DNA of 47,666 bases from Candidatus Phocaeicola gallistercoris (lineage in GTDB: Bacteria; Bacteroidota; Bacteroidia; Bacteroidales; Bacteroidaceae), in the NCBI GenBank assembly GCA_019116145.1, contig DXCG01000150.1, positions 1 through 47,666 of the forward strand, read 5' to 3'. The notes beneath the pieces were generated by a model. The model made no database searches. It was not told the DNA's origin and saw only the letters and a program-made list of their open reading frames with translations. Each line of letters opens with the position of its first letter. The stretch's first letter is position 1. The position numbers were made by a program, and so were the translations under genes. This document shows positions 1-47,666 of the stretch, piece after piece.

Positions 1-1563
1 TGTTTTCCCATGCAGGCATTCTGAAAGGCGTTTCAACAACAAATTCTCTGTTTCCGTATCGAGCGATGATGTCGGTTCATCCAGCAGCAAGACATTACCC
101 GGGCGAAGCAATCCTCTGGCAATAGCAATCCGCTGCGCCTGTCCCTCGCTCAATCCGGCACCTTGCTCACCACACAACGTATCCATACCATCGGGCAAAG
201 CAAAAACAAAATCGGCTGCCGCCATATAAAGAGCCGAACGAAGTTCCCTTTCCGTTGCATTCGGATTGCCTACCATCAGATTATCGCGGATACTTCCACT
301 CACTAACGTATTCCCTTGAGGTACATACGAAAAGTTACAACGCGTAAGGGGAGATATGGTTTCTTCACGCGTCTCGTTATATACTGTCAGACTCCCCTCA
401 TCGGGTTGCATCAATGATAGAATCAGTTTCAGCAAAGTAGTCTTCCCTACTCCCGTCTCACCGATAACGGCAGTCAAGCTTCCGGGGGTGAAATTGTACG
501 TAAAATTAGTGAAAATGGCACGTTTCCCTTCCGGATAAGTAAAACAAATGCCTTCGGCACGAATACCCAAACGCCCTTCTAACCGCACCGCATCGCCCTG
601 TTGCTCCAAAGGTAAAGCCAAAAGTTCTGCCAGCCGTTCGGTAGAAATAAATACACGAATGAAAGAAGGAATCTGGCGGCTTAAATCGACCATCGGTCGT
701 TGCACTTGTGAAACCAACTGGAAGAAAGCCGTCACCATACCAAACGTCACACTTCCATCGCGCAGCCCAAATACGCCCCACAACAAAGCCACGGCATAAC
801 CTGCCATAAAACCCAGTTGCACCATCGAGCGCGAAAAAACCGAAAAATCTGTCCGCTCCATGACTTTGCTGCACAAGGCTTGCTGCATGGAAACAAGGCG
901 TTCTATCGACTGTGAAGTATATTCCAAGGTACGTATCAAGATACGGTTTTGCAAATTCTCCTGCAAATGGCTCTGCACCCGGCTGTCGGTAGCCCGTATT
1001 TCACGTGAGATGCGGCGCATGCGGTTCACATAACGCTTACTGAATAGTAAAGCCACAGGCATGATAAAAACCAAGACGCCGGCAAGACGGGCATCCAATA
1101 TCGAAAGGAAACAAAATGCTCCTGCCAGTTGTACCGTAGTTACTGCCACAGCCGGAATGGTACGGCACAAAGCATCGGTCACTACAACCACATCTTCTTC
1201 CAAGCGGTTCAGCAAGTCGCCGGAATGGAATGCCTCGCGTCCTGCTCCACAACTCTCCATCAGATGCACAAACAACCTGCGGCGCAACTCGTTGCGAAGA
1301 CGGATTTCGGTACGGGCTGACAAACGGCTCCGTATCACCGAAAGCGCCAACTGCATGACCATGCAGCACAACAGCAACCCGATGAATATGTTCAAATCAT
1401 CGTCCGACACACCGGTCGCTATATCGATGAGGTGCTTGCACACATAAACGAAAAACAATGAAACACCAACTTGCGTAATGCCTGCCAACGCATAACCTGC
1501 CATATACAGGCGAAAGCCTGCAGAGACTTTCCATAACCATTTCAAGCATTCATAAATCCGCAT
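1..1563 (-). CDS. ABC exporter (TMD + NBD fusion), 3' end beyond window
   Basis: Not in the ORF track (no stop in window). Translated manually from ATG 1563: MRIYECLKWLWKVSAGFRLYMAGYALAG..., hydrophobic N-terminal half, Walker A GETGVGKTT, signature LSEGQAQRIAIAR, Walker B LLLDEPTSSLD. Confidence 0.92.
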   Translation of the reverse strand, partial: MRIYECLKWLWKVSAGFRLYMAGYALAGITQVGVSLFFVYVCKHLIDIATGVSDDDLNIFIGLLLCCMVMQLALSVIRSRLSARTEIRLRNELRRRLFVHLMESCGAGREAFHSGDLLNRLEEDVVVVTDALCRTIPAVAVTTVQLAGAFCFLSILDARLAGVLVFIMPVALLFSKRYVNRMRRISREIRATDSRVQSHLQENLQNRILIRTLEYTSQSIERLVSMQQALCSKVMERTDFSVFSRSMVQLGFMAGYAVALLWGVFGLRDGSVTFGMVTAFFQLVSQVQRPMVDLSRQIPSFIRVFISTERLAELLALPLEQQGDAVRLEGRLGIRAEGICFTYPEGKRAIFTNFTYNFTPGSLTAVIGETGVGKTTLLKLILSLMQPDEGSLTVYNETREETISPLTRCNFSYVPQGNTLVSGSIRDNLMVGNPNATERELRSALYMAAADFVFALPDGMDTLCGEQGAGLSEGQAQRIAIARGLLRPGNVLLLDEPTSSLDTETENLLLKRLSECLHGKT

Positions 1564-1577
1564 ATTCTCCCTTTTTA

Positions 1578-2039
1578 TTACATTCTACGAAGGAAATACA
1601 ACAAGTAGCGACGCACAGGCAACAACCCGCGCCATAACCCGGACAAGCTCCGTTCTTTCAGCGAACGGCACGACACTGCCCTCCCGTTGCGCACTATCGT
1701 CATCACTTTCCCCGCTATTTGTACCTTTTTACATCTCTCGGTAGCATACAGGTTTCCGTCGCCCATCAGTGCTATGTCTTCACCCCGCTTCTTATATATA
1801 CGGTGCAACACATGTGTGCCGTTATCCAAACGGGCTAAAACAATATCTCCTACTTCCACACCATCGGTTTTCCGCAACGTCACACGGTCGCGGCCGTCTC
1901 TCAGAAAAGGGAACATGCTGGAACCCTTCACGCGCAGCGTTACGGCAAAACCGTCGGACAACATGCAGGTCACTTCCTCAAAAAAAACCTCATTGTTTAT
2001 CTGTACCGGGGCATCTCCCCGCTTCTCCTTATCTGTCAT
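1578..2039 (-). CDS. S24/S26-family peptidase with Ser-His dyad
   Basis: Motifs KGSSMFPFL (catalytic Ser box), GDIVLA, VLHRI (His in place of Lys), GDGN. ORF track starts at 2078; ATG 2039 (MTDKEK) avoids overlap with the HNH gene. Confidence 0.85.
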   Translation of the reverse strand: MTDKEKRGDAPVQINNEVFFEEVTCMLSDGFAVTLRVKGSSMFPFLRDGRDRVTLRKTDGVEVGDIVLARLDNGTHVLHRIYKKRGEDIALMGDGNLYATERCKKVQIAGKVMTIVRNGRAVSCRSLKERSLSGLWRGLLPVRRYLLYFLRRM

Positions 2040-2074
2040 ACATGTATTGTTTTTCTTTGCTGAAAGAAAGCCAG

Positions 2075-2656
2075 TCAACTCTGCCTATACAATTGCCGTA
2101 CCATCGTTTCAAATTCTCCGATAGCCGCAACAAGTTCATCTTCCGTCAAATCCTCTTTCATGAAATTTAAACTTACAATAGCCTTTTTCCGTCGATTTAT
2201 CAAACATCGTTCATTCAAATTAAAATGCTTGATAGTTTGGATTCCCTGTTTACTTTGTCCAATAGCCTGTATTTCTCCGGTAAAGGAATATTCCATGTAA
2301 TCGGCTGGATTATCGACTGCCGGATTAACAAGCCAATCATAATCTTCCTTATTCTTGATTTGTTTATCTTTGAATTTAGCACCATAATTCTCCGCATTAC
2401 AAGAAACCAGCAAATTATTATACTCAAAAGTCTCTTTAGGAAACAAATTACGAGTATGAAAATGATCTATATGACTGTTCGTATTTTCCTTTATTTTAAT
2501 GCCGGTATAAGCGCAACAATCTTTCTGCTCATTTTTCAAAATATATTCCCGAAGTTGCACTCGAATAGGAGCAATATCATTCCAATCTTTCGGCTTTTCC
2601 CTTTTCAGGAAGCCAAAGAAAAAAGCAGGAGGATTTTCTTTATTGACTTTTTGCAT
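2075..2656 (-). CDS. HNH endonuclease, PtuB / retron-associated type
   Basis: EQKDCCAYTG...SHIDHFHTRNLFPKETFEYNNLLVSC...KD pattern; overlaps upstream ATPase by 17 nt. Confidence 0.82.
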   Translation of the reverse strand: MQKVNKENPPAFFFGFLKREKPKDWNDIAPIRVQLREYILKNEQKDCCAYTGIKIKENTNSHIDHFHTRNLFPKETFEYNNLLVSCNAENYGAKFKDKQIKNKEDYDWLVNPAVDNPADYMEYSFTGEIQAIGQSKQGIQTIKHFNLNERCLINRRKKAIVSLNFMKEDLTEDELVAAIGEFETMVRQLYRQS

Positions 2657-3692
2657 AACTCCCCTCCTTTTGCTTTCGCATGATCTCCATTCGTATGAGT
2701 GTCAAATCCAAATCGGAATAGCCTAATAAATTCTCCAAATCCTTCATTTTTTGCAGAAAACACGTATCATTGTATTTGTTTTCTCTCACAGCCATCCGTA
2801 AATCTTCCAGTTTCTTTTCCACATCAGGAACCCGTTGAAAAGGAACGTTCTGTATCTCGTCCAATACTTTTTCAACAGTCCATCCATAGGGACCATCGTT
2901 ACAATGTTCCGCCCGGATTATACCATCTTCATCGCGTGTTAAAATACGTATTTCTTCTTGGTAAGCAGACGATATTACCTGAGGAGAATGCGTAGCAAGA
3001 AAGAACTGGCAATCGTTTTCTTCCGCGCATCGCCTTAAAATAGGCAACAAATAACTTTGCCACGAAGGATGCAACGATGCATCCGGCTCGTCCATAAGGA
3101 TTACACGTCCTTTCATATCCCCCATAAATAAAGGGAGTACTTTCATCAACAATTGTTTCTCACCATCCGATAAGTCATTTGCACCCAATTCAACTCTATC
3201 CCGATTGACAAATTTCAAATGCCTGTCGGCATCCAATCCTTTAAATCGTACCTGCAAATGGAAATCGGCAAACACCATGTCCAGCAAAGATTGTATTTTT
3301 TCGTATGCCTCGAAGCTGGTCTTCCCTTTTTCATAAACAAAATGGTCTACATATCTAACAATCTTCTTTTCCAAATCCGTTGAAGTCGTACTTGTGCTCG
3401 CACTGAAATATAAAACCGAGTCAAAAGCTTCTTCATAGGCTTTATATTGAGTCATAGAAGGAGGAATCGCAAATGTTTTATCTTCTGTCCCAATCCTGAC
3501 TTGGATATTTCCTGTATGGGTTGACGAAACGTCTTTTTTTCTTATGTATTCCAAAAGGGTACTCTTCCCGATTCCGTTGACTCCAGCAATGATAACAATG
3601 CGGAGCGGTTCATTATCAGTACAAAAATCGATATCAAAATTGCGAAACAATTTATAATTATCTATATGGATATGTTTCAGTTTCATGCTCAC
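2640..3692 (-). CDS. ABC/AAA ATPase, PtuA-like
   Basis: N-terminal IHIDNYKLF, Walker A GVNGIGKSTLL, signature LSDGEKQ, Walker B ILMDEPDASLHPSWQ, switch ATHSPQV; no TM segments. Confidence 0.85.
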   Translation of the reverse strand: MSMKLKHIHIDNYKLFRNFDIDFCTDNEPLRIVIIAGVNGIGKSTLLEYIRKKDVSSTHTGNIQVRIGTEDKTFAIPPSMTQYKAYEEAFDSVLYFSASTSTTSTDLEKKIVRYVDHFVYEKGKTSFEAYEKIQSLLDMVFADFHLQVRFKGLDADRHLKFVNRDRVELGANDLSDGEKQLLMKVLPLFMGDMKGRVILMDEPDASLHPSWQSYLLPILRRCAEENDCQFFLATHSPQVISSAYQEEIRILTRDEDGIIRAEHCNDGPYGWTVEKVLDEIQNVPFQRVPDVEKKLEDLRMAVRENKYNDTCFLQKMKDLENLLGYSDLDLTLIRMEIMRKQKEGSYAKSQ

Positions 3693-3738
3693 GTTTTTCT
3701 TCTTTCTTTACTATTATTTCCTCAAACCATGATTTGTA

Positions 3739-3769
3739 CAAAAATACAATTTAATTGACAATAAGCAAT
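3739..3769 (-). promoter_or_regulatory. Putative Bacteroidetes sigma-A promoter for the ATPase-HNH pair
   Basis: Minus-strand TATTTTTG (3739-3746) matches TAnnTTTG; partial -33 (TTG) about 19 nt upstream; about 45 nt before the start codon. Confidence 0.6.
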
Positions 3770-3823
3770 TAGCGACCGACAATTATTTCATTTCATTACA
3801 CCTTCCTTTATACCCCAACACTG

Positions 3824-3880
3824 AAAAAACAAAAAATCCCCTTCCTTTTCCCGCCCGAAGAGGCAGTCCGAGGAAGGGGA
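3824..3880 (-). terminator. Intrinsic terminator after the OmpA-like gene
   Basis: Perfect 10-bp stem TCCCCTTCCT (3837-3846) / AGGAAGGGGA (3871-3880), inner CUUCGG-containing hairpin, followed on the minus strand by UUUUUUGUUUUUU. Confidence 0.8.
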
Positions 3881-3952
3881 CCGATTGAGATATCCTACGT
3901 GAAAGAAGTCATAACCCCTTCACGTGTGACATAGAGAAAAAAAGAGCCTTGT

Positions 3953-4627
3953 TTAATTCCAGCCGCGTGCCTTGAATTTATAAGTAAACCCGATGGTAGC
4001 AGAAAGCATGCCTTCGCCACGTCCACCCGGTTCGCCATCGAAATCATCACTTAGGAACGTGCTGCGCAAATCGACGTTGAAGTCGAGTGCTGAGTTCAAA
4101 CGGAATGTATTCAGAATACCGAAGTGTCCTGTCACACTTGTTTCTTTCGGAGCGTCCGATGTATGTATCACACCGATACCCACATACGGGCTGCAGTTGT
4201 ACAAGCGTTCTTCATCGTATCCCTTGAAAGCATTGCACAAGTTGAACAATGCATCGGCTTGGAAATTATAGAAGTTGAACTTCGAGTGGTACATACCGGT
4301 ACCCCATCCGTCTACTTGTTCGCCGGTAGAATGGGCAACGCCCCAACGGGTAGCCCCTTTTGCCGACAAGCCACTGTACATCAAGCGTGCGCCCACCACA
4401 GGAGTAAACCATTTTCCTACGGCAACATCGATAGCCGGGGAAAGACGGTCGCCAAAAGAAGCCTCTTTGTCGTGGTCGCCAAAATACATGTTCAAACCGC
4501 CTCCCACACTGACAAACCAGTTGTTACGGAAGCTGTTGTCGGAAGTATAAGTACCTCCTGCCTGAGCGAAAGTCGTACATGCAACCAGCAACAAAGCAAA
4601 GGTTGCAAGAATTGTTTTTCTAATCAT
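3953..4627 (-). CDS. Outer-membrane beta-barrel protein (OmpA-family N-terminal domain only)
   Basis: Signal peptide, NWFVSVGGG, VAVGKWFTPVVGARL, terminal IGFTYKF strand; no periplasmic peptidoglycan-binding domain follows. Confidence 0.82.
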   Translation of the reverse strand: MIRKTILATFALLLVACTTFAQAGGTYTSDNSFRNNWFVSVGGGLNMYFGDHDKEASFGDRLSPAIDVAVGKWFTPVVGARLMYSGLSAKGATRWGVAHSTGEQVDGWGTGMYHSKFNFYNFQADALFNLCNAFKGYDEERLYNCSPYVGIGVIHTSDAPKETSVTGHFGILNTFRLNSALDFNVDLRSTFLSDDFDGEPGGRGEGMLSATIGFTYKFKARGWN

Positions 4628-4667
4628 GTCGTTTTATCAATTTTAATAAGTTGTTGTTTCCGTTATA

Positions 4668-6827
4668 TCATTCCCTTACACAACGTACTGCATACGCATC
4701 GCGCAACAAATACTCGTCACGTCCATACGTATTGATGATGTTGCCGGATGTGCTCCCTGAGACAACCGAACCCTCCTTGTACGCATCCGTATTCAGATAA
4801 CAGGCATACGCATGGGCATCGTCTCCTACATAAGATTCACTCGTCCACCAATAACCGCCGGAACCGGCATTATTCTTCTCTTTGCCATTGGTTCCTTCGA
4901 GCGATTTTAAGGCAGGATAATACACCCCTTCGGTATCATCTGCATTCGCTTTGAAATGCCAGTCGCTGCCCGAAACCTTGACATAATTAATGTAGTCCAG
5001 CCGGGCTGCCACAATGGAATTGCCTTCGTTGGGCTCGGTAACATCCTTCGTCGTTCCGGTCGGCATATCGGTGAAACCGCTGAAAGTGAAAATGCTTGCC
5101 ACGCGATAGCCCACGGGCGAAGGGTCATAGATGGTCTTCTGCTGCTTCCAGCCCGCACCGGCAGTGCTTGCGTCGCCCAGCGTCTCGGGCAATTCACGGT
5201 CGCCATCACCCCACAAATAAACATTCACCTTGGTAAGCCAGTTGTATTGTGATGTCTGGGACGAGTGAATGAGGTGCATCGGGTTGCGCACGGCATCGGC
5301 AATGGTGGCATCCATTTCAAGGTTATAATTATAACCTTTCAGGTTGCTCATCTCCTCCTTGGTAGTGCCGTCGATGAAGAAGCTGCGCACCTGAGTGTCC
5401 TTGCCCGGGAACGGGTCTTTGCGCCCCCACTGGTACCGCATCACATTATAGTCGTTGTACGCCGACTTGGCACTCGACCTGCCCAAATCGCGGTCCATTA
5501 CCATAAACTTAGCTCCCGCCTGATTGGTGTATTCCACGTCTTGAGGCATGCCCTGCGTTCCCCAGATGTGCCAGCTCCAGAGGATTTCACCTTGGCAATC
5601 GGGTTCGCTGTAAACGCTAATCACGGCATTGCCGTAGATACTTCCATCAACAGAAGAAGCAATGGCATCGGGAATGGTGTACACCACACGCCCGTTCTCC
5701 AAGCGCACATCGGTCACAAAGTCCTTGCGGTCGCTCCACAACACCTTTGCCGACTTCGGATTGATGTAAGGATTCTCGGTATGGAAGCCCGCACCGGGAA
5801 TGATACCTTTCTGTCCGTTGCCTATTACCGTAGCCTTGAAGCTATGTTCGCCCGGTTCGGTTACGATGTAGCAGTTGGCTGTTTCTTCTTGCAGTTCTTC
5901 GGGGATATCCTCTATTACGGCATCGTTATTTTCAAGTGTTGTAGCCGTAAGCGGAACTACATAATACATACCAGCCTCGAAGTCGCACAAGGCAGTGGTC
6001 GTAAACGTACCCTGCTGGCGGTCGGTCGTAAACACACACGTCCACTCGTTGCCTTTATGTTTTCCCGGAGCCACCACAGCATAAGCTATGGCTTTCTCGC
6101 GAGCCGTAGGCGGTATGGCAAACTGAATGGTAATGCCATCCATGGTATATTCGCCCGGTTGCAAGCCGGCATCGAGATTGGTCAGGTTGTAAGTGAAACG
6201 TCCGGTCATCGGAGCCGCGCCATCCATGCTTTCCCCGGAAGGATGAATGGTCATATCGAGCAGCAGCTCATCGTCTGCCAAATCTTGTTCCCCGGTTAGG
6301 TCTATTTCAAAACGTACCAAAGCAGCCATCTGACGCAGTTTCAAGCTGTAACCGCTTCCCGCATCCGTTATCTCATCGGTTGCCTTAAAGTCGTATTGCG
6401 CTACCGATGAAACATCGCGGTACATCTGCACTTCGGGTATTTCCACTGGGATAGCTGTTTTATCTGTCACACCTTCCTGATAAGGATAATAGGCATACAC
6501 AGGCAAGTCGCTACCCGTCATGGTTCCCGTAAATGTTGTAGAAGAAGCCGGTTCGGTATTGGTACTGGTAAAAGGTTCGTTCACGGCAGACTGCCCGAAC
6601 ACACCGATACGATCGCCCACCGACCATTCCACAGTCAACGCCCCGTCGTCGGCTATATCGCCAATCTGGGTACGGGTGGAAGGAAGGGAAGTAAACACAT
6701 CTGCCGTAGCAAACAAAGAAATCGGTCTTTGTGCCACCGGTTGCGAAGTTTTATTCATATCGGCATCGGTACACGCGGCAGTACATGCCATAAGCAATCC
6801 TATACCGTATAAGGGAATGTTTTTCAT
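4668..6827 (-). CDS. Fimbrillin / type V pilin-like lipoprotein with C-terminal putative adhesin domain
   Basis: Lipobox CTAAC; STRT propeptide motif; WSVGDRIGVF and YAYYPY pilin motifs; TANCYIV, ILWSWHIW, MDRDLG, YQWGRKDPF, DPSPVGYRV, GGYWWTS, terminal AVRCVRE. Confidence 0.82.
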   Translation of the reverse strand: MKNIPLYGIGLLMACTAACTDADMNKTSQPVAQRPISLFATADVFTSLPSTRTQIGDIADDGALTVEWSVGDRIGVFGQSAVNEPFTSTNTEPASSTTFTGTMTGSDLPVYAYYPYQEGVTDKTAIPVEIPEVQMYRDVSSVAQYDFKATDEITDAGSGYSLKLRQMAALVRFEIDLTGEQDLADDELLLDMTIHPSGESMDGAAPMTGRFTYNLTNLDAGLQPGEYTMDGITIQFAIPPTAREKAIAYAVVAPGKHKGNEWTCVFTTDRQQGTFTTTALCDFEAGMYYVVPLTATTLENNDAVIEDIPEELQEETANCYIVTEPGEHSFKATVIGNGQKGIIPGAGFHTENPYINPKSAKVLWSDRKDFVTDVRLENGRVVYTIPDAIASSVDGSIYGNAVISVYSEPDCQGEILWSWHIWGTQGMPQDVEYTNQAGAKFMVMDRDLGRSSAKSAYNDYNVMRYQWGRKDPFPGKDTQVRSFFIDGTTKEEMSNLKGYNYNLEMDATIADAVRNPMHLIHSSQTSQYNWLTKVNVYLWGDGDRELPETLGDASTAGAGWKQQKTIYDPSPVGYRVASIFTFSGFTDMPTGTTKDVTEPNEGNSIVAARLDYINYVKVSGSDWHFKANADDTEGVYYPALKSLEGTNGKEKNNAGSGGYWWTSESYVGDDAHAYACYLNTDAYKEGSVVSGSTSGNIINTYGRDEYLLRDAYAVRCVRE

Positions 6828-6870
6828 AGATTTTTTGCTCTTTTTTTAAGTTCGTTACACATTTTGTTTC

Positions 6871-6903
6871 TAAGAGTATGCAGTATTACTCTGCACACTC
6901 TTA
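6871..6903 (-). promoter_or_regulatory. Intergenic 13-bp RNA hairpin without U-tract
   Basis: Minus-strand UAAGAGUGUGCAG-(7 nt)-CUGCAUACUCUUA; fully paired only on the minus strand (one G-U pair). Confidence 0.6.
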
Positions 6904-6913
6904 TCATTCTTTT

Positions 6914-9301
6914 TTACTGAATAGCGTTTCCTCCTGAAACAAAAGTTGCATCATAATTCAACGTTCCAGAATCATTTCCATCTCCTTTTATTTTTAATTG
7001 GAAACGGAAATTATTTTCCACAACTATTTGTGGCAGCCATTGCCCATAAACATCACGTTGACCTCCCGAAGCAACATTACTGTTAACAAAAGCTTCGCCA
7101 AAGAAGTTCATCAATACAATCCCGATAGGACCAGAGTTTGTTTCTGGATTTGCCAAATATTCATAGATAGGACCATTGATTTGGTTGGCTGCCAATACGG
7201 TGTTACCACTCTGACCTAAAGCCGTATTGTAACTTTGGTCTTCATTAACAATACAGAAACCTCCCAAGTTATTGACAAACCAATTCGAAGTTTCTCCTAA
7301 GTTATTGTTCTCGATAGCTTTCTGGAAGAAGTTTTTCGTGATGTCAATCTTCAACTGAATACGACCGCTAAAAGTCGAAGTATTAGGAATATTTGGATTT
7401 TCAGGATTTTCCAAGCGTTCCATATGTTGTTTCCATACATGGATTCCCGAGCCCGGTCCTTCCGGTATCATATAATAAGGATAAGTGATGTCACGGTCGT
7501 TGGATGAATAGAGCGTAGACATGATATCTTTTCCATTTTCATCATATGCCTGACGCATAAACACGTAGTTTGTTACATCGGTAGACGGCGTGAAAGTAAA
7601 GCCGGCATACTCTTCACCGCCTATCCACCCAGCATGTACAGCCCCCTCAGACTGCGGAAGATTGGGTGCCTGATAATTAACAAAGACAAGAATCTTTCCC
7701 TTCAAATCGGCAATGGTGGTTTCTGGCGTGACACCATGAACCAACTCGACACCAGTAGTACTGGAGAAGTTATCCAAGATACGGTCTATCTCACGAATCC
7801 AACGTCTTACCTCCCTATACTTGGTATTATCCAGATTAGTTCCACTGGTTACCATCTGCTTATAGTTTATATTCAAGACAATGAATTCTTGACAAGTACG
7901 TCCTTGAGGTGCTTTATAATTATCAATTGCATTCTTCAGCATAGAAGCATAATTTTCCAACACGATTAATAAGTTATCTTTTTGCGTATTGGCATCGTAA
8001 ACATACAATGAATAATCATTATTCCAGTTTGTATACGATAGGCCATCACTTACAGCATTATCAAAATCATCGTTGCTAAAACCCACCATGAACGAGAATG
8101 CACGTGCCCCGGCTTGGAACTGTTCTTCTATTGTCCGTTTTTGATAAGCACCCATCACCGTATTCGACTCTGTAACACCCGAGGCTACAGAATACGAGTT
8201 GTGTGTTCCCGGAATAGAAAGCTGTGAAAAATATGTATTCTCATTCAAAGCAGACAACCAATAATAAAAATCCGTACCACGAAGTGCAGGCAATGAAGTT
8301 ATATTGATTTTACGAGCCTTAATATCGGCTGTACTTAATATTTTAGTATTACTACCTTGTCCTACCATATTAACAGTAACAGCAGTCTGCGATGCTTCCG
8401 GGTTTGCATAAGGCAACATAAATGCTTTTACTACCAATTTTTCGCCTACACCTAACGTTACAGGTTCCCAACCTCCAGTTTCATTTTGATAATATGTCGG
8501 TATCGTTATATCTGTATTTACTACTCCTTCATCTATCGCAGAACATTTACCATCCTCAGGATCGTTCACGTCATCTGCCACAGTAAGTGCAAAATCGCCC
8601 GATATAGCAACACTTGAACGAACAAGCACTTGTGAAACTTGTAAAGACTGTGGACCAGTTCCATCAGGACCATTCACTGTTATTTCCAATGTAGTCACCA
8701 TCGGTTTAAAATTCAAAGAAATAGGTTTATCCCCTTGTGATAACCGAGAAACTTCAGTATGAGCATACATATATGCATAATTCATATTCGGATAAGCAGT
8801 CCATGTATTTCCCTCTTTTTTTATGCTAATAGGAGACTGTCTACTTGGTAAATTAAGAGTAACAGAAGTGGCACTCGTTCCTCCCTTAGAGGCACTCGCA
8901 GGATAAATTGCATAAAAATCATGCTCATCCTCAGAACTCCATTGTAAACCATTTTCTCCCGGATTCACTTTTGCCAAAGTACCCGTAGTAGAATTTTCAT
9001 TATCTACTTGCACTTCATAAGTAAACTCCTTATAAGGTTGCGGAGCAGAAGCCTGAGGGCAATAAATACCAATCTGATCTCCATTTACCCAGTAAATTGG
9101 ATAAGAATCACCATCACGATCCCCATATATTGTCCGTGAACCATTTTTGTCACTAAATTCATAAATACCATGTACTGCTGCAAATTGAATATCTTCGCCT
9201 ACAGTTGCAGGAAAACTTACAACTTTTTCTTCTAAGGCGTCATCCTGACATGCCGTCAGTGCTAATAATACAACACCTGTAAAAAAAATACTTCTTTTCA
9301 T
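6914..9301 (-). CDS. Fimbrillin / type V pilin-like lipoprotein fused to a PI-PLC X-like domain
   Basis: Lipobox LALTAC; SRT motif, WVNGDQIGIY, FYAIYP, LNFKP; C-terminal half has LSIPGTHNS...IEEQFQAGARAF...TIADLKGKILVF...GPIGIVLMNF. Confidence 0.82.
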   Translation of the reverse strand: MKRSIFFTGVVLLALTACQDDALEEKVVSFPATVGEDIQFAAVHGIYEFSDKNGSRTIYGDRDGDSYPIYWVNGDQIGIYCPQASAPQPYKEFTYEVQVDNENSTTGTLAKVNPGENGLQWSSEDEHDFYAIYPASASKGGTSATSVTLNLPSRQSPISIKKEGNTWTAYPNMNYAYMYAHTEVSRLSQGDKPISLNFKPMVTTLEITVNGPDGTGPQSLQVSQVLVRSSVAISGDFALTVADDVNDPEDGKCSAIDEGVVNTDITIPTYYQNETGGWEPVTLGVGEKLVVKAFMLPYANPEASQTAVTVNMVGQGSNTKILSTADIKARKINITSLPALRGTDFYYWLSALNENTYFSQLSIPGTHNSYSVASGVTESNTVMGAYQKRTIEEQFQAGARAFSFMVGFSNDDFDNAVSDGLSYTNWNNDYSLYVYDANTQKDNLLIVLENYASMLKNAIDNYKAPQGRTCQEFIVLNINYKQMVTSGTNLDNTKYREVRRWIREIDRILDNFSSTTGVELVHGVTPETTIADLKGKILVFVNYQAPNLPQSEGAVHAGWIGGEEYAGFTFTPSTDVTNYVFMRQAYDENGKDIMSTLYSSNDRDITYPYYMIPEGPGSGIHVWKQHMERLENPENPNIPNTSTFSGRIQLKIDITKNFFQKAIENNNLGETSNWFVNNLGGFCIVNEDQSYNTALGQSGNTVLAANQINGPIYEYLANPETNSGPIGIVLMNFFGEAFVNSNVASGGQRDVYGQWLPQIVVENNFRFQLKIKGDGNDSGTLNYDATFVSGGNAIQ

Positions 9302-9313
9302 TTTCTACACTTT

Positions 9314-9496
9314 TTAATAATCCCAATCACTTCCACTTTCAAAATAATTACTTTCAGCTCCAACTTCTTGGTTTTCAATAGAAATAGTAGGTTCTTTTTC
9401 TTTATCTACATCAATGATAGAGCCATTCATGAATCCACTTTCCAGTTCCACTTCCGTATAGCAGGTTTGTGGACTTACATACGTTTCTTTTTTCAT
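9314..9496 (-). CDS. 60-aa acidic peptide, candidate RiPP-like precursor
   Basis: MKKETYVSP (YxxP) leader, E-rich EVELESGFMNGS, acidic C-terminus ending SGSDWDY; ends 12 nt before the pilin start; AT-rich upstream region. Confidence 0.72.
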   Translation of the reverse strand: MKKETYVSPQTCYTEVELESGFMNGSIIDVDKEKEPTISIENQEVGAESNYFESGSDWDY

Positions 9497-9501
9497 ACCA
9501 T

Positions 9502-9618
9502 TTACCTCTCTTTCTGTTTTAATTCATTATTAAAAGTTAGTACTCTCCTTTCTGAAAGCCTCATGCCTCCTGCATGGGTTCTTTCGTTTTGTTCTTCTTC
9601 TTTTTTTCGCATAGACAT
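9502..9618 (-). CDS. Possible 38-aa small ORF
   Basis: Manual translation MSMRKKEEEQNERTHAGGMRLSERRVLTFNNELKQKER; fills the gap between wzc and the 60-aa ORF; no motif recognised. Confidence 0.25.
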   Translation of the reverse strand: MSMRKKEEEQNERTHAGGMRLSERRVLTFNNELKQKER

Positions 9619-9645
9619 TTATTAAATTAAAATTAAAGTTTAACG

Positions 9646-11991
9646 TTATTTCTTTTTATGTTTGGTTCCGTAGCCATATCCGTAACCATATCCATAGCCA
9701 TAGCCGTACCCGTAACCATATCCTTGGCGATGCGGATTGATGCCGTTCAGCACCAAAGCCATGTTGTGGAGTTTATGCTCCTGATACAGCATCTCAATGT
9801 CGGGCAACTGGCGGCGGTCTAATTTACCGGCACGCACCACAAACACGGTAATATCGGCAATACGGTTGGCAATAGCGGCATCGGCAATGATTCCCACCGG
9901 CACATTGTCGGCAATGATGTAATCGTAACGGGAACGCAGCTCGGCAACCAGCTCGTCCAAACGACTGTCCATAAGCAATTCGGCAGGATTGGGTGCCGAT
10001 ACTCCGGCAGGAATGACATCGAACGACTCGTGCTTTTGTATGATATCGTCGACCGTCACCGAACGATCGGACAAATAATTGGTCACTCCTTTCTTTTGTC
10101 CTCCCAAAACACGGCTCAAGGTTCCTTTACGAATATCCAAATCGAGCAACACAACACGCTTCTTGGCATAGACAAAGCTCATGGCAAGATTGTGCGAGAT
10201 GAATGTCTTTCCGGCACCTTCGTTGAACGAAGTAAAAGTAATTACCTGCAAAGGGCGGTCTTTCTTCGCCATAAATGCCATGTTGGTACGCAACACACGG
10301 AATGCCTCGGACACAATATCGTCTCTCGAATCTTTGATTTCCTTTTTACGCCGCTTCGCCATTTTCTTGTCGAACGGGATTTCGCCCAAGAAAGGCACGC
10401 TCACCGCCTTTTCCACATCCTTGCGGGTATGTATGCGGGTATCCATGAAAAGTACCATGAGGCATGCGCATCCCGGCAACGCCAACCCGATAAGTATGCC
10501 CAACAGCAAGATGCGGTTGCGCTTGGGCGATATGGGTGCGTCGCTTCCGTCGGCACTGTCTATCACCCGCGCATTGTTGTCGGCCATAGCTTGCGACAAG
10601 GCATTTTCCTCACGCCGGTTCAACAGGAACATATAGAGCGACTCTTTTATTTTCTGCTGCCGCTCGATGGAAAGCATCTGCCTTTCTTTCGAAGGGATAG
10701 ACACCACGCGGCTCTGTGCCCTCATCTCCCGGTTTTGTGCATCGTTGCGCTTCACTTCCAAACTGACAATCATGTTATCGACCGCCCGGATGATGTTCTG
10801 CTTCATGGCACGCAACGAGTTGTTCAGTTCTTGCACAACCGGGTTGTTTTCGCTGCTGTCGTCTATCAGCCGGTCTCTCCTCAGCTTCGCCGTATTGTAA
10901 TTGTTTATTTGCGTTTCGATGTTCATATCGCTAAGCCCGGTATTGGAAGGAATCAAGTCGGTTTCCTTGGTCGGGTCGGTAAGATACTCCTTTATATAAT
11001 TGGCAAGGCGCAACTGGGTTTCCAGTTCCATGGCATCGGTATTGTATTTCTGCGACTCGCTGATATACATTCCTGCCGTAGTGGAAATATCGATAATCTC
11101 ATTGCGCTGCTTGAACGTCTGCAAATCGGTTTCCACACTCCCCAACTCATTTTCGATGATAATGAGCCGTTCGTTGATGAAATTTGCCGTATTGACAGCC
11201 ACTTGGTTCTTATCTTTAATCGCCTCTTCGTTGTAAACGGTAATCAGCATATTGAGCATGTCTTCCGCACGTTCCGGCGAATTGTCTTTCAACGCCAGTT
11301 CAAGAATGGACGATTCTTCCCCCTCCTGCCGTATGCCAACAGAATTTCTGTAATAATCGGTCACAGTTTCCAAAGAACGTTTCTGCACGAAGATTTCTTT
11401 TCCCACCCACGAATTATTATAAAAATGGGTAGGTGTGGCAACCACCCTCATGCCATTGTAAAGCGCCACGGTATCGTTTAACGCAATGCGGCGTGCCGAC
11501 TGTACATTCAGTCCCGCGAAATTGGCAAGCACCACTGTTTTGTCGCTTTGAGGGATGAGCGTAAAAGAGAAACGTTGTTCCGGCAAAGCATCGGGAAAAC
11601 TAATCAGTACCGGCGACTGCGTGTACAGTTCATTATACCGCAAACCGTCTGCTATCTGGTAACTGACATCGGCATGTACACGCTGTACCACCTCGCGCAT
11701 CAGTTTTTTGGAACTGAACTGCACAATTTCGTTGGCAACATTGACCTTATTGATAATATTATCGAAACGGTCTAACGAAGTGGTAGACGTTTTATTCGAC
11801 GGGTCTTTGATGATAACAGTGGCAGAACGGAAATAAACCAATGGTGCTTTGGCATAATTGTACCACGCAATGGCTCCGCACACCACTACGGAAAGCAAAA
11901 ACCATTTCCATTTGGATGCAAAATAAAGCAACAGGTCTAACACATTCAGGCTCTGATCGGCTTTATTGGCAGATGTATTGTTTGTTTGCAT
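9646..11991 (-). CDS. wzc: Polysaccharide co-polymerase / BY tyrosine autokinase
   Basis: Two TM segments around a coiled-coil periplasmic region; EAFRVLRTN, Walker A NEGAGKT, DLDIRK, PNPAELL, C-terminal (GY)n cluster. Confidence 0.95.
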   Translation of the reverse strand: MQTNNTSANKADQSLNVLDLLLYFASKWKWFLLSVVVCGAIAWYNYAKAPLVYFRSATVIIKDPSNKTSTTSLDRFDNIINKVNVANEIVQFSSKKLMREVVQRVHADVSYQIADGLRYNELYTQSPVLISFPDALPEQRFSFTLIPQSDKTVVLANFAGLNVQSARRIALNDTVALYNGMRVVATPTHFYNNSWVGKEIFVQKRSLETVTDYYRNSVGIRQEGEESSILELALKDNSPERAEDMLNMLITVYNEEAIKDKNQVAVNTANFINERLIIIENELGSVETDLQTFKQRNEIIDISTTAGMYISESQKYNTDAMELETQLRLANYIKEYLTDPTKETDLIPSNTGLSDMNIETQINNYNTAKLRRDRLIDDSSENNPVVQELNNSLRAMKQNIIRAVDNMIVSLEVKRNDAQNREMRAQSRVVSIPSKERQMLSIERQQKIKESLYMFLLNRREENALSQAMADNNARVIDSADGSDAPISPKRNRILLLGILIGLALPGCACLMVLFMDTRIHTRKDVEKAVSVPFLGEIPFDKKMAKRRKKEIKDSRDDIVSEAFRVLRTNMAFMAKKDRPLQVITFTSFNEGAGKTFISHNLAMSFVYAKKRVVLLDLDIRKGTLSRVLGGQKKGVTNYLSDRSVTVDDIIQKHESFDVIPAGVSAPNPAELLMDSRLDELVAELRSRYDYIIADNVPVGIIADAAIANRIADITVFVVRAGKLDRRQLPDIEMLYQEHKLHNMALVLNGINPHRQGYGYGYGYGYGYGYGYGYGTKHKKK
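9667..9723 (-). repeat. G(YG)9 tyrosine-cluster coding repeat of Wzc
   Basis: 19 codons, degenerate 6-nt period with varied third positions. Confidence 0.85.
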
Positions 11992-12014
11992 AGTGTCTGA
12001 AAAAAATATAAACG

Positions 12015-12830
12015 TTACTTAATTGCCCAAAGAATAGAACATACAGCCGTTACGACAGACAGTAAGGTCGTACCGATTTGCCATCCGCGGTCTTCGCCAT
12101 CTTTCTTCCGGTATTTCGGCTCTACATATATAATGTCGTTTTGCTGAAGATAAAAACACGGAGAATCGAACACATCTTTGCTCCGCAAGTCGTGCATGAA
12201 CATCTGGCGGTTGCCATCTATTTCCCGGATCACAGCTACCCGGTTGATTCTAGCCTTCGACGTAAGGTCGCCCGCCTTGGCAATTGCTTCGAGCAACGTC
12301 ACCCGGTCGCCGTCGGCAGAGAATGTACCATTACTCCCTACGGCTCCCAACACGGTGTACTTAAAGTTCAAGAACTCGATAGCCACCAGCGGGTCTTTCA
12401 TGTAATTACCTTCTTCTATTTTAGTCTTTATCAAATCGGTCACTTCGCTCACTTTCAACCCTTCCACATGCAACTTACCCAAAATAGGAAAATCGATGTT
12501 ACCATCTATGTCTACCCGGTATCCTTTCTCGTTCACTTTTGTCGAGGCATCGGCAGTGACATTCCCATCGGAACCTACATGGAAATTGCCTCCGTAAATA
12601 TTGAACGGGATGGCAAGCTCCGGATTTTTACAACTAACGGTAATACTTAAACGGTCGTCGCGATGAACAATTGCCTCGTACTTGCTTTCCATGGGGTATT
12701 TCACTCCCATCTCCATGTCTTGCAAATAGACAAACTTTTTACGCGACGCGCAAGAATTCAATAATAACAAGGTAAGCAAACTTACCCACAATAACATCGA
12801 TTTATTCATATAAAAATTACGTTGATTCAC
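12015..12830 (-). CDS. wza: Polysaccharide export outer-membrane lipoprotein
   Basis: Lipobox LLNSC; DDRLSITV, GNIDFPILGKLHVEGL, SLBB TLLEAIAKAGDL, YLQQNDIIYVEP. Real start may be ATG 12809. Confidence 0.95.
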   Translation of the reverse strand: MNQRNFYMNKSMLLWVSLLTLLLLNSCASRKKFVYLQDMEMGVKYPMESKYEAIVHRDDRLSITVSCKNPELAIPFNIYGGNFHVGSDGNVTADASTKVNEKGYRVDIDGNIDFPILGKLHVEGLKVSEVTDLIKTKIEEGNYMKDPLVAIEFLNFKYTVLGAVGSNGTFSADGDRVTLLEAIAKAGDLTSKARINRVAVIREIDGNRQMFMHDLRSKDVFDSPCFYLQQNDIIYVEPKYRKKDGEDRGWQIGTTLLSVVTAVCSILWAIK

Positions 12831-12833
12831 TTC

Positions 12834-13718
12834 TTAATTTTGAGCTTCTGTTATTCCATGAAAGCATAGGCGGGCAGCTTCTTCATCCGGACGGCAAGCC
12901 AATGTGCCTACCACCGTAACTTCTGCCAGCCGAGCCAATGTATCGTATAAACTATTCCGGAGAGCCACATCCTGGCTGATCACCGAACAGCCCGGATAGA
13001 TTGCCACAAAAGCATCGCTCCCGCTGCACAGGCGGAAACGATTTTCGGGAGCCTGCCTTAAACGAACCATCCCGCCCACAGGAAATGCGCATTGCTTATA
13101 GCAAGGAGTCTTCCCGCTCCATGGTGTGCCATACGCCATTGCCATATTTCCTACCATACGGATTGTGGGATTATCGTCGTTCAACAGTTCGCACCCGGGA
13201 ATGTATTTCATCCACAACGCAGCATGGGTACTTTTCCCCGTCCCGCTCTTCCCCATAAACAAATATGCCTTCCCTCCACAAGAAACGGCTGCCGCATGAA
13301 GAGAAACCGCCCCTTTGCGAAGTACGGATTGGGAATAGGCAATACGAATCAAAGAAGACAGTACGTTTCCCGCATGTATATCGTCCCAGCGTACAAAGGC
13401 GCGGACAGATGAAAAGTCCTTATCGGCAAGCAGGTAATGCATCACATTTCCCAGCAACAACGAGACTCCATACCCCATCGGCATACGATACAAACGCAGA
13501 CGACCCATATCGTTGGTCACATCTTCCAGCATTTCTCCCTCCATGGTGAAAGAAGAAACATCGCACACCGGTGCAGAAAGATGAAACAAGTTTTCACCTT
13601 CGGGCATATCGCCGCATAAAAAAGGGCGAAAAGAAGGTAAAAGCTGATTCATATCTTCTTTTTCGGGGATACAAACCGAAAAAGAAAAACCGGCCACACT
13701 GTAATGATATCTCGTCAT
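12834..13718 (-). CDS. HPr-kinase/PEPCK-like P-loop kinase
   Basis: LHAAAV, Walker A GKSGTGKSTH, LLNDD, GTPWSGK; 4-nt overlap with the upstream gene. Confidence 0.85.
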   Translation of the reverse strand: MTRYHYSVAGFSFSVCIPEKEDMNQLLPSFRPFLCGDMPEGENLFHLSAPVCDVSSFTMEGEMLEDVTNDMGRLRLYRMPMGYGVSLLLGNVMHYLLADKDFSSVRAFVRWDDIHAGNVLSSLIRIAYSQSVLRKGAVSLHAAAVSCGGKAYLFMGKSGTGKSTHAALWMKYIPGCELLNDDNPTIRMVGNMAMAYGTPWSGKTPCYKQCAFPVGGMVRLRQAPENRFRLCSGSDAFVAIYPGCSVISQDVALRNSLYDTLARLAEVTVVGTLACRPDEEAARLCFHGITEAQN

Positions 13719-14809
13719 TTAAACTGTCCTTTTAATAAATCCAAACAAAGCCACGAAACTTCTTTGGGCGCATACCGGAATGAAAAACCTATATTCCCGA
13801 GAAATGAGCGAGCCGTGTGCATTTTACGACTGAATACCGATGCCGAAGCAGGTAAGGAACGCTCTGCATGAAGACCGAAATTTCCGCCTTTCCACACAAT
13901 ATCGAGCAACGGACCGGCTGTAGAAGCCATTTCCACACCGGGCAAATATGCCTTCGGAAAGCCGAGCACGTTTACTAAAAAAGCCCATAACAAATTGTTC
14001 CATTTCTCAAGACCTAACCGCTTATTTGCCAGCATCATTTTTTCGTCGTCTATTTCGTGGCGAAACATGTAGCAAGCACGTGCCATATCGCATAATTGTC
14101 GCATTCCTATCCCTCTTCCCAACGTATGTTTCAGAATGTGCAAATTTAGCAATAAAATGTTCAAAAAAGGAGAAGGTATTGTTATTTTTTTTCCCGACTC
14201 TTGCGATATTTTAACGTTTTGCCATCCCCATTGCCGTTCCAATGTTTTCAGATATTTCCGGAAAAACGGATTATAGCAATCGAACAAACGTGTATGATGC
14301 TCTATATCAATACCTTGCCACACGTAAAACGCACTCCCGTCGGGTTGTCTCCGCACAGGAATGCCTTGTTTCTGCATGTCGGAAAGAATTTTTTCGGAAT
14401 GTGCCTTGTCTGTAAAATAAAAATCAATATCTCCACACTCACGCAACAAAGGAGATGCATAACATAATGCCACTCCCTGCCCTTTTTGCAATACCGGCAC
14501 CGGACCGGTTTCGGCAAACCGGGTATAAAACTCGTCTATCACCCGATTCATTTTCCGGTTTTTCCGCTCAATGGCATCAACCGCTGCCACCCAACGCATC
14601 AGCAAAGCAGGAGGAGGCAAGCACTCGTCCGGCAGAAACTGTATCCCCCGGAAAAGTATGCCCGTTACGGTCTGTTCCTGAGCCAAACGAAACAAATCTT
14701 TCCATACCTCGTCCGGAAGCGGGAAGCACGACAAGTCGTCCATTTTCCGCTCCCACAACCCGGCTTGCAACAATACAAGAAATGCGTTGTGTACGAAATG
14801 CTTATCCAT
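13715..14809 (-). CDS. Nucleotidyltransferase family protein (NTP_transf_5 type)
   Basis: VLQKGQGVALCY..PLLRECGDIDFY, IEHH, LHILKH, GIGMRQLCD. ORF track start 14851 overlaps pqqD; ATG 14809 preferred. Confidence 0.87.
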   Translation of the reverse strand: MDKHFVHNAFLVLLQAGLWERKMDDLSCFPLPDEVWKDLFRLAQEQTVTGILFRGIQFLPDECLPPPALLMRWVAAVDAIERKNRKMNRVIDEFYTRFAETGPVPVLQKGQGVALCYASPLLRECGDIDFYFTDKAHSEKILSDMQKQGIPVRRQPDGSAFYVWQGIDIEHHTRLFDCYNPFFRKYLKTLERQWGWQNVKISQESGKKITIPSPFLNILLLNLHILKHTLGRGIGMRQLCDMARACYMFRHEIDDEKMMLANKRLGLEKWNNLLWAFLVNVLGFPKAYLPGVEMASTAGPLLDIVWKGGNFGLHAERSLPASASVFSRKMHTARSFLGNIGFSFRYAPKEVSWLCLDLLKGQFK

Positions 14810-14820
14810 GCATCTTGTGG

Positions 14821-15105
14821 TTAAGGAAGAAGCAGCCCGTATGCCTTCCACTCATCCAGTTGCTTTCTGACATCACTTAATGCCGTTGATTCATCAACCT
14901 CGTACAAGTTGCACAAATCATGTGCAAGTGTCTGGCAAGTAGCATTCCCCTGCTCTATCTGTTGCCATAACCGGGCGGCAGTGTGGTTCAGGGTGTACAC
15001 ATTGCTCATGTTTACATTCTGCTCGTCGGCTTTCACAATCATATACTGACTGCCGATTTTCCGCAACTGCAATCCGTCTTTCTTTTTGATCACGTTTTCT
15101 TCCAT
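14821..15105 (-). CDS. PqqD-family protein / RiPP recognition element
   Basis: 94 aa; LRKIGSQYMIV, YTLNHTAARLWQQI, LCNLYEVDESTALSDV...GLL (three strands + three helices pattern). Confidence 0.9.
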   Translation of the reverse strand: MEENVIKKKDGLQLRKIGSQYMIVKADEQNVNMSNVYTLNHTAARLWQQIEQGNATCQTLAHDLCNLYEVDESTALSDVRKQLDEWKAYGLLLP

Positions 15106-15106
15106 T

Positions 15107-15781
15107 TCAGAATTTCTTTCCGGAAATAATAGAATATACTGTAAGATAAATAATTTTGGTGTCGAGCCACAAAGAACGTGTATGCAAATATTCCAAGTCC
15201 ATGCGCAAACGCTCTAACATTTTTTCCATGGTATCTGTGTATCCATTGTACAACGTTGCCGGCGAAAAAAGCCCCGGACGCAACTGATACAGCAATTCAT
15301 AGTCCGGATTGATAGCCATAATCTTATCGATAAAAAATTTACGCTCCGGACGCGGACCGACAAAACTCATATCCCCTTTCAACACATTCCATAACTGCGG
15401 CAACTCATCTAAATGGTGACTACGCAGAAAACTTCCGACTCTCGTCAAGCGTTTATCGTTTTTCGTACACAATGCCGGTTTCCCGTCTGCCTCCGAACGT
15501 ACGGTCATAGAACGGAACTTATACAAGGTAAAAGGCTTTCCGCCATACCCTATACGCTCTTGTTTGAAGATGACAGGTCCTCCATCTTCGCGCTTGATGA
15601 GCCAGTAAATCACCAAAAACACAGGCGAGAAGACCAACAATCCCACCAAACTGGCAATAACATCCAATAAACGTTTCACGCTACATGCTGTAACAGACAT
15701 TTTGCTCTTACTGTAAGAATCCGATTTACACATATCACTCCCTAAATCTTTAAGAAAAGCATTCATGTTTCCCTCTCTCAT
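15107..15781 (-). CDS. Priming phosphoglycosyl transferase (monotopic bacterial sugar transferase)
   Basis: KRLLDV, FKQERIG, YKFRSM, LDELPQLWNVLKGDMSFVGPRPE. Confidence 0.95.
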   Translation of the reverse strand: MREGNMNAFLKDLGSDMCKSDSYSKSKMSVTACSVKRLLDVIASLVGLLVFSPVFLVIYWLIKREDGGPVIFKQERIGYGGKPFTLYKFRSMTVRSEADGKPALCTKNDKRLTRVGSFLRSHHLDELPQLWNVLKGDMSFVGPRPERKFFIDKIMAINPDYELLYQLRPGLFSPATLYNGYTDTMEKMLERLRMDLEYLHTRSLWLDTKIIYLTVYSIISGKKF

Positions 15782-16898
15782 AATTACAATATATCTTTAA
15801 ACAATTTTCAATCATTCTCTCTTTTGTGAACAATTCGTTATACCTCCGATTTGCTCCGGCTACATATTTTTTATATGTTGCTTCATCAGCGGTAATGGTC
15901 TTTATGGCATCTGCCAAAGCTTGTGCATCTTCCGGAACCACATTGATTCCCGATACGCCATCGGCATTGACCCACGAAACGCCCGATTGTGGAATCTTCG
16001 TTGCCACCACCGGTTTCCCACACGACATGGCTTCTATTTGCACAATGCCAAAAGCTTCTGTCTTCTGTATGCTGCTCAAACAGAACACATCGCACGCACC
16101 ATAATAAGCAGGCAATTCATCATCGTCTATGCGACCTATCAATTTTACTTTTTCCTGCAATTCCAATTCTTCAATTTTCTCTTGTAACTTTTCCTTTAAT
16201 GTACCTGCACCTCCTATCAGTATGACATAATCGTTGCTTAAATATCGTGCCGCTTCTACCAAATAACGGTATCCTTTGTAAGGAACCAAACGCCCCAAAG
16301 AGAATACGATTTTCTTTCCCCGAAACGCCATCCGTATGCGTTCTACTTCTTTTGGATGGGGTTGCATAGGATTTACCCCTATGGGAAGACAAACCGTTTT
16401 ATCTTGCACCTGTTTCAATACCGGCGATTCTTTCAAATATACCGGAGTAGTTCCCACGATCAAATCGACACGTTTCAGCAGCCATCTTTGCAATGGACGA
16501 TAAAACTTTAACAATGTTTTTTGTTTTTGGATGTCGCTATGCCAATGCAAAATGACTCTTCCTTTATAACCGGAAAGGAATAAAGCCAGACATGCCATGG
16601 GATCGGGATGATGGATATGAATGAGATTGTACTTCTTACATTGTTTGCGCAAGGCGTATATCATGGCGGGAGAAATCATGGTAGCCGCAAGCTTTATCCA
16701 TGTGCGACAACATAAGACACGGGCATAATCGTTGATGGGGATGACTGTGTCTCCCCCATCGGATGCGGCACACATCATATCGCAATGCACTTGCTGTTCG
16801 GACAATCCGACCATTAAATCGTATGCCACTTTTTCCACTCCTCCGCGAATCGGATAAAACTTACCCAACTGCAAAACTCTCAGATTTTCTTTATCCAT
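15750..16898 (-). CDS. Glycosyltransferase family 4
   Basis: GGVEK, LGRLVPYKG, EAFGIVQIEAMSCGKPVV. Confidence 0.92.
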   Translation of the reverse strand: MDKENLRVLQLGKFYPIRGGVEKVAYDLMVGLSEQQVHCDMMCAASDGGDTVIPINDYARVLCCRTWIKLAATMISPAMIYALRKQCKKYNLIHIHHPDPMACLALFLSGYKGRVILHWHSDIQKQKTLLKFYRPLQRWLLKRVDLIVGTTPVYLKESPVLKQVQDKTVCLPIGVNPMQPHPKEVERIRMAFRGKKIVFSLGRLVPYKGYRYLVEAARYLSNDYVILIGGAGTLKEKLQEKIEELELQEKVKLIGRIDDDELPAYYGACDVFCLSSIQKTEAFGIVQIEAMSCGKPVVATKIPQSGVSWVNADGVSGINVVPEDAQALADAIKTITADEATYKKYVAGANRRYNELFTKERMIENCLKIYCNYERGKHECFS

Positions 16899-16905
16899 GG
16901 TAAAC

Positions 16906-18138
16906 CTATTTTTGCTTTAACTCATTATACAAAGTCAAGTAATCGATATACCGGTCTTCTTTCCTAAAATGATTCAAAGCATACGAACGGCACAACTCCT
17001 GATAATATGATTTTCCCCGCTCTCTGATACGCCGTGCAGCCTCCAATAACCCACGGACATTCCCTTGTCCTACCACAATGCCGGTATCGGAGGTAATTGC
17101 TTCAATGCTTCCCCCTGTACGATAGGTCACAACAGGCGTACCGCAAGCTATGGCTTCCATATTGACCGTAGGATAATTGTCTTGCCATGTAGGATTGATA
17201 AACACTTCGGCAGTAGAATACCACTCGGCCAACTGATGTATATTTTCTGTACGCGAAATGCCGACAATATTTCCCGGAAGTTTTTTCCGGTCGCCGGGCT
17301 TGATACCGATAAGTACAATCACTTCATTGCCATGCAACATATTGGCCATCCGGATAAAATCGTCGAGACCTTTCTCTTTGCTCCAGATACTTGCTACACC
17401 CAACAGGATATGTTTGCCGTCCAAACGATATTTATCGACCAATTCCTGAGAAGCACCTATATTGAAAACATTGGTATCGATACCATTGTGAATAACACGA
17501 AAACGGTATGATTTCAAAAACGATTGTTGCATTTCCTCTTTTATCCAATTAGAAACCGGCACAATGGTCAACTTATCTTCGGGCATGGAGGTAAATGCCG
17601 CTTCTTTATCCCGATAATTTTTTTGGCTTCTATCGAATAAATAACTTGCCGGGAACGCGGTTTTCTGCGGACAATGCCCACACCCGGATTGCCACTTATT
17701 GCACTTCACATACGAATAATAATAACAGTGCCCGGTATAAAGCCAACAATCGTGTACAGTCCAAACGACCGGTATGCCACAAGCAGACAGATACTTGAAC
17801 AATATCTGATAATTCAGAAAATAGCCATGAATGTTATGGATATGAATAATGTCCGGCTGAATTTTTTCTATTTGCCGAATCAGTTGCCGTGTCGGGGTAG
17901 CGGAAGCTAATCCGTGGCGATCGAACAAACGGGTTTGCAAACCATGCCACCACGTATCGCACACATTTCCTACAGGGATAACCTGCGAAGCACACTCACG
18001 TATACCGTCGCGCCCCTTGCTATAGGCTATATAACTTTTCCAGCCGTGTTGCATCGCCAAATCGCCAACTTCTTGCATAATGCGCCCTGTCGATGTCGAT
18101 ACCCGTAACACGGGGTTTATCTGTAATAATGTACTCAT
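16906..18138 (-). CDS. Glycosyltransferase family 4 (WcaC-like)
   Basis: STGRI, HIHNIHG, WTVHDCW.YTGHC, DNYPTVNMEAIACGTPV; probable start MSTLLQ at 18138. Confidence 0.9.
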   Translation of the reverse strand: MSTLLQINPVLRVSTSTGRIMQEVGDLAMQHGWKSYIAYSKGRDGIRECASQVIPVGNVCDTWWHGLQTRLFDRHGLASATPTRQLIRQIEKIQPDIIHIHNIHGYFLNYQILFKYLSACGIPVVWTVHDCWLYTGHCYYYSYVKCNKWQSGCGHCPQKTAFPASYLFDRSQKNYRDKEAAFTSMPEDKLTIVPVSNWIKEEMQQSFLKSYRFRVIHNGIDTNVFNIGASQELVDKYRLDGKHILLGVASIWSKEKGLDDFIRMANMLHGNEVIVLIGIKPGDRKKLPGNIVGISRTENIHQLAEWYSTAEVFINPTWQDNYPTVNMEAIACGTPVVTYRTGGSIEAITSDTGIVVGQGNVRGLLEAARRIRERGKSYYQELCRSYALNHFRKEDRYIDYLTLYNELKQK

Positions 18139-19274
18139 TGTTTCATCAACGAAGTGAACAAATTCACCCACTGTTTCATTACAGCTTCTTCGAAATAAGT
18201 CTCAATCACTTGTTTTGCCTGCTCCGACATTTGCCTGCGCAAATCTCCATCCCCCATCAGTTTCATCATTGCTTCGGCAAGCCCTTGTATATCGCCGTTG
18301 CTTACTAATAAGCCGTTCACCCCATGCCCGATAATATCTTTAGGTCCACACTTAAAATCGAATGAGACCACAGGAAGTCCACACGCCATAGCTTCAATCA
18401 TAACCATAGGGAAACCCTCGTAATTGGAACTCATAACCAAAAATGAGCTGCTTGCATATTCCTTTCCGATATGTCGAGTCGGAACATGGATGTGCATACT
18501 GTCTTGCAAATTTTTCTCCTTTATCATCTGCAAAAGCATATCACGCCATTCTCCTTGTCCAAAGACATCAAGTTGCCAATCGCTATATTTATCATTCATC
18601 TTGACAATTTCCCAAGCCTGAATCAACCGGTCGAAACCTTTCTGATAATCCAACCGTCCAACGGCTATCACCCTATGCCTTGAAACATCCGAATAAGCAT
18701 CGCCTACATGCATGGCTGCATTGGGTATCACTTCTATATTGGGTAAAGCCCCCCAGTATGTACTATCTTCATTCGTAAGCACTATAAACTTATCGAACTT
18801 ACGCACTATCCGCTCATCTTGTTTGGTGCGCCAACGGTCTATCCATCCCAACAATCCGCCACGACCATACTGCAAACGGAAAAATTTGCAATAATGCAAT
18901 TCCAGCACCTTCTTGCTCTCATCTTTTATGCTTGGTATAAAAGACGATTCCGACGGGTAAAGCGAAACAACAATATCCGCCTTTTCCCTCATCAATAACT
19001 CCGTAAGTCGTTTTCTGTGTTTACGTCTTTTGAGTAAATACCCTATTATCTTACCTACAGGACGCTTACTATTATCATCCGAATAGTTAATACCTAAGTC
19101 TGTCATCCTCACCTCTTCGGGCAACGGATAAAACGTAGGTCTTTCTTTCTGGTCTGTCGTCACAATCGAGACATCCCAATGCAATTTCTTGACCAGATAA
19201 GTCACCTTGTTGACCAACACCCGCTCCATCCCTCCGGGATTGCAAAGAGAATGCGTACAATAGATGAGTTTCAT
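18135..19274 (-). CDS. Glycosyltransferase family 4 (AmsD-like)
   Basis: GGMERV, VGRLDYQKGFD, EGFPMVMIEAMACGLPVV. Confidence 0.92.
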   Translation of the reverse strand: MKLIYCTHSLCNPGGMERVLVNKVTYLVKKLHWDVSIVTTDQKERPTFYPLPEEVRMTDLGINYSDDNSKRPVGKIIGYLLKRRKHRKRLTELLMREKADIVVSLYPSESSFIPSIKDESKKVLELHYCKFFRLQYGRGGLLGWIDRWRTKQDERIVRKFDKFIVLTNEDSTYWGALPNIEVIPNAAMHVGDAYSDVSRHRVIAVGRLDYQKGFDRLIQAWEIVKMNDKYSDWQLDVFGQGEWRDMLLQMIKEKNLQDSMHIHVPTRHIGKEYASSSFLVMSSNYEGFPMVMIEAMACGLPVVSFDFKCGPKDIIGHGVNGLLVSNGDIQGLAEAMMKLMGDGDLRRQMSEQAKQVIETYFEEAVMKQWVNLFTSLMKQ

Positions 19275-19288
19275 GAAGATATATAGTT

Positions 19289-20581
19289 CTAAACTTTATT
19301 CAAAACTACCCGCTCCTCAAAAGCATCATTTTCCTCAGGACTTATACAAAGAAATGGTGCAAAAACAAGAAATATATCGGTAGAGACTTTCAACCAAACT
19401 AAAAAATTAAGAGCTACAAGCATCAAGAACATAAAACGATAGGCATGAAAATGCTTTATGCAAACCTGACATACTTTCAGCATGAAGATAGAAAAAGCTC
19501 CCAAACCTAATATGCCAAAATAGAAAAGGAACCGAGAATACCCCACATCAGAACCTTTATAAAAGCCTCCCCAATCTACTCCTGTATAATATGGATCATT
19601 AAAAGTACTACCAAAATATCCATCACCAATAAGCCATGTCTTAGGATTATCCGGAAAAATATACCCTTCTTTAAGCATCTCATTAGAATGTACCTCCCAA
19701 CGTCCTTTCTCTACCAGACTAAAAAATCCTTCAAATCCGAAACGCAAGTTCTCGTATAACGCAGGCACATTGTTGTAAAGATAAACAAACACCGGCACAG
19801 CAATCATCAGTATACCCACCCCCCAAGACCAGACATAACTTCTATCTTCCTTAGACATAAAAAAGATAGAACCAATTATAAAGTAGGCTATTGCTATCAA
19901 CATTCCTACTGTTGTCGTGCGCCCGATCATGTTTCCTATCACGGCAATTATGACAAAAGCCAGCATGTATAAAAACAAATATTTCTTAATATTCTTAATA
20001 TAGTTGACGCACAGAAATGAAATCATCACAAGAATAGCAGAAAAACGAGAACCGGCAATATCCAGCCCTGCCCCCAAACCAGACAACCGATTTTTCTTTT
20101 CTAAGAATTCTTCTACGCCCTCTTCTTGTATAGAATATATAAACTGCTGTACTGATTCATTCAAATCCATTGTTAATGCCAAAATACATTGAGCAGCACA
20201 CAATACAATCAAATAATTACATAACAGATATACAGAAACTGTCCCATGCACATATCTAATCAAAGAAACAACAACATAAGCAGCACTGACCCACACCCAC
20301 ATGGACACAATGTATGACGCATAAGCATAATCTGCCGTATTATTATAAACCACAGAAAACAAGCCTGCCAGCGAAACAAAAGCCGCAAATAGAGATACAA
20401 AGAAAAAATCCTTATTAATCTGTGTGTTCCTATTTCTCGCAAGCTGCACAGCCAAGATAACCAAACCCAATGCAGCCATCCCCATCTTCGTGTTTACGGT
20501 AGGCAAGAATCGAAAGTTGAAAGGGAAGAAATAGAAACTAGTTATGATTATAGTAAAAACTATTAATATATATTTTTTCAT
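19289..20581 (-). CDS. wzy: Probable polysaccharide polymerase
   Basis: Multi-TM 430-aa protein with GRTT motif, large loop and SDVGY..FLFYFGILG motif; position within a wzx-containing locus. Confidence 0.72.
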   Translation of the reverse strand: MKKYILIVFTIIITSFYFFPFNFRFLPTVNTKMGMAALGLVILAVQLARNRNTQINKDFFFVSLFAAFVSLAGLFSVVYNNTADYAYASYIVSMWVWVSAAYVVVSLIRYVHGTVSVYLLCNYLIVLCAAQCILALTMDLNESVQQFIYSIQEEGVEEFLEKKNRLSGLGAGLDIAGSRFSAILVMISFLCVNYIKNIKKYLFLYMLAFVIIAVIGNMIGRTTTVGMLIAIAYFIIGSIFFMSKEDRSYVWSWGVGILMIAVPVFVYLYNNVPALYENLRFGFEGFFSLVEKGRWEVHSNEMLKEGYIFPDNPKTWLIGDGYFGSTFNDPYYTGVDWGGFYKGSDVGYSRFLFYFGILGLGAFSIFMLKVCQVCIKHFHAYRFMFLMLVALNFLVWLKVSTDIFLVFAPFLCISPEENDAFEERVVLNKV

Positions 20582-20584
20582 CTG

Positions 20585-21559
20585 TTATCTGAAGATTAAT
20601 CCATAAATAAACTTATGGACAAATTTATAATAGAAACTGATCAACCAATATTGTCCATTCGCTGCCAACTGTTGCAAAATGCGTCTACGCACGCTAACAT
20701 TTTTATTTCGTGAGATATAAACATTCGCTTCCGGATACCATGACTTCCACAATTCATGTCTTCGGGAATCATCGCTGATCAGAAAAGGATATTTCACATC
20801 CAGCTTAAAGAACTCCATTTCTGTCCTCAGCCTGTCTCCATATCTGGCTTCCAGAAAACACAAAGTGTCTTGTACGTTATGCCTTAATTCCACCAAATGC
20901 TTATCAGAATAAGTGTTTGAAAAGGCCAAAGCATTTAGTTTCACATAATGATAGAAAGCTTTTGGTAAATATGCCACTGTTTTCGCACATGCAAAAAGTT
21001 TTATCATAGTCATATCCTCACCCATCCCATAACCGGTAGGAAAAGATATGGCATTGACCGTATAAAGCTCACGCCGTACCAGCTTATTCCATACATTATA
21101 CTTCATCACACCGCTTAACATACCTTTCAACGCACCCATCGCGGAATCATAATGAGGTTGTTTCATGTAACGTTCATTCTTCTCAAAAGAAAGGAACCAG
21201 TCACACCAGACAATGTCTGCATTCTCACTTTCAGCCTTTTCATAAAGACCTTCCAACATGTCAGCCTCAACAAAATCATCACTATCACAATGAAAGACAT
21301 ATTCTCCTTTAGCCACAGCCAATCCCGTATTCCGTGCGGCGGGCAAGCCCTTGTTGACCTCATGCACAATAAATGTGACCAGCCTGTCGGGATAATCTTC
21401 TGCAACTTGTTTCGCAATAGATATGCTATTATCGGGCGAACAATCGTCCACCACTATAAACTCCACATCCTGCAGTGTCTGCTCCATTAACGAACGCATA
21501 CACCGTCCGATGAAAGACTCCACCTTATAGACAGGAACGATAACTGAAACTTTTATCAT
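20585..21559 (-). CDS. Glycosyltransferase family 2
   Basis: VSVIVPVYK, VDDCSPD, GLPAARN, CDSDD, GED. Confidence 0.93.
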   Translation of the reverse strand: MIKVSVIVPVYKVESFIGRCMRSLMEQTLQDVEFIVVDDCSPDNSISIAKQVAEDYPDRLVTFIVHEVNKGLPAARNTGLAVAKGEYVFHCDSDDFVEADMLEGLYEKAESENADIVWCDWFLSFEKNERYMKQPHYDSAMGALKGMLSGVMKYNVWNKLVRRELYTVNAISFPTGYGMGEDMTMIKLFACAKTVAYLPKAFYHYVKLNALAFSNTYSDKHLVELRHNVQDTLCFLEARYGDRLRTEMEFFKLDVKYPFLISDDSRRHELWKSWYPEANVYISRNKNVSVRRRILQQLAANGQYWLISFYYKFVHKFIYGLIFR

Positions 21560-22407
21560 TTGATACGCTTCAAGACTTCTTGAACAACTTCCATGTTATT
21601 TGAGGCAAACTTACGGGCAAACCAACGTGAAGAGTTTATCATATCATCCACCTCCCGTAAGACTAATGGCTGTAAAGCGCCGTTTCTCCATTTGATATAT
21701 CGTTCGCAGCCTTCAAACTCATCCTCCGAATCATAAATTCGGTCTTTAAAATCCGAATTCCAACACAATGTCTGTATAAACAATTCATCCGGACAATAAG
21801 TATGGCTGAAAATTTTCCGAATCAAGTCCTCGTTCTGCAACAAATAACCGACCAAATCATGTGTAATGCTACACCATTGTGAACCTTTCTTAACTTGTAA
21901 GGAAGTTCTTCGATACCGCACAAGGCTTTGCAGCCGTGCAAACACCGCCCTTACTACTTTTTTAAATAAGTTTTTTGATTGGAAATCACGGGCGAAGATA
22001 AACCAATGTTGTGAACGCCAATCCAATTCCTTCTGTGTAGCATGTTGAGCAAATCCAATAAATTCCTTTCCTTGATGTCTCTCACAAAAATCATGTATAT
22101 AATCTTGCGACTTTATGGGCAGATCCACTCCCGACAGCAAGTGATAATAAGAATACGACCCGTTTGAATACGCCTCTTTTAAAAGCAACAATTCAATTTC
22201 AACCAAACTGAAATCGCCCCAACATGCATCTATATGGACAGGCAATATATACAAACGACTTTTTACTGCCTTCAGATTCGTAAAATCAAAAGAAGCTTTC
22301 TTGTCTATATGCAGGTATATATCATTACGTTCATCATCCAACAAAGAAAGAAGAATCCGCAAGATTTCCGGCTCATTATGAGCTATAATCAGATATGCGT
22401 GTCTCAT
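21556..22407 (-). CDS. Core-2/I-branching (GT14-like) glycosyltransferase
   Basis: HAYLIIAHN, HIDKK, WGDFSLV, HLLSGVDLP, KGSQWCS, PDELFIQT, FARKF. Confidence 0.88.
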   Translation of the reverse strand: MRHAYLIIAHNEPEILRILLSLLDDERNDIYLHIDKKASFDFTNLKAVKSRLYILPVHIDACWGDFSLVEIELLLLKEAYSNGSYSYYHLLSGVDLPIKSQDYIHDFCERHQGKEFIGFAQHATQKELDWRSQHWFIFARDFQSKNLFKKVVRAVFARLQSLVRYRRTSLQVKKGSQWCSITHDLVGYLLQNEDLIRKIFSHTYCPDELFIQTLCWNSDFKDRIYDSEDEFEGCERYIKWRNGALQPLVLREVDDMINSSRWFARKFASNNMEVVQEVLKRIK

Positions 22408-23324
22408 CAGCTTTCAATATATGTTCCAAGCAAAACTTTCAATTTATCTGCAGCTTTCGGATTCTTATTGTTCAGTGAATGCACCGATGTTGTTCCCAGA
22501 ATCTCTTTAACATTCAAATAAGGATATTCTCCACTAATAACCTGACGCAACATGTGTGGCACACAGTCATTATAAATCGGACAATTCAGCTCCTTATTCT
22601 TTTCAATGTAAAGATCAAACAATATCATGAAGAAGAAATAATCGGGTGCCTTGTCATGACTTTTCCAGAAAGCACACAACATGGCTGTAATATCTGAAAT
22701 CACTCTACTCCCTGCTTTTGCATACATGATTCCTATCAATATCCTCACCCGGAAGTTTTTGTCCCATCCCCAATAATATGCGAATGTGTTCTCCCAATAT
22801 TTCTTATGAGGCTCTGACGGATCACGTTGGTAAACAAAAAAGTCATACTTAAACAGCATATCTGGCAATTTCCCAGTCAACAAAGTGCAGGCATCCAGCC
22901 ATAGTCCACCATAAGTTGTCAGCAACATACATCTCAATATATCAGAGAAATGTGCTACAGATATTTGCCCACTCTCCCTACGTTTTTCCAGCCAATCAGG
23001 TATTTCAACATAATCAGCCAGATTATCATCAGACAAACGGATTATCTGGTAATCAGGCGCGGCATATTTGTCCACCGAGTCCATGCATATACGAACTAAA
23101 GGCGGCACATTCTCCATCCCTTGCGCCCAATATTGCCATATGGTATCTTTCGGCAAATCAACTAACGGCTTAATAATCGGCTTTTCCAGTCTACCTGAGA
23201 CACAATCTTCAACCAATCCCTTTAACTTTAACGCCACCCTTCGGTGCTTTGCCATTATAATTTTTTTCCGGATGAAAGAGTGTAATTGATTAGGGACACA
23301 TCTTTTAATTACCTTTTTAAGCAT
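22407..23324 (-). CDS. Capsular polysaccharide synthesis protein (GT32-like, DxD class)
   Basis: IWQYWAQG, HFSDILR, YGGLWLDA, DYF. Confidence 0.88.
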   Translation of the reverse strand: MLKKVIKRCVPNQLHSFIRKKIIMAKHRRVALKLKGLVEDCVSGRLEKPIIKPLVDLPKDTIWQYWAQGMENVPPLVRICMDSVDKYAAPDYQIIRLSDDNLADYVEIPDWLEKRRESGQISVAHFSDILRCMLLTTYGGLWLDACTLLTGKLPDMLFKYDFFVYQRDPSEPHKKYWENTFAYYWGWDKNFRVRILIGIMYAKAGSRVISDITAMLCAFWKSHDKAPDYFFFMILFDLYIEKNKELNCPIYNDCVPHMLRQVISGEYPYLNVKEILGTTSVHSLNNKNPKAADKLKVLLGTYIES

Positions 23325-23349
23325 ATTGCCAATAAAATTCCATCACTGA

Positions 23350-24459
23350 TTAAAATCCTATATTTCCTTTTATAAAAGTCAACCCTTTTTCTTGAAAGCA
23401 CGAAATATCGTCCTCAAGTTTTGAATAATCTATTTCTTTATTCATCATTTTAAACATTTCTATATCTGATATTATTCTGTTTTCCAGTCCTATCACTTCA
23501 TGTAAAGTCTTTATACGCGTATCTTTCTTGTCATTTACTGCGTAATTGATGAAATTTTTACGATATATAACTGAAAACATATTTCCATGGAATGTATTTG
23601 TCACAATAAATGAAGCATGATGAAATAGCCATAAAAATTGCTGAGGCGATACGTCCGTCAAACTATACTTTATTCCTTTATGGAAAAGAGCCCGCAGGGT
23701 GTAATCTGTAGATATATGCACCAAAGGGAGTTGCAAACATTGAGCAACTTTCTGAGCAAAACTTAAAATGTCCTTATGTTCCCACAAGCTATAAACCAAC
23801 AAATAATTTTTAGGAAGCTTACTATATTCAACTTCTATTTCTGACCATCTTTCTGCAGGCAACAACAAGGTAGGATCTGGATTTATTGTAGACTCAAATC
23901 CAAATTCTTCCTTTATATAATCTTGCATGAACTTTTCCCTTACACCTATTGATTTGAATTTTTCCAGATAACCTTGAATTCTTTCATGACATCCTTCTCC
24001 AAATGGATGAGAACCAGAACTGGCAGCATAAGAAAACCGACAAGCTGTATTTCCAAAATCTAAAAAATAAATGGGATCATTTTCGCCTGTTGAAATAGGA
24101 TTCCATATTTGATCTGATCCACAAATAAGAATATCGTATTTATCACCCGGTATCTCAGAACGATTATAATATCTCTTTGATTTAGGTAATACATAATCAA
24201 TAAATTGTCTGAATTGTTTTTCACGTTCTTTTCCAAGACCTAATATCCCTCGAACAACAAGGTCCATGATATTCCATCTCGCCGTTTTATAAGGTGACCA
24301 GAATTTCCATTCATACATATCCGTCGTATGTGGATGCCTGAAATCAATGATTTCCGCATTCAAACCTAATCCTTGAAGTACTTGTACCAATGCATAAGCT
24401 TGTAATACAGACCCATAATTATGGGGGCTATGAAAGGTAACAACACCACAACGTCTCAT
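23350..24459 (-). CDS. Polysaccharide pyruvyl transferase family protein
   Basis: NYGSVLQAYAL, GSDQIWN, SYAAS, GVRE, DPTLL, TNTFHG. Confidence 0.9.
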   Translation of the reverse strand: MRRCGVVTFHSPHNYGSVLQAYALVQVLQGLGLNAEIIDFRHPHTTDMYEWKFWSPYKTARWNIMDLVVRGILGLGKEREKQFRQFIDYVLPKSKRYYNRSEIPGDKYDILICGSDQIWNPISTGENDPIYFLDFGNTACRFSYAASSGSHPFGEGCHERIQGYLEKFKSIGVREKFMQDYIKEEFGFESTINPDPTLLLPAERWSEIEVEYSKLPKNYLLVYSLWEHKDILSFAQKVAQCLQLPLVHISTDYTLRALFHKGIKYSLTDVSPQQFLWLFHHASFIVTNTFHGNMFSVIYRKNFINYAVNDKKDTRIKTLHEVIGLENRIISDIEMFKMMNKEIDYSKLEDDISCFQEKGLTFIKGNIGF

Positions 24460-24463
24460 TGTC

Positions 24464-25594
24464 TTATTCCCCTTTTAATAAAATTCTTGCGAATCTTCTG
24501 CCAATTTTGTCCATTTGACAAATCCTATATGAAAGGCTTATTCCTAAAAATGGATACAGATAATGAAACAATTTTATTCTCCAATCCTTAGACTTTGGAT
24601 TCCGTAATTGGTCATTTCCTAATATAGCCTCTTCAACAGGTCGCTCAAACAAATAAAATTCTGATGCTATCGCATTTATAAGTTCGGCACCTTTATCCGT
24701 AAGCGGCAATACAACGGAACAACCATTGGGATGGGACAAAGGAAGATCACCCTTCAATCCCCAGAAATCTCCAATTGTCACATCCGAGACCCTTTTACTA
24801 GCTGCATATTTACATTGATAACAACTTTCCCGATAAGAAAATCCATCAAAAAAAGCATTATAATAAATGTCCTTATAACGTTCATCAAATAATGAATTCT
24901 TATATAATTCTTCTTTTCCACGTAACAATAAAAACAAATAATCATCTCCTTTACGGAAATATACTTCATCTGGCATTTTTCCGCCTGTTACTTTCTTTAT
25001 ATGTTTTTGCAAAAAAGCAAGAGAAGGAACTCCATGACAAATTAAATCAACAGCATACAAATTCTGAATTTCATCTTTCCTTAAAAAGCTCTTTACCCCA
25101 GCGACTTGACAAGGCGTTCCTATAAATAAAACTTTCTTCCCTTCTTTTAAATCTTCTTTCAATGATTGATAACACTCTCTCATATCGCTCTGTACATATT
25201 TAGAGCCTTTCAATTTATAAATGCCATCTTCCCTATCAATTCTGACATGCTTCACTTTTAGCCCCGGAAGCATAGCACAACCATACACTACTCCACCTTC
25301 TCTAATAATATGACATGAAAAAGCAGAAGCAGCTCCGCCAGAAGTACTGCTTTCATACTCTTCTTTATTCTTATCCCAACCGGCATAAGCTTTCTTGGGA
25401 TATTCTTTCTTGATTTCATGTAAAGCCGGACAGACTTTCTGGCAAGCACCGCAATCTATACAAGAATCCTGATCAATAACCGGATATAAATGCCCCAAGC
25501 CATTTTTGACTTGCATAGTAATACACTGTTGTGGACATCGGTCTACACAAGTCGCACAGCCTGTACAAATATTAAAATCACAAACTTGCTTCAT
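24464..25594 (-). CDS. Ferredoxin + F420 hydrogenase/dehydrogenase beta-subunit-like protein
   Basis: Two CxxCxxCxxxCP motifs, SSTSGG, GSKYVQS, GTPCQ, DLICHGVPS, SCYQC, DVTIGDFWG. Confidence 0.9.
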   Translation of the reverse strand: MKQVCDFNICTGCATCVDRCPQQCITMQVKNGLGHLYPVIDQDSCIDCGACQKVCPALHEIKKEYPKKAYAGWDKNKEEYESSTSGGAASAFSCHIIREGGVVYGCAMLPGLKVKHVRIDREDGIYKLKGSKYVQSDMRECYQSLKEDLKEGKKVLFIGTPCQVAGVKSFLRKDEIQNLYAVDLICHGVPSLAFLQKHIKKVTGGKMPDEVYFRKGDDYLFLLLRGKEELYKNSLFDERYKDIYYNAFFDGFSYRESCYQCKYAASKRVSDVTIGDFWGLKGDLPLSHPNGCSVVLPLTDKGAELINAIASEFYLFERPVEEAILGNDQLRNPKSKDWRIKLFHYLYPFLGISLSYRICQMDKIGRRFARILLKGE

Positions 25595-26451
25595 GATTGA
25601 TTTTCATCCGCTTTATAATGTTCTCTCAATCGATCAACTATTGTCAAATCTGAAGCACTGAATTTACGGGCAAACAAACAATCAGAACCTACCAACTTCT
25701 CATAATCGACCGAATTATAAACAATTGGACCAGTACGGAAAAAATCGCATTTCAATAGTTTATCGTAATCATAAATCTGATTCTTTAATGAAGAATCATA
25801 CAATTCAGAAAACACAAAAAACTCATCACCACAGAACGTATATCTATATTTACGAAGCACTTCCCGCTTTACAGAAAGCATATAAGCAACAGCTTCTTCC
25901 GTCAAGCTACACCACTGACTTGATTTCTTAAAAACATATTGTTTGTTTCTCCTATATCCACAAATATACTGCATGCGTAAAAAACATTTCCATGTAAACT
26001 GACTTAATTTACGCATAAATTGGTTTTCACTGTTATATGATTTAACACAAACACTTATCCTTTTCAGTTTCAAATCTACCTCAGATTCTCCTTGTTCCAT
26101 CTTCTGCAATACAATTCTATTTGCAACAGAATCGAAGAAACGATGTAAAGAATCTTGAGATTTCAAAGGGAAATGTGTTCCACTAATCAAATGATAATAA
26201 GTATACTTTCCTTGCTTATATGACTCTTGCCAAAGTACATATTCTGCTTTCAGTTGTGATACATCTCCCCAATGAACGTTTATTCGCTTTTTACATATAA
26301 ATAAATTACTATATTTTACCTTCAATTGAGGAAGTGATTTTACTTTCTTATCAAAATGTATATATATATCGTTTCGAGGATCATCCAATGCTTCAATTAG
26401 CTTCTGAAGCACTTCAAATTCGTTGTGAGCTATTATTAAATAAGCATGCAT
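25591..26451 (-). CDS. Second core-2/I-branching (GT14-like) glycosyltransferase
   Basis: HAYLIIAHN, HFDKK, WGDVSQL, HLISG, SQWCS, DEFF, FARKF. Confidence 0.87.
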   Translation of the reverse strand: MHAYLIIAHNEFEVLQKLIEALDDPRNDIYIHFDKKVKSLPQLKVKYSNLFICKKRINVHWGDVSQLKAEYVLWQESYKQGKYTYYHLISGTHFPLKSQDSLHRFFDSVANRIVLQKMEQGESEVDLKLKRISVCVKSYNSENQFMRKLSQFTWKCFLRMQYICGYRRNKQYVFKKSSQWCSLTEEAVAYMLSVKREVLRKYRYTFCGDEFFVFSELYDSSLKNQIYDYDKLLKCDFFRTGPIVYNSVDYEKLVGSDCLFARKFSASDLTIVDRLREHYKADENQS

Positions 26452-26499
26452 ACGGACAAATTATAATACTCGCATCAGTTATGCTTTGATTTGCGAATT

Positions 26500-27513
26500 T
26501 TACTTTTTAACAACACACCTGATATAACACCGACTTACCCATCTAATTAAAACAGGACTCAAGTTCGGATGAGAACGCCAGAAAGCGATATAATTGGAAT
26601 TGCCAGTGCTCACCAAATCATAGGCCTCTTGACTTATACTCTTCAATGTAGCATCAAATTGCCTCAACACCTTTTTATTTTGAGCCGAATAATTCAAAAA
26701 ACATGAGACGTATACCTCCTTTATCATATAATATAGTCTACCATGAAAATATAAACGCAGCTGATCCGAAACGCTATTCTTATATTGTTCGTAAGCCCTA
26801 CTCATGGCATATACGCACTGACAAGCATGGGAAATACGTTTTGCTTTTACTGCCGGGTTCATTGTCTGTCCTTCTCTTCCAACCAAATACTTATATACAC
26901 ATTTGTTAAAATGACAGACAGACTTCACTCCGACCATAGGAGTAAAAACCCATTCTTGGTCAGTATAAGAAATGCCTTCTGTCTGCCGATAAGAAAGAGA
27001 CAATAATATGCTACGCCGATAAGTTACAGCATGCATTTGAATATGACTGAAATCTTTGGTCGTACAAACATCATCTATTGATAAAAGTCCGCAAGGGAAC
27101 TCATGATCAAAGATTCTTGTTATATCTCTATCTTCATTAACAACCACAAAGTCAGACACAACCAAATCAGCATCCACCTTTTGTAAGAAGTCAAGAAATT
27201 GGGAAAAATTACCAGTATCAAAACTGTCATCAGCGTCAAGCACTTTCACATACTTGCCTGTGGCTTCCTTCAAACCCCGATTGACACATGAACCATAATT
27301 GCCGTTCTCCTTGTCTATCACCCTAAATGTCTGTGGATATTCACGTGCATATTCACGAGCAATGGTCAACGAGCCGTCACAGCTACCGTCATTTACGACA
27401 AGCACCTCCAATGCATCCATGCCCTCCCCATTCACTATAAGCGAATCAAGGCAATAACGAAGATACTTCTCCATGTTGTATGTCGGGATGATAAGTGTCA
27501 GAATCTTGTCCAT
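26500..27513 (-). CDS. Glycosyltransferase family 2
   Basis: IIPTYN, VNDGS, NGNYGS, LDADD, YTD. Confidence 0.92.
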   Translation of the reverse strand: MDKILTLIIPTYNMEKYLRYCLDSLIVNGEGMDALEVLVVNDGSCDGSLTIAREYAREYPQTFRVIDKENGNYGSCVNRGLKEATGKYVKVLDADDSFDTGNFSQFLDFLQKVDADLVVSDFVVVNEDRDITRIFDHEFPCGLLSIDDVCTTKDFSHIQMHAVTYRRSILLSLSYRQTEGISYTDQEWVFTPMVGVKSVCHFNKCVYKYLVGREGQTMNPAVKAKRISHACQCVYAMSRAYEQYKNSVSDQLRLYFHGRLYYMIKEVYVSCFLNYSAQNKKVLRQFDATLKSISQEAYDLVSTGNSNYIAFWRSHPNLSPVLIRWVSRCYIRCVVKK

Positions 27514-27523
27514 GACTTATTTG

Positions 27524-28558
27524 TTAGCAGATAAAACCTGAACGTTCTTTACGTCCGTCAAAAAAAGTTTTCAGATCAAGCACTACCTTAGGAATCAGTT
27601 TTTTAACTCTTTGCCTCATAGTAACAGGCTTCACCACGCGCTTATAAGGAGAAGGACGCTTCATCAGTTCCGCTTCATTAGCGTTGATATCCTTTAATAT
27701 TGCTTGCACAGCATCATAAATTTCAGCAGATTTTCCATCTTTATGCCATTGCTCTGTACACACTTCACCGTATTGCTCCAGTATACCTTTCTTGTCAAGC
27801 TCCTCTCGTTGGGTGAAAAAAGCAAAATGCGCCACTATAGCATCACCATTCCAAGCATTCGACATCCCCCTCCGTGTGGGATATATGCAGGACAAGAATT
27901 CCTCATCATCGCCGGGAACAACGCCTGCGAATTTTCGCATCTCATCACCAAACCATAAAACCGAATTTATTGAAAAACGAGTCATACCCATCTCTTTCTT
28001 TCCCAAATGAAGTTCTTCCCACTTCTTAGTTTTAAGAAATTTCTCCAAAAACCAAGAGTGCAATTCCTGTGCAAAAACTCCACTCCGCCACAACACAGGA
28101 TGACTGGCATAGGAATTATAATAATCATCCAACTTGATTTTCTCTTCCAACTCGAGCAAATAAGTTGACAGGGAATTGTTTATCACCAAAGGCGAAACGA
28201 GGAAATATTGAGGATTATCTACACGGAACTTAACCATTTTCTCAATCAGTCCAGGCTCCATCCAAACAATATCATCATCCAATTTAAAATAAATCGTATC
28301 GGGTTCTACACACGCTTTATAAAAAGCATTAATGCTCTTATTGCCATTTACAACTCCATCAGGCTGCCAAACCAGATTAACAACAGGATATTTTTCAGCT
28401 ATTCGCTTGAAAAATTCAATGTCAGCCCCGTTATGAGTATTCACCCAAACATCATAACGATCAACCATTTTACTTGATACAATATATGGAATCAAATACT
28501 GCATATAACGGCGGCGACCGGCAGCTGTATTAAGAACTATCTTGTAACTATTATACAT
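27524..28558 (-). CDS. Hypothetical protein, probable GT-A fold transferase
   Basis: TAAGRRRYM N-terminus, YFKLDDDIVW acidic motif, DDEE, AHFAF; located among GTs. Confidence 0.55.
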   Translation of the reverse strand: MYNSYKIVLNTAAGRRRYMQYLIPYIVSSKMVDRYDVWVNTHNGADIEFFKRIAEKYPVVNLVWQPDGVVNGNKSINAFYKACVEPDTIYFKLDDDIVWMEPGLIEKMVKFRVDNPQYFLVSPLVINNSLSTYLLELEEKIKLDDYYNSYASHPVLWRSGVFAQELHSWFLEKFLKTKKWEELHLGKKEMGMTRFSINSVLWFGDEMRKFAGVVPGDDEEFLSCIYPTRRGMSNAWNGDAIVAHFAFFTQREELDKKGILEQYGEVCTEQWHKDGKSAEIYDAVQAILKDINANEAELMKRPSPYKRVVKPVTMRQRVKKLIPKVVLDLKTFFDGRKERSGFIC

Positions 28559-28561
28559 GCC

Positions 28562-29698
28562 TTAAATCATTTTTTGAAACAAATTAATAGCCGACTCAAT
28601 TACTGGAGCCATATCATAATATTTATACTCAGCAAGTCTTCCGCCAAACAGCACTTTGCTCTCATTGTCAGCAAGAGATTTATATTTCATATACAAATCT
28701 CCGTTTCGTTCATCATTGACGGGATAATACGGTTCCATACCTTCTTTCCATTCAACCGAATACTCTCGTGAGATGACAGTCTTTGGTTTTTCATAAATTT
28801 CCTGTCCGAACATTTCGAAATGTTTATGCTCTATCACACGAGTATACGGCACATCACGCTCTGTATAATTAATTACGGCGTTTCCTTGATAATTAGGCAT
28901 ATCCAACACTTCATTTTCGAAACGAACCGTACGATACTCCAATTTTCCAAAGCGATAGTCATAAAACTCGTCTATCTTTCCAGTAAAGACAATCCTATCC
29001 GCCAGACCCTCCCAATATTCCCGATTCTCAAAGAAATCAACGCCAGTCTTGGTCTCTACCCCCTCAAGAAGACCTGAAACCAACTTATTATATCCTCCAA
29101 TGGGTATGCCTTGATACTTATCGTTGAAGTAATTGTTGTCATATACAAGTCTTACCGGTAAACGTCGTATGATGAAAGACGGCAATTCAGTACATTTCCG
29201 TCCCCATTGCTTCTCCGTATAACCCTTAATCAGTTTCTCATATATATCTTTCCCAACAAGCGTCAAAGCCTGTTCTTCCAAGTTACGAGGCTCAGTCACA
29301 CCTTTCTCACGCATCATCGCCAACACTTCTTGCCTTTGGGCTTCAATCTTTTCATGAGCTTGTTCTGGAGTAACCACACCCCACATCTGATAAAACGTAT
29401 TCATATTGAAAGGTAAGTTGTATAACCGACCTTTATAATTAGCTACCGGAGAATTAGTATATCGGTTGAATTCTACAATAGAATTAACAAAATCCCACAC
29501 CTTTTTATTGGATGTATGGAATATATGTGCACCATATTTATGTACGTTTATCCCCTCCACATTCTCGCAATAGACATTTCCGCCCAAATGTTTGCGCTTG
29601 TCTATCACCAGACATTTTTTCCCCTCTTTATGAACCAGATAAGCAAATGTCGCTCCAAACAGACCGGAACCAACTATAAGATAATCATATCGTTTCAT
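28562..29698 (-). CDS. glf: UDP-galactopyranose mutase
   Basis: GSGLFG FAD motif, HKYGAHIFHT, YTEKQWG, YQGIP, EPYYP, GRLAEYKYYDM. Confidence 0.97.
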   Translation of the reverse strand: MKRYDYLIVGSGLFGATFAYLVHKEGKKCLVIDKRKHLGGNVYCENVEGINVHKYGAHIFHTSNKKVWDFVNSIVEFNRYTNSPVANYKGRLYNLPFNMNTFYQMWGVVTPEQAHEKIEAQRQEVLAMMREKGVTEPRNLEEQALTLVGKDIYEKLIKGYTEKQWGRKCTELPSFIIRRLPVRLVYDNNYFNDKYQGIPIGGYNKLVSGLLEGVETKTGVDFFENREYWEGLADRIVFTGKIDEFYDYRFGKLEYRTVRFENEVLDMPNYQGNAVINYTERDVPYTRVIEHKHFEMFGQEIYEKPKTVISREYSVEWKEGMEPYYPVNDERNGDLYMKYKSLADNESKVLFGGRLAEYKYYDMAPVIESAINLFQKMI

Positions 29699-29719
29699 GA
29701 CATACCATAATATTTATTC

Positions 29720-30778
29720 TTACGAGAGCAATATTTTCATGTGTTCCTTAATCGTATTCCTCCCTATTTTATGTATCAATGCAAACAATGTCATTTGAAA
29801 TAATGTATGGGCTTTTTTATCCATCTTGTCAAGCACCTCCTGATAACTCATGGAAGGAAAATCTTCTATTGGAACGAAACATTCCGGATGCTCATCTTTC
29901 ATCTTCTTCACCTTATCACAACAGTATTTCCGGTTGGCATGAATATGGAACCAAACCGGATAACTGAACATGTGTTTTTTACATGATTTATCAACAAACA
30001 CTTCTGTCACCGAATAAGGCTTCCTGTCTTCTCTATAATATTTGCCCCAATATGTATGATCAGAGACTTTAAATATCACAGTATCACCCTCCCCATTATA
30101 TGGAGGATGAATGTTCACCCCATCGAATGTCACATACCATCGGTCATCTTTAAATACATTCACGCCAGATAAGGCAATGAGTGCCTTTCCACGTTGCAGC
30201 ATCCATTTTGAATAATCAGAATATGGCTTAAAAAGAATTTTCACGAACCAATCCGGAATCATCCACAAACAAGGCTTTCCTGATCGAAGAGACACTCTAC
30301 GATACAGTGAAAAGTACATCATAAACAACCATCCCAGAATAAAGCTGATATGCCATTTCATCCGGATGTCCCCACTACAGATATCTCTCCATTTTTTCAG
30401 TTCATCCGCAAAATATAACTGATCGGCATCAATCTTAGTCAGATACTTATACCTAGCTTTCGACATACCCCAATTACATAAATTACCATAAAGACGCGGT
30501 GAATCATCAGGCAATATCTTTGCAAAATCAAACTCCTCCTGTGTCAGATCAAATGCCAGAACTTTGTGATTATACTCAAAGACTCTCAATTTATCAGGAT
30601 ATTGACGTTTCTTCTCCTCCAAAACCTCCAATGTATTATCTGTACAATCGAAACAGACAACTATCAATTCATCCAAAGCATCAATGCATGAGTCTATACA
30701 CGGACCTAGAAGCGAAGCCTCATTCCGTGTACGGATGAGACCTGACAAACCATCTTTTCTCTCGCAGATACTATTCAT
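29720..30778 (-). CDS. GT-A glycosyltransferase (GT2/CgtA-like)
   Basis: GLIRTRNEA, DCTDNT, KIDADQLY. Confidence 0.7.
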   Translation of the reverse strand: MNSICERKDGLSGLIRTRNEASLLGPCIDSCIDALDELIVVCFDCTDNTLEVLEEKKRQYPDKLRVFEYNHKVLAFDLTQEEFDFAKILPDDSPRLYGNLCNWGMSKARYKYLTKIDADQLYFADELKKWRDICSGDIRMKWHISFILGWLFMMYFSLYRRVSLRSGKPCLWMIPDWFVKILFKPYSDYSKWMLQRGKALIALSGVNVFKDDRWYVTFDGVNIHPPYNGEGDTVIFKVSDHTYWGKYYREDRKPYSVTEVFVDKSCKKHMFSYPVWFHIHANRKYCCDKVKKMKDEHPECFVPIEDFPSMSYQEVLDKMDKKAHTLFQMTLFALIHKIGRNTIKEHMKILLS

Positions 30779-30838
30779 GCCAATAATAAATTAGGAATTG
30801 ATTCTGTAATCCACCTTTATCTCCTTCAAACTCATATA

Positions 30839-31807
30839 TCATGAAATCATTTTAATTTCAGATATTTCCTCCCATTTCACATTCGTGTTCAATACAAGCT
30901 TATCAAACATCAATTTTGTAACAAACCAACTTCCATAATGCTTTTTCAATATCCGAAATACTTTTACCATCATACGCCATTGTTTTAACATCCACCTTCG
31001 GCTCATAGCCTTAGCAAACTGATAGAGAATAAATCTCGCCGCCATGTCACTCCGTTCCACGTTATATATGGCCAGCCTTGCTTTGAACTCCACCAACCTC
31101 CGACGGTTCTGTGACACTTCCGACCAGACACCTCCATTATGATAACGGTAAACACCCATCGCTTCAGGAAAACAATAACCTTTGCCATGTTTCAACAATT
31201 CATAAAACAAGATGATGTCCATTGACATTCCATATCGCTCATATCGTTTCAAATCCAATGCGCTACGACGATACATTACTGTCAATGTCTGAGTGAACCA
31301 CTTGCCCCCTATCAGGTTCTGCAAATCATAATCTGCGCCCTGAAATGTATCATCTTTCTCTTTCTCCAAACGATGCCTATCTTCATAATATTGATCAAAA
31401 CGGTGTGAACACATCACATAATCAGGATGGCTTTCTAAAAAATCCACTTGCTTTTGAAGTTTGTATGGGTCGGTCCAATAATCATCGCCCTCACACATGG
31501 CCACATATTTTCCATGTGTATATGCATTCATTATACGCCTTATACTTCCATCATGTTTTGAATACTGATTTTCCGTTTCATATATAGGCTTTATTATGTC
31601 AGGATATTTCTCAGCATATTCACGGATTATAGCGGCAGTTCCATCTGTAGACGCATCATCATGAACTATAGCCTCGAAACGGAAGCTTGTCTTTTGCATC
31701 ACAAAGCCTTCCAAACATTGACGAATATATGGTTCATGGTTATACGTTATGCAACGGATTGTCACCATTAGTGGATGTTTATCTGGCACAATTGTTTCAT
31801 CTTTCAT
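30839..31807 (-). CDS. Glycosyltransferase family 2
   Basis: CITYNHEPYI, HDDASTDGT, CEGDDYW..PYKLQKQ; subtype often found next to amino-sugar genes. Confidence 0.92.
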   Translation of the reverse strand: MKDETIVPDKHPLMVTIRCITYNHEPYIRQCLEGFVMQKTSFRFEAIVHDDASTDGTAAIIREYAEKYPDIIKPIYETENQYSKHDGSIRRIMNAYTHGKYVAMCEGDDYWTDPYKLQKQVDFLESHPDYVMCSHRFDQYYEDRHRLEKEKDDTFQGADYDLQNLIGGKWFTQTLTVMYRRSALDLKRYERYGMSMDIILFYELLKHGKGYCFPEAMGVYRYHNGGVWSEVSQNRRRLVEFKARLAIYNVERSDMAARFILYQFAKAMSRRWMLKQWRMMVKVFRILKKHYGSWFVTKLMFDKLVLNTNVKWEEISEIKMIS

Positions 31808-32690
31808 TCTTCTTTCTTTCTATCAAATCTTTCTTTTTAAGAATATTTTTGGCCATTTTCACCATTGGAGGACCAATAAATTTCTCATCCTTAACTGCAA
31901 CCCCTTTACCCTCAGCTTCAGCTTCTTCTGATAGCTTTATCATTTCTTCCGCCCAAGAGATTTCTTCTTGTGTCGGCGAATAATACTGATTCACTAAAGG
32001 TAATTCCTTAGGATTTAACACCAACGTTCCTTCAAAACCAAGCCGACGGCCTATTATCAGATTCTTTTCCAGATCGTCCAAATCATGAACACGTATATGC
32101 ACTGTATCAATAGGTAAAACGCCACAACTTCTTGCTCCTATACTGATCAAATTACGAGCCATCATTATACTTTGTCCCTCAACATCATGTTTACCTTGTA
32201 AGTCCGTTACAAAATCCTCGCATCCGAACGCTACAGCAACAACACGTGTACATGCTTCACAAATTTCCTTAATATTAATAACCGCTCCAGTCGTTTCAAT
32301 TAATGGAATAATTTTGAACGTTCCTATTGGAATGTCTTTCTCATATTCAATTGTTTCTAATAATTTTCCGAAAAAATAAATATCTTCACCTTTTGTAGAC
32401 TTCGGATACATGAATCCTGTTATTCCATCTATTGTTAATTGGTAAGCATCCTTCAGCAATTCACCACTTTCACGATCATTCACTCTTGGAAATAACAATT
32501 TCCCATTCAAATCAGTACGCTTGACATACTCTTTTATATTATCACGGGCTTTTTGCTTATCACAATATGGTACAGAATCCTCAATATCAAGTAATAAAAC
32601 ATCCGCATCACGTCGAACCGCACTATCCAATAGTTTCTGATTATGCGCAGGAACGAACATTAAACTGCGCATCAAGTACATATTATCCAT
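31797..32690 (-). CDS. CitE-like CoA-ester lyase (HpcH/HpaI aldolase/citrate lyase family)
   Basis: RSLMFVPA, DIEDSV, PRVN, PK, LIET, FGCEDF, IDTV. Confidence 0.9.
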   Translation of the reverse strand: MDNMYLMRSLMFVPAHNQKLLDSAVRRDADVLLLDIEDSVPYCDKQKARDNIKEYVKRTDLNGKLLFPRVNDRESGELLKDAYQLTIDGITGFMYPKSTKGEDIYFFGKLLETIEYEKDIPIGTFKIIPLIETTGAVINIKEICEACTRVVAVAFGCEDFVTDLQGKHDVEGQSIMMARNLISIGARSCGVLPIDTVHIRVHDLDDLEKNLIIGRRLGFEGTLVLNPKELPLVNQYYSPTQEEISWAEEMIKLSEEAEAEGKGVAVKDEKFIGPPMVKMAKNILKKKDLIERKKNER

Positions 32691-33144
32691 TTCTTTTTTT
32701 TACTAAAACCTTTCTTCTAAAAGACAAGACATCTACACCATCCTGATTATATGCAATCGATTCTACATACACGATGCCTCTATCAGGTTTAGATTTTGAC
32801 TCACGCTTATCAAGAATTACCGAACGCACATAAATAGTATCATTTAAGAACACAGGATTAAGATGCTTTATATTCTCATACTCCAAATTAGCTATTGCCT
32901 TTCCACTTATATCGGAAACCGTTATACCAACAGCTAAAGAAAAAACCAATGTTCCGACCACTAATATTTTCCCATGCTGATTCTTTAAAGCATAATCAAC
33001 ATTAGTATGTACAGGGTGATGATTCATCGTCAACAATGAAAAAAAATTATTATCGCTCTCAAATATCGTTTTTGATAAAGCATGATGAATCTCATCGCCA
33101 ACAATAAAATCTTCGTAATATAAGCCCAATATAGATTGTTGCAT
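32683..33144 (-). CDS. MaoC-family acyl-CoA (de)hydratase
   Basis: GLYYEDF, ESDN..FSLLTMNHHPVH, PVF..DTI, RESKSKPDRGIV. Confidence 0.9.
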   Translation of the reverse strand: MQQSILGLYYEDFIVGDEIHHALSKTIFESDNNFFSLLTMNHHPVHTNVDYALKNQHGKILVVGTLVFSLAVGITVSDISGKAIANLEYENIKHLNPVFLNDTIYVRSVILDKRESKSKPDRGIVYVESIAYNQDGVDVLSFRRKVLVKKRNG

Positions 33145-33161
33145 AAATCAATATTATTATG

Positions 33162-33851
33162 TTATCTCTTGTTTTTCGTAAAAACCAACTTTTCTTCTAT
33201 CTCATCTTGAGAATATTGCTTAAAAACTATATTTTCAGAAGAAGTTACATATTTGGAATAATTGGGCATATTTCGCTTTACCACTGTACATGCACCAATC
33301 AGACATTTGTCTCCAATATAAGTATCATCAAAAATTGTGGCATTCAAACCAACAAAAGATTGTTCACCAATTGAACTACCACCACCCAATAAGGAACGAG
33401 CACCGAAAAAACAATGAGAAGCTACATGAGTATCAGCTCCTATTAATGTATAAGCCATAATTGCGATATCCGATTCCAATTGTGCTTCATTTTGTATAAT
33501 TACATAATCATGAATCCAACAATTGTCACCTTTTATATTTCCACGAATTATTGCATAAGGTGAAATGATATTTGCCATCCTATAATTATAGGATTTACAC
33601 ATTTCATATATTTTTTTTCTATCACGATTAAGATGATTCCATAATACAGCTACAAAAACAAAAAAGTGTTGTTCCTTACATTCTTCTCTTAAATGTTCTA
33701 ACGTATATACAGGTAGACCACAAAACTCATCACAAATTTTATATTGTCTATTCACTGCAAAACCTATAATATTATAGAGATTATACATTTTTACAAAAGA
33801 AAATACATGCCGAGCAGTTGTACTAACACCTACTATTACCAGATTTTCCAT
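33162..33851 (-). CDS. Hexapeptide-repeat N-acyltransferase (PglD/NeuD-like)
   Basis: Rossmann-like N-terminus (LVIVG), NIISP, then left-handed beta-helix repeats. Confidence 0.82.
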   Translation of the reverse strand: MENLVIVGVSTTARHVFSFVKMYNLYNIIGFAVNRQYKICDEFCGLPVYTLEHLREECKEQHFFVFVAVLWNHLNRDRKKIYEMCKSYNYRMANIISPYAIIRGNIKGDNCWIHDYVIIQNEAQLESDIAIMAYTLIGADTHVASHCFFGARSLLGGGSSIGEQSFVGLNATIFDDTYIGDKCLIGACTVVKRNMPNYSKYVTSSENIVFKQYSQDEIEEKLVFTKNKR

Positions 33852-33947
33852 AATGAAATTTTCTAAAATTATTAGAGTTTATACAAAAAATAAGAAACAG
33901 GGATTGTGGTTATCAGTTCCCTAAAACCTTATTCGATATACTGTCTA

Positions 33948-34643
33948 TTACTCCAAAATATAATTATCCAAAATCTTATTCACTTCCTCCACAGAATTGA
34001 ACATAAGCACATCTATAATCGATAAATTAGGAACAAACTCCATATTCGGAAATTGCGTATATCGTAGATTTTCATCTGTTTTCAGAAAATGAAGAGATAT
34101 ACCATTATCCTCAAACTCTTTTTTATCATACAATTCCTTGCCACCAATAGCATTATAATAAGTATCGGCTTCTAGGATTTTGCAGATTTCCATCACTTTA
34201 TCCTTTCCCCTCAAGGAATTGTCTTTAACAATACCAGAAGATAATATCAACTCTGTTTTAATACCCAAATAAGACAGAATTTGCTCAAAACTATTTTTTA
34301 TAAAAAGATCCAACCGCTTTTCCGGATATGAAAAGATTTTCTCCATAAGCCCCATAGTTGATTGAAAGAAAGGAACTTTAGAGTAATTCATTTCTAATGT
34401 TTTTATAAGCTTCTTAAAATCATCCAAGATTTGAATTTCAGCAAAATGCTTGTTCGGGCTTGCTCCTTGAAGCTTTATCGTAAAAAGCTGCTTCTTACCG
34501 TTTATAAGAATATTATTCCTTGCAACCCATCCGCCTTTTATATAATTGACATCATTGTATATTACATACTTATCTACAGCTTTCATCAATTGAAAGTATC
34601 CAATATAAGGCATAAAATAAGGCTGCATTATTCCCAGTTTCAT
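33948..34643 (-). CDS. wbqC: WbqC-family protein (putative N-glycyl transferase)
   Basis: IMQPYFMPYIGYFQL, GWVARN, YYNAIGG, LSIIDVLMFN. Confidence 0.9.
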   Translation of the reverse strand: MKLGIMQPYFMPYIGYFQLMKAVDKYVIYNDVNYIKGGWVARNNILINGKKQLFTIKLQGASPNKHFAEIQILDDFKKLIKTLEMNYSKVPFFQSTMGLMEKIFSYPEKRLDLFIKNSFEQILSYLGIKTELILSSGIVKDNSLRGKDKVMEICKILEADTYYNAIGGKELYDKKEFEDNGISLHFLKTDENLRYTQFPNMEFVPNLSIIDVLMFNSVEEVNKILDNYILE

Positions 34644-35749
34644 TTCACTATCAACTTTATAATCCGTTCCACATCCTCATCCGTCAACCCGTAATACATC
34701 GGCAGACAAATCACCTGCTCGGCAATCTTGGTCGCTACAGGCAAATTATCCGGCACAGCCGATTCCAGTCCCCGATAAGTGGAGAATGTGCTTATCAGTG
34801 GATAGAAATAACGTCTGCCCAACACATTGTGCTCCTTCATCTTGAAATATAATTCGTCGCGTGTCATTCCATACTGCTCCGCATCCACAAATATCGGGAA
34901 ATAAGCATAATTATGCTGCACCCCTAACACATCTTCCAAGAACCGGATACCCGGAACATTCCCTAACGCCTTGCGGTATGCGTCCGCCACATGGTGACGG
35001 ACCGTTATTGCCTCATTCACCTGCTTCAAATTAATCAGACCGTATGCTGCACGCACCTCGTCCATCTTGCTGTTGATGCCGGGTGCTACTACCGTCGTCT
35101 CTCCAGCAAAACCGAAGTTCTTCAGGTAATCAATACGCTTCTTGGTCTGCTCATCGTGCATAACCAACGCACCGCCTTCAATGGTGTTATAAACTTTTGT
35201 AGCGTGAAAACTTAGCGTAGACATGTCACCCGCATTCAGAATGCTTTCTCCGTTCACCTTCACACCAAAAGCATGCGCCGCATCATAGATGACCTTCAAC
35301 CCGTATTTGTCCGCAATCTCCTGTATGCGTTTCGTATCACAAGGATAACCATACACATGCACTGGCATGATGGCTGTAGTCCGCGGAGTGATGGCAGCTT
35401 CTATCTTATCAGGGTCAAGATTACATGTCACCGGATCAATGTCCACGAACACCGGCTTGATACCGTTCCACCATAAAGAGTGAGTGGTAGCCACAAAACT
35501 GAAAGGTGTAGTAATCACCTCACCTGTAACCCGCATGGCTTGCAAGGCAGTAATCAGCGGAAGCGTACCATTAGTGAACAAACTTATATAGGGAACATCC
35601 AGATACTCACACAACGCTTTCTCCAATTCCTGATGATAATACCCATTATTGGTTATCCACTTCCGTTTCCAAATGTCCTGCAGATAGACATTCAGTTCAT
35701 CCAAGGATGGCATCAACGGAGATGTCACCGTAATCAGCTTTTCTTCCAT
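34640..35749 (-). CDS. vioA: DegT-family sugar aminotransferase, VioA-like
   Basis: WITNNG, NGTL, PVHVYG, YDAAHAFG, SFHATKVYNTIEGG, NSKMDE, RRYFYP. Confidence 0.8.
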   Translation of the reverse strand: MEEKLITVTSPLMPSLDELNVYLQDIWKRKWITNNGYYHQELEKALCEYLDVPYISLFTNGTLPLITALQAMRVTGEVITTPFSFVATTHSLWWNGIKPVFVDIDPVTCNLDPDKIEAAITPRTTAIMPVHVYGYPCDTKRIQEIADKYGLKVIYDAAHAFGVKVNGESILNAGDMSTLSFHATKVYNTIEGGALVMHDEQTKKRIDYLKNFGFAGETTVVAPGINSKMDEVRAAYGLINLKQVNEAITVRHHVADAYRKALGNVPGIRFLEDVLGVQHNYAYFPIFVDAEQYGMTRDELYFKMKEHNVLGRRYFYPLISTFSTYRGLESAVPDNLPVATKIAEQVICLPMYYGLTDEDVERIIKLIVK

Positions 35750-35753
35750 TATC

Positions 35754-37193
35754 TTAATTTTTTCCTTTCTTCCTTACCAAGGAAATCACCTCCTTCAATT
35801 CTTCAAAATGAAGGAAATAGGCACCAACAATATAATAAACCGCTCCAAACAGAATGCCAACTACTAATTGCAGCCACAATGAATCAAATATTTGCACAAT
35901 GCACCACACTCCGACTCCCATCGCCAATGAATGGATAAGAATATGCAGCAAATCCTTCATCTGTGCTATATAACCATAACCAATGAGTTTCTTTGTGTAA
36001 TAGGTATTATAAACCAACGACAGCAAAGAACCAACAATTTGCCCATAACACATCACCACTATGCCCATCGGGATTGTCACACACAAGATTATGACACCTT
36101 GTATTTTTTTTATTATCTCAAGTTTCAAAAAGAAATCTGACCGACCTTTTACTTGTAACAAATTTAAATTGATGGCATGAATAGGATACCACATCATTGA
36201 AAAGCATACAATCTGCAACAAATAAATGCAACCTTCCCATTTGTCTGTCAGTACCAATCTTACCAAAGGATCAGCAACTGCCGCTAATCCGACCATCAAC
36301 GGGAAAACGATGAAAGCAGAAATGCGCAAAAAACGCTTGTATGCATCTGCCAGACGCTCCGTTTCATTCTGAATGGTACTTAACACAGGAAATGTCACTC
36401 CTTGCAACACACTTGTGATATTGGACGAAGGATACTGTGCCAATCCACTTGCACGAGAATAGAGTCCCAATGTGGTGGATGAAAACACTTTTCCAATCAC
36501 CAATGTATATATGTTCTTATAGGTCGTATCAAGCAAACCTGAGACGAGTAATTTTGAACCAAAAGAAAACATTCCTTTAAAAGACTTCCAAGAAAAAATC
36601 CATTTTGGAATCCATCGGACGAATAGCCATAACAAAACCGTCCGCAACAATGACCAAGAAACAGCTTGAATTACTAATGCCCATACACCATAACCATTAT
36701 ACGCCATCAGCAAGCCAATAGAGCCTGTGACAAATGTTACCGTGATTGAAATTTTTGCATTTGTCTTAAAATCAATCGCTATAGACAACTTGGAACCATG
36801 AACGGCAGAAAATGAAAAAAACACAAAAGTCAAGGCCATGACCTTTGTCACTTTTTCCAACAAAGGAATTTCATAAAAAACTGCTATATAAGGTGAAGCA
36901 AGCCACAAAACCGCATAGAAGAAAAAGCCTACAACTATGTTGAAATAAAATACAGTACAAAAATCCTTTTCCGTCCGATCTAATTTTCTGACCAATGCTA
37001 TCCCGAAGCCACTATCGACAAACGACTGTGAAATGGCTAAGAAAATATTCAGCATCGCTACCGCTCCATAATCGGAAGGAAGGAGCAGACGAGCTATCAG
37101 AATGCTGAACACGAACTGTATTCCCTGCGTGGAGAAACGGTCGATGCTACTCCACACCACGCCTTTTACAGTCTTTTCTTTAAGAGACGACAT
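35754..37193 (-). CDS. wzx: Polysaccharide flippase (WzxC-like)
   Basis: LKEKTVKGVVWS, ARLL.PSDYG, DSGF..ALV, multi-TM, 479 aa. Confidence 0.93.
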   Translation of the reverse strand: MSSLKEKTVKGVVWSSIDRFSTQGIQFVFSILIARLLLPSDYGAVAMLNIFLAISQSFVDSGFGIALVRKLDRTEKDFCTVFYFNIVVGFFFYAVLWLASPYIAVFYEIPLLEKVTKVMALTFVFFSFSAVHGSKLSIAIDFKTNAKISITVTFVTGSIGLLMAYNGYGVWALVIQAVSWSLLRTVLLWLFVRWIPKWIFSWKSFKGMFSFGSKLLVSGLLDTTYKNIYTLVIGKVFSSTTLGLYSRASGLAQYPSSNITSVLQGVTFPVLSTIQNETERLADAYKRFLRISAFIVFPLMVGLAAVADPLVRLVLTDKWEGCIYLLQIVCFSMMWYPIHAINLNLLQVKGRSDFFLKLEIIKKIQGVIILCVTIPMGIVVMCYGQIVGSLLSLVYNTYYTKKLIGYGYIAQMKDLLHILIHSLAMGVGVWCIVQIFDSLWLQLVVGILFGAVYYIVGAYFLHFEELKEVISLVRKKGKN

Positions 37194-37211
37194 AAAACGC
37201 TTTTTATCAAC

Positions 37212-38249
37212 TCAACAACCCTTCAAGAAATTTGAACGGTCGCGAACTCTCAGCACAACTTTCTCCAAATACCCCCAAAAGAATATTCTGATTCTGTCTA
37301 TCAAAACAGCCAACAAAAAAACGGCAGACAAGATTAAAAATATCAATATTATATAAACAATACCGCTATACTCTTGATACATATATCTACAAATAGACAA
37401 ATATTCGTCCAAAACATACCTGTTACAATGCAACAAGTAAACAGCAAAACTGGATACAGCAATCCAATTGATAAAATTTGAAGTGAATTGCATCTTAACA
37501 AATCCCAACAATAAATATAATGAGGCCAAGATTGTAAAAGGATTCACATAACTCATCACTACCTTTTGTAAATAATAAGCCTGGTCAAACAATAACAACA
37601 GCACAGAAATTATCGTCAAAAATATATTAATGAAAAAATATACTCCCAAACACTTTAAGCTATTCAGTCCTGTATACTGAGAGGGGTATAAACGGACATA
37701 TCTTCCCAACATATATAATCCTATAAAGGAAAATGTAGAATATCCGTTCATGATAAAATCAGCACTGAATACGACCCAACCATAAAGCGTCTGAAATATA
37801 TAAAAACATAATAAAAAGACAAGCATTTGTTTCTTCGAGGCTTTTTCAATGAAAGCGTTCATCAATGGGGCTATAATCAAGAGACCTAAATATGCCTTGA
37901 CGAACCAATAATCCTTCATAAAAAGATAATCAACACTGAATTTCTCTCCCTCTCCAATCATCAAAAAGAAAGCATATATAGCAAAAAGAAAAAAGAAAGA
38001 TTGAAAAAGGAATTTAGTAACGCCTTTTACATTTGGACGAATTCCAAACCAACCAGAGACTAATACAAACACATTTACACAAACAATAGAAAGTGATTCC
38101 ATAAGAATCCTTGCAACTGTTGATAATGGTTGCAAATACATATCATTAGGTTTAGGCTCCCCCAATGCCATAAAATCCGCATGCACAACCAACACCAGAA
38201 ACATGGTCACTATTCTCAACAATTCTATATTGGATTGTCTTTGCAACAT
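37212..38249 (-). CDS. Membrane acyltransferase (Acyltransferase_3 family)
   Basis: RQSNIELLRIVTM..V..VH, VNVFVLVSGWF, WFVKAY, SFAVYLLH. Confidence 0.9.
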   Translation of the reverse strand: MLQRQSNIELLRIVTMFLVLVVHADFMALGEPKPNDMYLQPLSTVARILMESLSIVCVNVFVLVSGWFGIRPNVKGVTKFLFQSFFFLFAIYAFFLMIGEGEKFSVDYLFMKDYWFVKAYLGLLIIAPLMNAFIEKASKKQMLVFLLCFYIFQTLYGWVVFSADFIMNGYSTFSFIGLYMLGRYVRLYPSQYTGLNSLKCLGVYFFINIFLTIISVLLLLFDQAYYLQKVVMSYVNPFTILASLYLLLGFVKMQFTSNFINWIAVSSFAVYLLHCNRYVLDEYLSICRYMYQEYSGIVYIILIFLILSAVFLLAVLIDRIRIFFWGYLEKVVLRVRDRSNFLKGC

Positions 38250-38383
38250 AGTTTCAATTATTTCAAATAAATCAAAAGATCCTGTTAAGATTGAATTTTA
38301 CTTTTTATTCTGTTTTCAGAATATATCTGCTTTCTATTTTAAAACATATAATCTCTTTTCCACACCCACAACTTGCTTTTGAA

Positions 38384-38950
38384 CTAACGTTCTTTCACCA
38401 ACTGAATAAATTCCGGTTGAACTTCTACTGCTAAGGTAAAGAGATTAGGTAATTCAACAAACAACCGTTTGATGCGTGAGCCTTGTATTTTCTGCAAATT
38501 GCCTTCGTACCCGTTTAACGGTCCTCCTATTATACGGACTTTCTTTCCTATCATAGAAGGATGTATTTCTTCCGGGGTATAGTAATAAGGGTCTTCACTT
38601 GCAGCTACCGCTTTCATGAAACGCTCCATATCATCGTCTCTGACTGTCATCGGGACACCGCTTTTACCACGTATAAAACGGTATTGCAAAGTACTTATCA
38701 TTTCTACTATCGGATCGAGCACCCTACGACAATCGTACACAAAAAGTAAATCTTGAATAAACGGAACTTTTTCCCTGATTTTTTTGCCTTGACGGATATA
38801 TATTTTCCACACTAAAGGAGTAAATACTCTAATATTTTTCTCACTAAGGTATTTATAAGCAGGCTGTTTTGCATTGTTTCTCTTTAAATCGCGCATCACA
38901 AACCACTGTTTGACATCCCTTTCATCAACAATCTTATCCATATTTCCCAC
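38384..38950 (-). CDS. upxY: UpxY-family transcription antiterminator (NusG paralogue)
   Basis: WFVMR, VFTP, PFIQDLLFV, KOW motif GKKVRIIGGPLNGYEG; first gene of the polysaccharide locus. Start is GTG 38950 or ATG 38941. Confidence 0.92.
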   Translation of the reverse strand: MGNMDKIVDERDVKQWFVMRDLKRNNAKQPAYKYLSEKNIRVFTPLVWKIYIRQGKKIREKVPFIQDLLFVYDCRRVLDPIVEMISTLQYRFIRGKSGVPMTVRDDDMERFMKAVAASEDPYYYTPEEIHPSMIGKKVRIIGGPLNGYEGNLQKIQGSRIKRLFVELPNLFTLAVEVQPEFIQLVKER

Positions 38951-39161
38951 TTGATGGGTTTATTTACATTGCAAATTGAAGTAGCGGTCTCTCATTCTGA
39001 ACAAGGCACTTTCTTAAATCCTGCAATTTTTTATAAACGCATAAAAAACAAGCAGTTACGAATACAGTCAAATAATATTTATCTTTTTCCAACACAATTG
39101 TTTTCACTGTTTTGTCAGGAAAAACGATGTTGAAAACAAGACCGGAATCACCATTTCCACC

Positions 39162-39415
39162 ATTTTCTCCTAATATGAGAAAATCTTTTCGGCTGTAAAG
39201 GTACAAAAAATAACTTTAATATCTCCTAATATGAGATAATCGTTACGAGGCAAAAGTAGGAAAAAAATTGATTTCCATCAAAAAAAGAGAAACAAATTTT
39301 ACAGATTTTTTCTTTTGTCATTTTTATGTTGACCACATATTATCACTGTATAAGAGGATAATACGTTAATATATAATACTTTTAATGTAAAGATTTTCTC
39401 ATATTAGGAGATAAT
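39162..39415. repeat. Three recombinase-type core sites around the promoter (invertible region)
   Basis: A 39162-39184 ATTTTCTC-CTAATAT-GAGAAAAT; B 39220-39238 TATCTC-CTAATAT-GAGATA; C 39392-39416, inverted, GATTTTCTC-ATATTAG-GAGATAATC. A/C share a perfect 23-bp IR (39166-39188 / 39389-39411); B/C share 17 bp (39220-39236 / 39397-39413). Confidence 0.9.
39251..39282 (-). promoter_or_regulatory. Invertible sigma-A promoter, ON orientation toward upxY
   Basis: Minus-strand TTTG (39279-39282), 20-nt spacer, TACTTTTG (39251-39258): full Bacteroides -33/-7 consensus, lying between sites B and C. Confidence 0.87.
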
Positions 39416-39431
39416 CATTTTCACAATCGGC

Positions 39432-40643
39432 TTAAAGTTCTTTCAATATCTCTTTATTCGCTTTATCGACTTCCGATGATTTTATGGAATCCAGATAGAT
39501 TTGTGTGGTCGACTCTGAGTCGTGTCCTAAAGCTTCACTTATTACCGATAACGGAATATCTTTCCCTCTGGCAATTGTTGCCCAGCTATGCCGGCTATAA
39601 TATAATGACAAAGGAATGGAAAGATTGATGGACGTTGCTATTCTTTTCAGATACCTATTAATTTTCATCATCTGATTTTGATATTGACGCCGTTCGTTCC
39701 CGTCTTCCCTGAGTATGATGGGAAGCAAATATTGGGTTGCATTTGCCTCGTATTTATCAAGGATATTTTGCATTTGTTCCGTCCACTCTATGGTGAGAAG
39801 TTGTCCTGTTTTTTTCCTCCTATATGTCAAATATCCGTTTTGAAGGTCTTTTTTCTTCAGATAAGCCATATCGACAAACGACATTCCCCGTGTGCAGAAG
39901 CTGAAAAGGAACATGTCTCTGGCAAAATCCCAAACCGGGGAAGTAGACAAATTCAAATCCTTGATTTTTTTTATATCAATCAATGAAATGCTCCTCTTCA
40001 ACGTTTTGTCAATACCGCAATACACATGTTTAAACGGCCGCCGGTCGCTTGTCAATCCTTTTTCAATTGCCAACCGATAATTTGTACGCAGTATGCGCAT
40101 ATAAAAAGAGGTGGTATTGCGAGAAAGTCCCCGGTTTCTTAAATCGGCTTCATAAAGTTCCATCAAATCGGAGTCTATCATTTCGAACGACAAGTCTACC
40201 CCTCTCCTAAAACGCATAAAACTATTCAGTGTTGCCTGATAGGTTTCGCTGGAACGTATTTTACCTAATTGTTTCTTGTGCTGTACTTGCGTATGGATAA
40301 AACTGAAAACACTTTCCACCAATTCTTGATTATGAACAAACTTTTCGACAACCTCATCTATCTTCAAAGATGAAGTTCCCGCCTGTTCCAATTCATGTAC
40401 CACTTTTTCAAAGCGTTGCAGTTCCCAATATACATTCATTGCTATAGAAGACAATTCTTTATAACGGAAAGAAACCAACTGAGGAATTATGATTTGTTCT
40501 GTTTCTTTATCCCACTCGCTGTTATAGATTCTATAACGACTTTTAATCCTGCGTACCGTACGCTTGTAAATCATCTGATAAAACAATGTTCCTTTTCCTC
40601 CACGAATTGCAGAAGGTCTGAATTTCAATTTAATAGAAATCAT
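39432..40643 (-). CDS. Tyrosine site-specific recombinase, probable local promoter invertase
   Basis: Bacteroidetes arm-binding N-terminus, SAM-like domain, TRGMSFVD, RRKKTG, YYSRHSWAT, LGH, TTQIY; stop codon about 16 nt from site C. Confidence 0.92.
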   Translation of the reverse strand: MISIKLKFRPSAIRGGKGTLFYQMIYKRTVRRIKSRYRIYNSEWDKETEQIIIPQLVSFRYKELSSIAMNVYWELQRFEKVVHELEQAGTSSLKIDEVVEKFVHNQELVESVFSFIHTQVQHKKQLGKIRSSETYQATLNSFMRFRRGVDLSFEMIDSDLMELYEADLRNRGLSRNTTSFYMRILRTNYRLAIEKGLTSDRRPFKHVYCGIDKTLKRSISLIDIKKIKDLNLSTSPVWDFARDMFLFSFCTRGMSFVDMAYLKKKDLQNGYLTYRRKKTGQLLTIEWTEQMQNILDKYEANATQYLLPIILREDGNERRQYQNQMMKINRYLKRIATSINLSIPLSLYYSRHSWATIARGKDIPLSVISEALGHDSESTTQIYLDSIKSSEVDKANKEILKEL

Positions 40644-40837
40644 TTTTTTCTTTTTTTAAGTTAAACAATCAATATCAGACCTTATGTTAATTATTCTTCT
40701 ACATCTTTCTCCCTTTTTCTCCTCATCTTTTTATTTCTTTTCATCGCTTTTCCTCCATAATGTCTTGTTCTTTTTTCATGGTATATACAGCTAACAAAAT
40801 ACTTCTCAAAACAAACAATACATCATAATGTACCAAT

Positions 40838-40885
40838 AAAAAAATGATGACATGCCTGAATAATAGGTATGTCATCATCTCTTTT
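40838..40885. terminator. Intrinsic terminator downstream of the MFS gene (possibly bidirectional)
   Basis: 14-bp stem ATGATGACATGCCT / AGGTATGTCATCAT (one non-Watson-Crick position), A-run on the left and T-rich on the right. Confidence 0.75.
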
Positions 40886-40923
40886 AATAAGCTATCGGGG
40901 AAAATAAATCTTTTTTCCTCTTT

Positions 40924-42105
40924 TTACCTTCTCAACAAAGGAATTAATTTCTTTGCACAATATACCGACGATACAACAGCTATGCTTCCTCCTACATAAC
41001 CTATATAAGATATGGGCATCTGGGAGCATACAAACCCTCCTATCAAGGCACCTGTCCCGATTCCAACATTGAATATGCCTGAATATACCGACATGGCAAT
41101 AGCCGTAGCTTCCGGAACGATTCGAATAATTTCACTTTGAAATGCCAAATTGTAAATTGTAATAGCCAGTCCCCAACAAAGACAAACGATCACAATGGCA
41201 TAGTGATTCAGCGATGCCACATGCAACAACAATAAAAATGCCGTTATCCCAAATATGCAGAAACGAACGAAACGCATAGGATGCCGGTCGTAATATCGTG
41301 AAAACAACCAGCTTCCAACCAATCCAACCAATCCAAATGCAGTCAGAACACCCGTAATACCGGCATTGTTCAATTTAGCAACCTGCAATAAAAAAGGTTC
41401 TATGTAACTATAACCTGTATAATGAGCAGTGATTATTATCATTGTCAAAACATAAATACCAACCAGTGCAGGTGTGTCTAACAAAGAAGGGAGCTTACGG
41501 AGTGATACACTATTACGGCTTGGAACCTTGGGAAATACCATTGCAAGAAAAAGGAAACATGCCAATGCAGCAACAGCTATCCAGAAAAAAGTCATACGCC
41601 AGCCTACATGCAACCCTATCACACGTCCTAAAGGCAATCCAACTATCATTGCTATTGACGTTCCGGTTATAATTAAACCTAATGCCATAGAACGACGACC
41701 TTCGGGAGCTACCCGGACAGCCAAAGGGGAAACAACCGACCAAAATATGGCGTGTGCACAAGCGACCCCGATACGTGAAACCATCAGCATATAGTAATTA
41801 TACGAAAAAGCTGAAAGGATATGGCTTATTATGAATACACATAAAATAACAAGCATCAACTTACGGTTCTCCATTTTGGAAACCATAAGCATTAATGGCA
41901 AAGAAGCCAATGCCACAACCCACGCATAAATAGTTATAAGCATACCGGCACCTGCTTCGGAGATGCTAAAATCGTGTGCTATATCTGTCAATAATCCGAT
42001 TGGAACAAACTCGGACGTGTTGAAAACAAATGCGGAAAAGGTCAGACCGATTACCGGAAGCCATGCTCCCAATAAACTTTTTTTGTTATTTTGTTTTGCT
42101 TTCAC
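40924..42105 (-). CDS. MFS transporter, SotB/AraJ-like sugar efflux family
   Basis: FNTSEFVPIGLL.DIA, HAIFWS, GLPLGR, YSYIEPFL, YSGIFNVGIG. Confidence 0.9.
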   Translation of the reverse strand: MKAKQNNKKSLLGAWLPVIGLTFSAFVFNTSEFVPIGLLTDIAHDFSISEAGAGMLITIYAWVVALASLPLMLMVSKMENRKLMLVILCVFIISHILSAFSYNYYMLMVSRIGVACAHAIFWSVVSPLAVRVAPEGRRSMALGLIITGTSIAMIVGLPLGRVIGLHVGWRMTFFWIAVAALACFLFLAMVFPKVPSRNSVSLRKLPSLLDTPALVGIYVLTMIIITAHYTGYSYIEPFLLQVAKLNNAGITGVLTAFGLVGLVGSWLFSRYYDRHPMRFVRFCIFGITAFLLLLHVASLNHYAIVIVCLCWGLAITIYNLAFQSEIIRIVPEATAIAMSVYSGIFNVGIGTGALIGGFVCSQMPISYIGYVGGSIAVVSSVYCAKKLIPLLRR

Positions 42106-42122
42106 CGATTAAACAATATTTA

Positions 42123-43295
42123 TCAATCACAATGTATCGTTACAAAATCCCGGAATTTTTCCAATCCTTTTATCAGCATTGAACGTGGACAGGCAATATT
42201 CCAACGCATAAAACCTTCTCCCTCTTCGCCATACATCGTACCGGCATTCAACCATAGTTTGTTTTCTGTCAGCAATAACTGTTCCAACTCGTCTGATGAT
42301 TTACGAAGAATCCGGCAATCCATCCAGACAAGATAAGTTCCTTCCAATTTTGTTATAGGGAAATCCGGTAGATATCCGGCAACGAACTCGGACATACACT
42401 GATAGTTCCCTTCCAAATAAGCCAACAAGCAGGTAAGCCATTCTTCCCCTTCATTGTATGCTGCAACAGTAGCAATCACACCAAACGGATTCACATCGCA
42501 TACTTCATTTATATTAATAGCCTTGTCTATCTTTTTCCGCATATCATCATCGCATGCTACAATATTTGCTATCTGAAGCCCGGCTATGTTAAAAGCTTTA
42601 CTGGGAGAGATACATGTTACTGAATGCTTCAAAAATTCATCCGATAAGGAAGCAAAAGGTATATAATGATACTCCGGGAATACCAGTTCGCAATGTATCT
42701 CATCGGATACAACAGTTACGTTATGGCGAAGGCATATATTACCTATCTGCATAAGCTCTTCTTTCGTCCAAACCCTCCCTACCGGATTATGAGGATTACA
42801 AAGTAATAAAATCTTGACCTTATCATCTGAAACTTTCTGCTCTAAATCATCAAAATCGATATAATACCTATTATTATTGTCGCAACACAAAGGATTCGCA
42901 ACAATTTCACATCCATTATTACGGATAGACGAGAAGAAACAGTTATACACCGGAGTCTGCACTACTACTTTATCGCCGGGAACGGTCAACGCCTTGATAA
43001 CTGCCGAAACAGCCGGTACAACACCTGATGTATAAATTATCCACTCTTTCCGTATTTCCCATGCATGTCGTCTTTTAAACCAACCGATTACTGCATCGTA
43101 ATAAGAATCAGGAACACGAGTATAACCGAAAATACCATGTTCTACACGTTCCCTTAACGCTTTTATTATAGATGGAGCCGTACGGAAATCCATATCTGCC
43201 ACCCACATTGGCAAGACTTCTCTGTCGGAAGAACTATCCCATTTGTAAGAATTTGTATCCCGACGTAAAATTATTTCATCGAAATTGTAATCCAT
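42123..43295 (-). CDS. MalY/PatB-family PLP-dependent C-S lyase
   Basis: SYKWD, LPMWVADMDF, LCNPHNPVG, SDEIH, SPSKAFNIAG, EGTYLVW. Confidence 0.93.
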   Translation of the reverse strand: MDYNFDEIILRRDTNSYKWDSSSDREVLPMWVADMDFRTAPSIIKALRERVEHGIFGYTRVPDSYYDAVIGWFKRRHAWEIRKEWIIYTSGVVPAVSAVIKALTVPGDKVVVQTPVYNCFFSSIRNNGCEIVANPLCCDNNNRYYIDFDDLEQKVSDDKVKILLLCNPHNPVGRVWTKEELMQIGNICLRHNVTVVSDEIHCELVFPEYHYIPFASLSDEFLKHSVTCISPSKAFNIAGLQIANIVACDDDMRKKIDKAININEVCDVNPFGVIATVAAYNEGEEWLTCLLAYLEGNYQCMSEFVAGYLPDFPITKLEGTYLVWMDCRILRKSSDELEQLLLTENKLWLNAGTMYGEEGEGFMRWNIACPRSMLIKGLEKFRDFVTIHCD

Positions 43296-43313
43296 ATATT
43301 TGAACTAATTTTG

Positions 43314-44729
43314 TTATCCTTTTATCTTTATCCATTTTCCCCGCTGCAATCGGACAAGGAATATCAGTCCTCTGAAACATAATTCGACACACATTGCAAT
43401 CCAAACACCTTTTAATCCCATGGAAGGAGCCAGCAATGCAGCCAAAGAAAGCCGGACTGCCCAAATACTGAAAAAGTTCATCAAACAGGGAACAAGCGTA
43501 TCGGCCGCACCAACAAACACACCATAAGCAACGATAGCCGCAGCAAACATAGGTTCTGCAAACGCTTCTATGCGAAGAGACATGATACCCAAAGCACGGA
43601 TTTCTTCTACCGGTGTCATCATGCCTATTATTTGAGGAGCAGCAACATACATTATTATACCCATTACCCCCATTACAGCCATTCCCATAAAAACCGTAAT
43701 ATAAGCAAAACGACGCGTTAAATCTCGCCGACCTGCTCCAAGGCTTTGTCCAACCAATGTTGTCGCGGCATCTGCAATTCCATATCCGGGCATATAACAA
43801 AGGCTTTCTGCAGTAATGGCAAAGGAATTGGCTGCTATGGCAAAAATACCAAGCGGTGCAACGATTACAGTTGTCATTATTTGGGCACCGCAAATAACAA
43901 TATGTTCTATTCCCATAGGTAAACCTATATGAAGGGCTTTTTTTATCGTTGCAAACGTAGGAAGAAAACGCCCGCGTTCGCCTATTAATTTAAGGTCGGA
44001 CGAACGGGAAAGAAGGAACCACATTAAAACAGCAGCTGCTACAAATTCTGCAAAAGCCGTTCCAAGTGCAGCACCTTTTACTCCCCACCCTGCACCGGGC
44101 ATAAAAAAAGTCAAAGTTCCAATGTGAATGTCACGAGAGGGAAATATCAGAAAATAATTAAATATCACATCCAATACGCACATCAATACACCAATCATAC
44201 TTGGCATACGCATATTACCACTGCAACGAAGCATCCCACCAGCTAAAAAATTCATTTGAAGAACCGGCAAAAACAAAGAAAAGATCAGAAAATAAATTGA
44301 CGCATCACGATGTATGATAGCGTCACCGCCTAACCATCCGGGTAGCGAGTCGCTGATAGACCATCCTATTATAGCCAACAGAAAACTGAACAAACCTGTA
44401 GCAATTATGGATTGACGCAATACAGAACGAGCTCCTTTAAAGTCGCCGGCTCCTATCCGATGGGCAACTTGTACTGAAAACCCGGTTGTCGCTGCCACAC
44501 AAAGCCCCCAAAACAGCCATGTTGTTGTCGAAACCAAGCCGATTGCGGCAGAGGCATCAGCACCCAGACTTCCAACCATTGCCGCATCTATATACTGCAT
44601 AATAATATACGAAAGCTGAGCTATGATAGCTGGTAAACTAAGCGAAACAACTAATTTCAACTGTTGTCCAAACGTCATTTCCCTGCCTTCGCGTATATAT
44701 ACCAGCAGGCTATCTGTTTTATATTCCAT
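43314..44729 (-). CDS. MATE-family efflux transporter
   Basis: YIDAAMVGSLG, LRCSGN..P, GVKGAALGT, VGQSLGAG; two-repeat multi-TM architecture. Confidence 0.92.
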   Translation of the reverse strand: MEYKTDSLLVYIREGREMTFGQQLKLVVSLSLPAIIAQLSYIIMQYIDAAMVGSLGADASAAIGLVSTTTWLFWGLCVAATTGFSVQVAHRIGAGDFKGARSVLRQSIIATGLFSFLLAIIGWSISDSLPGWLGGDAIIHRDASIYFLIFSLFLPVLQMNFLAGGMLRCSGNMRMPSMIGVLMCVLDVIFNYFLIFPSRDIHIGTLTFFMPGAGWGVKGAALGTAFAEFVAAAVLMWFLLSRSSDLKLIGERGRFLPTFATIKKALHIGLPMGIEHIVICGAQIMTTVIVAPLGIFAIAANSFAITAESLCYMPGYGIADAATTLVGQSLGAGRRDLTRRFAYITVFMGMAVMGVMGIIMYVAAPQIIGMMTPVEEIRALGIMSLRIEAFAEPMFAAAIVAYGVFVGAADTLVPCLMNFFSIWAVRLSLAALLAPSMGLKGVWIAMCVELCFRGLIFLVRLQRGKWIKIKG

Positions 44730-44771
44730 ATTTGAACTTATCTCTGACCGATTTTTCTTAAAACAAAACGA

Positions 44772-45359
44772 TTAATTGGCTACAATGTCTTCCTTCGAAT
44801 CGACATCGCGGATATAACGAGCCGGAACACCTGCCACAATCGTATTTGCATCAACGTCTTTGGTTACTACCGATCCGGCTCCTATTACCGCACCATCACC
44901 AATCGTTACCCCTTGCAAAATGGTAGAGTTCGACCCTATCCATACATTCTCTCCTAATACTATAGGAGCAGCAATCATCGCTGCCCTGTTCTTCGGATTC
45001 AGATCGTGGTTAAGCGTAGCAAATACTACATTATGTCCTATCAGGCAACCATTGCCGATTGTCACTCCTCCATGATCTTGAAAATGACAACACGCATTAA
45101 TGAATACATGTTTCCCTATGGTAATATTTTTACCGAAATCGGTATAAAACGGAGGAAAAACCCGAAATGTTGCATCGACTTCTTTACCCAACAGTTTCGA
45201 AAACAAAGCTCGTAATTCATCTTGGGTATGATAAGAGGTGTTTATTTCGAATGTAATACGCCGGGCTTCATCGCTCATCTCGTTCATAAAAAGTTGAATC
45301 TCTTCTGTAGAAAGCAAAGGATGCTTTTTCACATATTCCAAAAAATCGCTTACTGTCAT
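44772..45359 (-). CDS. Sugar O-acetyltransferase (maltose/galactoside acetyltransferase family)
   Basis: PPFYTDFGKNI, NVVFATLNH, VWIGSNSTILQGVTIG, AGVPA; probable start MTVSDF at 45359. Confidence 0.9.
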   Translation of the reverse strand: MTVSDFLEYVKKHPLLSTEEIQLFMNEMSDEARRITFEINTSYHTQDELRALFSKLLGKEVDATFRVFPPFYTDFGKNITIGKHVFINACCHFQDHGGVTIGNGCLIGHNVVFATLNHDLNPKNRAAMIAAPIVLGENVWIGSNSTILQGVTIGDGAVIGAGSVVTKDVDANTIVAGVPARYIRDVDSKEDIVAN

Positions 45360-45573
45360 AATTGTTTCTTTACATTTTTCTTTGCAAAAATCCGGAAATA
45401 TTTCATTGTTTCCTGTAAACAAAATACAGACAAAATAACCTTTATTACGGTTTTTACATAACGGGATTTTTTTGTTTCGGCAAAAAGATGAAGATATTTA
45501 TTTCAAAAGCTCATGAAATTTCTATAAAATTCCTTCACCTTTTCATTCAAAGACGGGCACGTTTTTTCAACTT

Positions 45574-45945
45574 TTATTTCATGAATACAAAGTAAACAGC
45601 TAATACCAAACAGATAAAAGCAGCCAAATGATTCCAATGCAAGGCTTCTCCTTTAAAAAACAACGTTGTAAAAACCGTAAAAACAATAAGAGTGATGACT
45701 TCTTGTATAACTTTTAATTGTAGAAGAGAAAAAGGACCTCCATTATCGACAAAGCCTATTCTATTTGCCGGAATCTGGCAAAGATATTCAAATAAGGCAA
45801 TAGACCAACTAAACAAAACAACTCCTATCAAAGTTAAAGAGGCAAACCAACTATATTCTTGTTTCAATTTCAAATGACCATACCAAGCAAAAGTCATAAA
45901 AATATTAGAAACAATCAATAATCCTATTGTATAAAACCCTTTCAT
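45574..45945 (-). CDS. DMT-family small membrane protein
   Basis: SNIFMTFAWYGHL, FEY..QIPANRIG, QLKVIQEVITL. Confidence 0.9.
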   Translation of the reverse strand: MKGFYTIGLLIVSNIFMTFAWYGHLKLKQEYSWFASLTLIGVVLFSWSIALFEYLCQIPANRIGFVDNGGPFSLLQLKVIQEVITLIVFTVFTTLFFKGEALHWNHLAAFICLVLAVYFVFMK

Positions 45946-46020
45946 AATTTATTGTTTTTACACTATATTATCCTAAAACCTTTAAACAACACACTTGTTT
46001 ATACACATTAAAAATAGCCG

Positions 46021-46050
46021 CAAAATTAGTAATTCAACATAAAATCGCAA
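46021..46050 (-). promoter_or_regulatory. Putative promoter of the DMT gene
   Basis: Minus-strand TAATTTTG (46021-46028) with TTG 19 nt upstream. Confidence 0.55.
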
Positions 46051-46192
46051 TACGATATTTCATATTATTTTTGTTTAACGCATACATTCGTATCAAAGGA
46101 CAAACCATTGAAAACAATATGAAAGAAAAACTTTACAGTAAAAGCATCACACAAAAGCTTCCTACTATCCTAAAAGATGTTCACAAACATGC

Positions 46193-46228
46193 AAAAAAAA
46201 GAAGCCCTATTATTTAAATAGAACTTCT
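46193..46228 (-). terminator. Intrinsic terminator after tRNA-Thr
   Basis: Minus-strand AGAAGUUCUAUU-UAAAU-AAUAGGGCUUCU (two G-U pairs) followed by a U-run. Confidence 0.85.
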
Positions 46229-46232
46229 AAAG

Positions 46233-46306
46233 AGCCTCTTGTCGGATTCGAACCAACGACCCCGAGATTACAAATCACGTGCTCTGGCCAACTGAGCTAA
46301 AGAGGC
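46233..46306 (-). tRNA. tRNA-Thr(UGU)
   Basis: GCCTCTT acceptor stem, TAGCTCAGTTGG D-arm, anticodon loop TT-TGT-AA, GGTTCGAATCC T-arm; CCA not encoded. Confidence 0.96.
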
Positions 46307-46310
46307 GGGT

Positions 46311-46407
46311 GGGTAAGCTTACCATATCGCGCCGCTACAACCAACTTACCTTTGCTGCGATCAAGCCCTGGAGGATTCGCAAGGAGCTGGCCGTATGGGA
46401 CCTACCC
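46311..46407 (-). ncRNA. ffs: Signal recognition particle RNA (4.5S)
   Basis: About 97-nt rod with paired ends (GGGUAGGU / GCUUACCC) and apical CCAGG...GCAGCA helix-8-like motif; immediately upstream of tRNA-Thr. Confidence 0.8.
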
Positions 46408-46453
46408 GTATTTCAAAGATAAACGCAAACCTTTTGTTTTTCGTTTGCGGTTG

Positions 46454-46484
46454 CAAAGGTAGACATATTTCTTTTATCTGCAAC
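46454..46484 (-). promoter_or_regulatory. Promoter of ffs-tRNA-Thr
   Basis: Minus-strand TACCTTTG (46454-46461) with TTG 19 nt upstream. Confidence 0.7.
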
Positions 46485-46565
46485 ATCTTTTCAAAAAAAA
46501 ATTCAGAAAAATCAAATAAATCACGTTTTTTAAACATTTTCTTTCTACGAATAAATTCAAAAACG

Positions 46566-46573
46566 TAATTTTG
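46566..46573 (+). promoter_or_regulatory. Putative -7 element for the DUF4199 operon
   Basis: TAATTTTG 32 nt before ATG 46606; no clear -33 element. Confidence 0.5.
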
Positions 46574-46605
46574 CAATTTAATTAGGATATTCAAAACAAC
46601 AACAA

Positions 46606-47142
46606 ATGACAACAGATAAACGAGCCGTGTTACAAGATTGCGCCATGCGATATGGCACATTCATGGGAATATTTTGGATCATCAAATTCGTTTTCATTCC
46701 TTTGGGAGTCTCGAATCCTATTTTACATTTCCTATTTATTCTGCTTACGATGTTTGTTCCTATCTTAGGATATATTTACGCACGCAAGTTCCGTAATAAT
46801 TATTCCGATGGAACCCTCAGTTTCATAAGGGCATTTACCTTTTTATTGTTTATGTATCTATTTGCTTCTATCTTGACTGCCCTTGCACATTACATCTATT
46901 TCCAATATTTAGATAATGGATTCTTATTTGAAACATATCGACAACAACTGGAAACACTGAAATCGGTCTATCCAACTGATATGGTAACTTCTTTCGACCA
47001 ACTAATCCAAGCGTTCGATACAATATCATCGTTAACACCCCTTCAGCTTACGTTCCAATTGATGTCGCAAAATACATTTTATGGAGTATTATTGTCGCTG
47101 ATTACAGCTCTCTTTGTCATGAAATATAAAAAAAACATATAA
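46606..47142 (+). CDS. DUF4199-like membrane protein
   Basis: AMRYGTFMGIFW, about four TM segments, AHYIYF.YLD motif; usual position before a GT2 gene in Bacteroides. Confidence 0.75.
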   Translation: MTTDKRAVLQDCAMRYGTFMGIFWIIKFVFIPLGVSNPILHFLFILLTMFVPILGYIYARKFRNNYSDGTLSFIRAFTFLLFMYLFASILTALAHYIYFQYLDNGFLFETYRQQLETLKSVYPTDMVTSFDQLIQAFDTISSLTPLQLTFQLMSQNTFYGVLLSLITALFVMKYKKNI

Positions 47143-47144
47143 AT

Positions 47145-47666
47145 ATGAATATATCAATCGTTATCCCTCTATATAATGAAGAAGAATCTTTAAACGAGTT
47201 ATATGCTTGGATAAAACGGGTTATGAATAATCATAAGTTCAGTTATGAAGTTATTTTTGTTGACGATGGAAGTACAGACAAATCTTGGCAAGTAATAGAA
47301 CAACTTCAAGAAAAGCACAACGAGGTAAAAGGTATCAAGTTTCGCCGGAACTACGGAAAATCACCGGCTCTTTATTTCGGTTTTAAACGGGCACAAGGTG
47401 ATGTCGTTATCACAATGGATGCCGATCTGCAAGATAGTCCCGATGAAATACCAGAACTTTACCGAATGATCACAATAGACGGCTACGACTTGGTTTCAGG
47501 ATGGAAAAAGAAACGGTATGATCCTTTATCGAAAACCATTCCTACCAAACTGTTCAACGCAACAGCACGTGCCGTATCGGGAATTCATAACCTTCACGAT
47601 TTTAATTGCGGACTGAAAGCATACCGCAAAGATGTTGTTAAGAACATCGAAGTATATGGTGAAATG
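47145..47666 (+). CDS. GT2 polyprenol-phosphate glycosyltransferase (ArnC/GtrB-like), 3' end beyond window
   Basis: Manual translation MNISIVIPLYNEEESL...VDDGSTD...FRRNYGKS...MDADLQD...VSGWK...HDFNCGLKAY. Confidence 0.92.
   Translation, partial: MNISIVIPLYNEEESLNELYAWIKRVMNNHKFSYEVIFVDDGSTDKSWQVIEQLQEKHNEVKGIKFRRNYGKSPALYFGFKRAQGDVVITMDADLQDSPDEIPELYRMITIDGYDLVSGWKKKRYDPLSKTIPTKLFNATARAVSGIHNLHDFNCGLKAYRKDVVKNIEVYGEM

Follow-up and report, generated by a model that had tools for sequence, protein, structure and literature searches.

Within a 47,666-nucleotide stretch of Candidatus Phocaeicola gallistercoris DNA (the window), we found a capsule operon in which the pathway for linear polyphosphorylated peptides (LPP) probably occurs in a Bacteroidales form; its predicted phosphopeptide product may serve a matched pilin. 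The variable part of the precursor peptide is inherited together with the pilin-like gene behind it. LPP clusters (lppA-K-B-S-D-N) were described in Paenibacillus alginolyticus by Popov et al. 2026, who demonstrated cleavage, Ser phosphorylation and export via a five-gene set, observed no activity for LppN, did not settle what the pathway finally makes, what its NTP transferase does or which function it has, and considered it restricted to Bacillota (PMC13381572). The Supplementary Data of that study contain five Bacteroidota rows with a peptidase and an RRE, which belong to other clusters and have the precursor entered as "not determined" (PMC13381572). Since the five-gene set and the YxxP peptide of the window match LPP, the class is not new; the window likely represents a Bacteroidales branch of LPP-type pathways with a differing leader that lacks the FET motif. 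Searches of the open-licence literature brought up neither an LPP pathway in Bacteroidales nor a pairing of peptide and pilin.

The window is one entire contig from a genome that is 82% complete. Open reading frames and profile searches place all the genes named in a preliminary description of this DNA on the minus strand. The last capsule-synthesis gene ahead of the cassette encodes a priming sugar-phosphate transferase (Bac_transf; 15107..15781; PF02397, 1.4e-62), found in the same place in relatives, and a Wzx-type flippase is also encoded at the locus. Behind the transferase lie a discrete RRE of the PqqD family (14821..15105; PF05402, 2.5e-14), an NTP_transf_5 nucleotidyltransferase-fold enzyme as putative LppN/PsmN counterpart (13715..14809; PF14907, 1e-33), an HprK-like kinase as putative LppK counterpart, recognized by conserved motifs with no Pfam match (12834..13718), the polysaccharide export lipoprotein Wza (12015..12830; PF02563, 1.6e-17), and the tyrosine autokinase and chain-length regulator Wzc (9646..11991; TIGR01007, above cut-off). 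They are followed by a 60-aa precursor peptide with a Y6xxP9 leader (9314..9496), identified by an alignment of 12, its codon pattern and an allele switch, by two Mfa-like lipoproteins, pilin 1 (Mfa_like_1; 6914..9301; PF13149, 1.2e-13) and the 719-aa pilin 2 (4668..6827; PF13149, 5.9e-11), and by an outer-membrane barrel (3953..4627) of 224 aa versus about 400 aa in most relatives, which matches only TIGR04565 (0.0042) and is conserved in position. The series ends with an S24/S26 signal-peptidase-I-like leader peptidase, the candidate LppS counterpart (1578..2078; PF00717, 9e-11), and an incomplete MsbA-like ABC exporter, the candidate LppD counterpart (1..1563; PF00664 and PF00005), which runs off the contig end. 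RNA-library contigs span the operon, their presence being no measure of transcription or expression level; a sigma-70 promoter scan gave no excess (33 versus 29.5 by chance), and terminators numbered 12 versus 16.3.

Two features were overlooked in the preliminary gene list, whose named members otherwise stand: a PI-PLC-fold domain in pilin 1 and a Septu-type defence pair between the barrel and the peptidase (2075..3692, minus strand; PtuA at 2640-3692 and PtuB at 2075-2656; PADLOC, 4.5e-78 and 1.2e-55). The pair is missing from contigs of runs X9 and X14, where position 2076 is joined to 3824 with 103 letters between, and its segment has a GC content of 0.38 versus 0.48-0.50 on either side. 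PtuA/PtuB is a strain-variable insertion outside the peptide pathway.

The putative enzymes retain the residues expected of active proteins or of their LPP counterparts to differing degrees. Among 22 homologues of the RRE, D78 is invariant and N40 is kept in at least 90%, and by eye they align with the YxxP-binding Asn33/Asp70 of LppB, although the RRE profile search ranked LppB (9x8z, E 0.47) below the lasso RREs TfuB1 (6.6e-9) and PbaB1 (0.0024). The kinase has H141, G159-x-G161-K162-S163-T164 (Walker A, 156-164) and D182 invariant in 25 homologues; it matches ScmC and HprK_rel A/B weakly (E 6e-5 to 8e-4, under cut-off), and HPr kinase 1ko7 (E 4e-4) is one of many P-loop matches in its profile search. 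A contig scan with the single kinase sequence returned only one 15-residue match. The HprK-related/PqqD cassettes of TIGR04352, TIGR04353, TIGR04355 and TIGR04249 match the kinase and RRE far below cut-off, so that the window genes are not members of these families. In NTP_transf_5, G126-D127-x-D129 and E170 are invariant (alignment of 19), and its model (pLDDT 90) has MenT1 (Z 11.4) and ANT(2'') (Z 10.7) tied as nearest folds. The peptidase lacks a TM anchor, has S54, H92 and D107 invariant (alignment of 20, numbered from a TTG; the true start is probably the ATG at 2039), and finds SEC11A as its best PDB match (E 9e-4). The exporter, about 545 aa in relatives, has MsbA as its best NCBIfam match (4e-65, under cut-off).

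In the precursor, an alignment of 12 shows Y6 and P9 invariant, with T11, V16 and E19 as further leader residues, giving the leader consensus YxxPxTxxxxVELExGF(M/C)xxS; Ser26 is likewise invariant among the aligned peptides, and the core is variable and acidic. By codon position, leader variation is 0.33/0.24/0.54 and so highest at the third (19 of 19 peptides), a pattern that, like the recurring gene order, speaks against chance. The border between leader and core is predicted to lie after Met23 (9428/9427), leaving a 37-aa core with 10 D/E versus 2 K/R, whose third residue would be the Ser, matching its place in LppA. Because the leader lacks the FET motif required by LppS, this cut site is extrapolated, and since 17 of 19 peptides have Ala or Gly immediately ahead of the Ser, a cut directly before Ser26 fits too, as a possible but less likely border. 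The calculated monoisotopic mass of the unmodified core is 4163.86 Da for the first border and 3992.80 Da for the second. None of the 22 peptide members matched an NCBIfam family, and an atlas search with the peptide returned unnamed clusters only (model pLDDT 0.31). A genome-wide motif scan recovered the window peptide, a paralogue on contig C74 and one unconvincing ORF, with one hit in the reversed control.

The resemblance to LPP extends to a SpI-like peptidase with Ser/His, an N-terminal helix and no TM anchor, a discrete RRE with its Asn and Asp pair, an HprK-like kinase, an NTP transferase, an MsbA-like exporter, a YxxP leader with one conserved Ser just past it, the lack of a cyclase, and placement in a capsule locus. 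However, the LPP leader YxxPxVLxHQxIxFETxxS has F-E-T before the cut, a consensus from which the window leader, ending in G-F-M, departs, and the Tyr-to-Ser distance is 20 rather than 18. Likewise, for the LPP peptidase residues Ser29/His68/Asp93, the window has Ser54/His92 with Thr at the place of LppS Asp93 and, by eye, an adjoining Glu one place later in most rows as the third acid. Moreover, the window genes are split around wza/wzc and the pilins, and the precursor gene is coupled to genes for Mfa-like lipoproteins. A second likeness, to paeninodin/pseudomycoidin clusters (PsmK, PsmN, PsmD), is seen in the HprK-like kinase, the discrete RRE, the ABC exporter and the NTP transferase, which has the DxD motif and a fold resembling ANT(2''); but the window has no macrolactam cyclase/B2, and its Ser lies near the core N-terminus, in contrast to the C-terminal Ser of those clusters (PMC6993621).

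Core similarity tracks that of pilin 1 (Mantel r 0.50; nearest neighbour in the top three for 22 of 24) and pilin 2 (r 0.45 in a 28-loci comparison), compared with r 0.24 and 5 of 24 for wzc, r 0.10 and 2 of 24 for the kinase, and r 0.16 and 3 of 23 for NTP_transf_5. The same coupling appears within the species, where a second allele in runs X14, X16 and X18 (three public studies) equals the window through codon 23 and diverges from codon 24 on, with Ile-Asp-Ser replacing Asn-Gly-Ser (read by hand) and Ser26 kept, and where pilin 1 behind the peptide is also replaced. The allele switch falls at 9427; a switch is also expected at the point where homology ends. The core travels as a unit with both pilins, so that recombination between conserved flanking sequences, rather than contact, may explain why they are inherited jointly.

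Pilin 1 has the hallmarks of a type V pilin in sequence and model: a lipobox with lipoprotein Cys18, an invariant basic processing site, R56-T57, and Mfa-like pilin domains, for which Foldseek, run on a model of mean pLDDT 64, matches the pilin folds 3t2l (2.8e-12), 3sy6 and 3ufi. In the same model, its C-terminal domain is a PI-PLC-fold barrel (PI-PLC match, 4.9e-12); the C-terminal regions of pilins 1 and 2 match no Pfam family at 0.05. His367, compared with the catalytic His of the PI-PLC motif IPGTH, is present in the window protein and absent from 11 of 12 aligned homologues, and no second His was located.

Mapping the locus across relatives, we found the gene order of the window (priming transferase, RRE, NTP_transf_5, kinase, wza, wzc, peptide, pilins and barrel), here called capsule-type, in 27 other loci of 9 genera (in the three sets of loci fetched, 11 of 40, 15 of 20 and 1 of 16), counting L035 (PqqD), L034 and L153 (NTP_transf_5) and L140 (peptide), where the ORF caller merged or missed the gene in brackets, and L139 and L147, which are cut by contig ends and were scored from the remaining order. 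Among 200 genomes across the order, the kinase is found in 26, the peptidase in 25 and both in 22, always within about 4 kb of each other. Peptide matches occur in 11 of the 200, with the kinase in 9 of 11 versus 17 of 189 others (Fisher p 1.2e-7, related genomes not being fully independent). Of 15 capsule-type genomes without a peptidase in the fetched stretch, 14 encode one elsewhere and the exception is 85% complete. A lipoprotein-type gene lies directly behind the peptide in 17 of 19 genus-level loci, with Mfa_like_1 matches in 10 of 16 scanned downstream genes (E up to 0.05), and the pairing is weaker outside the family (6 of 15 loci). The enzyme set often sits apart from any capsule locus, as do peptide-pilin pairs; the stand-alone cassettes L045-L047, L049, L061 and L063 have no NTP_transf_5 called.

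These patterns suggest a pathway in which the RRE would bind the Y6xxP9 leader through its conserved Asn and Asp, the kinase, by analogy with LppK, would add one or more phosphates to the invariant Ser26, the Ser/His peptidase would remove the leader, most likely after Met23, and the ABC exporter would carry the acidic core into the periplasm. Together, these four steps are probable, and the LPP precedent (PMC13381572), with the lack of a cyclase or B2 here, supports the earlier idea of an RRE pathway outside the lasso class in which a peptide is cleaved, phosphorylated on Ser and exported. NTP_transf_5 may then decorate the phosphate with a sugar or another activated group, the donor perhaps coming from the capsule pathway, a step towards which we lean slightly. 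The nucleotidylation of the peptide proposed before is less likely than such glycosylation, since PsmN is required for +162/+324 hexose in a lasso cluster (PMC6993621). Finally, as their inheritance hints, the core could work together with its matched Mfa-like lipoprotein when that protein folds, assembles or is displayed at the surface; that it serves the matched pilin is an even proposition. A bolder form, in which each gut Bacteroidales type V pilin module has a sequence-matched, phospho-glycosylated peptide, the peptide of this operon takes a capsule sugar on its phospho-Ser, binds its own pilin and couples capsule and pilus in a phase-variable adhesive coat, and core and pilin are exchanged together as a surface serotype, is doubtful when taken as a whole.

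The preliminary description linked the pathway to both pilus and capsule; the comparative data, with cores tracking pilin 1, favour the pilus, and the capsule link is one of position. A phospho-Ser peptide on which the first sugar or the completed Wzy polymer is placed, and which ties the capsule to cell or pilus, would account for the RRE, NTP_transf_5 and kinase genes between the priming transferase and wza in capsule-type loci. It would also suit the separate branches formed by NTP_transf_5 of capsule-located loci (15 rows, SH-aLRT 99, quick tree) and by 12 capsule-type kinases (100/97), tree groups that were chosen in part as best matches to the window kinase, and Bacilli LPP clusters sit in capsule loci too (PMC13381572). 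However, a peptide primer is unneeded where a priming transferase and a Wzx-type flippase are encoded at the locus itself, cores do not follow wzc, and both cassettes and peptide-pilin pairs are frequently seen apart from capsule genes, so that we consider such a primer or anchor improbable. A variable core that changes along with its neighbour, and alleles exchanged inside a single species, would suit a free phosphopeptide secreted as signal or weapon, with the lipoprotein as receptor or guard and no pilus partner, and the patchy distribution of LPP has been taken as a sign of biological conflict (PMC13381572). The PI-PLC-like barrel, lacking the His in 11 of 12, could even bind a phosphate group. 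Yet an ABC exporter alone gets the peptide no further than the periplasm and the partners retain their pilin hallmarks, while the strongly acidic core is unlike typical bacteriocins; we find this role quite improbable.

It is less plausible still that the 60-aa ORF serves as a leader in the translation or regulation of the pilin genes, with other proteins as the substrates of the enzymes. Its constant place about 10-30 bases ahead of a pilin and the many cassettes without a nearby peptide would fit, but YxxP and Ser are conserved at the residue level with synonymous variation, the kinase accompanies the peptide as described above, and some peptides lie inside cassettes (L053, L070, L159, L163, L164). 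That the locus is a common lasso cluster of the paeninodin type, its cyclase and B2 lying beyond the window, is extremely improbable, although the accessory genes are shared, the contig ends where the window does and the genome is incomplete. The B2 profile PF13471 exceeds its cut-off in 0 of 55 genomes of the genus and NF033535 in 0 of 5, with weak matches (557-577 aa) distant from the locus and also seen in E. coli; the only PF00733 match in the genome carries an SGGxDS motif and is presumably a tRNA thiouridylase-type protein. Moreover, in 6 of 7 relatives' loci the next called gene past the exporter lies on the opposite strand.

For a phosphopeptide pathway paired with pilins, the locus provides a route to the final product of LPP, the role of its NTP transferase and its function in culturable gut Bacteroidales, supplying a candidate partner, the pilin, and two natural alleles with identical leaders; its capsule genes may provide the sugar donor missing from a heterologous host. 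If the peptide does act on pilins, it would exemplify a ribosomal peptide with a structural or assembly role. A comparable arrangement is CPS8 of Bacteroides thetaiotaomicron, a capsule locus with FimA homologues that promotes biofilm, thus, as in the window, a capsule operon holding type V pilin homologues; the available part of the CPS8 account does not mention a peptide pathway (PMC7315117). The named control genome has matches to PF14907 and PF05402, and the order of BT0057 and BT0059 (hypothetical), BT0060 (polysaccharide export protein) and BT0066 (OmpA homologue), as tabulated (PMC1976400), would fit the cassette layout. If its peptide acts on pilins, the pathway could also bear on why a pilin-bearing capsule locus such as CPS8 promotes biofilm.

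The window comprises all of contig C34 from a source genome that is 82% complete, and in it we found a single minus-strand run, from 38950 down to 1, that leads from a NusG-family (UpxY-type) gene through a flippase and glycosyltransferases to the RRE, nucleotidyltransferase (NTase), kinase, wza, wzc, peptide and pilin genes. Only 1 base separates the priming transferase from PqqD, 11 separate PqqD from the NTase, the NTase and kinase overlap by 4, and 3 lie between kinase and wza; wzc and the 60-aa YxxP peptide gene (9314-9496) are 149 bases apart, and the peptide and pilin 1 (6914-9301) 12. The genes named in the preliminary description are all present in this run, but a Septu-type pair, PtuA/PtuB (2075-3692), had been overlooked between barrel and peptidase. 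Contigs of sequencing runs X9 and X14 join position 2076 to 3824 via 103 letters, without PtuA/PtuB, which identifies the pair as an insertion; other strains thus have the barrel, peptidase and exporter next to one another. The barrel (3953-4627) has 224 aa, compared with 230 and 212 aa in neighbourhoods L039 and L041 and about 400 aa in most relatives, and its gene is followed by a 10-base inverted repeat (3837-3880). The capsule locus also contains two Core-2/I-branching glycosyltransferases and a UDP-galactopyranose mutase (21556-22407, 25591-26451, 28562-29698), as well as an HpcH/citrate-lyase-fold gene and a MaoC dehydratase (31797-33144) that adjoin an acetyltransferase, WbqC and a DegT aminotransferase and whose products may form an unusual acyl substituent on an amino sugar. 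Elsewhere in the genome lie a second cassette piece with kinase, PqqD, NTase and wza (C140:3-2968) and a second precursor (C74:15-218), behind a wzc with three unrelated genes in between.

Conserved sites are found in the kinase (His141, Walker A, Asp182), the NTase (GDxD, Glu170), the RRE (Asn40, Asp78) and the peptidase (Ser54, His92, Gly106-Asp107), the last lacking a TM anchor and having SEC11A as closest PDB match. The NTase is confidently modelled with a MenT1/ANT(2'')-type fold, the ANT(2'') type also being noted for PsmN of the pseudomycoidin lasso cluster (PMC6993621). An alignment of 12 peptides has Tyr6, Pro9, Thr11, Val16, Glu19, Ser26 and Trp58 invariant; the codons of the leader vary most at their third positions. 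An ordinary lasso cluster is rejected: no B2 peptidase was found in the 82% complete source genome or, over the cut-off, in any of 55 genomes of the genus, and the cyclase model stayed below its cut-off in 5 of 5 genomes, with weak matches far from the locus that control genomes also give. The sole PF00733 match in the source genome is 405 aa long and, judging by its SGGxDS motif, presumably a tRNA thiouridylase. The non-lasso character proposed earlier is thus borne out.

The proposed pathway is, however, not a new class, because its five genes, for RRE, kinase, NTase, peptidase and exporter, already define the linear polyphosphorylated peptide (LPP) clusters (Popov et al. 2026, PMC13381572), and the two systems would be expected to work alike. 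In LPP, LppK polyphosphorylates Ser3 and LppS cleaves after F-E-T in an RRE-dependent manner, while that paper detected no LppN activity and arrived at neither a final product nor a function; it notes placement in capsule loci and calls LPP restricted to Bacillota, with 'Bacteroid' absent from the main text and five Bacteroidota rows, all without precursor, in the supplement. If the leader ends at Met23, the window peptide has Ser at core position 3, as does LppA; its leader does not fit the LPP consensus, and its Bacteroidales system pairs the precursor with pilins. We therefore regard the system as an LPP variant and not a strict member, since its leader departs from the consensus and, in a profile search, its RRE came no closer to LppB than to lasso RREs.

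A search of 48 genomes from the genus found relatives of the window kinase in 33, and 11 of 40 fetched neighbourhoods share the window gene order. Another five of the 40 combine capsule or glycosyltransferase genes with radical SAM genes, large YxxP peptides being seen in four; this second capsule-located variant (L043, L065-L068) has one or two radical SAM genes and up to two RREs, and its peptides, of 129-140 aa, carry Cys in place of the short peptides' Ser. The remaining neighbourhoods are mostly compact stand-alone cassettes. Capsule-type order recurs in 15 of 20 further loci reached from peptide matches and in 1 of 16 NTase loci of a second genus, giving 27 loci in 9 genera. In these 27, a peptidase was called directly behind the barrel in 5 and an exporter was called in 7, and 14 of 15 genomes having no peptidase in the fetched stretch encode one elsewhere. 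In two of the loci, L034 and L153, no complete NTase ORF was called and one stop was noted, so the gene seems to be interrupted and the enzyme may be dispensable. Kinase and peptidase also co-occur among 200 genomes of the order, where the kinase is found in 26, the peptidase in 25 and both in 22, within about 4 kb of each other in all 22; peptide matches occur in 11, with the kinase in 9, only the peptidase in 1 and neither in 1.

Two partners can be considered for the peptide, the capsule and the pilins. A tie to the capsule is possible: the position of RRE, NTase and kinase, after the priming transferase and before wza, is fixed, and capsule-located NTases and kinases fall on separate tree branches, partly owing to the selection of sequences. 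However, stand-alone cassettes exist without capsule genes, and peptide core similarity is indifferent to wzc (r 0.24, partial 0.14), while it follows pilin 1, which is equally adjacent (r 0.50, partial 0.47). As it also tracks pilin 2 (4668-6827; 0.45) and not the barrel (0.16), the core and both pilins form an exchangeable block. A lipoprotein-type gene lies directly 3' of the peptide in 17 of 19 genus-level loci, including those far from capsule genes and cassettes (Mfa-like in 10 of 16 scanned genes), and behind it in 6 of 15 order-level loci, several others adjoining secreted surface proteins. Pilin 1 combines a type V pilin fold with a PI-PLC-like barrel whose first His is absent from most homologues. 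In other families (L107, L110, L113, L115), YxxP peptides stand immediately behind large secreted proteins, whose C-termini we take to resemble type IX secretion signals.

The operon is likely phase-variable. Between a tyrosine integrase (39432-40643) and the NusG-family gene (38384-38950) lie three 27-28-base repeats, two (39162-39188, 39220-39246) inverted relative to the third (about 39388-39415). They flank what we take to be a Bacteroidota-type promoter pattern (39251-39282; the pattern occurs twice in the window, where chance would give 1.25) facing into the operon, and probably form an invertible promoter with two alternative ends. Among the capsule loci of B. thetaiotaomicron, CPS8 is reported to be the only one with FimA homologues and to promote biofilm (PMC7315117); it may hold a cassette of this kind.

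Near-identical strains carry two alleles at the locus, the window allele in X1, X5, X9 and X10 and another in X14, X16 and X18, with both present in X14. The second is identical to the window through Met23, switches at 9427, reads Ile-Asp-Ser (by hand) for Asn-Gly-Ser, and is followed by a pilin 1 matching the window in short pieces only. The switch is consistent with a leader ending at Met23 and Ser at core position 3, but is suggestive only, because it is a single event and recombination stops where homology stops. By homology, the RRE would bind the leader, Ser26 would be phosphorylated, the leader would be removed after Met23, and the modified peptide would be exported, its phosphate decorated, perhaps with a hexose by analogy with PsmN (PMC6993621). 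From the joint inheritance of the core and both pilins as a block we infer that the core may act on its matched pilin.
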